Shown here: in pieces, positions 1 to 64,000 of the stretch
How positions within the stretch are numbered: position 1 is the stretch's first letter
Layout: each line of letters starts with the position of its first letter
Source: Candidatus Lloydbacteria bacterium RIFCSPHIGHO2_02_FULL_50_18
GTDB lineage: Bacteria; Patescibacteriota; Minisyncoccia; Phycocordibacterales; UBA6899
NCBI GenBank assembly: GCA_001821395.1
Contig: MHLM01000012.1
Location: forward strand, 84,107 to 148,106
DNA length: 64,000 nt
Reading direction: 5' to 3'
The notes under the pieces: generated by a model
Told to the model about the DNA's origin: nothing
What the model saw: the letters and a program-made list of their open reading frames with translations, nothing else
Database searches by the model: none
Program-made: the position numbers and the translations under genes

Positions 1-128
1 AAATACATAGGGCCACCCTATGTATAAAATATAGGTATATTTTTCAACGTTCTCTTGTGTGCTAGGGGCGTCGCCCGCGCAAATCGGTGAGATGGAGAGA
101 ATGGGGTTGTGCTATTTATTAAACTGTG

Positions 129-137
129 ATATAATAT
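129..137 (+). promoter_or_regulatory. extended -10 element (TGaTATAAT) upstream of CDS 182..961
   Basis: tgatataat at 129-137 is 45 nt upstream of the ATG. GGAGGT RBS lies 7 nt before the ATG at 182. Confidence 0.3.
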
Positions 138-181
138 ATCCGCGTTTGTTTGTTCTTTAATTTACTTATGGAGGTGCCATC

Positions 182-961
182 ATGGCCCAAACTCTCGGTT
201 CTCTCAATGCGAGTGTCCGCAAGGTCACTCTGCAGTTTTCAATGTCACATGGAAATCAGGTCCCCCGCTGGGTGACGTGGATCAAGCCCGAATGTTTCGC
301 TGAGCGTAGCCTGCGCAAGGCAGCCGCTGTTCCTGGAGAACAATTCTTGATCCCGGAAAACGATGCATCGGGTCGTGGTGTCAACGATGTCAGTTTGATT
401 TATGTCGTCGATGACCTTATTGCTGCCGGTTTCACGCTTGTTGAGGCGATCGCTCAGGAGCGTTCTTCCAACAAGGCCGGTGCCCCGGCTTATGCGATGG
501 TGCGGTATTCATTCTATCGGAATGAACTTGCCAAACATTCATCGGACTTCCTACAAAATATGGCGAACATTGTTCGTGATCTTCAAGAATTCCTCGAACT
601 CGCTCTGTGGCGCGTGCGGGGCTTCAGAAATCTGTATTTTCAGGAAGATGGCACAGTGATGGACGGTGCGTATGGCATCTCCGTCAATATGGAGGCGCGA
701 AACCCGCTCTTTGTCGGAAATGACATGACAAAGCCGCAGGTTCGCTGGCAAAAAGATGCTAACGGCGATCGCGTGGGCGATGCCCCTCTTCCGGTCGTTC
801 CGGGGTCCTATGTCAGCGTCATCGACAACGAGGTCAGTCTCTGCGTCGAGCAATCAGCCGAGGTTTCCGACGCTGAGATGCTCGATAGTCAGGGTCGCAC
901 ATGGTCGCAGGTGCTGCGCGAAGAAGATCAAGTGCGTGAAGCATTGTTTGCACAATCGTAA
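182..961 (+). CDS. hypothetical protein (259 aa)
   Basis: Long ORF with GGAGGT RBS. A hairpin plus T-run terminator follows immediately. No family motif recognised. Confidence 0.55.
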   Translation: MAQTLGSLNASVRKVTLQFSMSHGNQVPRWVTWIKPECFAERSLRKAAAVPGEQFLIPENDASGRGVNDVSLIYVVDDLIAAGFTLVEAIAQERSSNKAGAPAYAMVRYSFYRNELAKHSSDFLQNMANIVRDLQEFLELALWRVRGFRNLYFQEDGTVMDGAYGISVNMEARNPLFVGNDMTKPQVRWQKDANGDRVGDAPLPVVPGSYVSVIDNEVSLCVEQSAEVSDAEMLDSQGRTWSQVLREEDQVREALFAQS

Positions 962-974
962 TTTACGTTACACA

Positions 975-1002
975 CACGCCTCCTTCGGGAGGCGTTTTTC
1001 TT
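975..1002 (+). terminator. rho-independent terminator
   Basis: gcctcc-ttcg-ggaggc stem followed by TTTTT. Confidence 0.6.
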
Positions 1003-1037
1003 TAACCGAACGATTCCTATTGTTTTAGGTTTTTGCA

Positions 1038-1066
1038 ACAAAAAACATCCGTGAGGATGTTTTTCT
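1038..1066. terminator. bidirectional hairpin terminator (serves rpmB on minus strand)
   Basis: acatcc-gtga-ggatgt stem flanked by an A-run on the 5' side and a T-run on the 3' side. Confidence 0.5.
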
Positions 1067-1074
1067 ACTTTTGT

Positions 1075-1305
1075 CTACTTGGCCTTTAATTCAAGATGTT
1101 TGCTTGCCTTCATGCAGCGCGTGCAGATCTTGATGCGTCCCCCTGAAAGTCCAGATGCGGTCTTCGCGAGCGCGACCCATTGCAGATTCGGATATTTACG
1201 GCGGTCACCGCTTGGGTTGAACTTGGTCGCACGGATACGGTTCGAATAGCCCCCTGCCATTTTGGAGCCCTTGTCGCAAAGTTTACATACATTTGATGAT
1301 GCCAT
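1075..1305 (-). CDS. rpmB: 50S ribosomal protein L28
   Basis: Translation MASSNVCKLCDKGSKMAGGYSNRIRATKFNPSGDRRKYPNLQWV matches the L28 core (NKTKRRFLPNLQ-like). GGAGGG RBS precedes the ATG at 1305. The ORF-track start at 1368 is an upstream extension. Confidence 0.7.
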   Translation of the reverse strand: MASSNVCKLCDKGSKMAGGYSNRIRATKFNPSGDRRKYPNLQWVALAKTASGLSGGRIKICTRCMKASKHLELKAK

Positions 1306-1381
1306 ATGGTTTTTCCCTCCCCGCACATTACTTTCGTGCTTAGAGTTTGGTGACCGCCATGCTATCATGGGAGCTAATCAC

Positions 1382-2002
1382 ATGCAAGACGTCGACCTCA
1401 TCCAGACTATTTTTTCTATAGCGATCCTTATTTTTTCCGTCGTTGCGCACGAAGTGTCTCACGGCTATATGGCTCAATACCTCGGAGATCCAACCGCACG
1501 GCTGGCGGGTCGACTAACCATGAACCCACTGCGGCATATCGACCCGATAGGGTCAATCTTGGTTCCGCTCATCACACTCTTGATTCCACCCCATTTCGTT
1601 TTTGGATGGGCGAAGCCGGTACCCTATAATCCATACAATCTCCGTGATCAAAAATGGGGGGATTCCAAGGTCGCACTCGCCGGGCCGCTCACGAACCTCG
1701 CTATCGCCTTTATTTTTGGACTGTTTATCCGCTTCGGAGGCGACCTCTTTTCCGGATCAATGATAACCATCATGCATCTTATTGTGTATATCAATATCCT
1801 TCTCGCGGTGTTCAATCTCGTTCCGATCCCGCCGTTTGATGGTTCAAAAGTGGTCTTGAATGCACTACCACTGCGCCGGCGCTATATCGGCGACTACTTA
1901 CAGCGCTATTCGCTCCTACTGCTCGTCATTTTTGCATTTTTCCTTTGGGGGCCATTTTTGCAGCTTATTGATCTGATTTACTCACTATTCGTCGGTCTTT
2001 GA
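1382..2002 (+). CDS. peptidase M50 / site-2-protease-like membrane zinc metalloprotease
   Basis: HEVSHG (HExxH) sits in a TM helix and a downstream NLVPIPPFDG motif is present, with multiple hydrophobic segments. Start chosen at the ATG at 1382, preceded by GGGAG. An alternative start is 1367. Confidence 0.7.
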   Translation: MQDVDLIQTIFSIAILIFSVVAHEVSHGYMAQYLGDPTARLAGRLTMNPLRHIDPIGSILVPLITLLIPPHFVFGWAKPVPYNPYNLRDQKWGDSKVALAGPLTNLAIAFIFGLFIRFGGDLFSGSMITIMHLIVYINILLAVFNLVPIPPFDGSKVVLNALPLRRRYIGDYLQRYSLLLLVIFAFFLWGPFLQLIDLIYSLFVGL

Positions 2003-2144
2003 TCGAATTCGGGCGCTTAAATGCTCGACCTCCTCACGAAAGGTTGCACTTTTCCACCTCTTATAGTAGATTACCGCTACCTAGCCGTACTCCATAAGCG
2101 CGTGCGATCAGGATCACAAATTTCATTTATCGAATATTTAAGTT

Positions 2145-2561
2145 ATGCCAACGATCAACCAACTCGTAAAAAGCAGCAGAAAGCAGGTCGCCCAAAAATC
2201 GAAGGCGATTGCGATGGGTCGCGGTTTCAACTCGATCCAGAATCGACCGATCTTTTACAATTCCCCGTTTAAGCGTGGTGTTTGTACGAAGGTGACGACC
2301 ATGACTCCCCGCAAGCCGAACTCCGCTATCCGAAAGATCGCACGTGTACGCCTCACGAATGGCATGGAGGTCACTGCCTACATCCCGGGAATCGGACACA
2401 AGCTCCAGGAGCACTCAGTGGTCATCGTGCGCGGCGGCCGCGTGAAGGACCTTGGTCTTCGCTATCATATCGTTCGCGGACGACTCGATGCTACCGGTGT
2501 GGACAAGCGCCAGCAGGGCCGCTCGTTGTACGGTGCAAAGCGTGCAGAGGTGAAGAAGTAG
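2145..2561 (+). CDS. rpsL: 30S ribosomal protein S12
   Basis: MPTINQLVK...PKKPNSALRK-like...GGRVKDLPGVRYH are canonical S12 motifs. Confidence 0.95.
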
Positions 2562-2645
2562 TAGTATTCAAGTCTTTACAGAAACTAATATCGCACTGGA
2601 GTACCGACGACTTGCGGGAAAGACCAGTCGAACAAATAAAACAAT

Positions 2646-3116
2646 ATGCGCGGACCAGTAAAGAATCGTAATATCCGAAAGCCGGATGCAAAGTATCATT
2701 CAGTAGAAGTTTCGACACTCATCAACTACGTGATGTGGGAAGGAAAAAAGACCATCGCAACGACGGTCGTTTATGATGCACTTGAGCTCATCAAAACTCA
2801 GCTAAAAGTAGAGGACCCTATCGAAGTCTACAAGGAAGCACTGCGCAACGCCGGACCGATCATGGAAATTCGTTCACGCCGCGTCGGTGGCGCCAATTAT
2901 CAGGTTCCCCGTGAGGTCCGACCCGAGCGCCGCATCTTCCTCGCGCTGCGCTGGATCATCGATGCCGCTCGCTCAAAGAAGGGAGCCGGAATGGCCAAGA
3001 AGCTTGCCGATGAGATCATCTCCGCTTCAAAGAACGAGGGTGAAGCTATCAAGAAACGTGAGAATGTGCACAAGATGGCGGAAGCGAACAAAGCCTTCGC
3101 GCACTTCGCCTGGTAA
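2646..3116 (+). CDS. rpsG: 30S ribosomal protein S7
   Basis: Full-length S7-like sequence (KKTIATTVVYDALELIK ... ENVHKMAEANKAFAHFAW). Confidence 0.95.
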   Translation: MRGPVKNRNIRKPDAKYHSVEVSTLINYVMWEGKKTIATTVVYDALELIKTQLKVEDPIEVYKEALRNAGPIMEIRSRRVGGANYQVPREVRPERRIFLALRWIIDAARSKKGAGMAKKLADEIISASKNEGEAIKKRENVHKMAEANKAFAHFAW

Positions 3117-3274
3117 AAATTTTGTAATTCTGGCGCCCTTCGCGCTTGACTTTGAACGCGAGTCCGACGAACGTACTATGAGGAGTACGTCCGCACGGAC
3201 ATCGCATTCTTGCCGCGCGCGAATTGCATCCAGAATAACAAAATTTTTCGTATCGGCTGCAAAATGCAGCAAAT

Positions 3275-3306
3275 AAAATTCCCTCGAAAGGGGAATTTTA
3301 ATTTTA
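3275..3306 (+). terminator. hairpin plus T-rich tract after rpsG
   Basis: aaattccc-tcgaaa-gggaattt followed by ttttaatttt. Confidence 0.4.
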
Positions 3307-3381
3307 CTAAATCGCGTTGCGGACGTAGTGTTTTATGTTATGGTGACGGAAGATCGTTCAAATTTAATGGAGGAGTGCGTT

Positions 3382-3969
3382 ATGTCCAAGAATTCTTGTG
3401 TCACCGTCATCTACCCGAAATCAATTCCAGTGAATAATGGAGCGGAGAATTGTTTTCTCCTTGGGCCCTGCACAAACGCGCCGCCATATCACGAGGATGT
3501 TATTGATATTTTTGCCCGACTCGCGAGAGAAGACAAAAAAATGATCTCCTTGCGCATCAATTGCCCGAAGCGAGAAGGGGAGATGGTCCGTGCGCTTGAT
3601 GTTGTTGCTCCTCCCGCAGAGATCCATCATACCTATGCCCGTCAGCGGGAATGGGAGTTCGAGACTCAGGAGAGTGCCGCATTTTCTGCCGGTCTCTTGT
3701 TCTGTTTCGTTAAGCAGGGGAATAATGCTGTTCCCGAGAAGGTCTACGGAGCGATCACCCAAGTGGAGTTTGGCTATTGGCTTGCGCGGGCATCGGTCGA
3801 TAGGCGCATACGCATCGCGTATTACTCTGATGGGATATACAACCACCAACTCCGCGTGCTCCTCCATGACATTGAGCGTCTTGCACCATGGCTTCTCCCG
3901 ATGCATACTTCGTTTGAGTCATTGTGTGCGCAGTCGCTCGCATGGGCCAAGCAAGGCCCCTCAAAATAG
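3382..3969 (+). CDS. hypothetical protein (196 aa)
   Basis: ATG at 3382 is preceded by GGAGGAG. A strong terminator follows. This ORF is preferred over the overlapping minus-strand ORF 3421..3906. Confidence 0.45.
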   Translation: MSKNSCVTVIYPKSIPVNNGAENCFLLGPCTNAPPYHEDVIDIFARLAREDKKMISLRINCPKREGEMVRALDVVAPPAEIHHTYARQREWEFETQESAAFSAGLLFCFVKQGNNAVPEKVYGAITQVEFGYWLARASVDRRIRIAYYSDGIYNHQLRVLLHDIERLAPWLLPMHTSFESLCAQSLAWAKQGPSK

Positions 3970-3987
3970 TCCATCAAGCAAGCAATA

Positions 3988-4012
3988 CGAACCGATCCTC
4001 GGTTCGTTTTTC
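3988..4012 (+). terminator. rho-independent terminator
   Basis: gaaccga-tcct-cggttc stem plus TTTTT. Confidence 0.6.
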
Positions 4013-4052
4013 ATTGCAATTTGTGATTCTTAGCCATATTTTCCCGCTTTTT

Positions 4053-4073
4053 TGTCAAGGTTAAACCTTGACA
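4053..4073. promoter_or_regulatory. 21-bp palindrome TGTCAAGGTT-a-AACCTTGACA (candidate operator; contains TTGACA)
   Basis: Perfect 10-1-10 inverted repeat. The same motif recurs at 24929-24951. Confidence 0.4.
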
Positions 4074-4085
4074 TTGATATATAAA

Positions 4086-4117
4086 GAAAAAACCTCCGAT
4101 GAGTCGGAGGTATTTTT
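4086..4117. terminator. bidirectional terminator hairpin
   Basis: cctccga-tgag-tcggagg stem with an A-run upstream and a T-run downstream. The minus-strand gene ends at 4116. Confidence 0.55.
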
Positions 4118-4328
4118 ACGTTTGTTTGCTTGGAACTTTTTCTACTCGGTCGCGAGAGTAGTGCCCGTCAAGCCCGGGAATGTCCGTTGAAGTGCATACG
4201 TTGCTTCCATCACAGTGCCGGACAATGTAGATATTGCCGACCGTGAGCGGTAACGTACGCGATGTTTGCCCCGTTGGCTTCGAAAGCAATTTGACTCGGT
4301 CATTCGAGCGCAGTGTTTGATCAGACAT
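4116..4328 (-). CDS. hypothetical small protein (70 aa), translationally coupled to the upstream gene
   Basis: ATG at 4328 overlaps the stop of the 4321..4671 gene by 8 nt (ATGTCTGA). GGAGGA RBS. Terminator lies immediately downstream. Confidence 0.4.
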   Translation of the reverse strand: MSDQTLRSNDRVKLLSKPTGQTSRTLPLTVGNIYIVRHCDGSNVCTSTDIPGLDGHYSRDRVEKVPSKQT

Positions 4329-4671
4329 GAGCATCCTCCATAAATAGATCCGTTTCCGGGGTGATCCCAATACTTTTGATGATCTGCCCGTTGTCACTCC
4401 GTTCGTTCAGGGTGAAACATACCGTTGCAGTACTGTATCCCACGTGACACTTGCTCAGTTTTCCGAGTAATTTGCCTTGCGCGTAGGCGCTGACTGTTTT
4501 ACCGGTGAGCGTGCAAAGTGCAGTGAGATATTGGTCGTTGCGTGCATGGCCCAAGGCTACCGCACTTAGCTCTTTTGCCAACGGATGTCCCATTTTATTG
4601 AGTACATTGACGGCATTTCGGTATTGTTCCTCACGGTACTTGTGGAGTACGTAGGGAATGGGGAATTGCAT
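4321..4671 (-). CDS. hypothetical protein (116 aa)
   Basis: Clean ORF divergent from fusA. No confident family assignment. Confidence 0.45.
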   Translation of the reverse strand: MQFPIPYVLHKYREEQYRNAVNVLNKMGHPLAKELSAVALGHARNDQYLTALCTLTGKTVSAYAQGKLLGKLSKCHVGYSTATVCFTLNERSDNGQIIKSIGITPETDLFMEDAHV

Positions 4672-4869
4672 TTGCCTCTCCTTGTTTTGATTTTGAACTC
4701 CTGTGTAAAACTATACATAAGATATTGTTCTTGTAAAGATTCTTTGCAGGTTGCTCAAAAGGGGAGTTTTCTATATAGTAACGCCATTAAGTGCCCTTTG
4801 TGGCGTTTTTGTTTACGCGGCAGTTCGCGTTACGGGGAAGATCATTTATTCGTTTTTTATTCACTTTTT

Positions 4870-7017
<2,148 letters not shown>

Positions 7018-7088
7018 ATATATTTCTCGTAGATAAATAAAAGCGATCATTATTTAATGGTCGCTTTTATTTTTGCTATACTATATCC

Positions 7089-7640
7089 ATGTACGATGAT
7101 GAAGATGATGACGACGAAGACGAGGGTGAAATAGGGCTTGATGCAGAAACAGTGCGACGCGAAGAGGCCGAGGTCGTGCAGGGGAAAGCATCCCGTGCTT
7201 TTTATGATGACCTCGCAAAAAAAGAAGATGATCGTCACAATGCGATGCGTCTTGACATGCAACAGCGCGCACTTGCCGCGGGTGAACTCCGTCAAAAATT
7301 ACGCAATAAAGAAACCGAGCTGCACGCGCTCCAACTCAAGATCACTATTGAGGAAGACCGTATCGATTATGAAAAAAAGAAAGCGTACCGTCTTGGAGGA
7401 GGTGAATCTATCGCTACGGGAGATGGAGCAACACGATCTGTCCCGATCCCCATACTCTCAAAAGATGTTGACGCTAAGGATGCTGATCAAGAATTTTCGG
7501 TAGAACACGCTGAAATACACATCAAGCAATTGCAGAGTGAAAAATTGGAGCTTGAAAAGGTGTTGAGCGGAATGAAGGAGCATTTGAATGAAGAAGAGCG
7601 TGCGTTGTCACAACTTCAGCATCAACTCGTTCGCATGTAA
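7089..7640 (+). CDS. hypothetical acidic coiled-coil protein
   Basis: N-terminal poly-D/E tract (DDEDDDDEDEGE) followed by heptad-like E/K/L-rich sequence. Confidence 0.5.
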   Translation: MYDDEDDDDEDEGEIGLDAETVRREEAEVVQGKASRAFYDDLAKKEDDRHNAMRLDMQQRALAAGELRQKLRNKETELHALQLKITIEEDRIDYEKKKAYRLGGGESIATGDGATRSVPIPILSKDVDAKDADQEFSVEHAEIHIKQLQSEKLELEKVLSGMKEHLNEEERALSQLQHQLVRM

Positions 7641-7677
7641 TGGCGTTCTTCTTTTTGTTGCATGATATAATTTGGTC

Positions 7678-8937
7678 ATGCCCGAAGATGAAGCCAACCA
7701 ATCCTCAGCCGCATCCGGGAGTCTAGGCGGTCTTCCCGATAGTGTAGCTCCTTCGGCCAGCGTGGAACCAAAAATAATTTCATCACCAGCACCAATGGTC
7801 TCCTCTGTTGTGTTACCCGTGGCGAATCCTATCGATCCTGCGGCGACAGAGAGTTCCGCAAATAATGAGAAGCATCTGCTACTCATTGCGCATCTATTGA
7901 ATCAGGTTCGCATCAAAAAGTCTGAGATAGGTGCTGCTCGCGATAAGATGGGTCAATTGGGGCGCGAGAGCGCGCAATTGCAAACCGAAATGCACCATAT
8001 TGAGCAAGACGTGCGCCGTGTTGAGGGAGAGTTGTACCAGGTCAAGCTTGATGCCAATAAGCAAGAGAGCACGTCAAAAGGAGAGCAGGTTGGCATGAAC
8101 GATAAAGATACGGAACTGAAAAGGCGGAGCGATGGCATCGCGAGGCTCGAGCGAGATATCGATAAATTGAAGCAAGCGATCGCCGAGCGAGAGCAACGAA
8201 TAGCTGAGATAAAAACTGAAAATAGTTCACTTGCGAAATCAAAGGAGGACCTCAGGCGAAAGATCGAGCTCGAACTTGCAGGCATCAGGGTCAAGGCCGA
8301 AAAAGCACGCGAGAAGGAAACCGCGATACGGCGCATAAAACAAGATCATGAACGGAAAAAGATGGAGATCTTTCACAAGAAGAGTGCGCCTGTTGACCGC
8401 TTACACTCAGCTCTAGATAACCAGCGGGAGGTTTCCCGACTGGAGTCCGACCTGCGGCATATTGAGCAGGAACTGTCGCGCACAGAGGGCGAGCTCCGTC
8501 TTATCGAAACGAGTGAGCACCAAGAAGAGAATACATCAAGGGTGGATCAGGGTGAGATGCGCAATAGGGATATGGTGATCTATAAAACAGGAGATGAGGT
8601 TGTTAAGCTCGGCAGAGAGATAGGGCGGCTGAACGTTGAGATTGCCGAGAAGGAAAGTGAGATAGCAAAGCTGGGCGGTGAAGGTCAGGAGTTGAGAAAG
8701 GGAAGAGAGGAGTTACGGCGACGGTATGAACTCGAGCATTTTAGTGCAAACTCAGGATTTACGCTTGCGCATGAGAAAGAGCTTCAGCTCTCTCGTTTTA
8801 AGCAGGGATTTCTTTTGAAGGAGGATAAGATCAAAAAGAACGAACATGCGCAAATACAACTACGCCATGACCTCATCTCCCTTGAGCAAGATCTGGCAAC
8901 GGTTGAAGCAGAATTGCGTCATGCTAACAGTGCATAG
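7678..8937 (+). CDS. hypothetical long coiled-coil protein (419 aa)
   Basis: ATG at 7678; the ORF track began at a TTG at 7672. Repetitive E/R/K/L-rich segments. Confidence 0.5.
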   Translation: MPEDEANQSSAASGSLGGLPDSVAPSASVEPKIISSPAPMVSSVVLPVANPIDPAATESSANNEKHLLLIAHLLNQVRIKKSEIGAARDKMGQLGRESAQLQTEMHHIEQDVRRVEGELYQVKLDANKQESTSKGEQVGMNDKDTELKRRSDGIARLERDIDKLKQAIAEREQRIAEIKTENSSLAKSKEDLRRKIELELAGIRVKAEKAREKETAIRRIKQDHERKKMEIFHKKSAPVDRLHSALDNQREVSRLESDLRHIEQELSRTEGELRLIETSEHQEENTSRVDQGEMRNRDMVIYKTGDEVVKLGREIGRLNVEIAEKESEIAKLGGEGQELRKGREELRRRYELEHFSANSGFTLAHEKELQLSRFKQGFLLKEDKIKKNEHAQIQLRHDLISLEQDLATVEAELRHANSA

Positions 8938-9049
8938 CTCTTGATGTGTAACACACTCTGCCGTCACGGGAGACGAACTCTTGCGGGGAAATCTAAGGAC
9001 AACGTCAGGTGATGATATGGTTGTGCTTCGATAGTTTATTGTTCAGTAA

Positions 9050-9146
9050 AAGGTATTAAACCCCAGGGCAAGCCCTGGGCTCGCGATGGGCTCGCAAAGC
9101 CTCGCGCGAGTCTAGGGCTGTGCCGCAGGGTATTAAACCTTTTTTA
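9050..9146. other. GC-rich structured element flanked by 11-bp direct repeats GGTATTAAACC
   Basis: ccagggcaagccctgg hairpin and ctcgcgcgag palindrome lie between two GGTATTAAACC copies (9051-9061 and 9131-9141). Confidence 0.3.
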
Positions 9147-9189
9147 GCTCTCCTCGGCACCACGGAGAGTACTTCATTTTTTTATGTTC

Positions 9190-9237
9190 AGAATATTATC
9201 TTAACCTATGCTATAGCATAGGTTAAGATAATATTCT
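9190..9237. repeat. 48-bp perfect palindrome
   Basis: agaatattatcttaacctatgcta|tagcataggttaagataatattct is an exact inverted repeat with no spacer. It is flanked by direct repeats CACCACG(G)AGAGTACTTC at 9159-9179 and 9267-9287. Confidence 0.9.
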
Positions 9238-9388
9238 TGATGTAGATATACATGTGTACACTTTTTTAATCGCACCACGAGAGTACTTCCATTCTTCTAA
9301 GGTGGAGTACCACCAAGAAGAATTGGTCGCTCGATGAAATCGCTCTACATCGGCAATAAAAAAACGAACCCGAGGGTTCGTTTTGTCT

Positions 9389-10129
9389 TCATTCAGTGTG
9401 CTGGCGCATTTTTCGCGCTTCGGCAACAAGTCGCTCGAGCGTGTCCGTTGCGATATGGTTTACCATCTCCGATTCAGTCATTGTGGTCGTATCGATGAGT
9501 TGGATCTGCGGATATTTCGGCGAAAGTTCTTCATGCATCGTCCGATAGCGGTCCACGAGTTTGCGGATCGACGCGGGGTTCGATGTCTCACCGAGCTTGT
9601 CCGAGAGTGCGATACGTTGTCCGCGGCGCATTGCTTCTTCAGGTTCACATACCACGACATAGGAGGCGATGATACGGTCTACCCAAAAACGCAGCAGGAA
9701 GAATTGCTGGATGAGTTCACGCTCTTCACCGGAGAGCAGTCCCTTGTCTTGCCAGTACATCATCCACGCGTACGGGTCAAAGATCGAACGATCAAAGATC
9801 ACCACATCGTAAGCATGACCATGTGTGTAGTCGATGACCATCTCGAGCGCATAGAGTGCGGTGCGGATGTTGTATTCCGGAGTCGTACGCGGAATATGTC
9901 CGATTACTTCGGCGCCTTCTTGCGGAATGTGCACGCGCAATCCTCTGCGTTTCAAGAATTTATAAAGTTCCTTGATGCAGGTCGTTTTTCCCGAATCCGG
10001 AGAACCGGTGAATTCGATAAGGAATGGGCGTGGCAAGAATGTACCTCCGTAACGCACGTCCGTTCGCAGGTATCCGTGCAGCATGTCCGCCATGAGTTCG
10101 AGGCGGGCAATGTCGATGGTTTTTGACAT
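9389..10129 (-). CDS. deoxynucleoside-kinase-like P-loop kinase
   Basis: Walker A FTGSPDSGKTT and an ERS-like IFDRSIFD motif. The plus-strand ORF 9383..10126 is its shadow. Confidence 0.6.
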   Translation of the reverse strand: MSKTIDIARLELMADMLHGYLRTDVRYGGTFLPRPFLIEFTGSPDSGKTTCIKELYKFLKRRGLRVHIPQEGAEVIGHIPRTTPEYNIRTALYALEMVIDYTHGHAYDVVIFDRSIFDPYAWMMYWQDKGLLSGEERELIQQFFLLRFWVDRIIASYVVVCEPEEAMRRGQRIALSDKLGETSNPASIRKLVDRYRTMHEELSPKYPQIQLIDTTTMTESEMVNHIATDTLERLVAEARKMRQHTE

Positions 10130-10182
10130 GAAATACTCTCTTTCTTTTGAAAAAGTACCAAGCTGTGTTTTACTATACCTGA

Positions 10183-10776
10183 ATGATGCTCAAAAATAAT
10201 ACTATACAAACAGGGCCCCGTATTGTGGGCTTTGACATGGATGGGGTGATCATCAACCATGCTCCGAATAAGATCATGCTTGCAAAGCGTTATGCCGTAA
10301 CACTGCGTCCCGAGGAGACGCACTCGGAACTCCTGCCCGGCAAATTCCCCCGCGAGGAGTATCTTGCCTTCCAGAATATGCTTTATGGTAATTCGGATTT
10401 TGCGCTTTCGGCACCGCTCATGCTCGGTGCATTCGATGTTTTGCACGAGATGAAAGATCGTGGCATCCCCTTCGTGCTGATATCCCGCCGCAGGGAACCC
10501 GAAAATGCCATCAGACTTCTTAAGGAGCGCAAATTGTGGGGCGACTTTTTTACCGAAGCAAATGCTTTTTTTGTCGGCACACCGGAAGAAAAGAATGTCG
10601 CAAGCGTACGAGAGGGCGTCACTCATTTCTTTGATGATGAGCGTAAGGTGTTGCGCGCCATACCGGACGTGAAAAGGAGATTTCTCTTTGATTCACTTCG
10701 CCAATTCAATGATGAAGATGAGTTTGAGCGTGTATTTGATTGGAAAATGCTCCGTCAGATCGTTTTTGAGGAATAG
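10183..10776 (+). CDS. HAD-superfamily hydrolase, 5'(3')-deoxyribonucleotidase-like
   Basis: N-terminal motif I VGFDMDGVII, which is DxDG(V/T). Confidence 0.6.
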   Translation: MMLKNNTIQTGPRIVGFDMDGVIINHAPNKIMLAKRYAVTLRPEETHSELLPGKFPREEYLAFQNMLYGNSDFALSAPLMLGAFDVLHEMKDRGIPFVLISRRREPENAIRLLKERKLWGDFFTEANAFFVGTPEEKNVASVREGVTHFFDDERKVLRAIPDVKRRFLFDSLRQFNDEDEFERVFDWKMLRQIVFEE

Positions 10777-10850
10777 GACAAAACGCGGAAGGTGCATAAG
10801 TCGCTTTGAAGGCTGCGGGGGTCTGATACGATGAAGATGAGGAACCTCTT

Positions 10851-11438
10851 ATGACCATTATGCACGAAGAAGGAATAGTCCTTGGGTTTGATCTCGACGG
10901 GGTCATCATCGACCACACGCAAAATAAAATGCTGATCGCTTCGCGCTACGGTATTGAATTAAGTCCAAAAGATACTCACGCCGAGCACATGGGTACGCAT
11001 TTTACTCCTGAACTCTATCGCGTGATCAAATCCCAGCTTTATGATTCAACTGCGCTCGCGCTCGAGGCTCCTTTGATGGCGGGAGCTTTCGCGACATTGG
11101 CAAAACTCCGCGAACAAGGGATCCCATATTTCCTCGTTTCGCTTCAGAAGAATCCCATGCATGCTGCGCATTTGCTCGAAGAGCGGGGTTTGTGGGGTAC
11201 GTACTTCACTCCCGAGAATACGTTATTCGCACGGAATGCTGATGAAAAGCATGCACTCGCGGCGCAGATCGGTGTCACCCACTTCATTGATGATGAACCA
11301 AATATCCTCGACGTGATGATCTCGATCCCGAACCGTATATTATTTGATGCGCGCGGACTGTTTCCCGAAAAAACTGACTATTGCCATGTAGAGAGCTGGA
11401 GTGAGCTTGCTGAAACACTGGGAATGGCGAATCGTTAG
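10851..11438 (+). CDS. HAD-superfamily hydrolase, tandem paralog of 10183..10776
   Basis: LGFDLDGVIIDH. Collinear similarity to the upstream gene across its full length. Confidence 0.6.
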   Translation: MTIMHEEGIVLGFDLDGVIIDHTQNKMLIASRYGIELSPKDTHAEHMGTHFTPELYRVIKSQLYDSTALALEAPLMAGAFATLAKLREQGIPYFLVSLQKNPMHAAHLLEERGLWGTYFTPENTLFARNADEKHALAAQIGVTHFIDDEPNILDVMISIPNRILFDARGLFPEKTDYCHVESWSELAETLGMANR

Positions 11439-11548
11439 CCTCGTACCAGTATCTCAGGTTCATTTTTGCGCTTTGTGGATTTTATGTTATGTTTTTTCAT
11501 ACGCTGTGAATACCGCGCGTAAGTTCTTTTGAATAAAGGAGTTCGAGT

Positions 11549-11860
11549 ATGACTGAGGCATTGCCTTCTTGTCGGGACATGCTGTGTGACGCGTTTGTCC
11601 GTGAATTTGATGAATTGCCGACAGATTCGATCTGGCTGGTAAGCAAGATAGGTTCCGAATTCGCGCTGTCCTCCGCGACGTCGATCGCTTTTAAGGAGTG
11701 GCTTCGACAACATCAGGGATTTTTCAGTAAATTTCCCCGCAGATATTGTGACTGGAAACGGAGCGATGTGCTGCGGTCGTCAAAGATCATCTCCGCTTAC
11801 CGATCGACTTTTTACGTATACATCCTGCCCGATGAGCTAAAGACTTTTCCGGAGTCATGA
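11549..11860 (+). CDS. hypothetical protein (103 aa)
   Basis: AAGGAG RBS 8 nt before the ATG. A terminator follows. Confidence 0.5.
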   Translation: MTEALPSCRDMLCDAFVREFDELPTDSIWLVSKIGSEFALSSATSIAFKEWLRQHQGFFSKFPRRYCDWKRSDVLRSSKIISAYRSTFYVYILPDELKTFPES

Positions 11861-11890
11861 GCATTCCCCGTACCTTTTTGTGTTTCAACA

Positions 11891-11913
11891 CCGAGCATTG
11901 CTCGGTTTTTTAT
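11891..11913 (+). terminator. rho-independent terminator
   Basis: ccgagc-att-gctcgg plus TTTTTT. This invalidates the ORF-track start at 11880. Confidence 0.55.
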
Positions 11914-11924
11914 TTTCACACACG

Positions 11925-12446
11925 ATGACGTACAATAGCACTATGGATATCATTTCACATGGTCTCTATGGCGGTGTGCTTGTCGGCAGAAGGAGCCGTA
12001 AAAGTTTTTGGACTTCGTGTTTTTTTGGTATCGCTCCGGATTTGTTCTCTTTTGGCATTTTTACCGCGAGTATTTGGCTGCAGCTTGCTTCCGGTCCGGA
12101 CTGGTCTTCGGATCACCCTGACGTTTCGCAGATACCCGATTATGTGAATTTGCTCTATGGTATTACCCATAGCCTTGTTATTTTTGCGCTCGTATTCCTC
12201 ATTGTTTGGTTTATAAAAAAGAAACCCGTCTGGGAAATGCTGGCGTGGGGTTTTCACGTTGTACTGGACATTTTCACCCACAATCTCCATTTTTTCCCGA
12301 CACCATTCCTCTGGCCAATATCAGGGTACTATTTTAATGGACATAGCTGGGGTACGTTGGAGGTATTCATCCCGAATCTTACCGTACTTGCCATTCTTTA
12401 TGGCTGGTGGTGGTTTCAAAAAAGGAAGAAACGGGCTACCTCTTAG
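11925..12446 (+). CDS. integral membrane protein (possible membrane-bound metal-dependent hydrolase type)
   Basis: Four or five hydrophobic helices with conserved His residues (ISHGLYGG, HSLVIF, HVVLDIFTHNLH). Start at the ATG at 11925 or 11943. Confidence 0.4.
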   Translation: MTYNSTMDIISHGLYGGVLVGRRSRKSFWTSCFFGIAPDLFSFGIFTASIWLQLASGPDWSSDHPDVSQIPDYVNLLYGITHSLVIFALVFLIVWFIKKKPVWEMLAWGFHVVLDIFTHNLHFFPTPFLWPISGYYFNGHSWGTLEVFIPNLTVLAILYGWWWFQKRKKRATS

Positions 12447-12548
12447 CATATCGCGGGACGGCGCCTCACTTTTCATGCGCAGTTCTCTCTCGATATGAAC
12501 TTCGGATAATTGGGTGCCCCATCATTTAATATCCGCTTAACGTACAAA

Positions 12549-12569
12549 TGTGGAAAAAGCTGTGGATAA
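12549..12569. promoter_or_regulatory. DnaA-box-like 9-mers (TGTGGAAAA, TGTGGATAA) upstream of tuf
   Basis: Perfect reverse-complement DnaA box TGTGGATAA at 12561-12569. Confidence 0.3.
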
Positions 12570-12829
12570 GCAGTGAATAAGGCGGATCGCTAAGAGAGAT
12601 TGACTCTCAGCCCACATCTGGTATCCTGTGCAGACGTTGCTTCATGTGAGTTTTTAGGTTTGAGCCATTCAGTCGAAAGTATGGCTTAAAACAAGGAGGA
12701 AAACGAGCAGTGCACGTGGAATAAAGTTATACGACCATCTCGTATAACCTCTTGTTTTTACAGTATTGGTCATTTCGGTATTATCCGATGTTTCCAACGC
12801 TGAATTATTTAACTAATCAAAAAAGCTTT

Positions 12830-14020
12830 ATGGCAGATTTTGATCGTTCGAAACCGCATGTGAACGTCGGTACCATTGGTCACGTTGACCACGGAAAAAC
12901 CACACTCACCGCTGCGATATTACACGTGCTGCACATGGGTGGATTCGAAGTGAAGATGAAGGGAGTCAACGAGATCGACTCTGCTCCTGAGGAGCGCGAG
13001 CGCGGTATCACCATCGCCCTTTCGCACAATGAGTACTCGACTGCAACTCGCCACTACGCACATATCGATGCGCCGGGCCATGCAGACTATATTAAGAACA
13101 TGATCACCGGTGCCGCTCAGATGGACGGTGCGATCATCGTGGTTGCGGCAACCGACGGCGTTATGCCTCAGACCCGCGAGCATGTCCTTCTTGCAAAGCA
13201 GGTTGGTGTGCCAAAGATCATCGTCTTCTTGAATAAAGTAGACATGGTTGATGACCAGGACTTGGTTGAGCTCGTTGAGGAAGAGGTTCGTGAATTGCTC
13301 ACCAAGCAGGGATTTGACGGTGCAAACTGCCCCGTTATCCGTGGTTCAGCATTGAAGGCTCTTGAGTCAAAGACCATTGATGATCCTTGGGCTGTGAAGA
13401 TCCTTGATCTTGCAAAGGCACTCGATGAGTACATCCCGGTTCCCGTTCGTGAACTCGACAAGCCATTCCTTATGCCCGTTGAAGACGTCTTTTCTATCGA
13501 AGGACGTGGCACGGTCGTTACCGGCCGTATCGAGCGCGGTGTTTGTAAGGTTGGGCAGGAGGTCGAGATCGTTGGTCTCGCAAAGACCGCAAAGTCGACC
13601 ATCACCGGTATCGAAATGTTCAACAAGTCCCTCTCAGAAGGACAGGCTGGAGACAACGCCGGCATCCTTATTCGCGGCATCAAGAAAGAAGATGTTACCC
13701 GCGGACAGGTTTTGGCCGCAACCGGTACTGTTACCCCACACACTGACTTTGAGTCAGAAGTCTATATCCTTTCCAAGGAGGAGGGTGGACGACACACACC
13801 GTTCTTCTCAGGCTATAAGCCACAATTCTATATCCGTACTACTGACGTGACCGGAGAGGTGACGCTCGCAGAGGGTGTCGAAATGGTCATGCCGGGAGAC
13901 ACGGTGACCTTCAAGGTGAAGCTCATCGCGCCTGTCGCGCTTGAGGCACAAATGCACTTTGCTATCCGCGAGGGTGGCAGGACCGTCGGTGCTGGTGTTA
14001 TTACCAAGATCGTTGCATAA
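12830..14020 (+). CDS. tuf: elongation factor Tu
   Basis: [38 protein letters not shown] and NKVDMVDD motifs. Confidence 0.95.
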
Positions 14021-14058
14021 GGCACCATCACCCCATTGTTACTCAACCATAGAATGTC

Positions 14059-14421
14059 ATGACTACAGGAACGGAACACACAAAGAAAGCCGCAAGTGCA
14101 AAGACGAAAGAGGTAGTCTCGAAGCTGCGCATCCGCGTACGCGCATATGAGTACAAGATCCTCGACGCATCGGTGCGTCAGATCATGGATACGGCATTGC
14201 GCTATGATGCAAAGCTTGTCGGGCCGATCCCTCTTCCGACTCAGATCACGAAGTACACGGTCAATCGTTCAGCGTTCATCTATAAGGATGCTCGTGAGCA
14301 GTTCGAGATGCGCGTCCACAAGCGCTTGATCGACATCATGAACCCGACACCAAAGGTGATCGAGGCGCTGACTAACCTTACACTTCCTTCAGGCGTCAAT
14401 ATCGACGTGAAGATGATGTAA
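14059..14421 (+). CDS. rpsJ: 30S ribosomal protein S10 (with N-terminal extension)
   Basis: IRVRAYEYKILDASVRQIMDTA...GPIPLPT match the S10 core. Confidence 0.9.
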   Translation: MTTGTEHTKKAASAKTKEVVSKLRIRVRAYEYKILDASVRQIMDTALRYDAKLVGPIPLPTQITKYTVNRSAFIYKDAREQFEMRVHKRLIDIMNPTPKVIEALTNLTLPSGVNIDVKMM

Positions 14422-14424
14422 TTT

Positions 14425-14523
14425 GAGCGCGAGACTTTGTTATCTTCGCTATAAACCCCGCTCACCGTATATGAATACGGCTCGGGTGGTTCGCAGCTCG
14501 ATGCCTCGTCTCGCATCTCAAAT
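14425..14523 (+). repeat. conserved structured intergenic element, copy A (after rpsJ)
   Basis: About 75% identical to 17334-17424 over about 100 nt (AACCCCGCTC...CTCGGG...GCCTCG...GCATC). The internal hairpin shows compensatory substitutions. Confidence 0.45.
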
Positions 14524-14680
14524 TTCAACATCTTCTTCAGGGTGCTGAACATTTTCTCTGCAAATTTGATCGAATGTCTTACCGTTTTCCGGAAGGAAAG
14601 CGGGGGCTTCGGTTATTACGGAGCAAAGTACTATTCTTTCTTTCGTTTATTCCCATGACATTCCTACTTAAATTACGGAC

Positions 14681-15304
14681 ATGAAATTCCTATTAGCAAC
14701 AAAACAAGAGATGACGCAATACTTCTCGGAAGACGGGAAGTGTATCGCTGCGACGCTTCTTTCCGCGGGCCCAATCACGGTGACCGAGGTGCGTACGAAA
14801 GAGCGCGACGGCTACGAAGCCGTTCAGTTCGGTTTTGGGACGCAGCTTCCAAAACGCGTCAACAAGCCACAGCTCGGCGCCCTCAAGGAGCTCGGTGTAT
14901 TCCGCTTCATGCGTGAATTCCGCCCTAAAACGGGTGGCACTGAGTCATTGAAAGCAGGCGACAAGATCACCGTTGAAGCATTTACTCCCGGAGACGACAT
15001 CGAGGTTTCGGGTATCTCAAAGGGTAAAGGTTTCCAGGGTGTCGTGAAGCGCCACGGTTTCCATGGCGGACCTCGTTCACACGGTCAGAAGCATTCTGAG
15101 CGTGAGCCGGGATCCATCGGTGCGACCGGACCTCAGCGCGTGGTACCGGGTACCCGCATGGCAGGCCGTATGGGCTCGGATCGTGTGACCATCAAGGGTC
15201 TCAAGGTTCTTGCCATTGATCCGACAAACAATCTTCTTCTCGTGTCGGGAGCGATCCCGGGTCGTCGCGGGACATTGATCGAAATTAAGGCAGCTCTTTC
15301 ATAG
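14681..15304 (+). CDS. rplC: 50S ribosomal protein L3
   Basis: Full-length L3-like sequence (KGKGFQGVVKRHGFHGGPRSHGQ). Confidence 0.93.
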   Translation: MKFLLATKQEMTQYFSEDGKCIAATLLSAGPITVTEVRTKERDGYEAVQFGFGTQLPKRVNKPQLGALKELGVFRFMREFRPKTGGTESLKAGDKITVEAFTPGDDIEVSGISKGKGFQGVVKRHGFHGGPRSHGQKHSEREPGSIGATGPQRVVPGTRMAGRMGSDRVTIKGLKVLAIDPTNNLLLVSGAIPGRRGTLIEIKAALS

Positions 15305-15308
15305 GCTT

Positions 15309-16022
15309 ATGACAACAGAAACAACGACAAAGAAAGTTATTGCAAAGAAGGCCATTGATCTCGATGCAACTGTCTACACAATGGACGGAAAGAAGTCGGG
15401 AAACATCAAGCTTCCTGAAACAGTATTCGCAGAAAAATGGAACGCAGACCTCGTACATCAGGTCGTTATCGGTATGCAGGCAAATGCCCGTCAGCCGATT
15501 GCGCACACGAAGGATCGTTCCGAAGTTCGCGGTGGAGGCAAGAAGCCATGGGCCCAGAAGGGTACCGGTCGTGCCCGTCACGGTTCGTCTCGCTCACCGA
15601 TCTGGCGCCACGGTGGTGTCACTCATGGTCCGCGTAATGACCGCGATTTTTCACAGAAGATCAACAAGAAGATGCGCGTAAAGGCATTGTTCGTCGTACT
15701 CTCAAAGAAATTTGCAGACGGACAGCTCCTCTTCATGCATGATCTTTCAATGAAAGAGCCAAAGACGAAAGACGCTCGCGCAATGCTTACGACGTGGGGC
15801 ACTATCGACGGTTTTACACCGCTTGCAACGCGCCGAAAGAACGCACTCTATGTGGTGCTCTCAAAGGCGGATGCATCGGTAAAGAAATCATTCCAGAACA
15901 TGGGCAATGTATTAGTCGGAACAATGGGAACCGTGAATCCGGTCGACCTTCTCTCGTACCGCTATGTCCTCTTTGCAAATCCCGAAGAGTGCATGAAGAT
16001 AATGGAGGCTAAACTGAAATAA
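15309..16022 (+). CDS. rplD: 50S ribosomal protein L4
   Basis: GGGKKPWAQKGTGRARHGS matches the L4 signature. Confidence 0.93.
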   Translation: MTTETTTKKVIAKKAIDLDATVYTMDGKKSGNIKLPETVFAEKWNADLVHQVVIGMQANARQPIAHTKDRSEVRGGGKKPWAQKGTGRARHGSSRSPIWRHGGVTHGPRNDRDFSQKINKKMRVKALFVVLSKKFADGQLLFMHDLSMKEPKTKDARAMLTTWGTIDGFTPLATRRKNALYVVLSKADASVKKSFQNMGNVLVGTMGTVNPVDLLSYRYVLFANPEECMKIMEAKLK

Positions 16023-16023
16023 T

Positions 16024-16470
16024 ATGGCAACACTCTTCAATAAAAAGTCTCCCGTCAAAAAGACGGTAGCAACAACCGATGTTGCAAAGGCGAAAGCCGC
16101 AAAAGTGGAGAAGGCAGACAAGAAGGACGAGGTCGCAGCACTCAAGGTCAAGGAGGCCGGAAGTGTGCGCGCAAAGAAGGGGGGACTCGAGCTCAACATG
16201 ATACTCGTTCGTCCGCATATCACCGAGAAAGCAACCGATCTATCCGAGCACAACGTCTACGCATTTGAGATCGCACGTATGGCGAACAAGGCGCAGGTCC
16301 GTCAGGCGATCGAGAAGTTCTACAAAGTGAAACCCGTCAAGATCGCGATCATCATGGGTATCGCAAAGTACATGAAGAATCCTCGTACCGGTCGAATGCA
16401 GACAAAAAAGATTGCAATTAAAAAGGCGCTCGTCTACTTGAAAAAAGGAGACAAGATTGAGTTTGTATAA
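16024..16470 (+). CDS. rplW: 50S ribosomal protein L23 (K/A-rich N-terminal extension)
   Basis: L23 core ILVRPHITEKAT...YAFEIARMANKAQVRQAIEKFY. Confidence 0.9.
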   Translation: MATLFNKKSPVKKTVATTDVAKAKAAKVEKADKKDEVAALKVKEAGSVRAKKGGLELNMILVRPHITEKATDLSEHNVYAFEIARMANKAQVRQAIEKFYKVKPVKIAIIMGIAKYMKNPRTGRMQTKKIAIKKALVYLKKGDKIEFV

Positions 16471-16481
16471 ATCTTATCAAC

Positions 16482-17327
16482 ATGAAAACATTCAAACCAT
16501 TAACGCCTAGTCTGCGTAACACCGTCCTCACTCCCTATAAGGAGCTCCTCTCCGGCGATTCGAAAGCAATCCCGAAGAGTCTTACGAAAGGAAAGCGAAA
16601 GACCGGTGGCCGCAATAACCAGGGTCGCATCACCATGCGGCACATTGGCGGAGGCAACAAGAACCTGAAGCGCGATGTCGACTTCAAATACAAGAAGCGT
16701 GACGTCTTGGGTCGCGTCGAAGCGGTCCAGTACGATCCCTTGCGCACCGCATTCATCGCCCTCGTTGTCTACAAGGACGGAGAGCGCGTGTATGTCGTCG
16801 CACCGAAGGGGATGAAGAAGGGAGACACGATGATCACGAGTGAGAAGGCCGCCCCTACGGTAGGGAACCGACTTCCGCTCAAGAAGATCGCCGTCGGTAC
16901 CTTCGTGTACAACGTTGAGGTCCAGCCCGATGGAGGAGCAAAGCTTGCTCGCTCTGCCGGAAACTTCATCGAAGTCATCGCCAACGATATGGGCTACGCA
17001 TTCTTGAAGATGCCGTCATCCGAGGTCCGCAAGGTCCCCGAGAATTGTTGGGCATCGATCGGAGGAGCTTCGAACGATCAGCACAAGCTCCGCAAGGAGG
17101 GAAAGGCCGGTCGTAACCGCTGGAAGGGTATCCGACCACACGTGCGCGGTTCAGCCATGAACGCCGTCGACCATCCTCATGGAGGTGGAGAAGGCCGCAT
17201 GGGTCGCGGTATGCGACGCCAGAAGTCACGCACCGGTAAGTTCATCGGCAAGGGACAGAAGACCAGATCGCCGAAGAAGTATTCGAACGTGTTCATTGTC
17301 TCTCGCCGAAAGGTGGGCAAGAAGTAA
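16482..17327 (+). CDS. rplB: 50S ribosomal protein L2
   Basis: GGGNKNLKR...RSAGN...HPHGGGEGR are L2 motifs. Confidence 0.95.
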   Translation: MKTFKPLTPSLRNTVLTPYKELLSGDSKAIPKSLTKGKRKTGGRNNQGRITMRHIGGGNKNLKRDVDFKYKKRDVLGRVEAVQYDPLRTAFIALVVYKDGERVYVVAPKGMKKGDTMITSEKAAPTVGNRLPLKKIAVGTFVYNVEVQPDGGAKLARSAGNFIEVIANDMGYAFLKMPSSEVRKVPENCWASIGGASNDQHKLRKEGKAGRNRWKGIRPHVRGSAMNAVDHPHGGGEGRMGRGMRRQKSRTGKFIGKGQKTRSPKKYSNVFIVSRRKVGKK

Positions 17328-17333
17328 AAATTT

Positions 17334-17424
17334 TCGCGCATTGCTTTGTTGTCATCGTCGCGAACCCCGCTCGTCATATACGAATATGCCTCGGGAGGTA
17401 TCGCAACTCGACGCCTCGCACTGC
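17334..17424 (+). repeat. conserved structured intergenic element, copy B (after rplB)
   Basis: See copy A. It sits directly after the rplB stop. Confidence 0.45.
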
Positions 17425-17462
17425 ATCGAAAATATTTACTTCTTTCTAAGATTGAAGGAAAA

Positions 17463-17492
17463 CAAAACCGCTTACTAAGCGGTTTTGTTGTA
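17463..17492 (+). terminator. rho-independent terminator
   Basis: aaccgctta-ct-aagcggtt plus TTTGTTG. Confidence 0.6.
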
Positions 17493-17567
17493 TACAAGCA
17501 CTTATGTGTCAAAAGTTTTTATACATAAGAAAATTGACATTCTTATGTATGAGGATATAATACTTCA

Positions 17568-18654
17568 ATGAGTAAAAAACCAGCTATTGTCGAACCCCTC
17601 AAATTAGATGGCTTAGGGCTAGACTACAACAGGTTTGCAGAAGAACTTTCAACCGCCGAATATGCGCTCGGGTTAATTGAGGGTATGCAAAAAAACTACT
17701 AAACCCAAATCTTTTGATTAGTCCCCTAACCGCCAAGGAAGCAGCTGCGAGTTCTAAGATAGAAGGAACACAAAGTGATGTGTCCGATGTATTTATGTTT
17801 GAGGCGGGTGGGGAAACTAAACATGCAGATACACGTGAGGTTGTGAATTACCGTCGAGCAATGCGTTTGGCCATGACGGAGATTAAAAAAGGAAGAGAGG
17901 TAAGCAGTCATCTGGTAGAGACCCTTCACGGAGTATTATTGAAAGATGTCCGTCATATTGGCAATCTTGGAAAATATAGAGAAGGACAAGTTTGGATTGC
18001 CGAACGATCTGGTGATCCAATTGAGAAAGCGATATACGTCCCACCCGAGGCAATACACGTGCGCGGGTTGGCTCAGAATTTGATTGAATACATAAACGTG
18101 GGGAAGGAGAATGCATTGATTAAGGCAGGCGTTGCACACTATCAGTTTGAGGCAACTCATCCATTTGATGATGGGAATGGGAGAATTGGGAGACTCCTTA
18201 TTCCAATTGTGTTACACAGACATCAGAGATTGTCATCACCAATTCTTTATCTTAGCGGCTACTTTGATGATCATCGAGATGAATATATCGCGAGGCTCCA
18301 TGCATTGGATGATGGTGCTGATATGGAAGATTGGTTAAAATTTTTTTACATTCGGTTAGCCAGCAGCTCGGTCAAACACAAAAAATAATTGAAGGAATTT
18401 ATGAACTCTATGACCAGCTTAGACTTGAAAATAGGGGGATAAAATCACCATTCGTTATTCCCCTCATTGATATGATGTTTGAGATGCCAATTTTTACGTT
18501 GGCCATGGTGCAAGAATCAACTAAATGCTCGAGCTATATAACTGCATCGACACTAATTAAGAGAATGATTGATGCGGGTCATGTTGAAAATGTAGGAAAG
18601 GTTGGAAGGGAAAAGCTTTATGAATTCCGCTCGCTTGTAAAAGTATTAAAATAA
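17568..18654 (+). pseudogene. Fic/Doc-family protein interrupted by two -1 frameshifts at homopolymers
   Basis: HPFDDGNGRIGRLL is the Fic motif. The N-terminus (frame of 17568) stops at 17700. The middle is ORF 17714..18388 and the C-terminus is ORF 18331..18654. Frame switches occur at A7 (17689-17695) and T7 (18341-18347). Confidence 0.7.
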
Positions 18655-18782
18655 TCAATGAATCTGTCCTGGTAAGGAAATTAATCACAATTGATTTCAC
18701 AAAATTTTTACTTCCTTTACTTCCCACTGAAACCCATGTAGTTTGACGGGGGATTGATACGTACTTTAACAGGAGAAATCCG

Positions 18783-19440
18783 ATGAGTATTGGTGAAAAT
18801 GTTTTTGAGCGTACGGGTCCTTCGACCATGTCGGCGCGCGGTTTCTACGGCGCACTGGGATTGATCGTCGCGTTTGGGCTCTGGTTATCAAGTCTCGTGG
18901 CGGCAGAGTTCACTGCATGGCAGCCGTCACTCATGGTGATACTGCTTGTCGGGCTCGGCATCCCGATCATCGGCATTGTGATCGCTGCGAAGTCTGAGAC
19001 TCCAGCGATCTCATTCCTCGGCTACCTCATGGTGGCGGTGCCATTCGGGATGCTCCTGGGGCCAACGCTCAATCAGTATTCGCCCGAGGTCGTGCAAAAG
19101 GCGATGTTCTACACCGCGGCGACCACGCTCGTCATGGGTGCGGCGGGCGTGCTCTATCCGAATTTCTTTGCGCGGATCGGCGGCGCACTCTTCATGGCTC
19201 ATGGCACTCATCGGGCTTGTCGTTGTGCGCGTCATCGGCATCTTTATTCCCGCATTGGGCAACATGTCGGCCATCGACTATATTTCTGCGGGTATCTTCT
19301 CGCTTTACATCGGCTACGATATGTACCGTGCAAGTGCAATGCCGCACACGCTCGACAATGCCGTTGACGCCGCATTGTCCCTGTATCTCGACATCATCAA
19401 TTTGTTCCTCAGTTTGCTCCGGATATTCGGCAAGAATTGA
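18783..19440 (+). pseudogene. Bax-inhibitor-1/YccA-family membrane protein disrupted by a 7-bp tandem duplication
   Basis: The C-terminal frame encodes LYLDIINLFLSLLRIF, the BI-1 signature. tcatggc is tandemly duplicated at 19192-19198 and 19199-19205. Removing one copy restores a single 218-aa ORF. Confidence 0.65.
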
Positions 19441-19592
19441 TCGTTTCGTTTTAAACTCGGCATACGCCGGGTTTTTTGTTGCATGTATTTGTCACGATGG
19501 TTGATCTCAGCCTCGCGAGCTGGTGGTGTTGCGTCTCACAGCCACTTGTGTTTGTATGGTCACAGCGTTCATTTGATCACAAAGGAGAATTC

Positions 19593-20093
19593 ATGTTGCT
19601 CGACAAATTGGTTCCCGTTCTCGGTACGCCCATTCGCATTGGTGTACTTATGGAAAGCAGTGGCGATGGAACAAAAATACCATTTTTCCTCATCGATTTT
19701 GGTAAAGAGTATCCATCGATCGAACCGTTGATCGCCAGAAATGGCACAATGACGCTCGACATCGTACCGGATGGTGACCACTGTACTTTCCACGTCACTG
19801 GAGATCGGATGGTCAGCGAGCTCACTCCCGAGCTTTTGAATCGCGCGCTCGCCGCACCGCCTGAGACGAGGAACCAAGTATTGTTCGGGCAGGGAAGGCC
19901 CGAATTCGCTTCAAGTGTTACGCTTTCAGGCGAATCATGCGAGCAATTCATCGAAGCATTCACTGCAGGCGGCGGGTTCTGGCTTCTCGTCACGCTCAGT
20001 CAGTCCGGAACTCGATCCGTGATCGCTCCAGACGGTGAGATCATTCGTACTGAGTCGTGTTCGCGCTTGGAACTTGAGTATCTCTTGGGTTAA
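19593..20093 (+). CDS. hypothetical protein (166 aa)
   Basis: AAGGAG RBS at 19581. A strong terminator follows. Confidence 0.45.
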   Translation: MLLDKLVPVLGTPIRIGVLMESSGDGTKIPFFLIDFGKEYPSIEPLIARNGTMTLDIVPDGDHCTFHVTGDRMVSELTPELLNRALAAPPETRNQVLFGQGRPEFASSVTLSGESCEQFIEAFTAGGGFWLLVTLSQSGTRSVIAPDGEIIRTESCSRLELEYLLG

Positions 20094-20114
20094 GGTTTGC
20101 CGTGCAACACCCCG

Positions 20115-20150
20115 ACGTGTCGGGGTGTTTTTGTTTTTTCGGTAAATAAA
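20115..20150 (+). terminator. rho-independent terminator
   Basis: acaccccgac-gtgt-cggggtgt plus TTTTTGTTTTTT. Confidence 0.6.
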
Positions 20151-20168
20151 AACTCCGCAGATGCGGAG

Positions 20169-20528
20169 TCAGTCGGGCTTGAAAAGTTTTGCAAGAAGTT
20201 CTTGCGGGAGAATGTTCGGATCGAGCGGCAATGCATCCAATTCGTCAGCCGACCCTATCGTCTCTCGCGACTCAGCGATCTCGAGTGTGCGGACGAGGAG
20301 CAATATCAATGCAGTGATATATTGCCGGAATTCATCAGCGGTCTGCGTAGCTACCTCTTCGTGTGCACTTTTTGCACGCTCCCCGATCAGTTCAATGAGT
20401 CCTCCAAGAGAGGGATTAATTTCTTTTAATCGCAGTACGTGAGTCGTAATGTGTGCAATGAGGGCCGGCCGTAATTGTGGAAGTTCACGGCTTGCCGCCA
20501 AAACATCCAAGGGCATGACATGTTTCAT
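20169..20528 (-). CDS. hypothetical protein (119 aa), predicted all-alpha
   Basis: ORF is followed on the minus strand by the ctccgc/gcggag hairpin plus a T-run (20156-20178). No confident family. Confidence 0.4.
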   Translation of the reverse strand: MKHVMPLDVLAASRELPQLRPALIAHITTHVLRLKEINPSLGGLIELIGERAKSAHEEVATQTADEFRQYITALILLLVRTLEIAESRETIGSADELDALPLDPNILPQELLAKLFKPD

Positions 20529-20689
20529 GGATACTCCATGTGGTGAACAGTGCGCTTACTCTGTTGTACGCGCGAGCGTATGTTGTGTCAAGAAATAGCG
20601 ACTGCATCCCATTTTGTTGTTGAATGGAATGTTTCATCCCGCCCCGTCTGCTCGCTTTACATCTTTTATTGTTGCGTTAGAGTAAGCAT

Positions 20690-21010
20690 ATGTTTAACTT
20701 CAATAAAAAACCGATCCCTGAAGATCGAATAATGACGTGGGAGGAGGAGGCGACCTTCCCCATTGAGCTCCAAGAAGCAGCTCTCTCGAGTTTGATAGAA
20801 GTCGCACAGCGGCAAGGAGCATCTTCGGTCGATCTTGAAAAACAATTGAATACGATTGAGATCAAGAGACGGGTCATTCTCTGGCTCGGAACTTTTCCTG
20901 ATATAGCAGAGAAGAATGCTGCGATCGAACGGGCAAATGCGGAGGGTTTGCCGCCGGAGATATTCACTACTCCGGAGTTTGTTGCTCCGGAAGTTGAGAC
21001 GCTCCAATAG
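20690..21010 (+). CDS. hypothetical protein
   Basis: ORF only. A terminator-like hairpin lies at 21058-21090. Confidence 0.35.
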   Translation: MFNFNKKPIPEDRIMTWEEEATFPIELQEAALSSLIEVAQRQGASSVDLEKQLNTIEIKRRVILWLGTFPDIAEKNAAIERANAEGLPPEIFTTPEFVAPEVETLQ

Positions 21011-21057
21011 GCGGTGTGCCGTGGTCTTTTGACCTTGCCACCCCTGGTCTTTGAACG

Positions 21058-21090
21058 AAAAACCCGCTCATTAGTAGCGGGTTTTTGTAA
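21058..21090. terminator. bidirectional hairpin terminator
   Basis: cccgct-cattagt-agcggg flanked by A- and T-runs. Confidence 0.4.
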
Positions 21091-21918
21091 CAGAGCTCCC
21101 CTATTTCTTTCCTCCCTTCTTCGGCTTCTTTGCCTCCTTCTTGATGTTGTTGTCTCCGCGTCCCATGTTGTATGCGTCTATTGATAATATTGCACAATTA
21201 TATCATGACACAGCAAAACACCACCGCACATTTGTGCGGTGGTGTTTTGCTTGTTGTTATTTCACTACGACCTTCTTTGGCTTTTTCTTATTTTTCTGCT
21301 GTGCATTGTTTCCTTTTGCCATGACGTATTGCTTATACTGCTAATGAACGAACGTATCTTCAGTGTAGCAGATTTTCGTCATGACATGAAAATGCCCGGT
21401 TGTACCCATGTTGATAGTGGTCATACGGACCGACCCATGCTTATTTGCAAAAACAGGGGATAACTTTCACTACGGAAGGCGCTTTGAGGCTATAATGGTG
21501 ACAACATTTTCGCACATTACGCGCTGGGTGCTTTTGGAGTAAAAAGCGAGCAGGACGTAGTGTGAGAAGATCCACAAAATGGATCCTTATGCTATGTTCC
21601 AGCGAATGGACATATCGTTGCGGAGAAACAAAAACTTCGTTAACGGTAGAGGTTAGTCGTATATCTTTCTTATCAACATCGTGGATACGCGTTCGTTGCC
21701 TACAGCAAGGAATGTGAAAAGTGATGAAGAGAAGTACTCTGGAGCCAATTTTTATGAATCCGTTGTCGAGTGCTAAAAAGCAAAAGTAACGATCGCCAAT
21801 CGTCCTCCCGCATAAAAAAGTATCTGTAGTACTTTTTATGCCAGAGTGCATGCTCATCGAAAGATATCAACGAATTGTCATAGCGCCGCGTTCAGGCAAG
21901 AACGCGGCGTTATGTATT

Positions 21919-22041
21919 GAGGATTGAGAACATAGCAAATTTCTTTGTTGAAACATGAACATGCAAGCAAGCCGTACTCCGAGTACGGCTTGCTTGCATG
22001 TTCATGTTTCGTCTCGAACTTTGCATATGTTCTCAATCCTA
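21919..22041. repeat. about 123-bp nested imperfect palindrome with a near-perfect 59-bp core at 21951-22009
   Basis: aaacatgaacatgcaagcaagccgtactc-c-gagtacggcttgcttgcatgttcatgttt is flanked by the outer inverted repeat aggattgagaacata / tatgttctcaatcct. Confidence 0.7.
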
Positions 22042-22125
22042 AAGGATGAATGTCCAATCGCTACTGTTGCGATTTTTTTATTATCTGGCAGTCTGAGTAC
22101 AGAATGGTCTTCGAGGGAGGCAGGA

Positions 22126-22812
22126 ATGGTTCAAGCATCAGTCAACAAAGAGCAACTAGATAAGCTTCGAAATACTTATTGCGATGCAGCGCAGTACTTG
22201 GGTGTCCCACGCACAAGTGCAGAACGATGTTTCACGAAACTCGCGCAATACTATGCTGAACCGCATCGGCGCTATCATACGCTGGCTCATCTGCACCAGT
22301 GCATGGTTGAGTTTGCGGATGTAGTGTGGCACAGTCAGGATCCTGCGCTCATTGTCATGGCTATTTTTTACCATGATATTACGTACGACGTTCATCGCAA
22401 CGATAACGAAGCGAAGAGTGCGTTGTATTGGAAATTCATTGCCCGCCATGTACTCGAAGTGAAGAACGAAGGATTCATCGCCGAGGTCGCCCGATTGATC
22501 GAACTTAGCGGCGAACATCGTACGGACCCTGTCACTGATCCTGATGCCGCGCTCTTCCTCGACGTCGACATGTCGATTCTAGGAGCTGACGCACCGGAGT
22601 ACGACGCATATGCGGCCGCAGTGCGACAGGAGTATGCGCACTGCAGTGACGATGAATGGGCGTTTGGTCGCGTTGCGAAGTTCCTTGATCCGACCTTGTG
22701 TGAGGACAGAATATTTCTCACTGATATCTTTCGTCAAAAATATGAAGAAAATGCGCGCGCAAACCTGATGGAAGAGCGTTGCCGCTATCAAAAAAACCTA
22801 CCGCTCGCATGA
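22126..22812 (+). CDS. HD-domain metal-dependent phosphohydrolase
   Basis: Ordered H...HD...D motifs: YHTLAHLHQ, IFYHDITYD, FLDVDMSILG. GAGGGAGG RBS precedes the ATG at 22126. Confidence 0.55.
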   Translation: MVQASVNKEQLDKLRNTYCDAAQYLGVPRTSAERCFTKLAQYYAEPHRRYHTLAHLHQCMVEFADVVWHSQDPALIVMAIFYHDITYDVHRNDNEAKSALYWKFIARHVLEVKNEGFIAEVARLIELSGEHRTDPVTDPDAALFLDVDMSILGADAPEYDAYAAAVRQEYAHCSDDEWAFGRVAKFLDPTLCEDRIFLTDIFRQKYEENARANLMEERCRYQKNLPLA

Positions 22813-22824
22813 GCGGTTTTTTCT
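22799..22824 (+). terminator. rho-independent terminator overlapping the stop codon
   Basis: ccgctc-gcat-gagcgg plus TTTTTT. Confidence 0.6.
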
Positions 22825-22911
22825 TGACAAAGAGTATTTGTTGTGGAGAATCAAGAACGGCAGTCCCAATAGGGAAAGCCGTTCTTTTACAACCAACCGA
22901 AAGGATAACTC

Positions 22912-23760
22912 ATGAGCGAGATAGCCGAAAAAGTAAACCCATCGACCGATGGGCAGATGAAAGACCTCACCAGCGTTCTGGTGACCGCCATGCCCGATCA
23001 CGAAAAATTCCCACGGGAACAAATCGAGTATTGGATGAAAAACAAGCGCTTGCTCGCGGCAAAGGTGCGCGCAGTGCTTGAGGGGGCCCCACGTGGCCTT
23101 GGGCAAACAACGCAAGAAGTGCTGCAATCCTGGGAGCGATTTTATCGCGAGATACTCAAAATAAAAGTCGACTTCTCGGATATCGATACTCCGCCACGTT
23201 TTAGTGAATTTAAGGCCATTATTCCCGTGATCTCATCTATTTCCGCAGAAGAAATTGTCGGTTTACTCACGAAAAATTTCAATCATGAATTTAGTTTGAG
23301 AGACTTTCAGTGCAACTTAGATGAGCTCTCGCACTTGCGTCCGGAGGGGCACTATGCGGTTTTGCACCGAGGTACTCGAATGCCCGATCTCGATATGCAG
23401 ATCACCAGGCAGCGAGCTACTGAGGGTGTGGTCGCGAGGTACACTTGCGTACATCCTCCCGTCGATGCTTCTTCATTTATGAATCCAAGGGAGTACATCC
23501 TTTTTGCGGCGTTCAACGTCTGGATGACATCTGGTCGTCACTCGTCACCATGGTTCGACTACGACATTGCTGGCACTAATTTTATTGGCGAGAGAGCGCT
23601 CCCTGGAACCGCGTTCCCACAGATGGATGCTTTTGATCGACCACTGGCCGCGTGTTGCCACTCTAGCAATAACCATGAGTGCCACATTGAACACCCTTGT
23701 GGCTTTGAAAATTCCTACGGGCGACTTGTGAAAGTACTTTCTTCCTTGCGCATCGCATAA
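22912..23760 (+). CDS. hypothetical protein, paralog of 30268..31089
   Basis: AAAGGA RBS. Collinear similarity to the other copy (W..F..+D...IIP ... Y.V.HRG...PD). Confidence 0.5.
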   Translation: MSEIAEKVNPSTDGQMKDLTSVLVTAMPDHEKFPREQIEYWMKNKRLLAAKVRAVLEGAPRGLGQTTQEVLQSWERFYREILKIKVDFSDIDTPPRFSEFKAIIPVISSISAEEIVGLLTKNFNHEFSLRDFQCNLDELSHLRPEGHYAVLHRGTRMPDLDMQITRQRATEGVVARYTCVHPPVDASSFMNPREYILFAAFNVWMTSGRHSSPWFDYDIAGTNFIGERALPGTAFPQMDAFDRPLAACCHSSNNHECHIEHPCGFENSYGRLVKVLSSLRIA

Positions 23761-23793
23761 CGTGTTTATCACCACCGAGAAATCGGTGGTTTT

Positions 23794-24864
23794 TTATATG
23801 ATGAGCATTCCGTCGCCGAATGAGTAGAAGCGGAATTTTTCCCTTATGGCGATGTCGTAGAGCGCGAGGATGTCGCGCTTCGCTCTTTTGTGTTTGAGGA
23901 GTGCGTCGACCAAGAGCATGAGTGATGAGCGAGGGACGTGGAAGTTCGTAATAAGCCCATCTGCAATCTTGAATTCGTACGGCGGGTAGATAAATATATT
24001 CGTAGGCTTAGAACATTGCTCAACACTCCAAGGTTCCACCTTGGAGTGTTGGATTGCAGCGGATTCGAGGGTACGCATGGCGGTAGTGCCGACGGGGATG
24101 ATGGGAATACCCGCCGCTTTTGCACTATTTATTTTTTTTGCGCTTTCCTTTGTGATATCGAGATACTCCGCAAAAAGTTTTTTACTTTTGAAATTTTGTT
24201 CATCAATCGGCGCAAAGGTACCCGCACCTACATGAAGCGTGACCTCCGTACGCGTGATGTGTTCACGTTTCATTTTTTCGAGTAAGCGATCGGTGAAATG
24301 GAGCGACGCCGTTGGTGCTGCAATTGACGCGGGATATTTCGCGAGAATACTTTGGTATTTTTCACGCAATGTGTGCTCGGACATCGTATTGCCCTTGATA
24401 TATGGGGGTATTGGCGTCACACCCTCTTTCTCGAGCAAACTCCAAAGGCTGCCTTTGGATACACTGGGATTGAAAAAGAAAAATTGCTCTTCTTGTCTTT
24501 CGACCTCAAGGTGCGCCCCTGACTTAAAGAAGAGTTTGGCACCGGGAAGGATCTTGCGGTCGACCACTCCTTTAATAGAGATGTCGCCGGGACGGAATTC
24601 ATTCATCATGAGAAGCACCTCGATCTTGCCGCCCGTTTCTTTGGAAAGCCACAATCGGGCAGGAACGACCTTTGTATCATTAAAGACAAGCAGGCTGGGT
24701 TTGGGGAGATATTGGTCAATATTCCGGAAAACATCAAAATGCACCTTATCAGTTTTCGTATCGTAGACGAACAATCGAGCGGAATCTCGCGGAGAAGCGG
24801 GCTCATTGGCGATAAGCCCCTCAGGGAGGTGGTAGTTATAATCATCGAGAGAGATCATGTGCAC
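23794..24864 (-). CDS. queA: S-adenosylmethionine:tRNA ribosyltransferase-isomerase
   Basis: VFNDTKVVPARL, GGKIEVLL, IPPYI, AAPTASLHFT, TLHVGAGTF, VGTT..R.LES, TNFH.P.S.L are all canonical QueA blocks. Confidence 0.9.
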   Translation of the reverse strand: MHMISLDDYNYHLPEGLIANEPASPRDSARLFVYDTKTDKVHFDVFRNIDQYLPKPSLLVFNDTKVVPARLWLSKETGGKIEVLLMMNEFRPGDISIKGVVDRKILPGAKLFFKSGAHLEVERQEEQFFFFNPSVSKGSLWSLLEKEGVTPIPPYIKGNTMSEHTLREKYQSILAKYPASIAAPTASLHFTDRLLEKMKREHITRTEVTLHVGAGTFAPIDEQNFKSKKLFAEYLDITKESAKKINSAKAAGIPIIPVGTTAMRTLESAAIQHSKVEPWSVEQCSKPTNIFIYPPYEFKIADGLITNFHVPRSSLMLLVDALLKHKRAKRDILALYDIAIREKFRFYSFGDGMLII

Positions 24865-24928
24865 ATGCTATCAGGTGAAGCAATATGGGCAAGCTTTTCT
24901 ATGTTTAGCAACGTATTTTCGACTTTTT

Positions 24929-24951
24929 TTGTCAAGGTTTAACCTTGACAA
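24929..24951. promoter_or_regulatory. second copy of the TGTCAAGGTT-N-AACCTTGACA palindrome, upstream of queA
   Basis: ttgtcaaggtt-t-aaccttgacaa lies 65 bp upstream of the queA start on its template side. Confidence 0.4.
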
Positions 24952-25034
24952 TTTTAAGTGGTGCGTTTGCGGCTACGATAATATTCCACAGATAATCCAC
25001 AGAGTTATCAACAGCAAAATGTAATAATTATGGC

Positions 25035-25069
25035 AAAAAATAACCCCAACCCTTCGGTCGGGGTTGGGG
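25035..25069 (-). terminator. terminator for minus-strand gene 25074..25313
   Basis: ccccaaccc-ttcggtc-gggttgggg hairpin with a plus-strand A-run, which reads as a T-run on the minus strand. Confidence 0.5.
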
Positions 25070-25073
25070 TAGG

Positions 25074-25313
25074 TCAGTCGACCTCTGTGATGGTAAACTT
25101 TTCGCTGCAGGAGTAGAGGAAGCCCTCCTCGAGTCCCCAACAGAAAAAGAACATCCCGTCGCCCTCCTTGGGGGGCACCCCATCCTTATTCGAAACGGTC
25201 GTTACTCCACCTTCGCGAGTGACTTTGACGTCAACGTAGGACCTGGTGGAACTTAAATCTTCCATAAATTCTGCGTGCTCATCTTCGGTGAGTATCGCTG
25301 TGGCTATTTTCAT
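25074..25313 (-). CDS. hypothetical small protein (79 aa)
   Basis: AAGGAG RBS 6 nt before the ATG. A terminator lies downstream. Confidence 0.5.
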   Translation of the reverse strand: MKIATAILTEDEHAEFMEDLSSTRSYVDVKVTREGGVTTVSNKDGVPPKEGDGMFFFCWGLEEGFLYSCSEKFTITEVD

Positions 25314-25476
25314 TGTTGCTCCTTCGGTTTGGTTTTTGAGTCTGACATGACATTAGCACGAAAAATATTTATGTCAATAATTTGATATTCCTATATTTTA
25401 TAACATATTTTGACTTAATTCGAACGCCACACCTAGGAAGTGAGGGAAATAGGTCTTTTGGGAGACTTCACGGGCT

Positions 25477-25585
25477 TGAAATACGCACCTGGGAGCGAGG
25501 TATTGCTTTTTGAGGGGCTACGGACCGCGGCGGCGGGAGTTTGAGGAAAAAGTCAGCAGACTTTTATCCGTGCCCTCAAAAAGCA
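25477..25585 (+). repeat. hairpin-forming repeat element, copy 1 (family TTGCTTTTTGAGRG...CYCTCAAAAAGCAA)
   Basis: It is the reverse complement of 29479-29636 at both ends, each about 45 nt at over 90% identity. It contains an internal long-range inverted repeat. Confidence 0.6.
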
Positions 25586-25750
25586 ATGCCGAGCGTATAC
25601 ATTGACTTCTTTGGGCTGTTTAAGTAGTATCTAGCACAAGGTATTTCAAATAGTTTCACTCTACGCCGTGGGAGGATCAGGGGCGTTGGGAAATCTATAT
25701 CGAAAAATCGCCAAATCGCCCAAAAGGCTTAGAAAAACTTTTATAAACAT

Positions 25751-26095
25751 ATGACAAGATCACTAAAAAAGGGACCATACGTGTACGAGAAATTGCTCAA
25801 GAAGATCGAGGGCAAGAAGCCGGATGTTGCCGGTGTAATTAAGACCTGGGCGCGTGCGTCGCAGATCTCACCTGAGATGGTGGGGCATACCTTCGGTGTG
25901 CACAATGGCAAGGACTTCATTGAGGTAAAGGTCAGCGAGGAGATGGTTGGACATCGTCTCGGTGAATTCTCAGGAACCCGCAAATTCTATCGTCACGGTG
26001 GAAAGATGCAAAAGGACCTTGAGGCTAAACAGAAGGAAGCCGAGATCTCTGCAGCAAAGGCCGCAAAGGGAGCTGATGCCGCTAAGAAAAAATAA
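25751..26095 (+). CDS. rpsS: 30S ribosomal protein S19 (K/A-rich C-terminal tail)
   Basis: KKGPYV...[25 protein letters not shown] match the S19 core. Confidence 0.95.
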
Positions 26096-26104
26096 TTCAT
26101 TACT

Positions 26105-26560
26105 ATGGAAATCACCGCTAAACTCTCTCAGTATCGTCAGGCTCCCCGCAAGGTCCGGCTTGTTGCTACCCTCTTAAAGGGTATGACTGTCGAAAACGCG
26201 CTTGTTGAACTTTCTCATCGCACAAAACGTGTTGCCCCGATCTTTCACAAGCTCGTCTTGTCTGCCGTTGCAAATGCAAAGATGCAAGGACTCGACGAGA
26301 AGACACTCATCGTTAAAGGCATCCGTGTCGACAAAGGACCGGTGCTGAAACGTTCCCGCCCTCGCGCACAAGGTCGCGCATTCCCGATTCATAAGCATAC
26401 GAGTCATATCGTAGTAACGCTTACCGATGGAGCAGTCGCCGACACAAAGACAACAACAACCGCAACCGCCGACACAAAGACCGTAAAGGTAGCTGTTGCA
26501 AAAAAGGTCGTTGCAAAGAAGTCCGTTACCAAGAAAAAAGTAGCCGCCACGGCGAAGTAA
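26105..26560 (+). CDS. rplV: 50S ribosomal protein L22 (C-terminal T/A/K-rich extension)
   Basis: L22 core AKLSQYRQAPRKVRLVATLLKGMTVENAL. Confidence 0.93.
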   Translation: MEITAKLSQYRQAPRKVRLVATLLKGMTVENALVELSHRTKRVAPIFHKLVLSAVANAKMQGLDEKTLIVKGIRVDKGPVLKRSRPRAQGRAFPIHKHTSHIVVTLTDGAVADTKTTTTATADTKTVKVAVAKKVVAKKSVTKKKVAATAK

Positions 26561-26570
26561 TTTTTATCCT

Positions 26571-27275
26571 ATGTCACATCATGTACATCCATATGCACAT
26601 CGGTTAGGAATCCTCCGTGATTGGAAGTCGCGTTGGTTCGCCGATCGTGGTCAGTATCAAGAATATTTAAAAGGTGACGTTCTTTTGCGTGAGTTTCTTG
26701 AGAAGAAGCTTCGCGGCTCACACGTCTCCGAAATTGTCATGGAGCGCAATGACAAAACTTGGAAGATCCTCATCAAGACTGCACGACCGGGACTCATTAT
26801 CGGTCGCAGCGGAGAGGGCGCAGTAAAATTGAAGAATGACGTACTTTCGAAACTCGCCCGCTTAAAGATGAAGCATCCGAAAGACATCAAGATCGAGATA
26901 GAGGAAGTGCGCAGTCCTGAGTCGAATGCGGCGATAGTCGGTCAGATGACTGCCGAGGGACTTGAGAAGCGTATGCCATTCAAGCGTGTGATCAAGCAGT
27001 TGCTTGAGAAGGTGATGGCGAATCGCGACGTTAAGGGAGCACGCATCGAACTTTCCGGACGTTTGGGTGGTGCAGATATGTCTCGCCGCGAGTTTGTGAA
27101 GGCAGGCAATATTCCACTGCAGACCATTCGTGCCGATGTTGATTTTGCACGAGAGAAGGCTTTCCTTCCTTACGGCATCATCGGTATTCAGGTGTGGATA
27201 TACAAGGGTGAAGTGTTTGCCGAGAAGGCAAAGGCTGTGGTCGCACCAAAGGCACAGGGGGCTCATCACTCATAA
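26571..27275 (+). CDS. rpsC: 30S ribosomal protein S3
   Basis: KH and S3-C domains (IIGRSGEGAVKLK, ELSGRLGGADMSRREFVKAGNIPLQTIRADVDF). Confidence 0.95.
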   Translation: MSHHVHPYAHRLGILRDWKSRWFADRGQYQEYLKGDVLLREFLEKKLRGSHVSEIVMERNDKTWKILIKTARPGLIIGRSGEGAVKLKNDVLSKLARLKMKHPKDIKIEIEEVRSPESNAAIVGQMTAEGLEKRMPFKRVIKQLLEKVMANRDVKGARIELSGRLGGADMSRREFVKAGNIPLQTIRADVDFAREKAFLPYGIIGIQVWIYKGEVFAEKAKAVVAPKAQGAHHS

Positions 27276-27288
27276 TCAGAACAGGCTT

Positions 27289-27714
27289 ATGTTATTTCCA
27301 AAAAAAGTAAAACATCGTAAATGGCAGTCGGATCGCTGGAACCGCAAGAAGAATCGCATCGAGTCGCGCGGAACGACCCTCGCCTATGGTGCATATGGAT
27401 TGAAGGCGGAGACCGAGTCACGCATCACTTCAAATCAGATCGAAGCTGCACGCCGCGTATTATCGCGCAACGTCGGAAAAACAGGACGCGTATGGATCCG
27501 CGTATTCCCGGATAGACCATATACACAGAAAGGAGCCGAAGTTCCGATGGGTAAGGGTAAGGGAGATCCTCAGGGGTTTGTCGCAGAAATACTTCCGGGT
27601 CGCATCATCTTTGAGATCGACGGAGTGACGTTTGTGCAGGCAAAGGAAGCAATTAGAAAAGCCGGGTCGAAACTTGCAGTCCTCTCACGTATGGTTACTC
27701 GCGATATTGTCTAA
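27289..27714 (+). CDS. rplP: 50S ribosomal protein L16
   Basis: MLFPKKVKHRKWQSDR...; the ORF-track start at 27130 is an upstream extension through rpsC. Confidence 0.93.
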   Translation: MLFPKKVKHRKWQSDRWNRKKNRIESRGTTLAYGAYGLKAETESRITSNQIEAARRVLSRNVGKTGRVWIRVFPDRPYTQKGAEVPMGKGKGDPQGFVAEILPGRIIFEIDGVTFVQAKEAIRKAGSKLAVLSRMVTRDIV

Positions 27715-27724
27715 TCCCATCTAT

Positions 27725-27916
27725 ATGAAAATCACAGAAATACGAAAGATGTCGGACAAAGAAATCGAGAAGGCACTCGTTGAACAGCGCGCAGAGGTCA
27801 AGCAATTCCGTTTTGATATTACGGGAAGCAAGGCAAAAGATCTGAAAGCAGGTGCAAATGCAAAGAAGGCCGTTGCGCGTCTCTTGACCGAACTTTCATC
27901 TCGGAACGAGAATTAA
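27725..27916 (+). CDS. rpmC: 50S ribosomal protein L29
   Basis: MKITEIRKMSDKEIEKALVEQRAEVKQFRF. Confidence 0.9.
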   Translation: MKITEIRKMSDKEIEKALVEQRAEVKQFRFDITGSKAKDLKAGANAKKAVARLLTELSSRNEN

Positions 27917-27918
27917 TC

Positions 27919-28227
27919 ATGACGACTATGGAAACCAAAACAATACAAACGAAAAAGCAGTCGATGGTCGGGGTCGTTGTGTCCGACAAGATGGACAAAA
28001 CACGAGTCGTCCTGGTTACTCGCTACGAGCAGCATCCAAAGTATAAGAAGTACGTGAAGCATCACAAACGCTACAAGGTGCACGATGCAAAAAATGAGTT
28101 CAAGGTCGGGGACAAAGTGCGTATCGAAACATGTGCGCCACTTTCAAAGCATAAGGCCTTCACCGTGGTCGAAAAGGTCGGAACTCAGGACGTTGAACAG
28201 TACATGAAGACGCGCGGAGCAGCATAA
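27919..28227 (+). CDS. rpsQ: 30S ribosomal protein S17
   Basis: VGVVVSDKMDKTRVVLVTRYEQHPKYKKYVK...FKVGDKVRIETCAPLSKHKAFTVVE. Confidence 0.93.
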   Translation: MTTMETKTIQTKKQSMVGVVVSDKMDKTRVVLVTRYEQHPKYKKYVKHHKRYKVHDAKNEFKVGDKVRIETCAPLSKHKAFTVVEKVGTQDVEQYMKTRGAA

Positions 28228-28239
28228 TCAGACAAATAT

Positions 28240-28608
28240 ATGATACAACCACGCACAATAGTAAAGATCGCTGATAATTCCGGAGGAAAGGTCGGACGTA
28301 TCTTTAAGGTTCTCGGCGGTTCGAAGAAGCGCTATGCGGGTCTCGGTGATCTCGTCGTGCTTTCTGTACAGACCGCAGAACCACGTAAGGGAGTGAAGAA
28401 GGGCGAGGTCTGCCGCGCGGTCGTCGTGCGCGTAGCAAATGCTTTTCGCCGACATGACGGATCGTACATCCGTTTTGACGAGAATGCGGTCGTGCTGATC
28501 GATGCAAAGAATGAGCCTCGTGCCGGTCGCGTTTTTGGCCCGATCCCTCGTGAGATCTCAGAAAAGGGATTCAAAAAGATTATTTCTTTGGCCCCTGAGG
28601 TCGTTTAA
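28240..28608 (+). CDS. rplN: 50S ribosomal protein L14
   Basis: MIQPRTIVKIADNSGGK... Confidence 0.95.
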   Translation: MIQPRTIVKIADNSGGKVGRIFKVLGGSKKRYAGLGDLVVLSVQTAEPRKGVKKGEVCRAVVVRVANAFRRHDGSYIRFDENAVVLIDAKNEPRAGRVFGPIPREISEKGFKKIISLAPEVV

Positions 28609-28621
28609 TTTCAATCGGCTT

Positions 28622-28855
28622 ATGCATATAAAAAAAGGAGACGAAGTAGTGATCCTCTCGGGAGATGATAAGGGGAAAAAGGGTAAGGTCGCTCATGTGA
28701 TGCCGAAGCTCGGCACCGCGGTCGTCGAGGGCCTCAACATGCGAAAGAAGCATCAGCATGCTCGTCAGGATGGAAAGAAGGGGCAAGTCATCGAAATAGC
28801 CATGCCGCTCCGTGTGTCCAAGTTGGCATTGGCAGACAAGCCAAAGAAGAAATAA
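28622..28855 (+). CDS. rplX: 50S ribosomal protein L24
   Basis: MHIKKGDEVVILSGDDKGKKGKV... Confidence 0.9.
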   Translation: MHIKKGDEVVILSGDDKGKKGKVAHVMPKLGTAVVEGLNMRKKHQHARQDGKKGQVIEIAMPLRVSKLALADKPKKK

Positions 28856-28865
28856 TTGAACAACC

Positions 28866-29477
28866 ATGAACGTCCCAACAATAAAAGAAAAGATAAAGTC
28901 CGCATATCCAAAGCTGAAAGAGAAGCATGGATATAAGAACGTCATGCAGGCACCTAAGGTGGAGAAGGTCATCATTTCCGTGGGCACCGGTAAGATGTCC
29001 CGCAATGACAAGAAGAAGAATGAGTTCGTCGCGAGCCGGCTTGGTATGATCACCGGACAGAAGGCGTCTGCACGAAAGGCAAAACAATCGATCGCTTCGT
29101 TCAAGCTTCGTGAGGGTGATGTCATCGGACAGATGGTCACGATGCGCGGGAGCAAAATGATGGGTTTCCTCGACAAGCTTGTGAACGTGGCTATCCCGCG
29201 TACGCGCGACTTCCGAGGATTCCGTGCCGCCTCGATCGATGCAATGGGGAATTTCACCCTTGGTATCAAGGAGCACACGATCTTCCCTGAGACTGCAGAT
29301 GAAGACCTGAAAGACGTCTTCAGCCTCGCACTCACTGTCGTTCTTTCAACGAGGAACAAGGAGGAGTCCATTGATTTCTTGGAGCACCTTGGTTTCCCGT
29401 TCCGCGAAACTGCGAACGAGGGAAAGAAAAAGAAAGAGAAGAAGGTTGACGCCCCAAGTAAGAAGTGGAAGAAGTAA
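28866..29477 (+). CDS. rplE: 50S ribosomal protein L5 (K-rich C-terminal tail)
   Basis: L5 core (NVMQAPKVEKVIISVGTGK ... FRGFRAASIDAMGNFTLGIKEHTIFPE). Confidence 0.95.
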   Translation: MNVPTIKEKIKSAYPKLKEKHGYKNVMQAPKVEKVIISVGTGKMSRNDKKKNEFVASRLGMITGQKASARKAKQSIASFKLREGDVIGQMVTMRGSKMMGFLDKLVNVAIPRTRDFRGFRAASIDAMGNFTLGIKEHTIFPETADEDLKDVFSLALTVVLSTRNKEESIDFLEHLGFPFRETANEGKKKKEKKVDAPSKKWKK

Positions 29478-29478
29478 T

Positions 29479-29636
29479 TACCGCTCAGCATTGCTTTTTG
29501 AGAGCACGGATAAAAGTCTGCTGACTTTTTCCACCGCAAGGGTACTTCCAATTTCATACTCCCTATGGTCGTTGAAATTTAGGTCGCTCACACCTCGCAC
29601 TGCCCGGCTCCGTAGCCTCTCAAAAAGCAATACTTC
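29479..29636 (-). repeat. hairpin-forming repeat element, copy 2 (inverted relative to copy 1; about 70-nt extra internal segment)
   Basis: It starts immediately after the rplE stop. Both ends are reverse-complementary to 25477-25585. An internal long-range stem GCATTGCTTTTTGAGAG / CTCTCAAAAAGCAATAC is present. Confidence 0.6.
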
Positions 29637-29719
29637 GCTCCCAGGTTCGTTTTTCGAGCGGGGATCCGAAAAGACTTATTGTCTTCGCCCAAGAGGATCG
29701 GAGTTCGCGTTTGAAATAC

Positions 29720-29750
29720 AAAACCCGCTCATTTGAGCGGGTTTTGTTCT
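29720..29750 (+). terminator. rho-independent terminator
   Basis: cccgctc-atttg-agcggg plus TTTTGTT. Confidence 0.6.
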
Positions 29751-29833
29751 TTTGAGAATAAGCTCAATGAGGCCCTTTACTTTTTTGAAAAAAAGCAGAA
29801 TCTGAGAAGAGTTGTTTTTATTGAGAGGTAGAG

Positions 29834-30202
29834 ATGCAGATCCGCTTTCGGGTTCGCGAACTCGCTTTGGCAATTCGGGAATTTCTCGTCGGTGTCTTTG
29901 TCTTCTTCCGGCGGTCAGTGAAAAGAAGGGATGAAGTACGATATTGCTTCATGTGCCAAGAGTACGGCCATCCGCTTACTAAAGTATCGTTCATGATCCG
30001 CACAGAAGCGCGGAGGGGGGCAAAGAAGGAGGCGCCATTCTCGGTCATGGAACTCCACGTGTGCAGTATGCATCATCCTGACAAGGACGTCGTCGGGGCA
30101 GACCTGTCCGAGGAAACACGATCATTTCTTCGAAACAATGATGCTGCCGCAGCGTGTGTCTACTATTACCATGATCCCGATCATGTTTTCCGCCTCGGAT
30201 AA
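29834..30202 (+). CDS. hypothetical Cys/His-rich protein (122 aa)
   Basis: GAGGT RBS. Its 3' end plus terminator are duplicated at 31107-31179. Confidence 0.35.
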   Translation: MQIRFRVRELALAIREFLVGVFVFFRRSVKRRDEVRYCFMCQEYGHPLTKVSFMIRTEARRGAKKEAPFSVMELHVCSMHHPDKDVVGADLSEETRSFLRNNDAAAACVYYYHDPDHVFRLG

Positions 30203-30216
30203 GAGGTGGTTTTTTT
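30143..30216 (+). repeat. 73-bp direct repeat, copy 1 (includes terminator hairpin ccgcctcggataagaggtgg plus T7)
   Basis: About 93% identical to 31107-31179. Confidence 0.7.
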
Positions 30217-30267
30217 ATACTCCGTACGTTATCCAAAGGTAATTGGACAAAGTAGCAAAAATGCAAT

Positions 30268-31089
30268 ATGGTCAGTACGGAAAAGCTAGCCCCGGGCTCC
30301 ATCGTGGGAATATTCTTTGAGAAGGAACAGTCCATGCAAACAGATAAGACAGACTCGGCTTCTGCAACGCCGGAACAACTCGCGATGCTTACTGGCGAGT
30401 TCGCTCTGGCTCTGGCTAAGGCAAAGCCATCCGCCGCTCTCATGCAGCATCTGCTCCGAAGCAGGGTGGCAACACGGAAGATGATCATCGCGGCCCTATC
30501 GACGCAGGGAAGAATCAGTCACACGATTGATCCTCGCCTCGTGCAGTGTCAAAAGCTATGGGAGAAACTCGGAGTGGTGCTCGACTGCATGGACAATCTT
30601 GTCATGCCGGAAATCCCATCCGGTTGGCGCGGTATCGCCATCATCCCACCACTCACAAATGAAGCACTCCTCGCTCTTTGCAAAAAGCACTTTCCGATAT
30701 GGTCGAAACGCGATGGCCTCGACAATATCTTGAGAGAACAAAATCGACCACGATGCACCTACGTCGTCGTCCATCGTGGTGGTATGGAGCCGGATAAAGA
30801 GCATCGTAATAAGAGTCATGATGATGCGGTCAATGAAGGTTTGTATTTTTTGACGCTGAAGGAGCGTATCTGCATCGAGCTTCTTCATTTCATAAAAACA
30901 GGCAAGCATTTTGATGTTAAGGGGACCATGACAGTCACATCCTCGCTGACGATGGGTGGCGATGCGTTTAATGTGTATTGGAGTTCGCATATTCAGACGT
31001 TCATTGTGGATGGTTGCCGTACGGTGACTTCGTACTCGACGAATGGGCTTCGTCAGGCCGTTTTCTTTGGATTGAAGCCTTACCGTTGA
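30268..31089 (+). CDS. hypothetical protein, paralog of 22912..23760
   Basis: Flanked by the 73-bp direct repeats. The start may be the ATG at 30334 (GAGAAGGAA RBS). Confidence 0.5.
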   Translation: MVSTEKLAPGSIVGIFFEKEQSMQTDKTDSASATPEQLAMLTGEFALALAKAKPSAALMQHLLRSRVATRKMIIAALSTQGRISHTIDPRLVQCQKLWEKLGVVLDCMDNLVMPEIPSGWRGIAIIPPLTNEALLALCKKHFPIWSKRDGLDNILREQNRPRCTYVVVHRGGMEPDKEHRNKSHDDAVNEGLYFLTLKERICIELLHFIKTGKHFDVKGTMTVTSSLTMGGDAFNVYWSSHIQTFIVDGCRTVTSYSTNGLRQAVFFGLKPYR

Positions 31090-31106
31090 TTGCTGAGCCG
31101 ACACTT

Positions 31107-31179
31107 GTGCCGCAGCGTGTGTCTACTATTATCATGATCCCGATCATGTTTTCCGCCTCGGTTAAGAGGCGGTTTTTTT
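31107..31179 (+). repeat. 73-bp direct repeat, copy 2
   Basis: See copy 1. It ends in ccgcctcggttaagaggcgg plus T7. Confidence 0.7.
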
Positions 31180-31211
31180 ATAAGACAAATTTTTGACTTT
31201 CCTGAAAGTTA

Positions 31212-32261
31212 ATGTATGGTGAGCACTGGTTTTGTACTTTTATATCTAACCTGAGGAAAGACATGGACATTAATACGTCTGACCCCGGTGACAATGGACG
31301 ACGGGGTATCGATAGGGGTTTGAGCGACAGGCGCGAGTATGACCTTGCCAGGACCCTCATTGGAACGTTGCTGTTCGTTAAGTTATATCGAGCTGCAGGC
31401 GCTCTCAAGTTCCTGAAGGCGCTCAAGGTTCTTGGTCCTCTCATGATGGTGGTCTCCGGAATTTTCACGGGAGAGATCTATTCTCTCGTCATGAAAACCT
31501 CCCTTGTTGTGGGGCTGCTATTTTCTCTTGCGGTGCATGAGCTCGGTCACTATGTTGCGACGAAGCGATGCGGCCTCCGCGCGGCGTGGTGGCTCTTCAT
31601 TCCATTCGTCGGAGCGTGGATGGAAGCGCCGGATTTTCGTTCCCGCAATGACGAGGCGTGCATCGCTTTTGGTGGTCCTTTCATCGGAGGGATATTTTCT
31701 CTGATATTGTTCTGTGCATGGTTGGTACTACCGCTGTCCAATGAATGGGGAAATATTCTCTTCACCATAGCTTTCCTTTCGACGATGTTGAATCTCTTCA
31801 ATATGATCCCGCTTTCGCCGCTTGATGGCGGAAGGATCACCGAAGGGGTGAGTATCTGGTTTCGCGTCGCAGGGTTCGTTGTATTGATCACGCTTTCTCT
31901 CTATACCGCTCAAGCATCGATGGCTCTTGTGTGGTTGCTGGTGATGAGTGAAGTTCGGATGTCCGCACGATTGAGGTTTGTCACGGCGGCGCTCATGCTG
32001 ATCCTTATGGCGGTACTCATTATACTGGGGTATCACGGGCCTTCCGCTCTTGAAGATTGGTGCTATTTTGCGGTCGGCGTATGGCTGCTCTCCGCTTTTT
32101 ATAAGCGTTGGAAGAATCCGCCCCCTCGGCATGATCATCGCAATGTCAGATTGACTCCAGCGGAGCGAAAAAAATGGAAACGTTCGTACTGTGGGCTCCT
32201 TCTTTTCCTCATCGTATTGTTTGCCGCATTTTTCCCTCACATGAGCAAACTTGCTTTTTGA
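31212..32261 (+). CDS. peptidase M50 / site-2-protease-family membrane metalloprotease
   Basis: HELGHYV (HExxH) in a TM helix and NLFNMIPLSPLDGGRI, the S2P LDG motif. Multiple TM helices. Start may be 31263. Confidence 0.7.
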   Translation: MYGEHWFCTFISNLRKDMDINTSDPGDNGRRGIDRGLSDRREYDLARTLIGTLLFVKLYRAAGALKFLKALKVLGPLMMVVSGIFTGEIYSLVMKTSLVVGLLFSLAVHELGHYVATKRCGLRAAWWLFIPFVGAWMEAPDFRSRNDEACIAFGGPFIGGIFSLILFCAWLVLPLSNEWGNILFTIAFLSTMLNLFNMIPLSPLDGGRITEGVSIWFRVAGFVVLITLSLYTAQASMALVWLLVMSEVRMSARLRFVTAALMLILMAVLIILGYHGPSALEDWCYFAVGVWLLSAFYKRWKNPPPRHDHRNVRLTPAERKKWKRSYCGLLLFLIVLFAAFFPHMSKLAF

Positions 32262-32267
32262 GTTGAA

Positions 32268-32298
32268 TAACTCGCCGATAATCTCGGCGAGTTTTTTG
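32268..32298 (+). terminator. rho-independent terminator
   Basis: ctcgccga-taat-ctcggcgag plus TTTTTT. Confidence 0.6.
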
Positions 32299-32368
32299 TG
32301 CATTGTTGAATTGCATACTGTTGAGAGCAGTACTATACTTTATGTACATTAATATATATCCTCTCGTC

Positions 32369-35113
32369 ATGTCCTCAACAAAAAGGTTTTTTTCACTGTG
32401 CATGTTTGGCATATTCCTCCTTCCCTCACTCGCCGCTGCTGACACCACCATCTCCTCCAACATCACCACGAATCAAACCTGGACCACGGCAAGCAGTACA
32501 TACATCGTCACCACCGGTATTGCGATCAACGCAGGTGTCACCCTCACCATCAACCCCGGAGTGATCGTGAAGTTCAGCGGGATCATGTCCGGCATCACCG
32601 TGAATGGGACGTTAAACGCCCAAGGAACCGCACTTGCACCGATATACTTCACCTCATACAAAGATGACACCGTGAATGGTGATACGAATGGCGATGCGAC
32701 CTCAACAACCCCAGCCGGGGGCGACTGGTTTTGGTTCTCCATTCCCGCGGGCGGAGCAGCAACGATCGACAACGCGATCATCCGCTATGGCGGCAGTTTC
32801 AATACTGCGCTGTTCTATAATAACGGAGGTAACCTCACCCTTGCGAACTCCGAAGTCGCATCCAGTTCCAAGTATGGCATCTGGACATATTCCGGCATAT
32901 CAACTATCGCTTCTTCCACCATCGATCACAACGCGAGCTACGGTATCTATCATACGGGAGGCACCACTACCGTTGCCACGAGTACGATCCGCGATCACAG
33001 CACCTATGGCTTCTCCACCCAGAGCGGAACTGGAAATCTCATCCTCACCAACAATATCTTTTCCGGTAATCTTCAAGGTGGAGGACTGGTGAACTTGGCC
33101 GACAGTGCAAACGTGACCCATACGAACAACAGTGCAACGGGGCAAGGAAAGGGTGGCATGGTCATCTATGGTTCTCCCAATAAGGCACAGACATGGGGAG
33201 CAGACCCGCTCTTCCCGTATATTATCTCAACGACAACAGGGTCGGTCACCGTGAGTACGTATGCCATCACCCTCAATCCCGGTGCGATCATCAAATTTGA
33301 AGGAACAACCGCAGGGTTTGCGGGCAATTCAGGCACCTTCACTGCCGCGGGAACTACACAATCTCCCGTATATTTCACCTCCATCAAGGACGACACCGTG
33401 GGTGGCGACACCAATGGGAATGGCACGGGTACCACTCCATCTGCGGGGGATTGGGATGGTCTCATGTCCCAGAACTATAGCAATCTCACGTTGAACAATA
33501 CCGTGATCCGCTACGGTGGCTCAAAGATGCTCTATGCCAACGGTGTGAACAGCGTCATCAACCTATTCAACTCAGAAGTTGCCAGCAGTTCAAGTGCGGG
33601 AATCTATAGTGATGCAGGAACAGTGAATGCCACCGGTACGAGCATTCACGACAATCGCTACGGCTATTATCACGGCAATGTCCAAGGCAATAGCATTGCC
33701 CACATTGCCAATGCCGGCAACACCATCTATCGCAATAGCACCTATGGTATTTATAACAATGGAACCGCCCTCGTGAATGCCGAGCAGGTATACTGGCCGG
33801 CGACAACAACGGGAGCGACGATGAATGGGCCGTATAGTACAAGCACCAACCCAGGGGGGCATGGAGATGCTGTGCTCCCCACATACATCGACTTTGATCC
33901 TTGGCTCTCTACCGTGTCAGGAAATATCGCAACGAATACCACGTGGACTGCTTCGAGTACATATGTCATTGATGGAACGCTCACGGTGAATGCGGGGACG
34001 ACACTCACGATTCCTGCAGCTACGGTGGTGAAGTTTGCCAATGCAACCTCAAAGATCAGCGTCTCGGGGAGCTTGGTTGCAGATTCTGCAGCGTCTTCCT
34101 CACGAATATATTTCACGTCAATCAAGGATGATGCGGTGGGAGGGGATACCAATGGAGATGGGGGTGCGACTTCACCTGCTGCGGGAGATTGGGATGGGAT
34201 CAAAGTGAATGCGGGAGGCGTTGCAACACTGAACTTCATTTCTGCTCGCTATGGAGGAAGTGGTGGGCCCATGCTTTGGAACTATGCAGGAACGTTGGAT
34301 CTTAATAATTCAGAAATTGCGAGCAGTAGTAATACGGGAATCTTCCATTCCTCGGGTGCCACGCAATTAATAGTTCGAGCTTGTGATATTCACAACAATA
34401 ATTATGGCATATTTGTTGACGACAGCTCGCTTGTGACAATCGGCAGCAACAATATTCATGGCAATGTTGTGGGAGTAAATGATAATACTTTTTTTGGGAT
34501 TGATATTAGATATAACTATTGGGGTGATGCAAGTGGCCCATATAATTCTGTCTATCACCCGACTGGGACCGGTGATACCATCGTTGAGAATGCGTTTACG
34601 CTTGTTTCTCCATGGTTAGACAGGGTACATTATTTGTATTTCTTAAACCACAATTTGGTTACTTCGATTACCAGTGGAGTATTGGATTGGAATTGGTTCA
34701 ACGGCACATCTACTTATGCGACGGCTTGGTATGCAGGAGTTAACACATGGAACACATATGGAAATTCGGTTGGAGGAGTTACTTTTGCAACAAGTACCAC
34801 GGCAACATCCTCAGCTGATTTACTCGTTTTGGACATGGCTAGCTCATCTAGTGATTTATTCTATGCCATCTACGACCCCTTTGTTACTCCTACGGAAATT
34901 AAATTTAACCCTTATTATATGAACACTGCAACTGCTAATATAAGGCAAATGACCACAACTCATGAACTTGGTCATGCCCTAGGGCTTTGGCACAGTTATA
35001 TAAACAACATCATGATTGCATCCCCAGCTTCAACTACTGGTCAGGTTTCACTGGGCACTCAAGATATGTTGGATTACGATTATTGTTGGGTGAGTCATAA
35101 TTGTGGGATATAA
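32369..35113 (+). CDS. secreted beta-helix repeat protein with C-terminal metzincin-type zinc protease motif (914 aa)
   Basis: Signal peptide MSSTKRFFSLCMFGIFLLPSLAAA. Three modules of about 250 aa each end in (I/A)RYGGS and carry repeated NSEVASSS, IYFTS(I/Y)KDD, GDTNG and GDWDG motifs. C-terminal THELGHALGLWHS matches HExxHxxGxxH. Confidence 0.6.
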   Translation: MSSTKRFFSLCMFGIFLLPSLAAADTTISSNITTNQTWTTASSTYIVTTGIAINAGVTLTINPGVIVKFSGIMSGITVNGTLNAQGTALAPIYFTSYKDDTVNGDTNGDATSTTPAGGDWFWFSIPAGGAATIDNAIIRYGGSFNTALFYNNGGNLTLANSEVASSSKYGIWTYSGISTIASSTIDHNASYGIYHTGGTTTVATSTIRDHSTYGFSTQSGTGNLILTNNIFSGNLQGGGLVNLADSANVTHTNNSATGQGKGGMVIYGSPNKAQTWGADPLFPYIISTTTGSVTVSTYAITLNPGAIIKFEGTTAGFAGNSGTFTAAGTTQSPVYFTSIKDDTVGGDTNGNGTGTTPSAGDWDGLMSQNYSNLTLNNTVIRYGGSKMLYANGVNSVINLFNSEVASSSSAGIYSDAGTVNATGTSIHDNRYGYYHGNVQGNSIAHIANAGNTIYRNSTYGIYNNGTALVNAEQVYWPATTTGATMNGPYSTSTNPGGHGDAVLPTYIDFDPWLSTVSGNIATNTTWTASSTYVIDGTLTVNAGTTLTIPAATVVKFANATSKISVSGSLVADSAASSSRIYFTSIKDDAVGGDTNGDGGATSPAAGDWDGIKVNAGGVATLNFISARYGGSGGPMLWNYAGTLDLNNSEIASSSNTGIFHSSGATQLIVRACDIHNNNYGIFVDDSSLVTIGSNNIHGNVVGVNDNTFFGIDIRYNYWGDASGPYNSVYHPTGTGDTIVENAFTLVSPWLDRVHYLYFLNHNLVTSITSGVLDWNWFNGTSTYATAWYAGVNTWNTYGNSVGGVTFATSTTATSSADLLVLDMASSSSDLFYAIYDPFVTPTEIKFNPYYMNTATANIRQMTTTHELGHALGLWHSYINNIMIASPASTTGQVSLGTQDMLDYDYCWVSHNCGI

Positions 35114-35124
35114 CATTGAAAACC

Positions 35125-35853
35125 ATGAACAAAGATATAAAAGATATAATAATCCTTCTTACTGCACTCCTGCTCTCTGCCATCGTCATTGCTGGAATAT
35201 ATTACAGAGCAAAAAGAATACCCGAAGAAACTCCAGGAACCTTGAAAAGATATCAGCTCCAAGGAACACCTGATCATCCGGCGATGTTTTATCCTACCGA
35301 TCTGACTAAAGATATAAACCTATTGGGCTCATCTCATGATGTTTTCATAGGAAAAGTCATTTCTCAAACTGGTGACAAAGAAACTCAGATTGGACCACGC
35401 ACACAATATTCGGTGGAAGTTATTGATAATATTAAGGGTAAGTTAAAAGATATTGTAACCATTGACATGCTGGGTGGTTATGACAAAGATGGCAAGTTGG
35501 TAGTAATCGAAGAAAATGATTCAACTGATTTTCTCCTTAAACCAGGCTCAACTTACCTCTTTGCTACCCGTTATAACGAAGAAGAGGATTGGTATACTCT
35601 AATTTCTCACCCGAATGCTCGAAAAATTATAAGTACAGATAACACAAAAAATGAAGCCGCTCTCATGGCTCTCATCGACCAAGACGAAAAGGTAAAATCC
35701 TTTGAATCCGCATACGCCCATGAAGTTCTCCTCGACGCCGACATCGCCCACGGAAATACTCGTAACTCCTTCCAGTCTCTCGCACCAGCGGAAAAAGCCG
35801 CCGCCCAATCCCGCGCTGATGCGGCAAGAGCCTTGCTTGAGGCAATGCAGTAA
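35125..35853 (+). CDS. hypothetical N-terminally membrane-anchored protein
   Basis: MNKDIKDIIILLTALLLSAIVIAGIYY TM anchor. Its 5' region is duplicated at 36093-36276. Confidence 0.45.
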   Translation: MNKDIKDIIILLTALLLSAIVIAGIYYRAKRIPEETPGTLKRYQLQGTPDHPAMFYPTDLTKDINLLGSSHDVFIGKVISQTGDKETQIGPRTQYSVEVIDNIKGKLKDIVTIDMLGGYDKDGKLVVIEENDSTDFLLKPGSTYLFATRYNEEEDWYTLISHPNARKIISTDNTKNEAALMALIDQDEKVKSFESAYAHEVLLDADIAHGNTRNSFQSLAPAEKAAAQSRADAARALLEAMQ

Positions 35854-36092
35854 GATGCTTCTGCGGGGGTATACTTATTTGTGAACACAACGGCTCATGA
35901 ACAAAAAAATACTAAAATACACACTTGTCATCTTTGGGATATTCCTGCTCGGAGGCGTCGCGTTGTCGATCCATTTGTTCATCCAAAGTAAATTTGGTGT
36001 TTACGCTCCTCTAGATCGCGGATTTCCGGTAAGGACATTCCATCCAACGGGTATTAGTATTGATCAACCCAGCATTTGAATGGATACCTATC

Positions 36093-36276
36093 ATAATTGT
36101 GGGATATAACATTGAAAACTATGAACAAAGACATAAAAGATATAATGATTCTTCTTATTGCACTTCTACTCTCCATCGTCGTCATTGCTGGAATATATTA
36201 CGGAATAAAAAGTACTCAAGGAACTGTAGTTTCAACATATTCTCATCAGGGAACGCCTGAAAATCCGGCAATGTAG
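36093..36276 (+). pseudogene. truncated duplicate of the 35096-35290 junction (gene fragment encoding MNKDIKDIMILLIALLLSIVVIAGIYY...)
   Basis: About 80% nucleotide identity over about 185 bp. It includes the last 20 nt of the upstream gene (HNCGI stop) and the first 51 codons of the downstream gene, then a stop. Confidence 0.4.
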
Positions 36277-36791
36277 AATTTCATAGAAAACAATAATTAT
36301 GGAAGCTCTAAAAAATGAATTAAAGAAAACAATGGTCGTATGGAGAGATGCGTTAATCTGAGAAAAAAGATTTGCTAATCTGAAAAAGCTATTCCTCGTT
36401 ATTTTGGGTGTGGCTGTGTTTATCATTATCTTTCCGATGCCAACGAGGTGCAGGATAGAAAATCATGGAGCATATAGGCCGGCTAACGATTTAGTAATTG
36501 GTGCATACGTGGTTCGTGATTGTTACCCACCAAACCGTGCTGAATTTTGGCAGAACCCACAATTGAGTTTTGAATTTCGCTGGTTATTTGTTCCCACGTT
36601 AGACAGTATAACTGGTCATCGAGGTGTCAGTGTAATAAATATCCATCTATAAGGTAATCCCACATTCGCGTAAGCAATAAAAACTGCTACAAGGCGGGTC
36701 TTTGTTTTTTGTCTGGGCTATTCCTCGCGAGCACTAAGGTGTTCGCATATTGCTGGTCTGCGATAATCTAGTCTTATATAATAGACTCATA

Positions 36792-37214
36792 ATGAAACAA
36801 AATATACTCCTCGCGCTTACTGTTGCGGGCTTACTTTTCTCGGGTTATCTCGGCGGACTGAAGTTGTTTTCCGACACGTGTGCATTTAACGAGACATGCG
36901 CGACATTTTTAGGGTACCCGACGTGTTATTACGGCTTTGCGATGTACCTCTTGATCTTTGTCCTTCTTCTCGCGTCGCGTTTCGGGAAGATGGGCGTTTC
37001 CCGCGCTCGGTACGGAGTAGCCGGTATCTCTTTTGCGGGCATTCTTTTTTCCGGATATTACAGTTTCCGCGAGTTATCAACTCTTCTTCGTGGGGATATT
37101 TCCGATTTTTTGCTCGGATTGCCGACCTGCGCATACGGATTCATCATGTATGTGGCTATTTTGGGCTTTGCGTTGTCATCGATACGAGAAATTCAAAAGA
37201 AGAAGTTGAACTAG
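36792..37214 (+). CDS. hypothetical 4-TM membrane protein with internal duplication (PTC(Y/A)YGF motif twice)
   Basis: The two halves share FSGY...G(Y/L)PTCxYGF(A/I)MY. The ATG at 36792 follows a terminator-free AT-rich leader. Confidence 0.45.
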   Translation: MKQNILLALTVAGLLFSGYLGGLKLFSDTCAFNETCATFLGYPTCYYGFAMYLLIFVLLLASRFGKMGVSRARYGVAGISFAGILFSGYYSFRELSTLLRGDISDFLLGLPTCAYGFIMYVAILGFALSSIREIQKKKLN

Positions 37215-37423
37215 CTGCTATTTTGCAGAAAAATTGAGATATTTTATTCTGTGTCGTCACAAATTGACAGTCGTTGAGCCATTTGTTAGTATCCAAGCAC
37301 GTTTCTTTTGATCCGCCTTTCTCCTTTTTGACCCCAAATCTTGGGAGCAAGAAGAAAACAGGCGTGATATTGAAAGGGCGTATTATGTCCGACCGCGTCG
37401 AGGTTGGTATTTATCTATTTATT

Positions 37424-37606
37424 ATGGCAAAAAAATCAACAATTGCACGACAACTCACCCCGAAATTTCCGGGTCGAGCAGTCAATCGCTGTTTTAAGTG
37501 CGGGCGAAAACGCGGCTATATGAGAGCTTTCGATCTCTGCCGTATCTGTTTTCGTGAATTAGCAAACGAGGGAAAGGTCCCCGGAATAAAGAAATCATCA
37601 TGGTAA
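37424..37606 (+). CDS. rpsN: 30S ribosomal protein S14 type Z (zinc-ribbon form)
   Basis: [10 protein letters not shown]...[38 protein letters not shown] includes a CxxC...CxxC ribbon. Confidence 0.9.
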
Positions 37607-38007
37607 TCACCGACCCAATCGCAGACATGTTCATGCGCATCAGGAATGGCGGTGCCGCCAAGAAGACGGTGGTGTATATCCCATTTTCTGATCTCAAGAT
37701 GCGTATCGCAAATACGCTTATGAAGGAAGGATATTTAAGTTCAGTGTCAAAGAAGATACTCAAAGGCCGTATCACGGAGCGCATGATCGCCGTTGGTATC
37801 ATTTATAGTGAGGACAAGCTTCCCCTCGTTCGAGGAATGGAGCGTGTCTCTCGTCCGTCGTGTCGTTCATATATTGGTGCAAAGGAACTGCGTCCGGTCA
37901 ACCAGGGTCACGGCATCATGCTTCTTTCGACTCCAAAGGGTATTCTCACGGGAGAAGAAGCCCGCAAGGAGCACGTGGGAGGTGAAATTATTGGCAAAAT
38001 CTGGTAA
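37600..38007 (+). CDS. rpsH: 30S ribosomal protein S8
   Basis: [17 protein letters not shown]... Confidence 0.95.
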
Positions 38008-38018
38008 TTCCCATCACT

Positions 38019-38552
38019 ATGTCCCGTTTAGCTAAAAAACCAATAATCATTCCCGAGAAGACGACCGTCACACTTCTTGACCACGTTGTCACTGTTAAGG
38101 GTCCGCTTGGAACACTTTCACGCGCATTTCCAAAGGTCATCGACGTAGCCATCACCGAAGGTCAGATCAATGTTTCACTCAATAATCCTAGCCGAGATTT
38201 CAAGGCACTTCTTGGTACCGCCTGCTCGCATATCAAGAATATGATCGCAGGGGTCAATAAGGTCTATGAAAAGAAGCTCATCATCGAAGGTATCGGCTAT
38301 AAGGCAGACGCGAAGGGCCAGTTACTCACGATGGCGCTCGGCTTTTCACATCCCGTGAAGCTTGAGGCACCGGAGGGGGTCACCGTTGTCACTGAGAAGG
38401 GTTCCATGACGATCTCCGGTATCAGTAAGGAGGCGGTCGGACAATTCGCTGCGACTGTACGCTCTTGGAAGGTCCCTGAGCCGTATAAGGGAAAAGGCAT
38501 TCGTTACTCCGATGAGGTTATTCGCCGTAAACAGGGTAAGAAAACCGCATAA
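38019..38552 (+). CDS. rplF: 50S ribosomal protein L6
   Basis: MSRLAKKPIIIPEKTTVTL... Confidence 0.95.
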   Translation: MSRLAKKPIIIPEKTTVTLLDHVVTVKGPLGTLSRAFPKVIDVAITEGQINVSLNNPSRDFKALLGTACSHIKNMIAGVNKVYEKKLIIEGIGYKADAKGQLLTMALGFSHPVKLEAPEGVTVVTEKGSMTISGISKEAVGQFAATVRSWKVPEPYKGKGIRYSDEVIRRKQGKKTA

Positions 38553-38553
38553 T

Positions 38554-38904
38554 ATGAAAAAGACAGAACTCAAAAACTATCATCGCATGCGACGACACAA
38601 TCGCATCCGTGCAAAAGTGTCGGGTACCGCAGCGATCCCTCGTTTGGCGATATTCCGATCTGCACGACACATCACCGCACAATTGATCGACGACGAGAAG
38701 TCATTCACGATCGCCGCTTCAGGTGACGTGAAGAGCGTGAAGGGCACGAAGCTCGAGCACGCAACTGCCGTCGGTACGGACATCGCAGCAAAAGCAAAGG
38801 AGAAAAAGATCACCAAGGTCGTATTTGATCGCGGTGGATTCCTCTACGCAGGTCGCGTGAAGGCACTCGCCATCGCTGCACGGGCTGCTGGTCTCATATT
38901 TTAA
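38554..38904 (+). CDS. rplR: 50S ribosomal protein L18
   Basis: MKKTELKNYHRMRRHNRIRAKVSGTAAIPRLAIFRS... Confidence 0.93.
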   Translation: MKKTELKNYHRMRRHNRIRAKVSGTAAIPRLAIFRSARHITAQLIDDEKSFTIAASGDVKSVKGTKLEHATAVGTDIAAKAKEKKITKVVFDRGGFLYAGRVKALAIAARAAGLIF

Positions 38905-38918
38905 TCTTGACTATTACT

Positions 38919-39590
38919 ATGGAAGAAAAAACACAACAAACAGCTCCAGTAGCTCCGGCCAAGGTCGCAACACAAGGCGGCGTACCGGTGCGTGCGTATA
39001 CCCCTCGCCCTGCAGGCGGTGCTCCCCGATCTTCGGGCGGAGCACGCGTAGGAACGGGACGTGGCGGTGCAAAACCGCCTGAGCGCCGAGGTGGCGGTCG
39101 CGGTGGACGCACTGATCGTCCGAAACCAGAATATGACCAGAAGTCAATCGATGTGCGACGCGTTGCACGTGTCGTTGCAGGAGGTCGCCGCTTCTCTTTT
39201 TCGGTCGCAATGATCATCGGCGATAGGAAGGGCAAGGTCGGAGTCGGTACCGGGAAGGCCGGTGATATCTCGATGGCCATGGACAAGGCGGCAAAGGATG
39301 CCAAGAAGCACATGATCACCGTGAAGCTCACGAAGACGAACTCGATCCCGCATGAAGTGTTCGCGAAGGCGTCGAGTGCGGTCGTAGAGATCCTTCCCGC
39401 ACCATCGCGCGGACTGGTCGCAGGATCAGCGATGCGTAACTTGCTTGAACTCGCAGGTATCACGGATGTTTCGGCAAAGATTCGCAGCGGTTCAAAGAAC
39501 AAGCTTAATATGGCACGCGCTGGGATCAAGGCGCTTTCCACTCTTCGTCCTCGTGTACGAAAGGAGGCCGCAGTTACTCAAGAGAAATAA
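38919..39590 (+). CDS. rpsE: 30S ribosomal protein S5 (G/R-rich N-terminal extension)
   Basis: S5 dsRBD and C-terminal domain (VRRVARVVAGGRRFSFSVAMIIGD...GTGKAGDISMAMDKA). rplO follows directly, with no L30 gene. Confidence 0.93.
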   Translation: MEEKTQQTAPVAPAKVATQGGVPVRAYTPRPAGGAPRSSGGARVGTGRGGAKPPERRGGGRGGRTDRPKPEYDQKSIDVRRVARVVAGGRRFSFSVAMIIGDRKGKVGVGTGKAGDISMAMDKAAKDAKKHMITVKLTKTNSIPHEVFAKASSAVVEILPAPSRGLVAGSAMRNLLELAGITDVSAKIRSGSKNKLNMARAGIKALSTLRPRVRKEAAVTQEK

Positions 39591-39601
39591 GCCACAGACA
39601 T

Positions 39602-40033
39602 ATGCAACTCAATCAACTAAAACGCGTTCACAGGAACAAGGATGACAAGCGTGTCGCACGCGGTGGAAAACGCGGAAAGACTGCGGGCCGCGGAACGAAG
39701 GGTCAGAAGGCTCGCGCCGGACATCGTATGCGTCCTGAAATGCGTGACATCATCAAGAAGTTCCCGAAGAATCGCGGATACAAGAATCAGTCTTTCGAGG
39801 TGAAACCACAGCCGGTCAATCTTCTCGTCATCGAGACCTCGTTTGCCGCAGGCGAAGCAGTCAATCCGGAGACACTGCTCGCAAAGAAGCTTATCAACAG
39901 GGTGGGCGGAAGGATGCCAAAGGTCAAGATCCTCGCAATGGGCAAGCTCACAAAGAAAGTGATCGTTACCGGTTGTGCGTTCTCGAAGACCGCACAGGAG
40001 CACATTGAGGCAGCGGGAGGGACAATTCAATAA
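39602..40033 (+). CDS. rplO: 50S ribosomal protein L15
   Basis: MQLNQLKRVHRNKDDKRVARGGKRGKTAGRGTKGQKAR... Confidence 0.93.
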   Translation: MQLNQLKRVHRNKDDKRVARGGKRGKTAGRGTKGQKARAGHRMRPEMRDIIKKFPKNRGYKNQSFEVKPQPVNLLVIETSFAAGEAVNPETLLAKKLINRVGGRMPKVKILAMGKLTKKVIVTGCAFSKTAQEHIEAAGGTIQ

Positions 40034-40036
40034 TCG

Positions 40037-41332
40037 TTGGGCAAGAGCCCCACATTAACCATGAACAATTTTTTCTACAAACTACGCTTGATGATCTCTG
40101 ATCCGTCACTACGAGGGCGACTCCTCTTTGTTGTCGGAGCACTGGCCGTCTTCCGTATCGCCGCTTCGATCCCAATTCCGGGAGTCGATCACGCTGCACT
40201 GCTCCAGTTTTTCCAGAACAATCAGTTCCTGGGACTCTTGAATGTGTTTTCGGGATCGGGACTCTCAACACTCTCCATTGTCATGCTTGGTGTCGGACCG
40301 TATATCACGGGTTCCATCATCATGCAGCTCCTTACGATGATGTCGCCAAAACTGAAGGCGATGTATCACGAGGAAGGGGAGATCGGTCGCAAGAAATTCA
40401 CTCAGTATTCACGCTTACTTACGGTGCCACTCGCAATGCTTCAGGGGTATGGATTGCTTGTATTGCTGGCGCGCCAGGGGGTGCTCGGAGATCTGAATCC
40501 ATTCCAGTTGTTCGTAAACGTACTCATTGTTACGGCAGGTTCCCTTTTCCTGATGTGGATCGGTGAGCTAATCTCTGAGTTCGGTATCGGCAATGGCGTC
40601 TCGATCCTCATCTTCGCAGGTATCGTCTCGCGTATTCCTACGGTTGCCTCTCAGACCTTGGTCTCCTACAACCCTCAGGATATACCGCTCTATCTTGCCT
40701 TCACCATCGCGGCAGTGGTTATCATCGCCGGGGTCATCGTCATGACCGAAGCGGAGCGACCGGTGCCGATCACGTATGCGAAGCGCGTGCGTGGCGGAAA
40801 GATGTACGGAGGAGTCTCTACTTACTTGCCGCTTCGTGTGAACCAGGCAGGTGTGATCCCGATCATTTTTGCTCTTTCGATCTTGCTTTTTCCTCAGCTT
40901 ATCGGAGGATTTCTCTCTGGGCTCGCTAATCCGACGGCGCAGATGATCGGTGAATTCATGAAGACGAACTTTTCGCAGGGATGGATCTATTCGATCTGCT
41001 ACTTTGCGCTTGTCTTCCTCTTCACGTTCTTCTATACCGCAGTGACGTTCGATCCGGAAGCGGTTGCAACCAACCTTCAAAAGTCGGGTGCGTTCATTCC
41101 GGGAGTTCGACCGGGTGCAGCGACGGCAGAGCATATTGCGAAGATCCTCACTCGTACGACATTTGCAGGAGCATTATTCCTCGCAGGGGTCGCAGTATTG
41201 CCGCTTATCATGCAGTCGTTCACGGGAAACCAATCGCTTGCGATCGGTGGTACCGCACTCTTGATCGTTGTGTCGGTTGTGCTTGATCTTATCAAGAAAA
41301 TGGACGCACAACTCTCGATGCGCGAGTATTAA
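40037..41332 (+). CDS. secY: preprotein translocase subunit SecY
   Basis: Ten TM segments. Conserved LNVFSGSGLSTLSIVMLGVGPYITGSIIMQLL and GISILIFAGIV blocks. Confidence 0.95.
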   Translation: MGKSPTLTMNNFFYKLRLMISDPSLRGRLLFVVGALAVFRIAASIPIPGVDHAALLQFFQNNQFLGLLNVFSGSGLSTLSIVMLGVGPYITGSIIMQLLTMMSPKLKAMYHEEGEIGRKKFTQYSRLLTVPLAMLQGYGLLVLLARQGVLGDLNPFQLFVNVLIVTAGSLFLMWIGELISEFGIGNGVSILIFAGIVSRIPTVASQTLVSYNPQDIPLYLAFTIAAVVIIAGVIVMTEAERPVPITYAKRVRGGKMYGGVSTYLPLRVNQAGVIPIIFALSILLFPQLIGGFLSGLANPTAQMIGEFMKTNFSQGWIYSICYFALVFLFTFFYTAVTFDPEAVATNLQKSGAFIPGVRPGAATAEHIAKILTRTTFAGALFLAGVAVLPLIMQSFTGNQSLAIGGTALLIVVSVVLDLIKKMDAQLSMREY

Positions 41333-41579
41333 AAAACGAGCAATTTGGGCGCACTACAGGTTTGTCATCGGGTATGACCCCACGTCAACGTACGAGAGTA
41401 CGTCTCGTGAGGATCATCCCTCGACGCACCCGTATTGCATCCCAAATTGTTCGTTTTTGTTTTGTCTTAAAATCATGAACATTTGGTTGTCGCGAATATC
41501 GTTGTAGCCGGCAAGTAGATCAAAACACAAAAGACCCGAAAGGGTTTTTTGTTTTATCGTTTTTTGATACACTCTCTTT

Positions 41580-42185
41580 ATGAATAAAGAAACATTTATC
41601 TTCATTGGGGCATCGGGATCAGGAAAAGGAACGCAGGTTGCCTTGCTCAAAGAAGAACTGCTCAAAAAAGATCCGACTACTCCGATCTTCTATCTTCAGA
41701 CCGGACAGTACTTTCGTGAATTCATCAAAGATGATACTCTCGCGTCGCGTATCGCAAAAGATGCGATCAACAATGGCGAGCGTGCACCGGACTTTTTGGC
41801 GATGTATATCTGGTCAAAGGTGTTCGTCGAAAATCTCAAAGGAGAGGAGCATCTCATTATTGATGGTTCCCCGCGGTCGTTGAATGAAGCGCGAAATCTC
41901 GATATCGCGCTCAAGTTCTTTAAACGCGAACATCCCGCCGTCATTTATATCAATGTATCACGGAAGTGGTCGTTCGATCATTTGATGGCACGCGCAACGA
42001 AGGAGGGTCGCATTGACGATAACGCGGAGAGTATCAATAAGCGCATTGCATGGTTCGATGCAGATGTTCTTCCCGCCATCGAAAAATTCCGTCGCGATAG
42101 AGATTATGATTTTGTGGAGGTGAACGGTGAGCAATCGATCGAGGCTGTCCATCGCGACATCATGGCGAATGTGTTTGGGGTGTAA
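41580..42185 (+). CDS. adk: adenylate kinase
   Basis: FIGASGSGKGTQ P-loop and LID region. Confidence 0.93.
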   Translation: MNKETFIFIGASGSGKGTQVALLKEELLKKDPTTPIFYLQTGQYFREFIKDDTLASRIAKDAINNGERAPDFLAMYIWSKVFVENLKGEEHLIIDGSPRSLNEARNLDIALKFFKREHPAVIYINVSRKWSFDHLMARATKEGRIDDNAESINKRIAWFDADVLPAIEKFRRDRDYDFVEVNGEQSIEAVHRDIMANVFGV

Positions 42186-42283
42186 CGTTCACTTTTGAGC
42201 ACAAAATAGTGTTGATCAAACAGACTCGTGCTCACACCCGATCGCCGCTTTTTTATTCCGGAGAACGATGCTAGTATGCCGAT

Positions 42284-43048
42284 ATGGCCAAATTTAAGAC
42301 AAAAGAGGAGATCGTCCTTCTGCGAGAGTCCGGAAAACGCTTGGCGCGGGTACTCCATGCCGTAGCAAAGGAGATCAAGCCGGGGGTGACCACGCAATAT
42401 CTCGATGAAGTCGCCGAGCGGCTCATTCGTGAAACGGGCGATACTCCGCCATTTTTGAACTACACTCCGGTCGGTGCACGAAGACCGTACCCCGCGGCGC
42501 TTTGTGTGTCGGTGAATGACGAGATCGTGCACGGCATCCCGAGTGATCGCGTACTGAAGGAGGGCGATATCGTCTCTATCGATCTTGGACTCACACACAA
42601 AGGAATGATCACTGATGCGGCGCTTACTGTCCCGGTGGGCAAGGTCTCAAATAAGATATTGGAATTGATCTCAGAAACAGAACGCTCACTCAAGGAGGGC
42701 ATTCGCGCTATGCATCCCGGAGGACACATCGGGGATATCGGTGCAGCCGTTGAGCGTGTTGCGCATCAGCATGGGTACGGTATCGTGCGTGAGCTTGGCG
42801 GTCATGGGGTAGGGCATGCGGTGCACGAAGACCCCTATGTTCCCAATTACGGAAAAAAACATTCCGGTCCGATACTCAAGCCCGGTATGGTCTTGGCGCT
42901 TGAGCCGATGTTCATGTTGGGAAGTGAAGATATTCGGCTTATGCCGGACGGGTATACGATCATTACGGAAGACGGCTCTCTCTCTGCGCACTTTGAACAT
43001 ACGGTTGTCGTCACTGAAACAGGAGTAGAGATACTGACGAAGGAATAG
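42284..43048 (+). CDS. map: methionine aminopeptidase type I
   Basis: Pita-bread fold motifs (VCVSVNDEIVHGIP, DIVSIDLG, HGVGHAVHEDP, LEPMF). Confidence 0.93.
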   Translation: MAKFKTKEEIVLLRESGKRLARVLHAVAKEIKPGVTTQYLDEVAERLIRETGDTPPFLNYTPVGARRPYPAALCVSVNDEIVHGIPSDRVLKEGDIVSIDLGLTHKGMITDAALTVPVGKVSNKILELISETERSLKEGIRAMHPGGHIGDIGAAVERVAHQHGYGIVRELGGHGVGHAVHEDPYVPNYGKKHSGPILKPGMVLALEPMFMLGSEDIRLMPDGYTIITEDGSLSAHFEHTVVVTETGVEILTKE

Positions 43049-43056
43049 CGATCACC

Positions 43057-43260
43057 ATGTCGATACAGTCAACAGTTCGATATGAATGTGAGCAAGAACA
43101 GGTGAGTGTTCGCTCTGCTTTTGATGTGTTCGTCGCGGAACTGGATGCTATCGATCAGGAGCATGAACTCTTGCTTCAGGATGCGGTGCAGATATTAGAA
43201 GAGCGGGCTGTGAACAAACTCCGTGCACAGATAAGTAATCCCTTTCAACATGGAACCTAA
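43057..43260 (+). CDS. hypothetical small protein (67 aa)
   Basis: ORF immediately after map. It overlaps the start of the next gene by 11 nt. Confidence 0.35.
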   Translation: MSIQSTVRYECEQEQVSVRSAFDVFVAELDAIDQEHELLLQDAVQILEERAVNKLRAQISNPFQHGT

Positions 43261-44644
43261 CGAATTTCCATCGGATGAATTGCAGCCCTCCGCCTACCAT
43301 CCCGAAGAAACAGCGGAGTCGGCAGACCTTTCTCTACTTGAGGATGCTCTCTACCCTGAGGAAAACACTGAAAATGCTGCAGCAGCAGCGGTTGTAGGAG
43401 AGCATGAGGCTATGGCGCTCCGGCAATCGGAGCGAGATCTATCGCAGGAGATAGTCACGCTCCAAGAAAAATTTGAAACGTTGCTCAAGGAGAGCGAGGT
43501 GGAACTATCGCTTGGTGCGAGCAGTCTTGATGCGTCTGCGCATGCGTTTGGTTTGGATGCTGCTGAAAAAAATGAAGCGCTTGAAACGATAGGGTGGAGC
43601 GCTCGCGAGCAAGATCTCCGAGAGCGTCTGCATCAAAGCACCGAGCGATTAGCTAAAGCACTAAGAGAAGGCGCGGGGGTTGTGTCGACTGCTTTTGTGC
43701 TCGGTATTTCAACTCCTGCGTATGCTGAAACGCCCACCGCGCCACTCGAGTCGCTCACCCGAGCGAGTGTTGCTACAGAGACGGGGGAACGGAGCCCGCT
43801 TCCGTCGTACGAGGAGGTGAAAGAACAATTCCGCGCATCAGCACTCATCGCCCTGACAGAAGAGCGAGCGGTCTTTGTGCGGACAAAGGACGGCGAACCA
43901 ATGAAGACGATGATACTCACGAAGGGGAAGTCCGTGTCGGTGGGATTTTCTGATACTGAGCTGAAGGAGCTTTCTGCCGCAATGAAGTCGAGCACGGCGG
44001 AGATCGAAGACGTGCATACTCATCCGATCAATGCCTTAAAGGCCGTCGGCTTGATCAGCGGGGAGGATGCCGACAAGATGGTCCGCGGCGAACTAGCGCC
44101 TGCTTCTGCGGAGCCGTCATCGCAGGACTGGAACATTCTTTTTATGAATGATGAGACCTATAATTTTCCTCCTGGGCAGATGTCTCAACGCGTGATCGAT
44201 GCCACAGGTGAGTGGACGCAGGGAATAAGCGACAGCGGCTCTCCATTCATCGTCGGCATGCGCAAGGGGATGAAGGAGCTGAAACAGATCGGACTAGACG
44301 GCTTTGATCTCACTGCTGACGAGAAAGCGTATCTGGAAGAGAGCATCGCCCAAGATGAGACCTCGTTCCATGCGCTTCAGAAGATCATAAACAGTGATAG
44401 TGTCGACCCTCTTGCGAGTGCGACACGAAAGAAACTGGTAAATGGCATAGGGAAGGTGATGAGTAAATATGTTTCTCTTGAAGATGTGAGAAAATATAGT
44501 GAGCTGACGGAGCCGCGCTCCGCAGCAATGAATAGGGAGGAGCGGAAAGCCCGCGTGCTTCGCATGGAGGAGCTTGCCCCCCTGCTTGGTTTTCGGCTGA
44601 AATACACGCCGCATGAGGTTCCGCCGGATGCTACAGTTAAATAA
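43250..44644 (+). CDS. hypothetical protein (464 aa) with one predicted TM/signal-anchor segment
   Basis: Acidic N-terminus and a hydrophobic GAGVVSTAFVLGISTPAYA segment. The stop is 3 nt before the next start. Confidence 0.5.
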   Translation: MEPNEFPSDELQPSAYHPEETAESADLSLLEDALYPEENTENAAAAAVVGEHEAMALRQSERDLSQEIVTLQEKFETLLKESEVELSLGASSLDASAHAFGLDAAEKNEALETIGWSAREQDLRERLHQSTERLAKALREGAGVVSTAFVLGISTPAYAETPTAPLESLTRASVATETGERSPLPSYEEVKEQFRASALIALTEERAVFVRTKDGEPMKTMILTKGKSVSVGFSDTELKELSAAMKSSTAEIEDVHTHPINALKAVGLISGEDADKMVRGELAPASAEPSSQDWNILFMNDETYNFPPGQMSQRVIDATGEWTQGISDSGSPFIVGMRKGMKELKQIGLDGFDLTADEKAYLEESIAQDETSFHALQKIINSDSVDPLASATRKKLVNGIGKVMSKYVSLEDVRKYSELTEPRSAAMNREERKARVLRMEELAPLLGFRLKYTPHEVPPDATVK

Positions 44645-44646
44645 TA

Positions 44647-45927
44647 TTGAACGCCTTATATCATATGGAACGATCCGAGAGACAATGTGAATCATCAAGA
44701 GCAACAACCACCGAAGGACGACCCTCCGTCCCCGAGGATGCGCCGAAGCTCGCAGACTGGATCGAGGAAGAACTCGGAGATACGGAGCTTGCGGATTTTT
44801 TGCGCGCGCATCCGGAGGGAGTGGAACTTCTCTCGAACGGAGAGGCGATACTGCCACACACGGTATTTGATGTTGTCGAAGATCTTATTGATGCAGACCC
44901 TGCGTTTGCTCAAGAACTTGCCTGCACACTGGATCGGGAGCGACTTTTTCCCGAACTTTCATATCAGAAGGGGGTGGGGAATGTGACTGAGGAGGAGGTC
45001 GCTGATGCATTCAGAGAAAGAAAATTCATTGTCGCACGAGATCGCACTGCACTACATGAGGGTCAGGTGGAAATGAGTGAAGTTGATCGGCACATTACCC
45101 ATGCTGCGAATATTGCGCTTTCTCAGCTGAGAGAAATATACGGACTCCCTGAATTTACTGTTCCTGACGAAGCCGTACGCATCATTTTCGGAACCGACGA
45201 CGTATTTGTCCATGAATCGGGGAAACCACTGACGGCTTCTTTTTCACAAGGACTGCAAAACGTGTATTTCCCGGAGGATGCAAATGTTAAACAGCGTCTG
45301 AACAGTATATTTCACGAATTCACCCATTTTCATTCCTACGGTTCATTTCAGGTGGACCGTATGCAAGATGGAGGTTCTGCGACAAGCGACTATCGCGTTG
45401 GGCTAAAGGTCCGAGCGCGACAAGTGAAGGGCTCGCCAACCACCGCCTATCTTGAGTCGCTCAATGAGGCGGTCACCGAAGAAACCGCAAATCGTCTTTG
45501 TCGCGATATCTCTGAGGATGACCCCGATCTTGGTATGTTTGCGAAAGATGGACATGACTTTTCAAAATACATCACTGAGGAATATCCGGAGATGCTCACG
45601 GAGGGCAACTTGCGTCCATATTGGATCAGCTACGGGAAAACAAAAGAAAATGGTGATGTTCCGGTCTTTTCCTCATATGCAGAAGAAAGAAATGTGATGT
45701 TTGATATGTTCAAAAAGATCTACGAGAGAAATCCGAACCTATTCGACGGGAAGTCTCCCGATGAAGCAGAGAATGAGCTTTTTGAGATGCTGCAAAAAGC
45801 CATGTTCACCGGCAACATCCTTCCTTTTGGCCGGTTATTCAATGACACATTCGGTCGGGGGAAATTTCGTGAGTTTGGACACTTACAAACGATCGGGGAG
45901 CAGCAGTCTTTTGTCGAAGGGCTGTAG
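44647..45927 (+). CDS. hypothetical protein with HExxH motif (candidate zincin-like metallopeptidase)
   Basis: IFHEFTHFH in an otherwise unrecognised 426-aa soluble protein. Confidence 0.5.
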   Translation: MNALYHMERSERQCESSRATTTEGRPSVPEDAPKLADWIEEELGDTELADFLRAHPEGVELLSNGEAILPHTVFDVVEDLIDADPAFAQELACTLDRERLFPELSYQKGVGNVTEEEVADAFRERKFIVARDRTALHEGQVEMSEVDRHITHAANIALSQLREIYGLPEFTVPDEAVRIIFGTDDVFVHESGKPLTASFSQGLQNVYFPEDANVKQRLNSIFHEFTHFHSYGSFQVDRMQDGGSATSDYRVGLKVRARQVKGSPTTAYLESLNEAVTEETANRLCRDISEDDPDLGMFAKDGHDFSKYITEEYPEMLTEGNLRPYWISYGKTKENGDVPVFSSYAEERNVMFDMFKKIYERNPNLFDGKSPDEAENELFEMLQKAMFTGNILPFGRLFNDTFGRGKFREFGHLQTIGEQQSFVEGL

Positions 45928-46048
45928 GGCATTTCCTGCTTCGTCCGCCGCGCTGTAGGACCATCGCGTGCTATTGATGCTGAACACGCGGTTTTCTGCT
46001 GAAATACACGCCACATCCATCTTTCTCAAGCGCTGCTGTGCGGATAAT

Positions 46049-46079
46049 CTTACTCACGTGACAGAATGTGTTATATAAT
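46049..46079 (+). promoter_or_regulatory. sigma70-type promoter (TTACTC ... tgtTATATAAT) for the ATPase gene, near-leaderless
   Basis: TATAAT at 46074-46079 lies 9 nt upstream of the ATG at 46089. Confidence 0.4.
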
Positions 46080-46088
46080 GAACATTCC

Positions 46089-49000
46089 ATGGAGCATCAT
46101 GAAGGACAATTTGAGTCACCCAAGTTTTCTTCGCCGGAAGAAGAGCTGAAGTATCTGCGTGAGCGCGTCGCGCAAAAGGAGCAACAGTTGTGGCAGGAGC
46201 AGGAGCCCGTACAAAAAGAATCAGTGATCTCAGGTCAGGTCCTTGAATATGCAGAGTCGTCACCCGCAGCAAGACTGGAAGAGCACATGATCATCGAAAA
46301 TCCGCAGTTCGAGACGGTAGTTGAGCACTTGAGCTCCCTTCCTCATCGTGAGAAAGTGCGCGAACTATATCGTATCCTTGCCGAAAAAGGCGTCTTGAAT
46401 GCGATCAACGTCGCGCGGGCGCAGAATAATCCGCATATTGAAGAAGACTTCCATCGTGTGCTTGTTGAATATGTAAAGACGGGCGTTCTGGTTCCCGGTC
46501 TTGATAAGGAGAGGGAGCTTGCCAAGGAATTACGTATGACCGTGTTTGAGGTGACTCTTCCCTACGCCGGAGCACAGGAAGGTGTTACACTTGCATCATT
46601 TCATGACGTCGTGACCGCAATGGAGCGCTTTTATATCGGCATGATCCCTCCACCCGGTTCCTCCGCAGCACCGTATGGTCCGATTGCACTCGAGCTCGTG
46701 TTGTCTAATTTTTCAAGTGATATTGTTTTCTTTATCACCGTAGAAGAGCACATGAAGGATCTTTTTGTGAAGCAGATCCTCGGCTCATTCCCCACGGCGA
46801 AGATCGAAGAGTGTCCCGGTGACTTTAATATCTTCAATGAATTCGGTATTTCGGTGGCATCCTATGCTGAACCATTGGGAAATTTTATCTATCCGATACA
46901 ATTAATGGAGGAGGCAGAGAAGGATCCGCTCACGACCATCCTTAATTCTTTCACGAAGATCGAGAGGAACGGTGAGGGTGCCGCAATCCAGATCATACTT
47001 TATCCTGATACCGGAAATATCGACGGAAAGATCAAGTACGGCATCCATCAGTTGGGACAACACGTTCCCGCGTCTCGCGCCACGAATATCCCTCTTTCTA
47101 CGGGGGGTGTCATCACTAAATCGCTGACGGAATTTTTTCATACTCAGCTGAAGACCGAGAAAAAGGATGAGGCCACGCAGGCAAAGGAAGCAGAAACGAA
47201 TGCGAAAGCAAAAGAACTCATGGAAGAGAAGATCAAGGCACCGCTCATCCGGGCAAATATCCGCATCGTTGCTTCTTCGACGACGCGTGAGCGTGCCGAA
47301 ATGATTCGCATGTCGATAGAGGCGGCGTTCAGTCAATTCAATCGACCGCAAGCGGGAGGGGTCAAGTTCACGAAGACGGTGAATAAAAAACTTGAAGAGT
47401 TGCTCCATCATTTTACCTATCGCGAGGTGAACGACAGTGAGGCGCTTATCTTCAATTCAAGAGAACTTGCATATCTTTACCATCTTCCGCTTACGGTATC
47501 TCAAAAGGATGCACCACAACTGAAGACCGTACAGGCATCATCCGCTCCCGCGCCGGCTGACTTGCCGCATGAGGGGACATTGATCGGCGTCAACAAGTAT
47601 CGCGGTGAGTCGCGCGAGATACGGCTAACGAAGGCGGACCGCCTGCGGCATCTCTATACGATCGGACAAACAGGAACAGGGAAGTCCGTCTTCCTCAAAA
47701 ATCTTGCGGTCCAGGACATTTTGGCCGGGAATGGCGTCTGTTTCATTGATCCGCACGGTTCCGACGTACAGGATGTGCTTGCGGCTATACCAAAGGAGCG
47801 CATCGATGACGTGATCTATTTTGATCCTTCCTACACGAAGCGGCCATTTGCACTGAATATGCTGGAATACGATGTTGACCATCCCGAGCAAAAGATCTTT
47901 GTCGTGAATGAAATGCTTGCGATATTCAAGAAACTCTACTCCTCGAGTCCTGAATCAATGGGTCCCGCTTTTGAGCAGTATTTCAGAAATGCGACAATGC
48001 TCGTGATGGAGGATCCTGAAAGCGGGAACACGCTGCTTGAGATACCGCGCGTGCTTGCGGATCCCGCATTTCGCAATCTCAAACTATCGCGTTGCAAGAA
48101 CCCCATTGTGGTGCAGTTCTGGAGAGATATAGCAACGAAGACATCGGGCGAATCCGGTTTGCAGAACATGATTCCCTATATCACCAATAAGTTCGACGTA
48201 TTCATCTCGAATGACGTGATGCGTCCGATCATCGCACAGGAGAAATCCTCGTTCAATTTCCGCGATATTATGGACAACAAGAAGATCCTTCTGGTGAATC
48301 TCGCAAAAGGCAGCCTTGGGGAGATGAATGCAAATCTCCTTGGGCTCATCATTATCGGAAAATTCCTTATGGCGGCAATGTCGCGCGTTGATTCATTCGG
48401 AAAATCGCTTCCTGATTTTTATCTGTACGTCGATGAATTCCAGAACATCGCTACTCCATCGATCTCGGCCATCCTCTCTGAGGCGCGCAAATACGGACTC
48501 TCACTCAATCTTGCTCATCAATTCATCGGTCAACTTCCCGAAGACATCAAGGCGGCAGTTTTTGGTAATGTCGGCAATATGGTGGTGTTCCGCGTCGGCA
48601 CCGAAGACGCGCAGTTTCTGGAGTCTCAGTTTGCGCCGATATTCAAGGCGTCTGACATCATGAAGATCGAGAATCGCAATGCCTATGCGAAGATCCTGAT
48701 TAACGGAAAGCCGGTATCTCCGTTCAATGTCGAAATGCTTCCACCGCCCGAGGGGCACCCCGAAGTTGTTGAGCAGCTGAAGAATCTGTCTTATCTGAAG
48801 TACGGACGGGACCGAAAGATCGTCGATGATGCAATATTGAAACGTTATATGTCCGCGCAACAAAATCCTCAGCCCGCAGGCGTGGCGGCAGTGAGATCAG
48901 TCACACCGATAGCTTCGGTACCCGTCCAATCCGGAGCCGTCGCCCCGGTTCAGTCACAAATTCTTCGTCCGGTCGTTATGTCGGCACCTCTTTCGGTTCC

Positions 49001-49265
49001 CACAGTTCCGGTAAGTGTCCCTCCAGCAACGGCAGTCGTTCCGTTTCCAGCAGTCCCGTTGCCGTCCAGTCCCGTATCTCCTCTCAATACTGCGCCACAA
49101 GCCACAACGCAGTTTGCGCAAGCATTCGTGCGTGCGGATCAAGTGGCACCCTCGAACGTTTCACTCTCTCTACCCGAGATGCCCGCATTCAAGATGGCTG
49201 AGGAGCCGGACAACAAGGTCCCCCCAGTCCCTGGAGCTTTTGGCAGTGTATTTTCCCAAAAATAG
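46089..49265 (+). CDS. HerA/FtsK/TraD-VirD4-superfamily P-loop ATPase with large N-terminal domain and Pro/Val-rich C-terminal tail (1059 aa)
   Basis: Walker A IGQTGTGKS and Walker B LYVDEFQNI precede the LNLAHQ sensor. About 470 aa of unassigned N-terminal sequence. The ORF track began at a GTG at 46068. Confidence 0.65.
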   Translation: MEHHEGQFESPKFSSPEEELKYLRERVAQKEQQLWQEQEPVQKESVISGQVLEYAESSPAARLEEHMIIENPQFETVVEHLSSLPHREKVRELYRILAEKGVLNAINVARAQNNPHIEEDFHRVLVEYVKTGVLVPGLDKERELAKELRMTVFEVTLPYAGAQEGVTLASFHDVVTAMERFYIGMIPPPGSSAAPYGPIALELVLSNFSSDIVFFITVEEHMKDLFVKQILGSFPTAKIEECPGDFNIFNEFGISVASYAEPLGNFIYPIQLMEEAEKDPLTTILNSFTKIERNGEGAAIQIILYPDTGNIDGKIKYGIHQLGQHVPASRATNIPLSTGGVITKSLTEFFHTQLKTEKKDEATQAKEAETNAKAKELMEEKIKAPLIRANIRIVASSTTRERAEMIRMSIEAAFSQFNRPQAGGVKFTKTVNKKLEELLHHFTYREVNDSEALIFNSRELAYLYHLPLTVSQKDAPQLKTVQASSAPAPADLPHEGTLIGVNKYRGESREIRLTKADRLRHLYTIGQTGTGKSVFLKNLAVQDILAGNGVCFIDPHGSDVQDVLAAIPKERIDDVIYFDPSYTKRPFALNMLEYDVDHPEQKIFVVNEMLAIFKKLYSSSPESMGPAFEQYFRNATMLVMEDPESGNTLLEIPRVLADPAFRNLKLSRCKNPIVVQFWRDIATKTSGESGLQNMIPYITNKFDVFISNDVMRPIIAQEKSSFNFRDIMDNKKILLVNLAKGSLGEMNANLLGLIIIGKFLMAAMSRVDSFGKSLPDFYLYVDEFQNIATPSISAILSEARKYGLSLNLAHQFIGQLPEDIKAAVFGNVGNMVVFRVGTEDAQFLESQFAPIFKASDIMKIENRNAYAKILINGKPVSPFNVEMLPPPEGHPEVVEQLKNLSYLKYGRDRKIVDDAILKRYMSAQQNPQPAGVAAVRSVTPIASVPVQSGAVAPVQSQILRPVVMSAPLSVPTVPVSVPPATAVVPFPAVPLPSSPVSPLNTAPQATTQFAQAFVRADQVAPSNVSLSLPEMPAFKMAEEPDNKVPPVPGAFGSVFSQK

Positions 49266-49354
49266 TCTTTAAGTGTCGAAGAATTTCGCTGAAACGTACT
49301 GTTTTTTCGGCATCTTTGCTACAATAAGTTGGCTAACGGGCGCGGAAAATATCT

Positions 49355-49384
49355 TTTGACAAAGTACAAAATTATTGATATAAT
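49355..49384 (+). promoter_or_regulatory. perfect consensus sigma70 promoter TTGACA-N18-TGaTATAAT driving a leaderless mRNA of the giant gene
   Basis: TTGACA at 49355-49360, TG at 49376-49377, TATAAT at 49379-49384. The ATG at 49391 is 6 nt after the -10 hexamer. Confidence 0.6.
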
Positions 49385-49390
49385 GATAAT

Positions 49391-52300
49391 ATGAACGAAT
49401 TTCCTGAAGACATTAAGGTGCAAGGGGAGACGGTTGAAGCGCGCGGTCTGCGCTGGAAAACGGAAGAAGACGATCTGCAGCGCTTGCTTCTGGAAAATAA
49501 TGTTTCGACTGAGGCGTCGGATATGTTGATTGACCAGCTTGCCCGGAAACATCGGACGGAGGAAGAGAACAACGACGTCTTTCCGACCATGGATGATTTC
49601 GACCGCTATGAAAGGGCGATGTCTTTTGGCACATCTGAACGGGGAGAGGATGTATCACCCGCACAAAATGAACCACCTGCCGCGATCGAAGCCGTTGCGA
49701 CGATCGTTGAACGTGAAGAAGAGGATAAGCCCGGGCAACTGTCACAAGAGATGAAGGAGGCGCTCGTGAGAGAATTGAATACGACCAAAGACGAGATCGA
49801 TCAGGCGTGGAGTGTCATTCGCGTCTATGGCGGTGAGAAAAAGGACGGCATCATTCCCGAAAAAAGAACGTACACTGAAGAAGAATTCTTGAATGCAAGG
49901 AGAACATACGATCAATTGCGTACGAAGGCGAAAGAGTTGGCGCTTGAAGTAGCCGGAGGAGAGCAGCTCTTTGGTGCGGTCAAGATTCCCGATCTTGTGG
50001 TGATGGATAGTTATAACGAGAAGGTTTCAGCGAGGACGAGGGATGAGCGTAAAGTAAGGGAGCGTGCACTCCCAAAAGAGGAACGAGATGCATATTACGA
50101 TGCGCTTGCTCGTAAGCGAGCGTTTGTGCAGGCGCTTACCGATAACGGCGTGCGAAAGGATATGGCACTTGGTCTCTATGGCGAGTTCGCCGACAAAGCG
50201 ATCGCTCTTGATAAGTTTTCGCAAGTGCTTGAACATGAATTGAAAGAGGGAGATGCGCCGAAGCTCTCGGGGGGACGAGAATACCATCTGCTGAAGTGGC
50301 ATGGCATCAAAGAAGGTTCGTCGTGGGATGAGATCGCGGCACAGGTCCATGCGCTGCTTGATGCATATCATACCGTTCCTCCTCATGTGGAACGCGTGCG
50401 CGAAGAAGTGCCATCATTAGTACCTCTTATGGATGCAAAGGAGGCAGGGGTCGTTCCCACTACTCAGTCACATGCCGATACTGCAGGAATACCGAGCGCA
50501 CCTTTTTCCGAAATGGATGAGCAGTTTCCGTCCGATGCCGGTGCGGTGGACGAGGCCGTTCCACAGGAGGTGATCGATGGGTGGAAAGAACAGGGCATCA
50601 TGATCAAGCCGGGCACGACGGGAGCGGAGTTAGGAACGATATTGCGAAATGTTGGTGGCGCACGCGGGATGGAATCGATTGCAGCGACCCAAGCGCAGGT
50701 TGAGCTTACGGAGATTGCTCCGGTGGAAGAGACCGACTCGGTCGTACTAGCTCCATTGGTGACTACCGATACAGAGACACCGGCAGAAACACCTATTGAA
50801 GAGGAGGCATTACCTCCCCCGATCGAGGCTGTCGTGTCGGCTCCTTCAGGTGTGGAGGATGTTTTGCCACAAGTGGAGATAAGTCCCGAGCAGCAATCAC
50901 TCACACCGCTATCGTGGGAAGAGGTTGATGCGCAGATGGCAGGTTCTGATCTTGAAGTAGTACAACATGCACGAGCTGAATGGGAGCGGCGGACAAATGC
51001 GGCATTAGCATACAGTAAAGAAAAAGGCACGTTTGGTGCTCTGCGGGAAACTCTGCGTACGATCAGGGATGGTTTTGGTAATACGATCCCCGAAAAATGG
51101 TTGAAAGAATTTCATGAAGTCCCCGATGTGGCACGATATTTGCGCGAACATCCGATTGCCGAGGGAGTCAGTGCCGCGCCGGAAGTTGTTACGACGGTAT
51201 TGTCGAATAAGCAGCTCGAGGATATGGCTGAGGCCGGTCAGTGGGATAACAAAAAAGATACGACTGCAGAGACGGAGTTTGAGATGCGTGAAGGCGGGAA
51301 GAAGAATAAAGAGAATATCTTTCTTGAGAAAGCGATCAGTGCGTTCCGTGCTACCCCGAGTATGGATTTTGCGATGGTCAAGGCCGCGATCGATGCCGGC
51401 AATAAGCCGACAAGTGAAGTGATCGGGGATCTTCTTGCGCGAGGACTCGTCACGCTGACTCCCCCGGGGACATATACATGGGTTGAGACTGCCGATGCGC
51501 CTGAAATTTCCGTCATTCCTGAAACGGAAGCTCTGGATATTCCTTTCATTCCAACTATTCCTACGATCCCGCAGCCGGTGGTTCCTGCCGCATCGCTACC
51601 TGTTGTACCAGAATCTATTCCTCAACTGACACCGCTCCATGAAGCTCCCGCTACGCTCTCTTCCTACGATGCAGCTCTTGAAGAGCAGTGGAACGCACGG
51701 GATAAAAAATTTCAAGCGCCTGACTGGGAGCTTGTTCCGATGGAAAAAGCGGAGTCTGAAGCATCTCCTCAATTAACCGCGGAAGAAGAAAAAGAACTGA
51801 ATGAGGTTGGTACATTATGGGCTTCATTTCTTGATCGTGAATACGGGCTTGATATCGAGGGAAAAGAAATTGCGCCGATTACCGAGGAGGCGGTCATTGC
51901 AAACGGGGAAGCGTTGGAGACACTTGCACTTACTTCAGGTTTACCGGAAGAGGCACTTGGACGTGTCCAAGCCGCGGAAGCGGTCGGCGACACCGTTCCC
52001 GGCGATGTCACATATCAGTTCGAAAGAAAATTCGGAGTGAGCGGAGCAATGCTCGAAAGGATAGCGTCATTCAGCGGCCTCTCGGCCGGGCAGCAATTAC
52101 TTGTCCTCAAAAATCTCGAGCAGCTTACACTTACTGATATCACCAAAGAGGCAAAAGCAAAACAGCAGGCGGAATGGGGAAATACGAAGTGGTGGAAAAG
52201 AGGACTGCAGATGATCGCATCTCTCGGCATGAAGCCGGAGTATCGCACCGCAGAGCTCGAAAAAGAACTGCTCGCAAAAACACAAGAGTCAAAAGCACAG

Positions 52301-54622
52301 CCCGAAACCCCTGAAGCGGTCCACCGAAAGGCGAAGACGCTTTCATACATTGAATCGCTCGCGAAGGTCGCACAAGAAGGACCGGAAGTGATCGTCGAGA
52401 ATGGGGAGCCCCGTACCAATTATCTTTCTTCTAAGGACCTCATTCCACAGAAGGAGGGGGGTACAGTGAGCGAAGAACAGAAAATTACGATCGAGAATTT
52501 CAATCGTTCTGCCAGCGCTTATGCAACAATCCCACATGGATGGACATACGGAACGACCGAACTTTCGAAGGAAGATCGTGCGCAATTTGAGCAAACCAAA
52601 CTTGCTTATGATGTTGCACGTGCGTCCCTGCTTTATTCGTACAAAGACCGCTTCAAAGAAGAGGGAGAAGCTCCCGCTCGTGCGGAGATGCATGCGCTTC
52701 GCGAGATGAACAAGCTTGATGAGCGGGTCACGCTCGATCAGTTGTTCAATAGTAATCCTGATGCTGAAGCGGCTTTGCAGAATATTGCGGACACCTCCGC
52801 GATGACCCGTGCGGCGAAAGAGTTCTGGAAATCGAAGGGCATGTTCATTCTCTATGGTGGTCTTACGCGTGCGGCAGCGGTCTCCGCAGCGGGAGTACTT
52901 GCGGTGCCGACCATGGGCGCATCGATCTATGCCGCTCTCGCCGTGGGCGGGGTGGGCTACGGGGCAGCACTCGGAGCGGGCTATGGCGTAGGACACGGCA
53001 TCGGTCAAAAAGAGGGAAAGAAACTGATGAAAGAAAAGCGTGAAGACGGACGCATGGGTGAGGACGATAAACGAGAGGAGTTTGAATACTCGAGCCCTAT
53101 GCATGATGAAAAGGGGGCGGTCGTGAAGGATCAATTTGGTGAAGCGGTGGTGGAAACAAAGAAGCGCAAGATCAAAGCATTCACCGATGCGACCTTTTTC
53201 ACTGACCGTATCGATACGCTTACCGCAAAGCTTGAGCAATCCCCGACGCCTGAATCTCGCATGTTGATCGAAAAAAAGATCGCGGAGACGGTCGCGCTCA
53301 TGTCTGCAAAACTTTCACGTGGCATGATCAACTTTGCCGGATCCTCGCTTCCCGGAAATGACGTGCGTAAGGGGGAGACGATAGGGAATCGATTGTCATT
53401 TATGCAAGCCATGACGAAGGGTGCGATCGAGACGAGTGTTGATGGTGCAAAACTGGAACAAGAGGCGGAGCGACTGGTCGGTCTTCGCGAGGCTATCATC
53501 ACGGAGGCACAGAAGAATGAGATCAAGCATATCGCCGCAAAAGCAGCAAAAACACGAGCTGCGTTTGCTCTTGCCGGTGCGGGGCTGTCACGTGTTATGA
53601 GTTTTGGTGTTGGGGTCTACCGAGACGGAATGCCAGATATTGCAAAGAATATCGCACGACTTGATCATACTATTGCACAACGTATCTCAAGTGGAGCACC
53701 GGAAAGCATCGAGGAGATCACCGAGATTCCTGCGCCGGAGGAAATAGCTTCAGTACCCAAGTTGGAAATGAGCGCTCATGGCGCGCCGGAACTTGATTTT
53801 CGTGATCCGGCAAGCTACGCCGTTTATATGAAAGAAATGAACAGCGTTTTCGAGCGACAGGTCTCAGCATCTGAGGTGCGGGCATTATGGCAAACAGACG
53901 TACCATCTTCCTCTATGTCGTCTGAATACTATGAGAGTATCCAAGGGAAGACACACAACGCCATTGTCGGGGCAATGTTGGACAAAAATACTCCGCTCAC
54001 CGAGGAAGAGCTCGCTGATATTTATCGGCATTTCGGATACAACGAAACAATGGGGAGACAATTTCCGAATGAAATGGGGCTGGACAAGAATGAAACGATC
54101 ATTGGAGCAGTGAAGCCGTCGCTTCCACTACCGCCACTCCCGTCGGAAATGCCACCGTCACTTCCTCTTCCACCAAATACCTCAACACCCGGAACCGAAA
54201 CATGGGCGAAATTACGGAGGCCGATGCCGGAGGATGCCGTGCTTTCGGACCAGCGAACATTCGGCAGTCAGCCGGAGAATATCTCTCCGCGCATGCCCTT
54301 GAATGAAGTGGCACCACACGTTCCGACCGATGCAGAGATGGCGCTGTCAGTTGCACGAATTGAGACAAGCATTCACCGTTACCTTACGAGTAACGAGGTT
54401 GTTACTTTTAAAAGTCTGAAAACGCTCGAGTTGAGCACGTCAGACCACGAGACGCGCGATATGGTGATCGATGCAGAAAACTTTCTCGTTGAAGAGATGA
54501 CAAAAGGGCCGCTTTCACCTTCGCAAATGTATCATCTCCTCGAACAATATTCGCTCCAAGAAACGATAACCGTCGTTCGGGATGCGGACCTTGAACGAGA
54601 GTTGTTCCAACGAAGACCATAG
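49391..54622 (+). CDS. giant hypothetical protein (1743 aa) with Pro-rich linkers and Gly-zipper TM segments
   Basis: Single uninterrupted ORF. Predicted TM or amphipathic segments lie near residues 1150-1200 (AAVSAAGVLAVPTMGASIYAALAVGGVGYGAALGAGYGVG) and near 1390. All internal opposite-strand ORFs are shadows. Confidence 0.6.
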   Translation: MNEFPEDIKVQGETVEARGLRWKTEEDDLQRLLLENNVSTEASDMLIDQLARKHRTEEENNDVFPTMDDFDRYERAMSFGTSERGEDVSPAQNEPPAAIEAVATIVEREEEDKPGQLSQEMKEALVRELNTTKDEIDQAWSVIRVYGGEKKDGIIPEKRTYTEEEFLNARRTYDQLRTKAKELALEVAGGEQLFGAVKIPDLVVMDSYNEKVSARTRDERKVRERALPKEERDAYYDALARKRAFVQALTDNGVRKDMALGLYGEFADKAIALDKFSQVLEHELKEGDAPKLSGGREYHLLKWHGIKEGSSWDEIAAQVHALLDAYHTVPPHVERVREEVPSLVPLMDAKEAGVVPTTQSHADTAGIPSAPFSEMDEQFPSDAGAVDEAVPQEVIDGWKEQGIMIKPGTTGAELGTILRNVGGARGMESIAATQAQVELTEIAPVEETDSVVLAPLVTTDTETPAETPIEEEALPPPIEAVVSAPSGVEDVLPQVEISPEQQSLTPLSWEEVDAQMAGSDLEVVQHARAEWERRTNAALAYSKEKGTFGALRETLRTIRDGFGNTIPEKWLKEFHEVPDVARYLREHPIAEGVSAAPEVVTTVLSNKQLEDMAEAGQWDNKKDTTAETEFEMREGGKKNKENIFLEKAISAFRATPSMDFAMVKAAIDAGNKPTSEVIGDLLARGLVTLTPPGTYTWVETADAPEISVIPETEALDIPFIPTIPTIPQPVVPAASLPVVPESIPQLTPLHEAPATLSSYDAALEEQWNARDKKFQAPDWELVPMEKAESEASPQLTAEEEKELNEVGTLWASFLDREYGLDIEGKEIAPITEEAVIANGEALETLALTSGLPEEALGRVQAAEAVGDTVPGDVTYQFERKFGVSGAMLERIASFSGLSAGQQLLVLKNLEQLTLTDITKEAKAKQQAEWGNTKWWKRGLQMIASLGMKPEYRTAELEKELLAKTQESKAQPETPEAVHRKAKTLSYIESLAKVAQEGPEVIVENGEPRTNYLSSKDLIPQKEGGTVSEEQKITIENFNRSASAYATIPHGWTYGTTELSKEDRAQFEQTKLAYDVARASLLYSYKDRFKEEGEAPARAEMHALREMNKLDERVTLDQLFNSNPDAEAALQNIADTSAMTRAAKEFWKSKGMFILYGGLTRAAAVSAAGVLAVPTMGASIYAALAVGGVGYGAALGAGYGVGHGIGQKEGKKLMKEKREDGRMGEDDKREEFEYSSPMHDEKGAVVKDQFGEAVVETKKRKIKAFTDATFFTDRIDTLTAKLEQSPTPESRMLIEKKIAETVALMSAKLSRGMINFAGSSLPGNDVRKGETIGNRLSFMQAMTKGAIETSVDGAKLEQEAERLVGLREAIITEAQKNEIKHIAAKAAKTRAAFALAGAGLSRVMSFGVGVYRDGMPDIAKNIARLDHTIAQRISSGAPESIEEITEIPAPEEIASVPKLEMSAHGAPELDFRDPASYAVYMKEMNSVFERQVSASEVRALWQTDVPSSSMSSEYYESIQGKTHNAIVGAMLDKNTPLTEEELADIYRHFGYNETMGRQFPNEMGLDKNETIIGAVKPSLPLPPLPSEMPPSLPLPPNTSTPGTETWAKLRRPMPEDAVLSDQRTFGSQPENISPRMPLNEVAPHVPTDAEMALSVARIETSIHRYLTSNEVVTFKSLKTLELSTSDHETRDMVIDAENFLVEEMTKGPLSPSQMYHLLEQYSLQETITVVRDADLERELFQRRP

Positions 54623-54772
54623 GAACAGAGCGTGAGACTGATTCCTCCGCGCTTTTACAAGACCAACACCCCCCCCCTAATGTGTGGGGGTGTTGTGCTA
54701 TTCATCCATGAAGTTGCGTGCTTTCTCGTATCTGCTACGATGGAGCACAATTAGGAATAATCTAAACTTCGT

Positions 54773-55381
54773 ATGGAGAAAAAGCATCCCAAATTCGAGC
54801 GCACATTCGTCATCCTTAAGCCGGATGCAATACAGCGCACGCTTATCGGAGAAGTCATTAAGCGTTTTGAGCGTACGGGGTTGAAGACGGTCGGTATGAA
54901 AATGATCGTCGCAACACGTGAACAGACCGCAGCGCATTATGGAAAGGATGATGCGTGGTGCGAAAAAGTAGGTGGACGCATCATCGGGGATATAGAGCGA
55001 GAGGGAGGTAAGGCTGAGAAGTCGGCTTTGGAGTATGGCCGTGACATATTGAACGGTCTGTTGGATTTCCTGACTTCTTCACCGATCGTGATCATGGCTC
55101 TTGAAGGCAATCAGGCGGTCGGCGTCGTCAAAAAGATCGTTGGTGGGACGGAACCCCTTTCCTCGGATGTCGGTACTATCCGCGGTGATTTCACGAGTGA
55201 TTCATACGAGATCGCTGGTGTGGACGGACGAGCGGTGCGAAACATCGTGCATTGTTCCGATCAGGTGTCCGAAGCGGAACGTGAGCTCAAGGTCTGGTTC
55301 AAAGAAGGCGAATTGATCAAGTACACACATGTCGGGGAGCGAATGCTGTACGATGTGAACATGGACGGCATCCTCGAGTAA
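54773..55381 (+). CDS. ndk: nucleoside diphosphate kinase (with internal insertion)
   Basis: FVILKPDAIQRTLIGEVIKRFERTGLK and the active-site NIVHCSD (NxxHxSD). Confidence 0.9.
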   Translation: MEKKHPKFERTFVILKPDAIQRTLIGEVIKRFERTGLKTVGMKMIVATREQTAAHYGKDDAWCEKVGGRIIGDIEREGGKAEKSALEYGRDILNGLLDFLTSSPIVIMALEGNQAVGVVKKIVGGTEPLSSDVGTIRGDFTSDSYEIAGVDGRAVRNIVHCSDQVSEAERELKVWFKEGELIKYTHVGERMLYDVNMDGILE

Positions 55382-55514
55382 TCGCAAATTTGGGCACATG
55401 ACCGCGTTGTGTTCGGCGTGAACTCCCGCGATGTATATGAATACACCTTGGGAGTATCACTTCTCCACGCCTTGTCCTGTATCCCCAATATGCAATTGCT
55501 CACATGAGACTTGG

Positions 55515-55543
55515 GGAAAACCTTGTAAAAACAAGGTTTTTTC
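55515..55543 (+). terminator. rho-independent terminator after ndk
   Basis: accttg-taaaaa-caaggt plus TTTTTT. Confidence 0.5.
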
Positions 55544-55621
55544 TGTGGATAAACACGGGAAAAGGCTGTGGAGAAGTCTGAGCGAGATAGGTGTATAAGC
55601 TGTGGATTGCCTGTGGGTAAA
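55544..55621 (+). promoter_or_regulatory. cluster of four same-orientation DnaA-box-like 9-mers
   Basis: TGTGGATAA (perfect), TGTGGAGAA, TGTGGATTG and TGTGGGTAA within 78 bp. Confidence 0.35.
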
Positions 55622-55888
55622 AGGTGTATAATAAAAAGGTATTCGGAAAAACCCTAGTTCTGGAACAGGGCTGACCGAATCACCATGACCCCAGGGTCAC
55701 TGGTTGAGGTTGCCCACTTGTATACACATTAGGTTCCCTCCGGATACAGTTTCTTTTTAAGACATCTCGCGCCGTTATGTACGGGCGAGATGTTTTTCTT
55801 ATAAAAGAATTCATAGCGGATCTTATCTGCGCATGACGGCACTACTTCGTTCCGTAAATATTTGTTACGATTGACGCACAACTTCCGT

Positions 55889-56296
55889 ATGGCAAAAAAA
55901 TTTCCAACCTGGGTACTCGCGTTGCTCGTCATCCTCATTGGATCGGTCAATGGGTTAGCAGAGTATAAACATCTCTATTTTTATATTTGGTGGCTTGATA
56001 TTCCAATGCATCTCTTCGGTGGGTTATGGGTAGGCCTCTCCATCCTGACCTATGTTTTTTCCTATCGACAGGAGTGGGTAAAGAGCGATACGCTACGCAC
56101 GGCATTTCTGCTCGCGGTATCGGGTACTTTTTTTGTCGGTATCGGGTGGGAGCTCTTTGAATTTTACGTCGACCGCGTGGACGGCCTTATTCGTTTTGAT
56201 TTAATTGATACAATTTCTGACGTCTGCAACGGGATGATCGGTGCCGGTGTGGGGACAGCGTTATTCTTTTGGAGAGGGTATAATAGGATGACATGA
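55889..56296 (+). CDS. hypothetical membrane protein (4 TM)
   Basis: Hydrophobic ORF. ATG at 55889. Confidence 0.45.
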   Translation: MAKKFPTWVLALLVILIGSVNGLAEYKHLYFYIWWLDIPMHLFGGLWVGLSILTYVFSYRQEWVKSDTLRTAFLLAVSGTFFVGIGWELFEFYVDRVDGLIRFDLIDTISDVCNGMIGAGVGTALFFWRGYNRMT

Positions 56297-56410
56297 TTCA
56301 TTGGGGATGCGAACTGCGGTGCTCAGATGCTGTGCTGATATTATCTGCCGCCGACCGCTACTCCTGTATCGGCTTGTGCCCCAAATTTATACACGATAAT
56401 CGCTAAGGAA

Positions 56411-57778
56411 ATGTCACAACAAGCAAAAGTCGGTTTTTTCGGCGGAGTCGATTCAGTTACCGGTTCGAACTTTCTGTTTGAGGCGGACGGAAAGCGCATC
56501 CTTATCGATTGCGGTCTGTATCAAGGAGAAAAATACGCCGATGATCGGAATCGTGAGGAATTTGGGTTTGACCCAAAGTCGATCGATATTTTGCTCGTGA
56601 CACACGCACATATTGATCATATCGGACGGATCCCAAAACTCGTGCGCGAAGGTTTCAGCGGGAAAATATATTCAACGCCGCCAACTGAAGAGCTTACGGA
56701 AATAATGCTACTCGACACGACGCGCATACTCGCACATGAAGCGATCGTTGACGGCAGAGAGCCGATCTATACTGAGCGCGACGTGCGCGACACCATGAAA
56801 CTTTGGACATCACACGAGTACTATGCGTCATTTGCCATCACCCCGGCGCTCTCGTGCGAATTCAAGGATGCCGGACATATCCTCGGATCGGCGATGATGT
56901 TCCTCACATGGAACGGAACGACCATGGTATTCACTGGTGACCTCGGTAATTCTCCGACACCGCTCCTTCGTGACACAGACTCGATCAAGGGTGCAACCTA
57001 TCTGCTCATGGAGTCGGTCTATGGTGACCGCAACCACGAGGGACGTGAAGAGCGTAAAGAATTACTCCGTGGGATCATCACCGACTCTATCGCACACGGT
57101 GGAGTGCTCATGATTCCCGCATTCTCGATCGAACGTACACAAGAACTCTTGTTCGAGCTGAATGATCTTGTTGAGCATCATAATCTTCCCGACGTGAAGA
57201 TCTATCTCGATTCACCGCTCGCGATAAAAGCGACCGAAGTCTATCGGAAGAGCGATAAATATTTCAATCAAAATGCGCAGCACATCATCAAGACCGGCGA
57301 TGATGTATTTAAGTTCCCACGGCTCTATTTTACGGAAACAAAGCAGGAATCAATGGAGATATGGGAAACGAAGGGTCCGAAGGTCATCATGGCGGGTTCC
57401 GGAATGGCTAACGGCGGACGCATCGTGCATCACCTGAAGCATTATTTGCATGACTCGAAGAATGTCGTCTTGCTTGTTGGATATCAGGCAGCTGGAACTC
57501 CCGGTCGGAAGCTTGCCGAGGGTGCGAAAGTTGTCCGATTGAACGGTGATGACGTTGCCGTCAAAGCGAAGGTTCTCCAATTGCACGGCTATTCAGGGCA
57601 CAAAGACATGGATCACCTCATGGAGTTTGTTGAGGGTGGGAAAGATACCCTCAAAAAGATTTTTGTTACTATCGGTGAGCCGAAATCCTCGATGTTCCTG
57701 GCGCAGCGTATCCGTGACTATCTCGGTCTCGATGCCATCGTCCCAAGTCCGAAGGATGAGCACACCTTGGAATTTTAA
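56411..57778 (+). CDS. metallo-beta-lactamase / beta-CASP family RNA-metabolising hydrolase (RNase J-like)
   Basis: THAHIDH motif 2, and the Asp/His motifs of the MBL fold. beta-CASP-like C-terminal region (HLSGHADMDHL-like YSGHKDMDHL). Confidence 0.8.
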   Translation: MSQQAKVGFFGGVDSVTGSNFLFEADGKRILIDCGLYQGEKYADDRNREEFGFDPKSIDILLVTHAHIDHIGRIPKLVREGFSGKIYSTPPTEELTEIMLLDTTRILAHEAIVDGREPIYTERDVRDTMKLWTSHEYYASFAITPALSCEFKDAGHILGSAMMFLTWNGTTMVFTGDLGNSPTPLLRDTDSIKGATYLLMESVYGDRNHEGREERKELLRGIITDSIAHGGVLMIPAFSIERTQELLFELNDLVEHHNLPDVKIYLDSPLAIKATEVYRKSDKYFNQNAQHIIKTGDDVFKFPRLYFTETKQESMEIWETKGPKVIMAGSGMANGGRIVHHLKHYLHDSKNVVLLVGYQAAGTPGRKLAEGAKVVRLNGDDVAVKAKVLQLHGYSGHKDMDHLMEFVEGGKDTLKKIFVTIGEPKSSMFLAQRIRDYLGLDAIVPSPKDEHTLEF

Positions 57779-57780
57779 TT

Positions 57781-58461
57781 ATGGATTCGGGCGAGATAAA
57801 CATAGCGATCAGTACTTCGTGGGAAATATTTCTTCACGATGAGTTGGCGAAGCCATACTTTGTGAAATTACGCGAGAGTATGAGCGACGCATATCGTTCT
57901 GGTCCGGTATTTCCGTCGGCGCAAAACATATTTCGCGCTTTTGAATTATGCGCACCTGATGACGTGAAGGTGGTTATTTTAGGGCAGGATCCGTACCATA
58001 CGCCCGGCGTTGCCGATGGACTCGCATTCTCGAGTTTTCCTCAAAATCCGATACCTCCATCACTAAAAAATATTTACAAAGAGATAGAAAACGAGTTTGG
58101 GTATACCTGCGAACCAACTCCCGATCTCTCCCGCTTCGCATCGCAGGGAGTCCTTCTTTTGAATGCATCTCTGACTGTTCAGTCTGGACTTGCGAATTCA
58201 CACGCATTATTCGGATGGCACACATTCACCAATGCGGTCATCAGCATTATCTCCCGTGAATGTGAACACGTGGTTTTTGTTCTCTGGGGAAATTATGCTC
58301 GCGAAAAGCGCACACTAATCGACGGAACAAAACACCTCATTCTCGAATCTCCACATCCGTCACCTCTCTCTGCTCACAGAGGATTCTTTGGAAACGGCCA
58401 TTTCAAAAAGGCGAATGAGTATCTGAAGAGGCATGGAAAAAGGGAGATCGTCTGGTGCTAG
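57781..58461 (+). CDS. ung: uracil-DNA glycosylase family 1
   Basis: GQDPYHTPG, VLLLNASLTV, HPSPLSAHRGFFG. Confidence 0.9.
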   Translation: MDSGEINIAISTSWEIFLHDELAKPYFVKLRESMSDAYRSGPVFPSAQNIFRAFELCAPDDVKVVILGQDPYHTPGVADGLAFSSFPQNPIPPSLKNIYKEIENEFGYTCEPTPDLSRFASQGVLLLNASLTVQSGLANSHALFGWHTFTNAVISIISRECEHVVFVLWGNYAREKRTLIDGTKHLILESPHPSPLSAHRGFFGNGHFKKANEYLKRHGKREIVWC

Positions 58462-59651
58462 AGACTGTCTGCATTGAATACGTGCGAGCAGCCCCGGCAC
58501 TCCATATTTGGTATACTCACAGAATGGCCGGAATAATGGTGATCAATAAAATATCCAAGCATTGGGGAGGACTGCTCTCGCTGCTTCGGCGCCATGGGCA
58601 TCACATCTCACTCATGATGTGTCTCACCGGCTTTGTACTTGATTCGACCTTTTTACCAAGCATCGACCATATCGCGACGCAGATCATCAGCGTATGTTAT
58701 TTTGGTATTGCAATAATCGCGCTCTTTTTTTCGCAGGCAATCACGACAAACAAAATTCGGGCCCCTTGGCTATTGTTGATCTCCCCGCTCTTTCCGCTCA
58801 TCATTCAATTTGTATTCGGAGGACTCTTGAGTGTCGTTTTTGTTTACTATTTCCGTAGTGCATCGCTGTCGGTAAGCTGGCCGCTCATACTCTTACTCGG
58901 TGCACTCATGGCGGGGAATGAGCTGTGGAGGAAGCGTCTCGAACAGCTAGAATTTCAAGTAACCGTACTTTTTCTTTTATTTTTATTCTTTAGCATATTC
59001 ACGATACCGCTTTTTCTCGGGTCGATCGGCACGATGACATTCCTACTGTCTGTGCTTGTGAGCATCGGGATGTTGTGGCTCCTCCTCCTCTTGTTGTCGG
59101 TCGTTGCGTTCGGTGCACTGAAAAAAAAGATATACCGGCTTTTCCTTATGCCCTTCTTCTCCGCTTTACTTGTGGTCGGTCTCTACTTTGCCAATATATT
59201 GCCGCCTATTCCGCTTGTCACGCGTGCTGATGGGGTCTTTCACTCACTCGCTCGCAATGTGTCAGGTGAATACGTCGGTAGCCGAGAAGATGAGACGTGG
59301 AGACAGCGCTATTTTTCGCTTTGGTACCCTCCAGTCTACCATCGCTTTCCCGGAGAATCCATCTTTTTTTATAGTGCGGTATACGCACCGGTCCAACTGC
59401 ATACGCCCATCATTCATTTGTGGCAGTACCGAGATACGGCGAGCGGTCGTTGGGTCGATGCTGTGCGTGTTGAGTTTCCCATGAGTGGAGGAAGGGAAGC
59501 GGGGTATCGCGGATATTCTGAAAAGCAGTATGCACCGGCCGGATCATGGAGAGTGCTTGTCGAGACCGTGGACGGGCGGACGATCAGCCGAAAGAAGTTT
59601 GTCGTTGTTGATGTCGACAGCCATGCGCTCACAAGGCAAATAGCATTATGA
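58455..59651 (+). CDS. hypothetical polytopic membrane protein with C-terminal soluble domain
   Basis: About 8 TM helices. Start uncertain (58455 or the ATG at 58524). Confidence 0.45.
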   Translation: MLETVCIEYVRAAPALHIWYTHRMAGIMVINKISKHWGGLLSLLRRHGHHISLMMCLTGFVLDSTFLPSIDHIATQIISVCYFGIAIIALFFSQAITTNKIRAPWLLLISPLFPLIIQFVFGGLLSVVFVYYFRSASLSVSWPLILLLGALMAGNELWRKRLEQLEFQVTVLFLLFLFFSIFTIPLFLGSIGTMTFLLSVLVSIGMLWLLLLLLSVVAFGALKKKIYRLFLMPFFSALLVVGLYFANILPPIPLVTRADGVFHSLARNVSGEYVGSREDETWRQRYFSLWYPPVYHRFPGESIFFYSAVYAPVQLHTPIIHLWQYRDTASGRWVDAVRVEFPMSGGREAGYRGYSEKQYAPAGSWRVLVETVDGRTISRKKFVVVDVDSHALTRQIAL

Positions 59652-59711
59652 TCGCAGCTGATCAAATAAAAACCGCTCTAATGATAGAGCGGTTTTTGTC
59701 TGAGCTGCTGT

Positions 59712-60059
59712 TTATTTCATTACCTCTTTCGCAACGCGATTGAAGGTTTCAGTATTGAATTCGGCGAGGGTCGCGAAGATTTTACGATCGATAAGAATCT
59801 TTTTCTTTGTCGCGACACCGATGAATTTTGAGTATGAGTAGCCGAGTGGGCGCAGTGCTGCGTTCATTTTGACCTGCCACATACGGCGGAAGTCGTTTTT
59901 CTTGTCCTTGCGATGGGTGAACTGGTAGACGCCGGCTTTCCTGAGTGCGACCTTTGCCTCGATCTCTTTCTTGGAACGGCCGTGACGGTAGCCCTTTGCG
60001 GCTGTGAGTACCTTCTTGCGACGTTTATTGGATGTGACTCCTCGTTTTACGCGTGACAT
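59712..60059 (-). CDS. rplT: 50S ribosomal protein L20
   Basis: MSRVKRGVTSNKRRKKVLTAAKGYRHGRSK... Confidence 0.95.
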   Translation of the reverse strand: MSRVKRGVTSNKRRKKVLTAAKGYRHGRSKKEIEAKVALRKAGVYQFTHRKDKKNDFRRMWQVKMNAALRPLGYSYSKFIGVATKKKILIDRKIFATLAEFNTETFNRVAKEVMK

Positions 60060-60094
60060 ATAATGGTGTTAGCGGTGATTGCGGTAATGAGTAA

Positions 60095-60286
60095 TTAGAC
60101 CCCGAGAAGAAAACGCTGCTTTGCCTTGCTCGACATCGGAAGGTCAACACGATGTTTCTTGATGAGCTGCTTACTGCGGCTCTCTTTTGCATTGAAGTGG
60201 TTGATCCCCGGCTTACGAAGGAGCACTTTGCCCGTCTTTGTGACCTTGACGCGCTTTGCGTATGATTTATGTGTTTTTGTTTTCAT
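60095..60286 (-). CDS. rpmI: 50S ribosomal protein L35
   Basis: MKTKTHKSYAKRVKVTKTGKVLLRKPGINHF... Start taken at the internal M to avoid overlap with infC. The ORF-track start is 60301. Confidence 0.85.
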   Translation of the reverse strand: MKTKTHKSYAKRVKVTKTGKVLLRKPGINHFNAKESRSKQLIKKHRVDLPMSSKAKQRFLLGV

Positions 60287-60287
60287 A

Positions 60288-60860
60288 TTATTTTGCTTCA
60301 ATTGTTGGCGGCGGTACCGCCTTGTCGGTCTTTTCGGTTACTTCTTTCTTCTTACTGCCTCTTTCAATTACTATCGTTAGTCCCTTCGGGCTCTTTTTCG
60401 GTTCCTCTGCGACCTTATAGTCCTCGGAAACAAGGCGCAGTATTCGGTCAAGCCGCTCTTCGAGAAACTTGGGCTCCATGTACTTGGTACGTCCCGGAAG
60501 GAAGAGGTCCAGCTTCACTCGGTGCGACTCTCGAAGCCATTCCGAGGCTTTCTTTGCCTTAAGTTCGAGATCTCGCTCTGATGTTCCTATCTTTATTTGG
60601 ACGTTCTTCGTCTCTGTGACATGTGCTTTCGCCCGTGCATCCCTATCTTTCTTTTGGGTCGTGTACTGGAATCTACCATAGTCCGTTATTTTTGCAACGG
60701 GGGGGGTGGCGTTGGGGGATATTTCGATCAGATCGAGACCCCTTTCCATTGCAAGTTTGATGGCTTCCGTGGTTGTCATGTTGCCGAGACTGCCATCATC
60801 GTCGATGACGCGAAGCATCGGAGCCTTAATCTGGTGGTTTATTCGAGTTTTTTCTTTCAT
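60288..60860 (-). CDS. infC: translation initiation factor IF-3 (K/E-rich C-terminal extension)
   Basis: INHQIKAPMLRVIDDDGSLGNM...GLDLIEISPNATPPVAKITDYGRF. IF3 may use a non-canonical start; the ORF extends to 60926. Confidence 0.85.
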   Translation of the reverse strand: MKEKTRINHQIKAPMLRVIDDDGSLGNMTTTEAIKLAMERGLDLIEISPNATPPVAKITDYGRFQYTTQKKDRDARAKAHVTETKNVQIKIGTSERDLELKAKKASEWLRESHRVKLDLFLPGRTKYMEPKFLEERLDRILRLVSEDYKVAEEPKKSPKGLTIVIERGSKKKEVTEKTDKAVPPPTIEAK

Positions 60861-60974
60861 GAGATTGAGACCGACAGTGTAGCAGATATCGTAAAAAACG
60901 TACAGTCTGTAAGGCTTTTTTGCCAAAATGAAGACCCCCGCGATCAGGCGGGGGCGTTGATGGAAGGTCGGAAC

Positions 60975-61172
60975 TTAAATACCCTTTTGCTCCGGCGTAG
61001 TACTTGCTTCTTGCAGCATCCGGATGAGCTCATCAGGGATACTGGCTTCCTCACCAAGAAAGATGCTTTCAACAGGGGCTTTTTTGCCAGAATTGGCCTT
61101 AGTTCCCACTTTCTTGTTCATTCCGAACATGTCTTTTATGAACGCGACGATACGATCTTTTTTCACGGTCAT
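60975..61172 (-). CDS. hypothetical small protein (65 aa)
   Basis: GGAGA directly upstream of the ATG at 61172. Hairpin cccccgc-gatcag-gcggggg downstream at 60943-60962. Confidence 0.4.
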   Translation of the reverse strand: MTVKKDRIVAFIKDMFGMNKKVGTKANSGKKAPVESIFLGEEASIPDELIRMLQEASTTPEQKGI

Positions 61173-61271
61173 TCTCCTATGGTAGTGTGGGGTGAAATAA
61201 ATACTTTTGAATTGTAGCACAATCGTCACTCTGTGTCAAATAATAACCCCCTCTTTTGTGAGGGGGTTTGT

Positions 61272-62570
61272 TCAGAGCATTCCGCACTGCATCATTGATT
61301 CGATCTCATCCGGATCTTTCGGCGCAAGATGAGAAAGGGTCACGGGACCACTTCGTGTGATGAGTATGTCATCTTCGATGCGGATCCCGATATCTTTGTA
61401 TTCTTTTGCCCCCTTCGCTTCCCGAACATAGAGACCCGGTTCGACGGTGAGTATCATTCCTTCGGAAAGGAATCGCTCCGCCCGCGCTGTTTCTTTGTTC
61501 CACGCATAGTCGCCGACGTCATGCACGTCCAGTCCAAGCCAGTGGCTCGTTCCGTGTGGAAAGAATCTTCTGTCTAAGTCGCGAAGTACAGCGTCATCAG
61601 GATCCTTTGCTGTGATGAGTCCGACCCGCAGCAATCCCTCGGCGATGAATTTTCTCGCGACCTCATCGAGGTATCCAACAGAGATCCCCACCTTGGCGCA
61701 CTTGATCGCTTCCGTCTGTGCACGAAGGACGATCTCGTAGAGCGTGCGTTGCGGCTTGTTCCATAGTCCGGAAACGGGAAATGTTCGCGTGATGTCGGAG
61801 GCGTAACCCTCGAGTTCACATCCTGCATCGATAAGCAGCAGTTCGCCGTCTTTTAATTGCGCGCTGTTTCTCGTGTAGTGCAGCGTGCAGGCATTTTTTC
61901 CGCTTGCGACGATCGAGGGATAGGCGTGAAGCGGATCTCCTCCCGCCCGACGGAACGCACGGGAGAGCTCTGCTTCGACCTCGTATTCATACATCCCCGG
62001 TTTGACGAGGAAAAGAATGTCACGATGTGCCGCACCACTCACGGTACATGCTCTCCGCATGATGTCTATCTCGTGAGCATCTTTTATGAGTCGCATTTCC
62101 CCGATGAGATACTTTATGTCGTGACCTCTTCCGTTGCGCTCTAGTCCCTGCACGGCCGAAGCAAATGGTCCGGTGTGGGCCGAGGTGCATGCAACGACTT
62201 GAGCATGATCAGTGATACTTCTCACTTTTTTGTAGAGTAGATCGGCGCTGGTCAGTCCGTATGCTTCATCAAACCCAAAGATGCGTACCGCGGCCTTAGG
62301 TCCGATGCTTTTCCCCGCAAACAGTTCAGTGGATTTATTATTTTTCTGATAGAACAGTATTGAGCAAGGTTTCTCACCGCCCTTAATGAGCAGTAGCGCA
62401 TCGTGTTCTTGCCAGCCGGTCAGATAAAAGAAATCGCTATCCTGTTTGAACGGGTATTCCACGTCGCGATTACGCAGGCGCGTGGTGTTTCCGGGAATGA
62501 GGGCAATACACCCCTCCCCGATCCGTAGTCCAAGTGCATGGCGACGTTGTGCGTATCTGTTGCGAAACAT
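61272..62570 (-). CDS. pepP: Xaa-Pro aminopeptidase, M24B family
   Basis: HGTSHWLGLDVHDVG and other pita-bread metal ligands. N-terminal creatinase-like domain. Confidence 0.85.
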   Translation of the reverse strand: MFRNRYAQRRHALGLRIGEGCIALIPGNTTRLRNRDVEYPFKQDSDFFYLTGWQEHDALLLIKGGEKPCSILFYQKNNKSTELFAGKSIGPKAAVRIFGFDEAYGLTSADLLYKKVRSITDHAQVVACTSAHTGPFASAVQGLERNGRGHDIKYLIGEMRLIKDAHEIDIMRRACTVSGAAHRDILFLVKPGMYEYEVEAELSRAFRRAGGDPLHAYPSIVASGKNACTLHYTRNSAQLKDGELLLIDAGCELEGYASDITRTFPVSGLWNKPQRTLYEIVLRAQTEAIKCAKVGISVGYLDEVARKFIAEGLLRVGLITAKDPDDAVLRDLDRRFFPHGTSHWLGLDVHDVGDYAWNKETARAERFLSEGMILTVEPGLYVREAKGAKEYKDIGIRIEDDILITRSGPVTLSHLAPKDPDEIESMMQCGML

Positions 62571-62680
62571 TAGTCTTCCTTTCGAAGAAATAAAAAGTAC
62601 TACTGAAATTCAGGCTAGCGAAAAATATGGATATAGTCGAGCGAACAAGCCGCAAGATATGTGGCGTGCACATTTGCATA

Positions 62681-62727
62681 TTTCAACCACGGTGCGCTAG
62701 GGCGTATGGTGGTTGAAATTTTTTTGC
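62681..62727 (+). terminator. orphan plus-strand hairpin plus T7 (possible sRNA 3' end)
   Basis: tttcaaccac-17nt-gtggttgaaa plus TTTTTTT. No plus-strand CDS upstream. Confidence 0.3.
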
Positions 62728-62743
62728 CATAAAAAAGCCGCAC

Positions 62744-62766
62744 CTGTTTTTGGTGCGGCGGTGATA
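62744..62766 (-). terminator. terminator for the minus-strand Ubl gene
   Basis: gccgcacc-tgtttttg-ggtgcggc preceded on the plus strand by AAAAAA. Confidence 0.5.
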
Positions 62767-62798
62767 TTGTGTCCTCTGTGCGAGACGGACGAAAGAAC

Positions 62799-63044
62799 TC
62801 AGGAGCCTTGGGGACGTTCAGTGACGCGCAGTTCGACCTTTGCGTCGGCCGGGACAACGGTATCTTCGGTGGCCGGTTTGCCGTTGACGCTCACGTTGCG
62901 ATTCTTGAGGTCAAGGCCAAGTGTTTTGGCCATTTCGCTCACGGTCGTTGCGGTCATCGGGACTTCGACGTCCTTCGTCTCAGTTTTCCCCTTGAGGGGG
63001 ATCTGACTCAGGGTCACGGTCATCGAACCTTTTACTTTTGCCAT
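62799..63044 (-). CDS. small beta-grasp (ThiS/MoaD/ubiquitin-like) protein, 81 aa
   Basis: MAKVKGSMTVTL...VSVNGKPATEDTVVPADAKVELRV matches the ThiS/MoaD pattern. AAGGAG RBS. The C-terminus is ...ERPQGS, with no terminal GG. Confidence 0.55.
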   Translation of the reverse strand: MAKVKGSMTVTLSQIPLKGKTETKDVEVPMTATTVSEMAKTLGLDLKNRNVSVNGKPATEDTVVPADAKVELRVTERPQGS

Positions 63045-63045
63045 T

Positions 63046-63723
63046 TCAATTCTCCTTGATGGGTTGGGGATACACGAACACTTCGGACTCATTTCGTTCG
63101 AGGTGTGCGTACTCGGTTCTACCAGACTTCCAGAACTTTGCCAAGCCCTTCACGGCTTCGGCGGCCACAGCGCTCGAGATATAGATGATGCTGTGCAGCC
63201 CGCACATTTGCCGTGCTGCGTGGCTTGAGTCATAGCTCAGGTAGTGCTCGTAGTGTGCAATGTCTTCCACTTTGCATGGGCGGATGGTGAACACCTGGAA
63301 GAATTCCTCTGCGACCCGAGTATCAATGAGGATGTCCACGAATGGATTCTTTTTCACTATTCGCCAGATTGTTTGCCGTGCTTCCATTGTGTCGACGCAG
63401 CAAACGACGCTTCCTTTGATCGCTTCACCTTCGTATTTTCTCCTTTCGGTTTTGACGACGACTCCGGTATCGCGTAGGATCGTTGCCGCGAGTGCGTCGA
63501 CTTTGTACTTCCCGTAGTCCGAGCGACCATAGAGTGACGGTCCGATGTTGTGCGAATCGATGGAGTCATGATCCCACACGGTGAGATCGGTGACGCCGAT
63601 GCGTGCCAACATTGACGCGACGTGACTTCCGACCGAGCCTGCGCCCAAGAGGTGGACCGCCCTGACTTCTTTAGGGGAAATGAAATTACGCTGCTGAGAG
63701 AAATTTAGCTCATTCGAACTCAT
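63046..63723 (-). CDS. E1-like ThiF/MoeB-family adenylyltransferase (225 aa)
   Basis: Rossmann LLGAGSVGSHVASMLARIGVTDLTVWDHDSIDSHNI and VCCVDTMEARQ. GGAGG RBS. ATGA overlap with the upstream gene. Confidence 0.7.
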   Translation of the reverse strand: MSSNELNFSQQRNFISPKEVRAVHLLGAGSVGSHVASMLARIGVTDLTVWDHDSIDSHNIGPSLYGRSDYGKYKVDALAATILRDTGVVVKTERRKYEGEAIKGSVVCCVDTMEARQTIWRIVKKNPFVDILIDTRVAEEFFQVFTIRPCKVEDIAHYEHYLSYDSSHAARQMCGLHSIIYISSAVAAEAVKGLAKFWKSGRTEYAHLERNESEVFVYPQPIKEN

Positions 63724-64000
63724 GTATTTACCTCCGTTGTGTTCGATTCTTCGAGTGGCCATTCTTCGATCTTATGCCATATGACGAGGTCCGGCGTGTA
63801 GCTCTCAAGCCACAAAAGAATGTAGTTGAGTGCATCCGCATATTCATGCTCCACCAAAGCGTCGTCGACAGTCGCGCCGATATTTCCGAGGCATTGGCCG
63901 TTATGGGCTGAGATGTGTGGATGGGGCTCGCCCGTCGGGTGACATGATTCTTCCACCCATACGAGTGCGGCACCATCGAGTTCGAAGTGAACGGTAAATG
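63720..64000 (-). CDS. UBC/E2-like protein, 5'-truncated by window edge
   Basis: HPHISAHNGQCL has the same spacing as the E2 HPN-x7-C motif HPNIxxxGxICL. It is followed by ALNYILLWLESYTPD, similar to E2 LLSIxxLLxxPNPxxP. Confidence 0.45.
   Translation of the reverse strand, partial: FTVHFELDGAALVWVEESCHPTGEPHPHISAHNGQCLGNIGATVDDALVEHEYADALNYILLWLESYTPDLVIWHKIEEWPLEESNTTEVNT

Follow-up and report, generated by a model that had tools for sequence, protein, structure and literature searches.

A Fic gene in three reading frames in Candidatus Lloydbacteria is probably a recently inactivated pseudogene

A gene of the Fic family in a Candidatus Lloydbacteria genome from groundwater is laid out over three reading frames, with breaks at two homopolymers. 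Is it read through nonetheless, by slippage of the ribosome or of RNA polymerase, is it switched on and off within the population, or has it been lost? An earlier note on this DNA had set several such explanations side by side, along with that of a plain sequencing error. We analysed the window, a stretch of 64,000 nucleotides that contains the gene, and compared the locus with its copies in public assemblies and with intact homologs. With a probability of roughly 0.8, the gene is an ordinary, recently inactivated pseudogene, SoFic-like and of class II, whose loss of function we infer from its sequence.

A Fic gene in three successive frames

The Fic gene spans positions 17568-18654 of the forward strand and consists of three successive reading frames, with switch points exactly at a run of seven adenines (A7, 17689..17695, + strand; site 1) and a run of seven thymines (T7, 18341..18347, + strand; site 2). 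Re-reading of the sequence confirms the coordinates that had been given for both switches. The three-frame layout itself also stands, in agreement with matches to the Fic_N and Fic profiles and with intact homologs.

The first segment (17568..17702, + strand, frame 0) starts with ATG at 17568 and comprises 44 codons, MSKKPAIVE...GLIEGMQKNY, that align with the N-termini of intact homologs. It ends as ...ATG CAA AAA AAC TAC TAA, with the stop at 17700-17702. As previously noted, the zero frame contains A_AAA_AAC here, at 17690-17696, which makes site 1 a canonical X_XXY_YYZ heptamer in its incoming frame.

The second segment (17696..18388, + strand) lies in the -1 frame and opens with CTA CTA AAC CCA... 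(LLNPNLLISPLTAKEAAASSKIEGT...). It encodes LLNPNLLISPL...WLKFF, followed by the out-of-frame tail YIRLASSSVKHKK and a TAA stop at 18386-18388. This segment carries an inhibitory motif, S62-x-x-x-E66-G67 (17750-17767), together with the Fic core, whose active-site motif HPFDDGNGRIGR (18158..18193, + strand) fits HxFx(D/E)GNGRxxR and is aligned to HPFIDGNGRTGR of SoFic. The third segment (18346..18654, + strand), a further -1 frame, encodes the C-terminal region, (L)HSVSQQLGQ...SLVKVLK, up to the stop at 18652-18654, and aligns with the C-terminal part of SoFic. In contrast to site 1, site 2 reads AAA TTT TTT TAC in its incoming frame and is no canonical X_XXY_YYZ heptamer.

No single uninterrupted ORF covers Fic_N, core and C-terminal region, given the stops at 17700 and 18386, and the same holds for all 19 copies of the locus described below. 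An alternative genetic code is irrelevant to the breaks, both premature stops being TAA. The intervals in which a shift could be productive are tiny. At site 1, the interval extends from a stop of the -1 frame at 17678 to the end of frame 0 at 17700; at site 2, it extends from 18319, after which the third frame is open, to the end of the second frame at 18386. Both intervals are made up essentially of the A and T runs.

The assertion that A8 and T8 would restore one ORF proves correct: adding one A and one T gives 362 codons. The repaired protein of 362 aa matches Pfam Fic_N (PF13784) with 83.9 bits (gathering cutoff 26.7; E 8e-24) and Pfam Fic (PF02661) with 63.9 bits (cutoff 24; E 3e-17). 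By both profiles and by its active-site motif, it is a member of the Fic/Fido family. Peptides predicted from it to span the junctions would be …GMQKK/NLLNPNLLISPLTAK… at site 1, in the forms GMQKKLLNPNLLISPLTAK or GMQKNLLNPNLLISPLTAK, and …DWLKFFLHSVSQQLGQTQK… at site 2.

Intact Fic proteins of Patescibacteria (361-362 aa) share 70-74% identity with the repaired protein at 99-100% coverage (E about 1e-177). Because of these matches and those to Pfam, the three-frame Fic gene is real, far beyond chance. Aligned by MAFFT with 34 intact homologs, the repaired protein passes through both sites without a gap. At site 1, where QKK is invariant, the window has ...GLIEGMQKKLLNPNLLISPL against ...GLLEGSQKKLQNPxLLISPL in the homologs; at site 2, where FF or FY followed by L or F is conserved, it has ...DWLKFFLHSVSQQ against ...EWLKFFLxSVSEQ.

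The earlier note had asked for a comparison with orthologous Fic genes, and it reveals intact relatives that lack the breaks. The present allele is the only one split by frame among the 120 relatives that match the middle fragment best; nearly all others are 345-379 aa long, and two shorter ones, P0035 (288 aa) and P0136 (327 aa), were compared at the protein level. We could read both sites at the DNA level in three intact homologs. Site 1 is CAA AAG AAA CTC, CAG AAA AAA CTT and CAG AAG AAG TTA; site 2 is AAA TTC TTC CTT, AAA TTT TAT CTC and AAA TTC TTT CTA. At neither site do these three homologs, which come from unrelated genomic contexts, have a heptamer or a long homopolymer.

Among proteins of solved structure, the repaired protein resembles SoFic, the class II protein adenylyltransferase of Shewanella oneidensis (PDB 3eqx, 3zcn, 9tc4). 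SoFic is about 372 aa long and has the same layout; it gives one continuous alignment with the 362-aa repaired protein over residues 32-358 (E 4e-30), and the two have in common the active site HPFxDGNGRxGR and the C-terminal region. The relationship is nevertheless distant, and SoFic is a single chain whereas the window gene is broken into three frames. With NCBIfam NF046030, the SoFic equivalog model, the repaired protein reaches 148.8 bits where the cutoff is 550: by these comparisons it is SoFic-like in architecture, not a SoFic equivalog.

Class II Fic proteins are defined by an (S/T)xxxE(G/N) motif that lies in the same chain as the Fic core, on its N-terminal side. In the window, S62-S-K-I-E66-G67 (SSKIEG) aligns with SSEIEN of SoFic and is encoded on the same fragment as the core. 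The intact protein would thus be a SoFic-like class II Fic, made of Fic_N, an autoinhibitory SxxxEG helix, a core with HPFDDGNGRIGR and a SoFic-like C-terminal region. The earlier description of a toxin-like AMPylator overstates the case, since an inhibitor, predicted from the SxxxE(G/N) motif, is built into the protein.

Frame breaks in the DNA and a broken neighbour

Indel errors typically occur at homopolymers, and restoring one base to each run gives a perfect ORF. It was therefore natural to suppose that the true sequence is A8 and T8 and that the gene is intact, its breaks being an artefact of sequencing or assembly. We looked for further copies of the locus. The 44-aa N-terminal, 224-aa middle and 107-aa C-terminal fragments all have exact copies in a public protein collection, from several sources; they are named there from Candidatus Lloydbacteria MAGs, as OGZ06300.1/OGZ09371.1 and OGZ06301.1/OGZ09372.1. 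No fused allele (A8 and/or T8) occurs among the hits listed from a collection of 15 billion proteins, where the only 100%-identical match is the 224-aa fragment; a fused allele would have ranked first in this search.

At the DNA level, we gathered 19 copies of the locus, all of them assembled contigs, which belong to 14 sample or assembly accessions and come from Logan per-run assemblies, megahit-style k141 contigs in ENA, JGI and the original ANAN16 scaffolds. The A run is A7 in 14 of 14 accessions and the T run T7 in all 12 that reach site 2; these 14 accessions apparently represent a single clonal population from a single groundwater system, and part of them may be built from shared reads. 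Sequencing runs that carry the locus include SRR2090153, SRR2090155, SRR2090157, SRR3989344 and SRR1658344. Over stretches of up to 6.7 kb, the loci show 100% identity to the window; only three short contigs deviate, by 2-9 mismatches that mostly lie close to contig ends or in front of the gene, and one contig end is adapter-like. Scanning metagenome contigs with a pattern of variable A-run length returned a single contig, identical to L004, and no new tract length. In a collection of genome contigs, from which the species is apparently absent, neither the peptide pattern nor the exact DNA pattern with a variable A run found a match.

The window as a whole is also informative. It contains 34 homopolymers of at least 7 bases, 21 of which lie inside uninterrupted ORFs; such runs are therefore normally read in frame. 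Of these 21, 19 are A/T 7-8-mers, with 8-mers in queA and in the ORF 58455-59651. The core genes for EF-Tu, S10, L3, L4, L23, L2, S19, S3, L16, S8, L6 and IF3 are intact, and the earlier statement on the ribosomal-protein genes nearby is correct.

Next to the Fic gene lies a gene for a membrane protein of the Bax1-I/YccA family (18783..19440, + strand), which is itself in two frames and matches Pfam in two pieces of 38.5 and 65.1 bits. The frame is lost at a 7-bp tandem duplication, TCATGGC TCATGGC (19192..19205, + strand), and not at a homopolymer. When one copy of TCATGGC is removed, a 216-aa ORF results, to which Pfam gives one full-length match (110.6 bits, profile positions 13-207 of 207). 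The duplication is present in every locus that covers 19192-19205. Judged by its sequence, it is an unambiguous inactivating mutation, and one that neither sequencing error nor recoding can explain. The frameshift in this adjoining gene had been missed in the earlier note.

Taken against the idea of an artefact, the identical sequence under 14 accessions from different pipelines, the 19 other A/T 7-8-mers that stay in frame within ORFs and the nature of the neighbouring lesion, a 7-bp duplication instead of a homopolymer error, leave that idea with next to no credit. The frame breaks are reproducible in the DNA and are not an assembly error. The homopolymer undercalls that had been offered as an option are effectively refuted at the consensus level, by the uniform A7 and T7, the lack of any A8 or T8 allele and the 19 in-frame A/T runs.

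Recoding, phase variation and separate products

A gene whose breaks are real may still be expressed. Full-length Fic could occasionally arise if the ribosome shifted by -1 at A_AAA_AAC and again by -1 at the T run, or if RNA polymerase inserted an additional A or U at the two runs. The two breaks would then work as a 'double lock', so that only very small amounts of a potentially harmful AMP-transferase would be made. Several features fit this scenario. The site 1 heptamer is canonical and in frame 0, a stop follows two codons on and the heptamer is preceded, at a distance of 6 nt, by GAGGG. The conserved QKK/L and KFFL junctions would come out the same or almost the same with either kind of slip, and the gene is otherwise undecayed, its strong promoter and putative operator intact. 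Slippage can rescue genes whose ORF is interrupted at A/T runs, as described in PMC1088944, and the 'savior' indels described in PMC5009743 count on the same side.

The likeness to established systems goes only part of the way. Programmed -1 sites such as A_AAA_AAG of dnaX and those of IS1/IS3-family transposases share with site 1 a zero-frame X_XXY_YYZ heptamer and a nearby 0-frame stop; the window differs from them in having no downstream stimulator, no conservation and the need for a second, non-canonical shift. We folded the 50 and 80 nt after each site and compared them with shuffled sequences: in this simple folding, as opposed to an explicit pseudoknot search, z-scores are +0.2 to +1.0 and no stimulatory structure emerges. 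GAGGG is not specific to frameshifting, because it encodes a conserved E-G pair and is found in intact homologs too. At site 2, only a P-site slip could work.

The heptamer itself is weaker than it seems. In E. coli, A_AAA_AAG is described as shifting far more readily than either A_AAA_AAC or U_UUU_UUA (Atkins et al., PMC5009743), and the heptamer at site 1 is a weak one there; A_AAA_AAC is 'textbook' mainly for mammalian ribosomes. Moreover, any deletion in CAAAAAAAAC creates the heptamer automatically, and the heptamer alone is for that reason no evidence for recoding.

Transcriptional slippage meets a similar difficulty. The genes with runs of 9A or 9T that are rescued in this way (Baranov et al. 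2005, PMC1088944) resemble the window gene in that an ORF broken at poly-A or poly-T is restored by one additional RNA nucleotide. According to the same source, slippage-prone A/T runs are visibly selected against from a length of about 9 nt in many bacteria, depending on the organism. The runs of the window are 7 nt long compared with the typical 9, and A/T 7-mers are common here inside intact ORFs, essential genes included.

Further points against recoding are that two inefficient events would be needed on the same message, that the neighbouring gene is clearly mutated and that the arrangement occurs in no relative, among the 120 best by protein and the three homologs at the DNA level. Beyond the heptamer, the programmed frameshifting once put forward for this gene thus gains no positive evidence: no structure lies downstream, the sites are not conserved and site 2 is non-canonical. 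We consider low-level recoding unlikely. That the Fic enzyme of this reduced-genome CPR bacterium is deliberately held behind two slippage-dependent breaks, with traces of full-length product and stochastic expression at very low dose, we consider a little less likely again; were it true, the pristine promoter, operator and coding sequence would reflect ongoing selection, not recent inactivation.

Slipped-strand phase variation would make contingency tracts of the two runs, with ON (A8/T8) and OFF (A7/T7) cells within the population. Both breaks do fall at homopolymers, the substrate of slipped-strand mispairing, and Fic proteins would be plausible targets for stochastic expression. Against this, no variant of tract length appears in the assembled contigs (14 accessions for the A run, 12 for the T run), and the protein-collection hits include no fused ORF. 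Both tracts would have to switch together for the ON state; 7-base tracts are short for contingency loci, and the relatives have no tracts at these sites. As an option for this locus, phase variation fails at the consensus level through the absence of tract-length polymorphism among the accessions, and we hold it to be very improbable.

It could also be asked whether the pieces are expressed and function separately, or whether the 224-aa middle piece, with inhibitory helix and core, does so alone. Gene callers predict ORFs of 197-224 aa and 60-107 aa, and the middle ORF has both the inhibitory and the catalytic motif. However, no Shine-Dalgarno-like sequence precedes TTG 17714, ATG 17792 (the start of the 197-aa call) or TTG 18331, no such split exists among the 120 best relatives and the cuts run through regions in which the alignment with SoFic, a single chain in its structure, is unbroken. 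We give this proposal hardly any weight.

A recent pseudogene in a genomic island

The Fic gene is the first gene of an accessory island of about 8.4 kb (17328-25750), inserted between rplB (16482-17327) and rpsS (25751-26095), which also holds several ORFs without family matches, plus queA on the opposite strand. Its G+C content is 41%, compared with 49% for the window, and intact homologs contrast likewise with their own genomes. The intact Patescibacteria Fic genes are single ORFs in unrelated neighbourhoods, while the window gene lies in three frames in the rplB-rpsS island. Since the homologs sit in entirely different surroundings, the Fic gene is a mobile accessory gene, and it takes its own control region along.

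This region is well preserved. Downstream of rplB, a hairpin (17461..17489, + strand) with 14-nt perfectly complementary arms, followed by TTTTGTTGT, is a putative terminator that probably separates rplB from the island. A predicted sigma-70-type promoter, TTGACA-16 nt-TATAAT (17534..17561, + strand), matches the consensus at 12 of 12 positions and has the same layout in homologs. Its -35 box is bracketed by a perfect inverted repeat of 11 nt, ATACATAAGAA / TTCTTATGTAT (17521-17531 and 17540-17550, + strand). Upstream of three intact homologs in unrelated genomes, the repeat is ATATAAGAA / TTCTTATAT; compared with these, the window copy is altered on both arms in such a way that the palindrome is retained. 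The repeat (17521..17550) is a candidate operator. Intact Patescibacteria Fic genes (P0001, P0003, P0005, P0020 and others) have the same palindrome around their TTGACA -35 box, and their -10 box lies equally close to the ATG. Because this spacing is only 6 nt in the window, the Fic mRNA is probably leaderless.

What history could have led to the present sequence? Synonymous codon choice in the lineage would have created two 8-base runs, CAA AAA AAA CTA (QKKL) at site 1 and AAA TTT TTT TTA (KFFL) at site 2. Replication slippage would then have removed one base from each, A8 becoming A7 and T8 becoming T7. Two one-base deletions are the most parsimonious history, because the repaired protein is continuous with its homologs and with SoFic at both sites. 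The first loss would end translation after 44 codons and the second would split off the C-terminal 103 codons; both deletions appear to be fixed in the sampled population. The loss of a functional Fic product is deduced from the 44-codon truncation and from the lack of recoding signals.

Independently, the Bax1-I gene was destroyed by its 7-bp tandem duplication, and selection on this part of the island therefore appears relaxed. Three frameshift lesions thus affect two adjacent accessory genes while the core genes of the window are intact, which points to a local relaxation of selection. Together with breaks that recur in every assembly and are absent from intact relatives, the broken Bax1-I gene favours the genuine pseudogene in a decaying island that had been among the options first considered. 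In the Fic gene, the ORF is disrupted by comparison with intact homologs, and the disruption is real in the DNA.

The best argument against a pseudogene is how little else has changed: the repaired frames are free of stops, and the catalytic and inhibitory motifs, the promoter and the putative operator are all intact. At alignment columns conserved in at least 90% of homologs, the repaired protein has 12 mostly conservative deviations; the same count is 13-27 in the intact outliers P0032-P0036, so the test does not discriminate for relaxed selection. Population dN/dS is inapplicable to loci that carry no usable sequence divergence. Homopolymer indels arise faster than substitutions, and for this reason an otherwise pristine gene is compatible with a very young pseudogene. 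It fits low-level expression through slippage equally.

Elsewhere in the window, a codon-usage screen and Pfam scans of the overlapping ORFs at 62799-63998, 60095-61235 and 21955-23760 yielded no convincing further split gene. The ORFs 21955-22812 and 22912-23760, considered as one split gene, are separate genes with a terminator-like hairpin between them. Nor does 22779-23081, with its A7 at 22790, bridge two gene halves: a stop is followed by the hairpin, and the next ORF comes with an RBS-like sequence, AAAGGA, of its own.

If recoding were nonetheless true, a CPR bacterium would control a Fic enzyme by recoding at two sites, which would be unusual; none of our results favours this. For the recently inactivated pseudogene that we prefer, the consequence is one of annotation: the GenBank fragments OGZ06300.1 and OGZ06301.1 and their counterparts, now hypothetical or Fido-domain proteins, should be treated as one frameshifted pseudogene, and Bax1-I likewise. 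A canonical-looking heptamer at a break is expected by chance when homopolymer slippage made that break. Slippery heptamers at homopolymer-derived frameshifts should therefore be viewed with caution and not be taken as recoding signals.

Two accessory insertions in the ribosomal-protein cluster

The ribosomal-protein gene cluster, in S10/spc-type order, is broken up by two insertions of accessory genes, each about 8 kb long. The first, between rplB and rpsS (window 17328-25750), carries the Fic gene, a Bax1-I gene, unknown ORFs and, on the opposite strand, queA. The second separates the L5 region from rpsH (window ~29740-37600); its products include an M50 peptidase, a beta-helix protein of 936 aa and a VKOR-like protein. 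Codon-usage scores of the ORFs in the first island (window 17.3-25.7 kb) are only 0.03-0.07 per codon, compared with 0.15-0.33 for core genes, and the Fic gene has a G+C content of 41%, against 49% for the window; both values fit a foreign origin.

The frameshifted Fic gene (window 17568-18654, plus strand) adjoins a second pseudogene, of the Bax1-I/YccA family (window 18783-19440). The latter is disrupted by a 7-bp tandem duplication (TCATGGC twice) at window 19192-19205: once one copy is deleted, the gene again forms a single 216-aa ORF, which has a full-length match in Pfam.

Variant contigs and homopolymers

Among the public contigs carrying the Fic allele, L014 (ENA ERZ4903125, 896 nt) has two base differences, equivalent to window 17764 and 17766. 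Both fall in the inhibitory motif of the Fic protein, changing E66 to D and G67 to A (KIEGT to KIDAT); the A7 and T7 runs are both retained. These differences could be a strain variant, in a pseudogene that is evolving neutrally, or they could be noise from the assembly. Three other contigs, L018 (ERZ28564302 scaffold_184504), L020 (SRR2090153) and L024 (ERZ978281), diverge from the window upstream of ~17350-17380 or after ~17899. In L018 a radical-SAM gene is joined to the Fic N-terminal region, and L024 starts with the adapter-like TCCGATCT. The divergence of these three is likely a chimeric or short-contig artefact; possibly, they are structural variants.

The longest G/C homopolymers of the window are a C9 run at 54669-54677, intergenic, after a 1743-aa ORF ending at 54622, and a G8 run at 60699-60706 (C8 on the coding strand), within an intact infC ORF.

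Fic promoter and candidate operator

A perfect inverted repeat, ATA[C/T]ATAAGAA ... TTCTTAT[G/A]TAT, flanks the Fic -35 box TTGACA on both sides. Together with the promoter it spans window 17521-17561, and it is conserved at three intact Fic homologues from unrelated contexts (L008, 5952-5983; L009, 5950-5985; L010, 5950-5983). Compared with their copies, the window repeat is altered in both arms, its palindrome nonetheless being retained. The -10 box ends only 6-9 nt upstream of the ATG, which suggests that the Fic mRNA is leaderless. The repeat looks like a candidate autoregulatory operator, which the C-terminal region of Fic may possibly bind.

Follow-up and report, generated by a model that had tools for sequence, protein, structure and literature searches.

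Divergent members of a protein superfamily that includes DGR variable proteins in the ribosomal-protein cluster of a Candidatus Lloydbacteria genome, one of them recently inserted

Two unannotated genes lie inside the ribosomal-protein cluster of the Candidatus Lloydbacteria genome studied here, in a stretch of 64 kb that we refer to as the window, and they raise the question of whether they are copies of one another and why the second is enclosed by direct repeats. Both open reading frames exist as described in a sequence-only reading of this DNA, and in the places given there: gene A (22912..23760, plus strand; 282 aa) in the gap between L2 and S19, and gene B (30268..31089, plus strand; 273 aa) in the gap between L5 and S14. 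The true start of gene B is probably M23 at 30334, which gives a protein of 251 aa, because a Shine-Dalgarno-like site (AAGGAA) is located upstream of 30334, independent gene calls on two other contigs (L006 and L007) begin at this position, and the homologs align from there. The earlier statement that neither protein contains a known domain holds against Pfam, NCBIfam, PHROGs and the sequences in PDB, where no significant match to A or B was detected; the AlphaFold models, with a mean pLDDT of 48 (B) and 37 (A), do not give a confident fold.

The direct similarity between A and B is weak, both in BLASTP (30% identity over 88 aa, E 2e-4) and in an hhalign comparison of the two small families (81% probability, E 1.2e-5), and it is the match at the level of the superfamily profile that is decisive. 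When a superfamily profile seeded by B and built without the A family (A9) is compared with the profile of the A family (A2), hhalign reports a probability of 99.5% and an E of 3.1e-23 over 236 aligned columns, and the corresponding HMM assigns protein A a score of 85.6 bits. In a six-frame translation of the window, this HMM matches no ORF other than A and B. The proposed collinear paralogs are thus borne out as collinear homologs, but as distant members of one superfamily and not as recent duplicates of each other. This superfamily of unannotated proteins of ~250 aa comprises 970 cluster representatives at E<=1e-3 in a profile search, and its A9 profile displays the motifs W..FY...FG...D, R.P...Y....R..(V)EPD.E..NKS, TL.ER...EL and HLD..G.T, along with a C-terminal G.R..V.

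The superfamily to which A and B belong includes, at least among some of its members, the variable (target) proteins of diversity-generating retroelements (DGRs), a link that the earlier reading missed. In these members, ~38 codons at the C-terminus are rewritten from a template repeat (TR) by an error-prone reverse transcriptase (RT). The closest homolog of B, P0002 (61% identity), is a DGR target on contig L001, where bAvd and the reverse transcriptase adjoin a pair formed by the variable region (VR, 4044-4157) and the TR (4457-4570), an arrangement given by the same coordinates for L001 and L002; the VR/TR mismatches on L001 fall on 17 of the 28 TR adenines vs 2 of the 86 other sites (p 4e-11). 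Another member of the superfamily, P0026, adjoins bAvd and RVT_1 on contig L019, and the RT and Avd encoded there are 65% and 58% identical, respectively, to their L001 counterparts. Altogether, a DGR is present in only two of the six sampled B-type (non-A-family) contexts, most of the contigs being short. Two further contigs, L003 and L014, carry no DGR nearby, yet their genes differ from the L001 TR preferentially at adenines (p 1e-7 for L003 and 8e-5 for L014). Moreover, each of the four B-family genes has its lowest A content over 114 nt in the VR-equivalent, at 9.6% in L001, 7.9% in L003, 13.2% in L014 and 17.5% in the window. By analogy with other DGR targets, the proteins might function in ligand binding through a C-terminal variable surface.

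These features are readily compared with those of known systems. The DGR targets of CPR bacteria typically lack recognisable domains (PMC8144416), and in some CPR DGRs the components are separated by genes for ribosomal proteins (PMC5758913). The proteins analysed here resemble the CPR/Patescibacteria targets (clade-2, PMC8144416; the 'CPR set' with ungrouped or UVR-class VRs, PMC5758913) in that they are small and domainless and have no transmembrane segment, in that the variable region is located at the extreme C-terminus and the VR-equivalents are A-depleted, and in that both the L001 homolog, with its VR/TR pair, and P0026 of L019 are found beside bAvd and RT. With the C-type-lectin-fold DGR proteins (Mtd, TvpA, TaqVP and the archaeal AvpA; PMC2408619, PMC6328139, PMC5006420), they share a C-terminal VR, a scattered scaffold of invariant G, W and R amid hypervariable positions, and an ending of the G.R..V type (A9). 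The likeness is one of sequence pattern; none of the solved structures is detectably similar to them in sequence.

With respect to the present state of gene B, its VR-equivalent (30942..31055, plus strand), which is in register with the VR/TR of L001, has the lowest A content of 165 windows (the rest of the gene contains 26.8% A), a depletion weaker than that in L001, L003 and L014. Unlike the CPR targets, gene B is not accompanied by a TR, Avd or RT anywhere in the 64 kb: a tblastn search of the window with the Avd and RT of L001 yielded noise only (E>=0.1), RVT_1 and bAvd are absent from the 30 window ORFs scanned with Pfam, and blastn detected neither a second copy of 30851-31200 nor a TR/VR match in the window, a part of a genome that spans a 250-kb contig and further contigs. 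The 3′ end of the gene also differs. The homology of B to the other B genes stops at the last codons, and the stop codon is displaced 7 codons downstream; the hairpin CCAGAACAG-TCCG-CTGTTCTGG, which in L001 and L003 is located 30-40 nt past the stop codon and has the right arm CTG(T/C)TCTGG, is absent in the window, where the stop codon is followed by unrelated sequence and then, ~65 nt downstream, by a duplicated terminator. On the strength of these comparisons, B is most likely either an orphaned or a remote DGR target. We favor, with reasonable but far from complete confidence, the reading under which A and B are divergent members of a superfamily that includes some DGR targets, and B is a recent insertion, a former target that was orphaned and now evolves in the ordinary manner.

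The strongest competitor, which we consider improbable although clearly ahead of the others, is that B is still being diversified, as a remote target, by a DGR located elsewhere in the genome, with the hairpin of the second repeat copy replacing the post-VR hairpin. Other DGRs are known to act on remote targets (PMC5758913), and the adenine-concentrated mismatches of L003 and L014 suggest that remote targeting may be common in this family; the 61% identity of B to a bona fide target and the location of its most A-poor stretch in the VR-equivalent are compatible with the same view. Furthermore, of the nine differences between the window and L007, which comes from the same species, eight are confined to a 62-bp segment (30917-30978) in or close to the VR-equivalent, with a single one in the remaining ~1.6 kb, and this clustering could reflect ongoing diversification. 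However, five of the eight clustered differences occur at third codon positions, three are upstream of the VR register, and only one of the five in-register differences is at a TR adenine; the cluster looks like a recombination patch. Divergence from the L001 TR at sites other than adenine amounts to 29% in the window vs 16-20% in L003 and L014, and the enrichment at A-sites is weak (p 0.04; 0.18 at codon positions 1-2). The loss of the post-VR hairpin, the replacement of the 3′ end and the lack of a DGR within 64 kb further argue against remote targeting and for the orphaned state.

As for the direct repeats, previously delineated as 73 bp (30143-30216 and 31107-31179), they are real and slightly longer: the repeat search places the two copies at 30145-30219 and 31108-31182 (plus strand), with 72 identical positions of 75 nt and a spacing of 963 nt. 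The suggestion that they consist of the last 18 codons of the upstream Cys/His-rich ORF (29834..30202, plus strand; 122 aa) and its terminator was correct, the exact content being the last base of codon 104, codons 105-122, the stop codon, and a hairpin (CCGCCTC-6 nt-GAGG(T/C)GG) followed by a T-run, as identified by terminator scan and DNA fold. Two of the three differences between the copies are synonymous in the Cys/His frame, and the remaining one converts a G-U pair to G-C in the terminator hairpin. The first copy closes the Cys/His ORF and provides its intrinsic terminator, in which the hairpin (30190-30209) precedes the T-run, and the second, which is non-coding and, in the Cys/His frame, is preceded by a stop at 31094-31096, supplies the terminator of gene B (hairpin 31153-31172).

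The state that would precede an insertion, with a single copy of the repeat, was found in the related contigs L015 and L016. There, L5 is followed by the Cys/His ORF (71-87% aa identity, with the C-terminal ...CVYYYHDPDHVFRLG kept) and then directly by the M50-family peptidase gene, which in the window (31212..32261, plus strand) borders the insertion site on the right; gene B is absent. Both the left flank of the first copy and the right flank of the second are contiguous with these contigs, the second copy retains the TAT and GGCGG states common to L015 and L016, and the 888 bp between the copies (30220..31107, plus strand) are missing from both contigs (blastn against the window and junction alignment). 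Given this single-copy empty site, 30220-31107 is an insertion with target duplication, and a recent one. The two-copy structure is also present in L006 and L007, independent assemblies of the same species, and is therefore no assembly artefact. Thus, of the earlier view that a duplication or insertion had carried a terminator with it, the insertion stands and the import of the terminator does not: the event copied the terminator that the target already had, together with 57 nt of the ORF upstream of it, and it is the second of the two copies that serves the insert.

The inserted module encompasses gene B with a promoter-like site (30244-30272, from a promoter scan) and 18 nt past the stop codon of the gene. 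We propose that B entered the lineage of the window recently as this promoter-to-stop module, which would have been severed 18 nt past the stop codon, and therefore without the TR, avd, RT and post-VR hairpin of L001/L003. The module would have landed directly after the terminator of the Cys/His ORF in an event that doubled 75 bp of the target, so that the upstream gene would keep its end and B would gain a terminator. The mechanism was presumably one-off recombination or copy-choice at the terminator hairpin and not the movement of a self-mobile element. No inverted repeat bounding 30220-31107 was found, and the module does not resemble an IS or MITE, having no inverted termini, a duplication of 75 bp and no transposase; neither is there a compositional anomaly, which counts against a dedicated mobile system. 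At the junctions of the gene A module and of an HD-like module, which coincide with terminator T-runs, only about 8 bp are in common.

Illegitimate recombination does not usually duplicate as much as 75 bp of its target, a length that would agree with att-site integration or a Campbell-type crossover. It is conceivable, although we rate the chance as slim, that the 963-bp unit is a non-autonomous gene cassette, mobilised by a site-specific recombinase and bounded by the repeats as attL and attR, that targets and restores the 3′ end of the Cys/His ORF in the manner of integrative elements at tRNA genes or integron cassettes. As in att-flanked elements at gene 3′ ends, the repeats hold the end of the target ORF and the downstream sequence, the target gene is left intact, the insertion is a precise one, and at the empty site the repeat occurs exactly once; moreover, the accessory gaps of the ribosomal cluster vary by whole single-gene modules between sister genomes. 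In contrast to such elements, B is a module of one gene without a recombinase, no recombinase domain was detected in the neighbouring ORFs scanned, and the 64-kb window contains no third copy of the repeat. Furthermore, the junctions of the neighbouring A and HD-like modules share terminator T-runs only, and the B homologs elsewhere are devoid of flanking repeats. A single insertion of an orphaned target at the terminator hairpin is the account that we retain for B.

Under this account, gene A would be an older, fixed, non-diversified relative that holds its place upstream of S19. Its 965-bp module (22823..23787, plus strand) includes a TTGACA -35-like box (22824-22829), the gene itself and its own terminator hairpin, which starts at 23770. 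The module is present in L010 and L004 and missing from L015, which lost gene A through deletion between two terminators. Gene A is probably not a recent insertion, because its position upstream of S19 is kept in the distant relative L004 (40% identity). Within its own small family, N-terminal PSTDGQMKD..TSV.VTA.PDHE and C-terminal YGR.V motifs are conserved. Unlike the CPR DGR targets, the A family has a diverged C-terminal region and shows no DGR association in five contig contexts, and no VR/TR was found in any context of gene A.

A more sweeping scheme, to which we assign an even smaller likelihood than to the cassette, holds that CPR bacteria shuffle DGR targets as promoter-to-stop modules into terminator-proximal sites of conserved operons, with duplication of the host terminator and att-like 75-bp repeats, such that B would be a mobile hypervariable cassette diversified in trans by a distant DGR and A would be a domesticated, fixed descendant of such a cassette. 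In principle, the empty sites could also be secondary, precise deletions via recombination between the repeats. Finally, although mis-joins can produce repeats in metagenome-assembled genomes, and the open frame of the second copy, which extends 4 codons upstream to the stop at 31094-31096 and contains no start, could be an ORF remnant, it is highly implausible that the two repeats stem from faulty assembly or from a tandem duplication followed by deletion, given that three independent assemblies produced with different assemblers are identical base for base across both copies, that the outer flanks agree with the empty-site contigs exactly at the boundaries of the repeats, and that the duplication-deletion route requires at least two extra events.

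The present analysis does not overturn current understanding, and the locus is a tidy, fairly ordinary case. It gives the two 'hypothetical' genes, and with them an unannotated superfamily of ~970 sequence clusters, a first link to function, in that the proteins appear to use the scaffold of retroelement-diversified binding proteins. Furthermore, it yields a natural series for the fate of DGR targets once the retroelement is lost, from active targets with a DGR (L001 and L019), through members with no nearby DGR (L003 and L014) and the apparent orphan B, to the fixed, syntenic A. The pair of filled and empty sites also represents a clean single-gene gain, resolved to the base, in a reduced CPR genome and within an otherwise conserved ribosomal-protein cluster.

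Exact protein matches assign the window to a Candidatus Lloydbacteria (CPR/Parcubacteria) MAG from groundwater. The str/S10/spc ribosomal cluster in the window runs from EF-G, EF-Tu, L4 and L2 (16482-17327) through the S19 to L5 block (25751-29477) to S14, S8 and onward to SecY, and carries accessory genes in two gaps. The L2|S19 gap holds Fic, a Bax1-I-like gene, unknown ORFs, an HD-like gene, gene A (22912-23760, 282 aa) and queA on the minus strand. The L5|S14 gap holds a Cys/His-rich ORF (29834-30202, 122 aa), gene B (30268-31089, with a probable start at 30334), an M50 peptidase gene (31212-32261), a 936-aa beta-helix protein, other ORFs and a VKOR-like gene. Both A and B are present as the sequence-only reading described them.

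Gene B is bracketed by a direct repeat, as had been reported, with a length of 75 nt rather than 73 (30145-30219 and 31108-31182; 72 of 75 positions identical; unique in the window). The repeat consists of the final 18 codons of the Cys/His ORF with their stop, followed by a 7-bp-stem terminator with its T-run, and L006 and L007, which are independent assemblies of the same species, also show the two-copy structure. The single-copy, pre-insertion state that the earlier reading had anticipated is found in two relatives, L015 and L016, where the order is L5, Cys/His ORF (87% and 71% amino acid identity to that of the window) and M50 peptidase, and gene B is absent. A single stretch in each (L015 7140-7210, L016 721-792) matches both window copies by blastn, and in the junction alignment the left flank of copy 1 joins the right flank of copy 2 contiguously in both relatives. 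Thus, a precise insertion of a single gene occurred, in which 888 bp (30220-31107) were gained and 75 bp of the target were duplicated. The proposed insertion is thereby borne out, except that no terminator was carried in: the insert contains a promoter-like site (30244-30272), has no terminator of its own and uses the duplicated terminator of the target. Copy 2 keeps TAT and GGCGG, as in L015 and L016, and copy 1 shows two derived changes, of which one is synonymous in the coding sequence and the other falls in the terminator stem. The divergence of the copies (4%, vs. 14-23% between lineages) suggests that the event was recent; the base composition of the B module is unremarkable, with no compositional anomaly. 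A read-derived variant of the Cys/His ORF, P0015, has an internal deletion of about 60 nt (window ~30128-30190), probably between two GATCAT motifs. The frame of this variant stays open across the copy-1 hairpin and continues into the left end of the B module; either a minor variant in the population or an artefact may account for it.

Comparison of A with B is weak when direct (BLASTP E 2e-4 over 88 aa; 81% probability in hhalign between the two small families) and strong through the superfamily profile. When the B family was used as the seed of an exhaustive profile search, 970 cluster representatives were retrieved within E<=1e-3 and 297 within E<=1e-10; most have 230-260 aa. An alignment of 49 sequences drawn from these representatives, built without the A family, matches the A family over 236 columns (hhalign, 99.5% probability, E 3e-23), and its HMM scores protein A at 85.6 bits, with A and B as the only matches in the six-frame translation of the window. 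Accordingly, A and B are collinear homologs, as had been claimed, and are distant members of one superfamily rather than recent duplicates. The lack of a known domain also held for every member tested: Pfam, NCBIfam and PHROGs contain no family for A, B, the Cys/His ORF or the superfamily members, and PDB sequence searches with three profiles gave no significant match. The mean pLDDT of the predicted structures is 48 for B (3-sequence alignment) and 37 for A (6-sequence alignment). Neither the Cys/His ORF nor the B family had a match in scans of metagenome contigs, and a scan of genome contigs found one locus, L014, with no diversity-generating retroelement (DGR) within ±8 kb.

The closest homolog of B outside the species is P0002 (61% identity; contigs L001 and L002). 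A 114-nt stretch at the 3' end of its gene (variable region, VR, 4044-4157) recurs downstream (template repeat, TR, 4457-4570), and beyond it lie a gene for the accessory protein bAvd, on the opposite strand, and one for a reverse transcriptase (RT). On L001, VR and TR mismatch at 17 of 28 TR adenines and at 2 of the 86 remaining positions (Fisher p 4e-11), an adenine specificity that is the diagnostic signature of a DGR. Furthermore, the much more distant superfamily member P0026 (30% identity to B) directly adjoins a bAvd and an RVT_1 gene on L019, where RT and Avd are 65% and 58% identical to those of L001. The 3' end of P0026 (L019 1733-1862) is TR-like, with 23% A, terminates in CAGAAGTTT like the L001 TR and lies 13 nt from avd, so that VR and TR were probably collapsed in this assembly. 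Contig L020 ends 12 nt past the stop codon of a superfamily-member gene; this end and the TR-like end on L019 fit assembly problems at VR/TR repeats. In the four other B-type contexts (the window, L003, L014 and L017), no DGR was seen within the stretch of DNA available. According to published surveys, DGR targets of CPR bacteria usually have no recognisable domains (PMC8144416), and in several CPR DGRs ribosomal protein genes lie between the components (PMC5758913).

A search of the 64-kb window detected neither an RT or Avd gene nor a TR. The 75-bp repeat was considered as a VR/TR pair and rejected, both on its mismatches (C/T, A/T and T/C) and on position, copy 1 lying in the Cys/His ORF and copy 2 outside the B coding sequence. 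The hairpin CCAGAACAG-TCCG-CTGTTCTGG with T-run, common to L001 and L003 30-40 nt past the stop codon, is absent from the window; homology with other B genes stops in the last codons, and B of the window carries a 7-residue extension. Of all 114-nt stretches of B, the VR-equivalent (30942-31055) is still the poorest in adenine (17.5% vs. 26.8% in the rest of the gene), a depletion weaker than that in L001, L003 and L014 (8-13%). When compared with the L001 TR, L003 and L014 have their mismatches mainly at adenines (p 1e-7 and 8e-5); in the window copy, 29% of the non-adenine sites have diverged as well, and the enrichment at adenines is weak (p 0.04, and 0.18 when limited to codon positions 1-2). 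L007, of the same species and from another sample, differs from the window by 8 substitutions within 62 bp (30917-30978) and by 1 in the other ~1.6 kb. Three of the 8 sites lie upstream of the VR register and five are third codon positions, which led us to reject adenine mutagenesis by a DGR as the source of the cluster; it is probably a recombination or gene-conversion patch from a diverged allele. Taken together, the missing components and hairpin, altered 3' end, weak adenine depletion, non-adenine divergence and L007 patch favour B as an orphaned former DGR target. The search for components covered the 64-kb window, and B could instead be an active target served remotely from elsewhere in the genome; weighed against the same features of the gene, this seems unlikely.

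Besides the B module, terminator T-runs form the boundaries of two further modules, those of A and the HD-like gene. L015 does not contain A: 965 bp of the window (22823-23787) are missing, from the T-run of the HD-like gene's terminator to that of A's terminator, with ~8 bp in common. The sister species L010 has A (89% amino acid identity) with the same left boundary and another left neighbour, the HD-like gene being absent, and the more distant L004 encodes a 40%-identical ortholog upstream of the S19 block. Given this distribution, A is most likely a long-term resident lost by L015. Neither a VR/TR pair nor a DGR gene was seen beside A-family members. The HD-like gene (21955-22812; module 21916-22817) is a single-gene presence/absence module, found in L015 and not in L010, whose own terminator hairpin contains the stop codon of the HD-like gene in its loop; homology to the gene 5' of A in L004 was considered and rejected.

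With respect to the mechanism, the B insert has no recombinase, no inverted termini and no additional copy of the repeat, and no att-like sequence is common to the other modules, from which we infer that a one-off recombination or copy-choice event at a terminator hairpin probably delivered the B module. A dedicated cassette system as its carrier is, on the same evidence, improbable.

Several further features surround these genes. A palindromic element of 120-180 nt occurs in two inverted copies on either side of the S19-L5 block (25474-25595 and 29482-29659), both folding to long hairpins (RNA dG -58 and -62 kcal/mol; z -5.3 and -4.2), with no match in Rfam. In L010 the left copy is preserved, its stem carrying compensatory changes, and the right one is absent; L016 does not have the right-hand segment, and on L015 an inverted repeat was not detected. 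The window and L015 are 95.8% identical over a stretch that coincides almost exactly with the interval between the elements (25589-29486) and ~80% identical outside it, a step suggesting a recombination tract bounded by them. Rfam and tRNA scans of the window gave no match. The L5|S14 gap is wholly unlike between sister species (window 29886-37273, 7.4 kb; L010 8592-10177, 1.6 kb, unrelated genes), only the first ~220 bp 3' of L5 being common. The beta-helix protein (32303-35113) has a C-terminal zinc-metalloprotease-like motif, and its gene contains three copies of a 96-nt repeat (at 32643, 33369 and 34107). A 122-nt direct repeat (35095-35216 and 36091-36212; 89% identical, spacing 996) at the starts of two adjoining ORFs 3' of it suggests tandem paralogs. 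An intergenic sequence of 57-71 nt (...AACCCCGCTC...TATATGAATAC...; 70-72% identity) after an ORF ending at 14421 (14420-14523), after L2 (17329-17399) and near 55.4 kb (55433-55489) may be a regulatory or terminator-region element common to these sites. The Fic gene seems to be divided between two overlapping frames (Fic domain 17714-18388, SoFic-like C-terminal domain 18331-18654), and the Bax1-I-like gene (region 18783-19440) likewise runs on in a second, overlapping frame; these may be frameshifts or pseudogenes.

The present analysis confirms the observation of the sequence-only reading and supports its interpretation with corrections; what it chiefly adds is the link of the superfamily to DGRs and the proof of insertion from empty sites. 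By analogy with DGRs, a fold and a binding function may be proposed for the A/B-type proteins.

Follow-up and report, generated by a model that had tools for sequence, protein, structure and literature searches.

A modular, structured intergenic repeat dispersed in Candidatus Lloydbacteria brackets the rpsS–rplE ribosomal protein genes

What are the two inverted, hairpin-forming elements that bracket the rpsS–rplE block of Candidatus Lloydbacteria, and does their opposed orientation have any bearing on the nine ribosomal protein genes enclosed between them? The initial annotation of the window, by which we mean the whole 64,000-nt stretch of DNA analysed here, placed one element upstream of rpsS and one downstream of rplE, and the repeat search of the window bears this arrangement out with small corrections of the coordinates. 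The two copies, A and B, share two inverted matches, one of 51 nt at 96% identity (25545–25595 and 29482–29532) and one of 66 nt at 83% identity (25474–25539 and 29594–29659). The extent first assigned to them was too short: by A–B alignment, the full repeated unit covers approximately 25437–25595 and 29482–29700. Its structured core lies at 25492–25595 on the plus strand in copy A (104 nt; the best match to covariance model R1, 126.3 bits) and at 29482–29641 on the minus strand in copy B (160 nt; 85.3 bits with the same model). The core sequence TTGCTTTTTGAGRG occurs four times in the window against 0.07 occurrences expected, a count reached in none of 100 shuffles. The rplE stop codon, TAA at 29475–29477 on the plus strand (ORF 28866–29477, with the Pfam domains Ribosomal_L5 and L5_C), is 4 nt from the 3' end of copy B, rather than the 2 nt first reported.

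Both copies have predicted folds more stable than those of shuffled sequences, −58.4 kcal/mol for copy A (z −5.65) and −70.0 kcal/mol for copy B (z −5.14), and each contains an internal inverted repeat of 18 nt at 94% identity (25499–25516 with 25573–25590 in A, 29487–29504 with 29617–29634 in B). The large stem-loop proposed earlier holds as a stable fold, but it is not a plain one: two hairpins meet a stem of about 26 bp at a three-way junction, and certain junction and loop bases are invariant. The family core is about 105 nt long, ranging from 101 to 172 nt across copies, and its stem is interrupted by a conserved 2x2 GA/AG loop close to the base and by a 2-nt bulge. In copy A, P1 consists of pairs 4–5/102–103 and 8–25/82–99 with the 2x2 GA/AG internal loop between them, followed by the bulge at 26–27 and pairs 28–30/79–81. 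J1/2 is GGA and J2/3 is GAGTTTGA; P2 is the hairpin CCGC-GGCG-GCGG; P3, a hairpin of 10 bp, contains a bulged A and is capped by the loop AGCA. The stem base reads GCGAGGTATTGC ... GCAATGCCGAGCG and the head motif GAGCGAGG. Across the family, little variation is seen in the junction bases (GGA and GAGUYUUGA), in the AGCA loop or in the termini, GCGAGG...CCNGAGCG. Copy B forms the same three-way junction, with a small module nested between P2 and P3.

Is this fold maintained, or does it merely accompany recent duplication? The stems of A and B already differ by compensatory changes (GAGGG/CCCTC against GAGAG/CTCTC), and in the alignment of copies paired cells make up 95.3%, against 39–52% with slid partners. 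Both sides have changed in 25 of 37 pairs (92 cells), and the covariation score is 0.334, compared with 0.146 in shuffles and 0.05–0.08 with slid partners; the observed pairing and covariation values were reached in none of 500 shuffles. At one position of P3 all four pairs G-C, A-U, U-A and C-G occur, and whole-stem swaps retain the AGCA loop; pair 4–103 is GC in 20 copies, GU in five, AU in two and UA in one. The GA/AG loop is conserved, with A7 in all 29 copies, G6 in 27, G100 in 25 and A101 in 26; on the opposite strand, the loop would turn into C-U mismatches. The proposed helices thus show the statistically supported covariation by which conserved structured RNAs are generally recognized: the fold is conserved under selection, and its stems evolve by compensatory change.

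The extra internal segment of copy B, previously put at 70 nt, measures about 56 nt, and comparison with the copies of relatives places this S-module at 29531–29589 on the minus strand, where it comprises GAGCGACC, a hairpin AAATTTCA..TGAAATT and GGAAGTACCCTTGCGGTG. The same small module stands alone at 9283–9330, also on the minus strand, as GCGACC-AATTCTTCT...AGAAGAAT-GGAAGTAC. Two resemblances to the extra segment had been suggested in this region; the one at 9267 is real and corresponds to the standalone module, and near 9159 the match is no more than partial. A second standalone module is found in L020 (1485–1530). Within cores, the module sits at the J2/3 position used by copy B in L020, L009 and L074, elsewhere within J2/3 in L052 and L039, and in reversed orientation in L049. 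Its insertion always falls directly after GAG, without duplication, and its hairpin covaries as well (AATTTCA/TGAAATT versus ATTTTTA/TAAAAAT). The family is modular, and the S-module has entered the core on at least two independent occasions.

Modules are also found at the 5' ends of the cores. In copy A, the 5' module (GTGAGGGAAATAGGTCTTTTGGGAGAC...; 25437–25491, plus strand), delimited by A–B alignment, does not fold robustly by itself (z near 0). Its homologue is the 5' arm of another member of the family, a 222-nt element found at this site in L075 (6445–6666) with the P1 5' arm GCGAGGGAAATGGGTC. In copy B, the 5' module (…GGGCGAAGACAATAAGTCTTTTCGGATCC…; 29642–29700, minus strand), delimited by alignment with copy A and with the L008 element, shares homology with the rplE-downstream member in GW2011_GWA2_47_7 (L008 781–974), namely with its 5' arm.

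How widely is the element dispersed? Between them, database scans and the covariance model yielded about 35 distinct copies, from six or more named related MAGs and from unbinned metagenome contigs. With so many copies sharing a conserved structure and strong covariation, a coincidence at a single locus is clearly excluded, and the proposed likeness to multi-copy hairpin repeats of the MITE/REP type stands. True matches in the genome collection come only from Lloydbacteria/Parcubacteria MAGs, and further ones occur in groundwater metagenomes; GW2011_GWA2_47_7 carries at least five copies and the 64-kb window two. Rfam 15 has no match at the gathering threshold anywhere in the window and, at E <= 10, nothing overlapping either core, only terminator-like noise at 29631–29800. 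The repeat family is undescribed and specific to the lineage of Candidatus Lloydbacteria (Parcubacteria, CPR). Its copies are related in a star-like manner, 85–95% identical to the consensus, and do not cluster by locus or genome. The copies directly abut gene boundaries: 20 of 36 have their 3' end 0–7 nt from the stop codon of a convergent gene, and the neighbours identified are housekeeping or core genes (rplE, efp, gap, rpiB, ftsK, ftsX) at conserved positions. In most copies, the better-folding strand, that of copy A sense, is antisense to the neighbouring gene.

Could the inverted arrangement itself be functional, flipping the rpsS–rplE block or forming a long-range duplex between the 5' and 3' parts of its mRNA? 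The two copies are complementary over the 51-nt and 66-nt stretches and bracket exactly the nine-gene block. Nevertheless, no inversion of the segment, as envisaged by the initial annotation, was seen among the 14 contigs with this L5 protein or in nine relatives, all of which are collinear. The A/B complementarity is not conserved: in L074, L075 and L008 the elements on the two sides of the block come from different subfamilies and have little sequence complementary to one another. A promoter-like site of rpsS (TTGACT-N17-TAGTAT, 25602–25630, plus strand) starts 6 nt after copy A and keeps its position in L008, L027, L056 and L075; with this promoter downstream of it, copy A is probably outside the mRNA. 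Inverting essential ribosomal protein genes away from their promoter would moreover be deleterious. We therefore regard a working inverted pair as highly improbable: the opposed orientation of A and B arises because the 3' end of the element faces the gene boundary, and it reflects no functional pairing.

The elements had also been suspected of marking the boundaries of two flanking insertions. A causal role in these insertions is not borne out, since all the Lloydbacteria relatives examined have an operon break ahead of rpsS and another behind rplE, and in five of these an element was seen at neither site. Comparison of gene order indicates that the elements occupy the new intergenic space at these breaks and did not create it. 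Occupancy of both sites varies among the nine relatives, where a site may carry the element, a different member or nothing. Upstream of rpsS, the core is found in the window, L074, L008, L027 and L056; L075 has another subfamily in its place, and L076–L080 lack an element here. Downstream of rplE, a type I core in the window corresponds to type II in L074 and L075 and to another member in L008, and the site is empty in L027 and L076–L080. Different subfamilies at a site can agree in nothing but their termini (GCGAGG...CCNGAGCG) and their architecture. Downstream of adk, L043 carries an element where the window has only a 99-nt gap. On the other hand, orthologous copies persist between species whose L5 proteins are only 83–92% identical.

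On this evidence, we lean, by a modest degree, towards viewing A and B as independent members of a dispersed, modular intergenic repeat akin to ERIC and Correia elements, mobile now or formerly by a mechanism that we infer. The element is small (within 50–500 bp), non-coding and multi-copy per genome; its terminal inverted repeats are the two P1 arms of about 26 nt, and its presence or absence is polymorphic at orthologous sites, all of which are features of MITEs. A target-site duplication, also expected of MITEs, was not found, as the flanks differ between copies and hold no direct repeat; the flanking GAGCG motifs act as base pairs and not as duplicated targets, given the A-U and U-A variants at pair 4–103. 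No transposase or recombinase was seen beside any copy examined or among the scanned ORFs of the window, nor was an autonomous parent.

ERIC sequences (enterobacterial repetitive intergenic consensus, or IRU) are imperfect palindromes of about 100–130 nt, found in either orientation in intergenic regions near or within transcription units; they are non-coding, occupy orthologous sites in related species and form size variants through discrete internal insertions. The Lloydbacteria family resembles them in size, imperfect palindromy, intergenic placement, internal-insertion variants, orthologous copies and lack of coding capacity, but differs in its three-way-junction apex, its invariant junction and loop bases, the termini that define several subfamilies, its striking proximity to stop codons (0–7 nt) and its hosts, CPR bacteria with very small genomes. 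It is comparable to the Correia elements of Neisseria (NEMIS/CREE) as a MITE-like repeat of about 100–155 nt bounded by long terminal inverted repeats, with a long and a short form that differ by about 50 nt of internal sequence, and with copies lying beside genes and, here presumably, co-transcribed with them, Correia hairpins being known to affect mRNA processing. Correia elements, however, duplicate a TA target and contain IHF and promoter motifs, whereas the present family shows no duplication and has a branched apex. The BOX elements of Streptococcus pneumoniae likewise consist of separable sub-elements, with module content varying between copies and stable predicted RNA folds, but boxA-boxB-boxC are arranged linearly, the S-module is nested in the core, and there is no sequence similarity. 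REP/BIME sequences are extragenic palindromes often situated just after stop codons, and the strand-specific recognition of their single-stranded hairpins by RAYT offers a possible parallel for mobilisation. REP is nonetheless a simple hairpin of 20–40 nt with a GTAG or CGTC head, as opposed to a branched core of at least 100 nt with head GAGCGAGG, and no gene for a RAYT turned up beside the copies examined.

Sites of this kind might instead serve single-strand recombination, in the manner of integron attC sites or the ends of HUH/Y1-transposase elements, the termini being recombinase boxes, the bulge and internal loop strand markers, and the apex a part where variation is tolerated. Swapping at the termini would explain how different subfamilies come to occupy one site: at both window sites, relatives show elements with the ends kept and the middle replaced by interiors that still fold. 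Like attC, the element directly follows the stop codon of an ORF, its folded strand is complementary to the upstream gene, and its structure is conserved more than its sequence, with conserved basal boxes, internal loop and extrahelical bases under a variable apex. The insertion of S-modules after GAG without duplication fits as well. The RYYYAAC/GTTRRRY boxes are absent, however, the neighbours are core housekeeping genes at conserved positions rather than the promoterless cassette ORFs that attC sites follow in arrays, usually near intI, and no arrays lie beside an integrase. IS200/IS605-derived elements (PATE) insert 3' of a fixed tetra- or pentanucleotide without duplication and have separate left-end and right-end hairpins. 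In the present family, modules start right after GAG and no duplication was found, but on the opposite side the 4-nt spacer varies, leaving no fixed flanking tetranucleotide, and there is one large branched hairpin. Neither integrase nor Y1 transposase, TnpA or TnpB was seen in the scanned flanks. We consider recombination sites of this sort unlikely.

A stronger contender, though still distinctly less probable than the dispersed mobile repeat, is a dedicated multi-copy functional RNA, acting in cis or trans and made from the copy-A-sense strand, in which the three-way junction, tandem G-A pairs and AGCA loop could form a protein-binding or catalytic module, and the placement beside stop codons and next to the rpsS promoter would be a matter of function, not of insertion history. 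It would account for covariation in all helices combined with invariant unpaired bases, for an architecture conserved between subfamilies with little common stem sequence, and for a GA/AG loop that gives sheared G-A pairs on one strand only. Orthologous copies are kept just upstream of the rpsS promoter in five species and downstream of rpiB in four. G-U cells outnumber A-C cells by 49 to 21, although the excess falls to 29 versus 18 once two dominant positions are removed. Against such an RNA, the rpsS-upstream copies have no conserved promoter on their 5' side, copy B on that strand directly follows a terminator hairpin with no promoter-like sequence evident between them by reading, and the 3' end is without a terminator. 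Moreover, copies decay or get swapped at orthologous sites, and an unrelated module nested at different places of J2/3 is tolerated.

How would a dispersed mobile repeat of the kind we favour spread, and what might it do once in place? As a non-autonomous element of the ERIC, Correia or BOX kind, now or in the past mobile, it may, as a folded single strand, spread or undergo replacement by way of its conserved termini, and, once inserted, would become part of neighbouring transcripts. A hairpin resembling an intrinsic terminator, with a 13-bp stem followed by a T-run, lies downstream of copy B at 29718–29747 on the plus strand, which places the plus-strand form of copy B inside the rplE 3' UTR; the most plausible effect of so stable a hairpin here would be to stop 3' exonucleases or to prevent transcriptional read-through. 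Equivalent terminator-like hairpins follow the rplE-downstream elements of L074, L075 and L008. Across the family, no more than about one copy in three is followed by such a hairpin, which gives no ground for a uniform 3'-UTR role.

Several observations sit uneasily with a mobile repeat, namely the missing target duplication and transposase, the invariance of unpaired bases, the persistence of orthologous copies and the antisense position of the better-folding strand. A purely selfish hairpin would less typically combine near-invariant unpaired bases with covarying stems than would a functional RNA or a single strand recognised by a protein.

The rpsS-rplE block is flanked by two inverted copies of a folded element, copy A upstream of rpsS (core 25492-25595, +) and copy B after rplE (core 29482-29641, -), and an inverted-repeat search together with alignment bears out the hairpin elements that the initial annotation had placed there. 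Within 25000-30200 the search recovers a 51-nt inverted pair at 96 % identity (25545-25595 / 29482-29532) and a 66-nt pair at 83 % (25474-25539 / 29594-29659), as well as an internal 18-nt inverted repeat in each copy. The core sequence TTGCTTTTTGAGRG occurs 4 times in the window against 0.07 expected occurrences. Predicted fold energies are -58.4 kcal/mol for copy A (z -5.65) and -70.0 kcal/mol for copy B (z -5.14), and direct alignment reveals the stem differences between the two as compensatory changes. The elements lie where they had been described, and their extent needs correction: one-sided similarity reaches ~55-60 nt further, to ~25437 beside A and ~29700 beside B. Likewise, the extra internal segment reported for B is present, its aligned length being ~56 nt instead of the 70 nt proposed. 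A and B are the only copies in the 64-kb window, and identical elements are found in strain variants of the same population. Two short-read Logan contigs (L005 and L006) end at 1066-1068, inside the 51-nt block common to both copies; such ends are expected there because the block is a repeat. The A/B repeat fragments assemblies of this organism.

The element belongs to a dispersed family. When a pattern matching both stem arms was scanned against 185,579 representative genomes, paired hits were confined to Lloydbacteria/Parcubacteria MAGs, namely GW2011_GWA2_47_7 (four contigs), RIFCSPLOWO2_01_FULL_50_20, GFS_1902, GFS_12411 and GL114, with a decayed copy in UBA6023; about a dozen single hits in unrelated phyla were chance matches. 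The same pattern identified 45 more stretches in metagenome contigs, and a covariance model built from eight copies and run over the collected sequences recognized ~35 distinct copies, which supports the earlier description of a MITE/REP-like repeat. Relationships among the copies are star-like: identity to the consensus is 85-95 %, and there is no clustering by locus or by genome. Rfam returned nothing at the gathering threshold, nor at E <= 10 over either core; membership in a known RNA family was rejected, the search at E <= 10 being empty for 25300-29800 and 8850-9450 apart from generic hairpin noise. A viral origin was likewise discarded, as viral contigs gave no match. Structured intergenic repeats are already known as a kind of element, and no account of such an element in CPR/Patescibacteria was found in the literature searched. 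What is new is the family itself, its three-way junction with invariant bases, its subfamilies defined by common termini and its placement against stop codons. In CPR/Patescibacteria, whose genomes rank with the most streamlined known, the persistence of ~105-220-nt elements at many intergenic sites represents unexpected baggage; to our knowledge, almost nothing has been established on the non-coding RNA or mobile DNA of the Lloydbacteria lineage.

The type I core, the ~105-nt repeat captured by the covariance model, folds into a three-way junction, described here with positions counted from 25492 as 1. Helix P1 comprises pairs 4-5/102-103 and 8-25/82-99 with a 2x2 GA/AG internal loop between the two parts, and is continued by a 2-nt bulge (26-27) and three junction-closing pairs (28-30/79-81). 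At the junction, J1/2 is GGA and J2/3 reads GAGUYUUGA; of the two hairpins, P2 has 4 bp and a GRCG loop, and P3 has 10 bp, a bulged A and an AGCA loop. In a 29-sequence alignment, standard pairs occupy 95.3 % of cells as opposed to 39-52 % with partners slid by 1-3 columns; both sides have changed in 25 of the 37 pairs (92 cells), and none of 500 column shuffles reached the observed values on any measure. A single P3 position displays G-C, A-U, U-A and C-G, and several copies carry a wholly different P3 stem with the AGCA loop kept. P3 is extended at the cost of part of P1 because five copies switch a G-C pair to C-G. The alternative P3 pairing suggested by RNAalifold (GAGTC with GACTT) was rejected, since the whole-stem swaps and this switch favour an AAAAGTC/GACTTTT hairpin extended by GGA/UCC. 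The fold of the family is under selection. Unpaired bases are near-invariant as well: all 29 copies keep A7, 28-29 keep the GAG of J2/3, and 27-29 keep the AGCA loop. The fold is slightly better on the copy-A-sense strand than on the complementary one, G-U cells outnumber A-C cells (49 vs 21, or 29 vs 18 without two dominant positions), and the GA/AG loop would form tandem sheared G-A pairs on the copy-A-sense strand and C-U mismatches on the other. Together these differences are suggestive, not decisive, in favour of the copy-A-sense strand.

The placement of copies follows gene boundaries. For 20 of 36 copies, a convergent ORF has its stop codon (TAA or TAG) 0-7 nt past the 3' end of the element; these ORFs range from 64 to ~600 codons, and the commonest spacer is 4 nt of variable sequence. 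Pfam identifies the 3' neighbours as rplE, efp, gap, rpiB, ftsK, ftsX and an Ig-domain protein, with a copy after rpiB in four species, and the 5' neighbours as ruvC, adk, clpP, DUF192 and a beta-lactamase-like gene. Divergent genes and a 638-aa neighbour that looks FtsH-like by sequence also lie on the 5' side. With these Pfam names for the scanned neighbours, a same-strand upstream transposase or TnpB was rejected. Copies generally turn their 3' ends towards a gene boundary, and the inward-facing arrangement of A and B results from this. Several other regularities were sought and rejected. Terminator-like hairpins follow only about a third of copies and hence form no uniform feature; GAGCGASS is not enriched as a genome-wide tag (15 observed vs 10 expected). 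Read in the opposite orientation, A and B are each followed after ~130 nt by a small ORF (79 aa, 122 aa), but neither the two proteins nor the stretches of DNA past the element are related to each other, which excludes the leader of a duplicated downstream gene.

What does the setting of the two copies reveal about the ribosomal-protein cluster? The usual superoperon is split twice in the window into three blocks: rpsJ-rplB (14059-17327), rpsS-rplE (25751-29477) and a third at 37274-41332. The latter begins with an rpsN-like ORF at 37274, matched by an annotated rpsS14 at the corresponding position in the strain-variant contig L002, includes S8 at 37600-38007 (confirmed by Pfam), and ends with ORF 40037-41332, which is secY by position, after calls at corresponding positions in relatives. 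Unrelated genes make up ~8 kb in each gap: the first holds Fic, Bax1-I, hypotheticals and queA, and the second holds an M50 peptidase, a 936-aa beta-helix protein and a VKOR-like protein. Copy A has a divergent 79-aa ORF on one side and, on the other, a promoter-like site for rpsS (TTGACT-N17-TAGTAT, 25602-25630); copy B starts 4 nt past the rplE stop codon, with a terminator-like hairpin downstream (29718-29747). A copy precedes rpsS in five species (the window and the related contigs or genomes L074, L008, L027 and L056; L008 is GW2011_GWA2_47_7), with the same promoter-like sequence within a few nt downstream. A very similar promoter-like sequence, TTGACTTATTTTG...ATTTGAGTAGTAT, is found before rpsS in the window, L008, L027, L056 and L075, and the same type also before rpsN in L027 (5066-5095), suggesting from motif resemblance that the separated blocks may share a promoter type. 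Most of the ribosomal-protein cluster lies in the 64-kb window, yet no Rfam family reached the gathering score anywhere in it, thus no tRNA and no known ribosomal-protein leader.

The rpsS-rplE neighbourhood was compared in seven further relatives (L5 identity 92 % to 69 %). The cluster is broken before rpsS and after rplE in all seven, with different inserted genes, and the same two break points recur in each of the nine Lloydbacteria relatives examined. This makes the breaks ancestral in the clade and, with the gene content differing between relatives, the gaps hot spots of gene turnover. A type I core upstream of rpsS is restricted to closer relatives and absent from L075-L080. Downstream of rplE, the elements of L074 and L075 match that of the window in their ends (TAA-NNNN-CGCTC ... 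CCTCGCT) and in an architecture of closing G-C, GA/AG loop, 21-bp P1 and three-way junction (z -8.65 and -6.78), built from stem sequences almost entirely different from type I. Another terminus-defined member follows rplE in L008; L027 has no element there, and the gaps of L076-L080, only 78-261 nt long, gave no hit. Complementarity between the flanks is not conserved, because in L074, L075 and L008 members of different subfamilies make up the same inward-facing arrangement. A 222-nt member precedes rpsS in L075, and its 5' arm is homologous to the 5' module of the window. The 5' modules of A and B alone fold no better than shuffles, so a second structured domain was rejected; given this and the L075 member, they are best read as remnants, namely 5' arms, of older members, inside or beside which the type I core arrived. 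L075 also has two copies of a different palindromic repeat, ATATGTCAAGACTTAGTCTTGACAT, ahead of rpsS (6336-6360 and 6547-6571), one of them inside the 222-nt member.

The family is also modular. The extra segment of copy B is a small S-module consisting of GCGACC, a hairpin and GGAAGTAC, and its hairpin covaries. In copy B, L020, L009 and L074 the module follows the second GAG of J2/3, in L052 and L039 it follows the first GAG, and in L049 it is reversed and at another place; standalone modules occur in the window (9283-9330) and in L020 (1485-1530). A loose regular expression for the module returned mostly noise, and clear copies alone were used. A different insertion, a 26-nt G+C-rich hairpin, occupies the P1 bulge in L050 (3689-3819) and L051 (2095-2225), making this bulge a second permissive insertion point; all these insertions are independent events without duplication. 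The 440-nt intergenic region at 8940-9380 of the window is dense in hairpins; besides the standalone S-module it holds a partial one near 9150-9178, a G+C-rich hairpin near 9060-9085, a long near-perfect palindrome TTCAGAATATTATCTTAACCTATGC / GCATAGGTTAAGATAATATTCTTGA at ~9179-9250 and a terminator-like hairpin at ~9357-9385.

The family is thus dispersed, lineage-specific and modular, with variable site occupancy and nested insertions, and by analogy we infer that it behaves like the ERIC, Correia and BOX non-autonomous repeats. Folded as a single strand, it would spread or be replaced via its conserved termini, and an inserted element would join the neighbouring transcripts. Copy B lies within the rplE 3' UTR ahead of the terminator, where its hairpin (-70 kcal/mol) would plausibly shield the 3' end or halt read-through. 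Inversion of the rpsS-rplE block, envisaged in the initial annotation, was seen in none of the contigs examined.

Against a purely selfish character stand the invariant unpaired bases, the copies kept at orthologous sites, the lack of target-site duplication and the failure to find a partner enzyme in the scanned ORFs. GAGCG at both ends covaries as base pairs, which rules out its interpretation as a duplicated target, and no transposase or recombinase domain was detected in the scanned ORFs of the window and the copy flanks. These points keep two rivals under consideration. The element could be a dedicated functional RNA, a possible if somewhat doubtful reading that the invariant bases would fit; a search for a conserved promoter of such an RNA gave none, the conserved ATGTCAAT being the TTGACA in the promoter that serves the divergent 79-aa ORF. 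The second rival, a single-strand recombination site of attC-like or HUH type, is distinctly improbable. A broader proposal, which we consider unlikely, is a CPR-lineage-specific new class of functional structured nucleic acid: either a multi-copy RNA module, protein-binding or self-cleaving, at gene ends (with three-way junction, tandem G-A pairs, invariant GGA, GAGUCUUGA and AGCA), or the site of an undescribed single-strand recombination system swapping terminus-defined cassettes flush with core-gene stop codons. The family is unusual for its very clean covariation, its near-invariant junction bases and its abutment on core-gene stop codons and the rpsS promoter. If it is only a MITE-like repeat, it provides a strain marker, a cause of assembly breaks and an example of modular nested repeats in CPR. 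If the conserved junction is functional, it would represent a new motif of RNA or single-strand DNA, and phylogenetic profiling could be used to look for its partner protein.

A separate motif accompanies some copies. TTATCCACAG lies 4 nt past the element in L073, L030, L043, L047 (copy 4595-4697) and L029, the last with the variant TTGTCCACAG. It contains the DnaA-box consensus TTATCCACA; these are four or five independent copies, none with a convergent gene, and their flanks beyond the motif are unrelated. The motif has no overall enrichment in the window, where DnaA-box-like sequences cluster twice, with TTATCCACA, TTCTCCACA and TTACCCACA within 80 nt at 55544-55620 (-), and TTATCCACA and TTTTCCACA within 21 nt at 12549-12569 (-), both apparently in gaps between long ORFs.

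What the first reader, a model, noticed from the sequence alone, without database searches (positions are those of the whole stretch)
32369..35113. Large secreted beta-helix protein with three roughly 250-aa modules and a C-terminal metzincin motif, next to an M50 protease
Signal peptide MSSTKRFFSLCMFGIFLLPSLAAA. Three tandem modules each contain G(V/A)TLTI(N)PG..(V/I)KF, IYFTS(I/Y)KDD(T/A)V(G/N)GDTNG, GDW(D/F)G and (I/A)RYGGS, followed by NSE(V/I)ASSS. This is the periodicity of a right-handed parallel beta-helix, the pectate-lyase or adhesin type. The C-terminus carries MTTTHELGHALGLWHS, an HExxHxxGxxH zinc site characteristic of metzincin proteases. For a cell-surface-dependent episymbiont this is a candidate adhesin or host-matrix protease. 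The upstream gene is a second site-2-protease-like M50 enzyme.
Basis: partly seen in the sequence, partly recalled or inferred. Interest (0 to 1): 0.55.

Follow-up and report, generated by a model that had tools for sequence, protein, structure and literature searches.

The report
Beta-helix matrixin protease with TIMP-fold partner
A groundwater CPR bacterium encodes a large secreted protein, a beta-helix stalk ending in a small MMP-like zinc protease, and the gene right after it encodes a membrane-anchored protein with the fold of animal TIMP protease inhibitors; this two-gene pairing recurs widely in bacteria and prophages.

Summary
Window 32369-35113 (+) encodes a 914-aa protein with a Sec signal peptide, three homologous ~245-aa right-handed beta-helix modules and a ~160-aa C-terminal metzincin domain. 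That domain has HELGHALGLWH, a conserved Met-turn (M882) and a predicted matrixin fold.

The partner tracks the protease domain, not the beta-helix:
- 16 of 19 partner loci have the protease directly upstream.
- 7 of 8 assessable protease loci have the partner downstream.
- Beta-helix relatives carrying M23 or lipase domains lack it.
- Natural protease-partner fusion proteins exist.

Both genes are homologous (hhalign 95-99%) to a Listeria Mtz/Tim-like pair and to a Mycobacterium prophage peptidase/"inhibitor" pair.

Most likely this is a surface-directed protease held in check by a cognate membrane-tethered inhibitor or immunity protein. That role is inferred, not shown. The upstream M50 gene is real but separated by a terminator-like hairpin and is not a conserved neighbour.

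Novelty: a new variant of a known kind. Interest is moderate.

The parts
32269..32293 (+). Terminator-like hairpin after the M50 gene, separating it from the beta-helix gene
   Evidence: 10-bp stem with 6 GC pairs, followed by a T-run
32321..32350 (+). Promoter-like site upstream of the ATG (TTGAGA-18-TACATT)
   Evidence: Consensus scan, 9 of 12 matches. Weak evidence only.
32369..35113 (+). Gene for the 914-aa secreted beta-helix/matrixin-like protease
   Evidence: ORF. Identical protein P0001 found on JGI and Logan contigs.
32369..32440 (+). Sec (SPI-type) signal peptide, aa 1-24, predicted cleavage AAA|DTT
   Evidence: Read directly from the sequence. Low pLDDT at residues 1-22. Homologues have equivalent N-termini.
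32441..33166 (+). Beta-helix module 1 (aa 25-266), including the loop KDDTVNGDTNGD...GGDW
   Evidence: Pfam Beta_helix covers 129-271.
33167..33904 (+). Beta-helix module 2 (aa 267-512). It ends in a low-confidence cap/linker (466-512) carrying the YWP...GPY...DPWL motif.
33905..34627 (+). Beta-helix module 3 (aa 513-753) with the C-terminal cap NYWGDASGPY...SPWL
34628..35110 (+). Minimal matrixin-like metzincin catalytic domain (aa 754-914): helix A 784-801, a small sheet, active-site helix 856-870, C-terminal helix 897-907
   Evidence: Profile hit to MMP-1, E = 6e-7. Foldseek to MMPs, probability 1.00. Pfam M10 23.3 bits against a cutoff of 24, with 36/36 relatives hitting.
34961..34993 (+). 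Zinc-binding motif HELGHALGLWH (H865, E866, H869, H875), followed by S876
   Evidence: H865, E866, G868 and H869 are invariant in A1, and all three His plus Glu are invariant in A2.
35012..35014 (+). Met-turn methionine M882 (NIM)
   Evidence: At least 90% conserved in A2
35084..35104 (+). C-terminal Cys pair C906...C912 (CWVSHNC), a probable disulfide loop present in a subset of relatives
   Evidence: The disulfide itself is inferred.
35125..35853 (+). Partner gene: 242-aa single-pass membrane protein with an NTR/TIMP-like ectodomain, 11 nt after the protease stop codon
35146..35202 (+). Partner TM anchor (aa 8-26)
   Evidence: Hydropathy scan: 50 of 55 relatives have one, and the K/R bias favours N-in. 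AF2 helix 3-30.
35290..35634 (+). Partner NTR/OB-like core (aa 56-170), beginning with the conserved Y56-x-x-D59 segment
36091..36276 (+). Truncated duplicate of the protease-3'end/partner-5' junction (TM + linker, then a stop). Probably a decayed second cassette.
   Evidence: 122-nt repeat at 89% identity, alignment, ORF 36097-36276

Best explanation
SHOWN. The locus is a two-gene operon.

Gene 1 encodes a Sec-secreted protein. A long right-handed beta-helix scaffold, made of three homologous ~245-aa modules, carries a propeptide-less, minimal matrixin-like zinc endopeptidase at its C-terminus.

Gene 2 encodes a type-II membrane-anchored protein whose outward-facing domain has the NTR/TIMP fold.

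Protease domain + NTR partner is the conserved core cassette. It occurs in CPR bacteria, Firmicutes (Listeria Mtz/Tim-like pair), a Mycobacterium prophage and gut metagenomes. The N-terminal part of the protease is interchangeable: beta-helix modules, ConA-like lectin domains, FN3, or nothing.

INFERRED. The beta-helix acts as a rigid stalk or binding module that directs the protease to a target surface, for example the envelope of the host cell this episymbiont depends on. The protease has no prodomain or cysteine switch, so the tethered NTR protein would bind its catalytic domain at the producer's own surface. It would act as a cognate inhibitor or immunity protein, giving latency and self-protection. 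It would have to use a cysteine-free mechanism, perhaps involving the conserved aromatic-x-x-Asp segment just ahead of the barrel. That segment lies where the Listeria protease cleaves Tim.
For: Architecture:
- Pfam Beta_helix E = 9e-21.
- Module homology E = 1e-26 to 1e-41.
- AF2 pLDDT 81.8.
- Foldseek to PL6 lyases/Ag43 and to MMPs at probability 1.00.
- MMP-1 profile hit E = 6e-7. 36/36 relatives hit Peptidase_M10.

Operon:
- 11-nt gap, with no + strand terminator-like hairpin between the two genes.
- A hairpin lies upstream of gene 1.

Partner fold:
- AF2 pLDDT 90.3.

Linkage:
- 16 of 19 partner loci have the protease directly upstream on the same strand, including bare 158-164 aa enzymes and tandem pairs.
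- 7 of 8 assessable metagenome protease loci have the partner downstream. 0 of 7 loci with other HExxH proteins do.
- Beta-helix + M23 and beta-helix + lipase loci lack it.
- Natural fusion proteins P0384/P0385 join protease and partner domains; they represent 13 sequences.

Homology to pairs described or annotated as protease + TIMP-like/inhibitor protein:
- hhalign 99.1% and 97.8% to the Listeria pair.
- 98.2% and 95.2% to Mycobacterium prophage gp80/gp79, annotated 'meltalloproteinase inhibitor'.

Other support:
- No propeptide in the bare enzymes.
- Precedents: Tim is cleaved about 50 aa in by Mtz (PMC8235301). The OB-fold lipoprotein PotA inhibits the co-transcribed MMP-like karilysin and protects the producer's outer membrane (PMC9890683).
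Against: - No experiment or complex model shows that the partner inhibits the protease.
- 47 of 55 partners have no cysteine, so the canonical TIMP Cys1 zinc-chelating wedge is impossible.
- The partner has no sequence similarity to TIMP/NTR in Pfam or PDB, so the resemblance could be convergent on an OB-type barrel.
- In the only studied relative (Listeria), Tim was reported as a substrate released by Mtz. Inhibition was not demonstrated.
- The window partner's own flanking charges (2 K/R on the N side, 4 on the C side) do not by themselves fix its topology.
- 3 of 19 partner loci lack a protease.
- The target of the protease and the ligand of the beta-helix are unknown.
Confidence: 0.6

Rival explanations
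1. Pro-factor model, as proposed for Listeria Mtz-Tim. The partner is chiefly a substrate. The secreted protease cuts its linker just ahead of the NTR domain and releases a soluble NTR fragment, which is the active agent (for example, one that modifies cell-wall properties). The partner is not an inhibitor.
For: - Both genes are homologous to a Listeria Mtz/Tim-like pair.
- In Listeria, Tim loses about 50 N-terminal residues in an Mtz-dependent way, and the phenotypes need active Mtz (PMC8235301).
- A conserved aromatic-x-x-D segment sits at the equivalent spot in the CPR partner, after a low-confidence linker.
Against: - Identity of the Listeria records used here with the published LMRG_00713/714 is unproven. 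The motifs differ.
- Fusion proteins and tethering in all lineages fit stable association at least as well.
- The two models are not mutually exclusive.
Confidence: 0.2
2. Anchor model. The partner is only a docking receptor that keeps the otherwise anchor-less secreted protease on the producer's surface, without affecting its activity.
For: - The protease has no TM segment or lipobox (read from the sequence).
- The partner is membrane-tethered.
- The partner is co-transcribed with the protease.
Against: - The paper reports Firmicutes tim homologues with an SPI signal peptide and no lipobox, so unanchored (PMC8235301).
- Fusions to the protease exist, where anchoring is not the point.
- The partner tracks the catalytic domain even in bare ~160-aa enzymes.
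Confidence: 0.1
3. One reading: a stand-alone adhesin or host-matrix protease that works together with the adjacent M50 intramembrane protease.
For: - M50 is real and adjacent.
- The beta-helix resembles Ag43-type adhesins.
Against: - A terminator-like hairpin lies between M50 and the gene.
- M50 is absent upstream in the loci of P0002, P0004 and P0017.
- The conserved neighbour is the downstream gene.
Confidence: 0.05
4. Bifunctional enzyme. The beta-helix region is itself catalytic (a polysaccharide lyase or hydrolase) and not a passive stalk or binding scaffold.
For: The best Foldseek matches are PL6 alginate lyases (E = 2e-6), with GH87 glucanase also listed.
Against: - Only 9-13% identity to those matches, with whole-chain TM below 0.2.
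- No PDB sequence hit.
- The same modules carry many different catalytic domains in relatives (M23, LCAT-type lipase, RHS), as expected of a scaffold.
- Lyase catalytic residues were not examined.
Confidence: 0.1

Closest known systems
Listeria monocytogenes Mtz-Tim pair (secreted metzincin + TIMP-like lipoprotein; PMC8235301)
   Same: - Same gene order and adjacency.
- Both components are homologous by profile comparison to a Listeria Mtz/Tim-like pair: 99.1% and 97.8%. The CPR partner HMM hits Listeria 'cell surface protein' at E = 2e-20.
- The partner is membrane-tethered.
- A conserved segment lies at the published cleavage region.
   Different: - The CPR protease carries a ~730-aa beta-helix extension.
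- The partner is anchored by a TM helix instead of a lipobox.
- The locus is chromosomal, inside a ribosomal-protein operon, with no prophage genes seen.
- The Listeria records compared here differ in motifs from the published LMRG_00713/714.
Vertebrate MMP / TIMP system (MEROPS M10A; TIMP N-domain, NTR module)
   Same: - Protease: HExxHxxGxxHS motif, Met-turn, matrixin fold.
   Different: - No cysteine-switch propeptide.
- No conserved second-zinc/calcium S-loop residues.
- The partner has no Cys1/CxC motif and no disulfides.
- No sequence similarity to TIMP/NTR.
- The partner is membrane-anchored.
Tannerella forsythia KLIKK-peptidase/potempin system, especially karilysin-PotA (PMC9890683)
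   Same: A bacterial MMP-like protease co-transcribed with a small membrane-anchored beta-barrel (OB-fold) protein. That protein inhibits the protease and protects the producer's surface. This is the best functional analogy.
   Different: - Gene order is reversed (potempin upstream).
- Potempins are outer-membrane lipoproteins.
- Homology was not tested.
Polymorphic toxin/immunity systems (PMC3482391)
   Same: - A repeat scaffold with variable C-terminal enzymatic domains across relatives (metzincin, M23, lipase, RHS).
- A small cognate gene immediately downstream that is specific to the C-terminal domain.
- Tandem and decayed copies.
   Different: - Sec signal peptide only. No T5/T6/T7SS or other delivery markers were identified.
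- The cassette also exists without any scaffold.
- The 2012 survey has no occurrence of 'TIMP', 'metzincin' or 'OB-fold'.
Mycobacterium phage prophiGD12-2 gp80/gp79 (annotated 'meltallopeptidase' / 'meltalloproteinase inhibitor')
   Same: Same order and overlap of genes. hhalign 98.2% (protease) and 95.2% (partner).
   Different: - Prophage-borne, next to the lysis genes.
- gp80 has a different N-terminal region (PHROG 35557).
- gp79 is a lipobox-type protein.

Membership tests
Right-handed parallel beta-helix (Pfam PF13229, pectate-lyase-like superfamily) | PbH1-type repeats recognised above the curated threshold | tested here: met
   74.6 bits against a cutoff of 25.9, E = 8.9e-21
Right-handed parallel beta-helix (Pfam PF13229, pectate-lyase-like superfamily) | Three-dimensional beta-helix fold | tested here: met
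   AF2 pLDDT mostly above 85 over residues 25-460 and 513-705, all beta-strand rungs. Foldseek matches PL6 lyases and Ag43.
Right-handed parallel beta-helix (Pfam PF13229, pectate-lyase-like superfamily) | Lyase/hydrolase catalytic residues | not tested
   No residue-level comparison was possible. 9-13% identity to the matches.
Metzincin clan | Extended zinc motif HExxHxxGxxH | tested here: met
   HELGHALGLWH at 865-875. Invariant in relatives.
Metzincin clan | Met-turn after the third His | tested here: met
   M882, at +7. At least 90% conserved.
Metzincin clan | Zincin/metzincin fold | tested here: met
   Foldseek probability 1.00, TMt 0.55-0.68 to MMP-3, -7, -12 and -13. Helix-sheet-helix-helix order.
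Matrixin (MEROPS M10A, Pfam PF00413) | Family model above the gathering score | tested here: inconclusive
   Domain alone scores 23.3 bits against a cutoff of 24; the full protein scores 20.0. 36/36 relatives match at E < 0.01, best 6.4e-9.
Matrixin (MEROPS M10A, Pfam PF00413) | Ser after the third His, and an MMP-like helix C (LGxQDxxDY...) | tested here: met
   HS at 875-876. The profile alignment to MMP-1 runs through the Met-turn into helix C.
Matrixin (MEROPS M10A, Pfam PF00413) | Cysteine-switch propeptide (PRCGxPD) | tested here: not met
   The only Cys residues are C11, C672, C906 and C912. Bare relatives go from signal peptide straight into the catalytic domain.
Matrixin (MEROPS M10A, Pfam PF00413) | Structural second zinc and calcium sites in the S-loop | tested here: not met
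   No invariant or nearly invariant His/Asp between W54 and H125 of alignment A2.
TIMP / NTR module (partner gene) | OB-type barrel with flanking helices (NTR fold) | tested here: met
TIMP / NTR module (partner gene) | N-terminal Cys1 (CxC) with conserved disulfides | tested here: not met
   No Cys in the window partner or in 47 of 55 relatives.
TIMP / NTR module (partner gene) | Sequence membership (Pfam TIMP/NTR models, PDB sequences) | tested here: not met
   No Pfam or NCBIfam hit. No TIMP/NTR chain in the PDB profile search at E <= 10.
TIMP / NTR module (partner gene) | 1:1 inhibition of a metzincin | not testable with these tools
   Needs biochemistry or a complex model.
Bacterial metzincin + Tim-like cassette (Listeria Mtz-Tim type) | Protease gene immediately followed by the partner on the same strand | tested here: met
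   11-nt gap in the window. 16/19 and 7/8 loci.
Bacterial metzincin + Tim-like cassette (Listeria Mtz-Tim type) | Homology of both proteins to the Listeria pair | tested here: met
   hhalign 99.1% (E = 1e-18) and 97.8% (E = 1e-12). Caveat: the records used are not proven identical to LMRG_00713/714.
Bacterial metzincin + Tim-like cassette (Listeria Mtz-Tim type) | Cleavage of the partner by the protease | not testable with these tools
   Only positional conservation of the cleavage-region segment could be seen.
Bacterial metzincin + Tim-like cassette (Listeria Mtz-Tim type) | Association with prophage or mobile elements | tested here: inconclusive
   The island splits the ribosomal operon and carries internal repeats, but no integrase or tRNA was found.
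Functional unit with the M50 (S2P-like) protease | Conserved adjacency or co-transcription | tested here: not met
   A terminator-like hairpin lies between them. No M50 upstream in the homologue loci.

The most novel reading that the evidence does not exclude
The NTR-fold partner is a true tight-binding inhibitor of its matrixin-like protease and uses a cysteine-free mechanism. One possibility is that the conserved aromatic-x-x-Asp segment, or an N-terminus created by cleavage there, occupies the zinc site. If so, bacteria, and CPR episymbionts especially, would have a widespread MMP/TIMP-like protease-inhibitor module (about 1,660 partner clusters) that has no family model in the Pfam, NCBIfam or PHROGs copies searched. 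That module could be evolutionarily connected to the animal MMP/TIMP pair, and in CPR it could serve as an effector/immunity system at the symbiont-host interface.
Probability: 0.15. Interest if true: 0.8.

Novelty: new variant of a known kind. Interest (0 to 1): 0.55.

Why it matters
MMP-like genes have been noted in CPR/Parcubacteria (PMC12587646), but without any mention of an inhibitor. TIMP evolution has been traced within Metazoa (PMC10755359).

This work shows that a matrixin-like protease and a TIMP-fold protein form a conserved two-gene, sometimes fused, module across CPR bacteria, Firmicutes, a Mycobacterium prophage and metagenome contigs including human-gut ones. The partner family has about 1,660 clusters at 50% identity. 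It has no family model in the Pfam, NCBIfam or PHROGs copies searched.

For CPR biology, it points to a concrete and testable surface system. A stalked protease with a built-in safety catch could act on host envelopes.

For protease biology, it offers a cysteine-free TIMP-fold protein whose mode of action can be tested directly.

Tried and rejected
- **M50 link:** rejected. A terminator-like hairpin separates the genes and the adjacency is not conserved.
- **PHROGs:** no family for the partner, the Listeria Tim-like protein or gp79.
- **NCBIfam/Pfam on the phage-type partners:** nothing.
- **BFVD Foldseek with the partner model:** only generic OB folds, so uninformative.
- **AFDB Foldseek:** not available.
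- **PDB sequence searches:** the beta-helix region gave no hit at E <= 1. The partner profile gave only two chance-level hits.
- **Rfam and tRNA scans of the window:** nothing.
- **Published Listeria motifs (LTAC lipobox, AIMLD Met-turn):** searched among the retrieved Listeria sequences and not found. Identity with LMRG_00713/714 is therefore left open.
- **L5-tail/S14-end 27-nt repeat as an insertion scar:** too short to distinguish from chance.
- **Literature search for CPR + beta-helix + metalloprotease:** no paper.
Full report
**1. Observation**

The ORF at 32369-35113 (+) is real: 914 aa, with an ATG start. The identical protein is called on a JGI groundwater contig and on a Logan assembly. 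A neighbouring protein's exact match is named Candidatus Lloydbacteria (Parcubacteria/Paceibacterota, CPR).

All the quoted motifs are present once in each of three modules, except that G[VAT]TLTI is degenerate in module 2. The modules (aa 25-266, 267-512, 513-~753) are clearly homologous, with pairwise BLASTP E-values from 9e-41 to 5e-26. The N-terminus reads as a classical Sec signal peptide ending AAA|D.

**2. The beta-helix**

- Pfam Beta_helix scores 74.6 bits against a cutoff of 25.9.
- An AlphaFold2 model built on 23 relatives has mean pLDDT 81.8. It shows uninterrupted short-strand rungs from residue ~26 to ~460 and again from 513 to ~705. A low-confidence cap/linker (466-512) lies between them.
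- Modules 1 and 2 therefore look like one helix and module 3 like a second. The low pTM (0.54) leaves their relative orientation open.
- Foldseek against the PDB finds PL6 alginate lyases (E = 2e-6) and Ag43 autotransporter adhesins.
- No solved structure is related at the sequence level.
- Each module carries a ~25-residue loop, DDxVGGDTNGDG...GDW. It resembles Ca-binding DxNxDG loops, but that is my recollection and was not tested.

**3. The C-terminal domain**

- Residues 754-914 contain HELGHALGLWH followed by S876, and a Met (M882) seven residues after the third His. The zinc ligands and catalytic Glu are invariant, and the Met is at least 90% conserved, across 36 relatives.
- A profile of these domains finds MMP-1 catalytic domains as the best PDB match (E = 6e-7). 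The match runs from helix A to beyond the Met-turn.
- All 36 domains hit Pfam Peptidase_M10, best E = 6.4e-9. The window's own domain scores 23.3 bits against a cutoff of 24.
- In the full-length model this region matches dozens of MMP catalytic domains at Foldseek probability 1.00, with target TM 0.55-0.68.
- It is therefore a divergent, minimal matrixin-like metzincin.
- It lacks a cysteine-switch propeptide, and no conserved residues for the MMP structural zinc/calcium sites are seen. I therefore do not file it as a canonical M10A matrixin.
- A CPR/Parcubacteria clade of MMP-like genes has already been noted in the literature (PMC12587646).

**4. Surroundings**

- The gene lies in a ~7.9-kb block inserted between rplE and rpsN of the ribosomal spc operon.
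- Terminator-like hairpins follow L5, each of the next two ORFs and the M50 gene. The last of these, at 32269-32293, lies directly upstream of the target gene.
- M50 is a genuine PF02163 protein, but it is not found upstream of the homologues P0002, P0004 or P0017. The M50 association is therefore incidental.

**5. The conserved partner**

- The next gene (35125-35853) starts 11 nt after the stop codon, with no + strand hairpin between the two genes.
- Homologous genes follow the beta-helix/metzincin genes in every homologue locus examined, at 33-55% identity.
- It has no Pfam, NCBIfam or PHROG hit.
- Its family nevertheless has 1,662 representatives at E <= 1e-3 in an exhaustive profile search.
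- Its AF2 model (pLDDT 90.3) shows a TM helix (3-30), a floppy linker, a beta-barrel (72-170) and C-terminal helices.
- These align over 106-116 residues, against ~75 for generic OB folds.
- Across the family, 50 of 55 members have the N-terminal TM segment. Flanking K/R counts favour N-in/C-out in 29 members and the opposite in 8.
- 47 of 55 have no cysteine, so the TIMP Cys1 mechanism cannot apply.

**6. What the partner is linked to**

- Starting from the partner profile, 20 GTDB loci were found. Nineteen carry Patescibacteria/CPR-type names and one is labelled Clostridia.
- Nineteen of the 20 loci have upstream sequence. In 16 of these, an ORF matching the metzincin-domain HMM lies directly upstream on the same strand.
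- Two loci have tandem pairs. Three encode only a signal peptide plus the catalytic domain, 158-164 aa from the first ATG.
- The other upstream proteases carry Laminin_G_3 lectin domains, FN3 + beta-helix, or beta-helix modules.
- Beta-helix relatives ending in M23 or LCAT-type lipase domains have no partner.
- Starting from the protease domain in metagenome contigs, 7 of 8 assessable full-length family members have the partner immediately downstream. None of the 7 loci that match only the HExxH region has one.
- Two protein clusters (P0384, P0385; 13 sequences on many contigs) fuse signal peptide, metzincin domain, linker and partner domain in one chain.
- The conserved unit is therefore protease domain + NTR-fold partner. 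The beta-helix is one of several N-terminal modules.

**7. Relatives with some functional information**

- tblastn against phage records placed weak hits for the protease domain and for the partner side by side in one Listeria-labelled record.
- Profile comparison confirms homology: 99.1% (E = 1e-18) for the protease and 97.8% (E = 1e-12) for the partner.
- The same holds for Mycobacterium phage prophiGD12-2 gp80/gp79, at 98.2% and 95.2%. These are annotated as 'meltallopeptidase' and 'meltalloproteinase inhibitor' (sic).
- The Listeria partner family ('cell surface protein') occurs in exactly the sensu stricto species listed for Tim in PMC8235301. That paper describes a secreted metzincin Mtz and a TIMP-like lipoprotein Tim.
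- In that paper, Tim is cleaved about 50 residues in, in an Mtz-dependent manner.
- I could not find the published lipobox or Met-turn strings in the retrieved sequences. Identity with LMRG_00713/714 is therefore probable but unproven.
- A cross-phylum alignment shows invariant V73, V78, T93, K104 and F146. It also shows an aromatic-x-x-D/N segment just ahead of the barrel, where the published cleavage region lies.
- In that alignment the domain is nearly always tethered or fused: by a TM helix, by a lipobox Cys, or by covalent fusion to the protease.

**8. Mechanism**

*Shown:* the architecture, the operon layout, the fold assignments, the linkage and the homologies.

*Inferred:*
- The enzyme has no prodomain, and metzincins normally need latency control (PMC8235301).
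- The tethered NTR protein most likely binds the catalytic domain at the producer's surface and acts as its inhibitor or immunity protein.
- The closest functional precedent is Tannerella PotA. It is an OB-fold, membrane-anchored, co-transcribed inhibitor of the MMP-like karilysin, and it protects the producer's own outer membrane (PMC9890683).
- The Listeria-style alternative, in which the partner is a substrate released as an active fragment, is not excluded and may coexist with inhibition.
- The beta-helix probably serves as a stalk or binding module, because the same modules carry other envelope-attacking enzymes in relatives.
- What the protease cuts is unknown.

**9. Verdict**

The finding is confirmed and extended. 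It is a new variant of a known kind: the bacterial metzincin + TIMP-like pair and bacterial MMP-like enzymes. It is notable for three things: the beta-helix fusion, the cysteine-free TM-anchored NTR partner, and the size of a partner family that has no model in the libraries searched. Interest is moderate, at 0.55.

Noticed in passing
window 29477-37606: The ribosomal spc operon is split. About 7.9 kb carrying 6-7 genes lies between rplE (ends 29477) and rpsN (ends 37606). Terminator-like hairpins follow L5, each of the next two ORFs and the M50 gene. A strong promoter-like site (37264-37292, 10 of 12 matches plus TG) precedes S14. The same layout is found on JGI contig L001.
   Followed up: partly
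window 36091-36276: A 122-nt repeat, 89% identical to 35095-35216, duplicates the last codons of the protease gene and the 5' end of the partner gene. ORF 36097-36276 encodes the TM + linker and then stops. It is probably the remnant of a second cassette. Tandem pairs exist in L005, L010 and L022.
   Followed up: partly
window 30145-30219 and 31108-31182: A 75-nt direct repeat (96% identical). It covers the 3' end of ORF 29834-30202 plus its terminator hairpin and is repeated after ORF 30268-31089. Both ORFs lack any Pfam hit.
   Followed up: no
window 29400-29426 and 37550-37576: A 27-nt imperfect repeat (78%) gives the L5 C-terminal tail (FRETANEGK) the same peptide as the S14 C-terminus (FRELANEGK). 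It brackets the island. It could be an insertion or recombination scar, or chance.
   Followed up: partly
window 36750-37214; L005 8018-9925: A VKOR-like membrane protein (24.2 bits, below the cutoff of 27.5) lies downstream of the cassette. In the P0004 locus, DsbD_TM and thioredoxin genes lie just upstream. The closest proteases share a C-terminal CW...C pair, which may be a disulfide-handling link.
   Followed up: no
window 43250-54622: A cluster of large ORFs: two with no Pfam hit (464 and 426 aa), a TraG/VirD4-like coupling protein (46068-49265, PF12696), and a 1743-aa ORF with no Pfam hit (49391-54622).
   Followed up: no
window 4585-7017: EF-G is 810 aa. The 188-position GTP_EFTU model is spread over residues 104-386, which implies an N-terminal extension of ~100 aa and a large insertion in the G domain.
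   Followed up: no
P0384, P0385 (metagenome proteins); L015 4519-5901: Natural single-chain fusions of metzincin and partner domains (about 360 aa, 13 sequences), and a CPR partner with two tandem NTR-like domains (461-aa ORF).
   Followed up: partly
L029 10376-10756: The beta-helix + LCAT-type lipase relative is followed, after a 4-nt gap, by a 126-aa gene with no Pfam hit. This may be a different cognate partner for the lipase domain.
   Followed up: no
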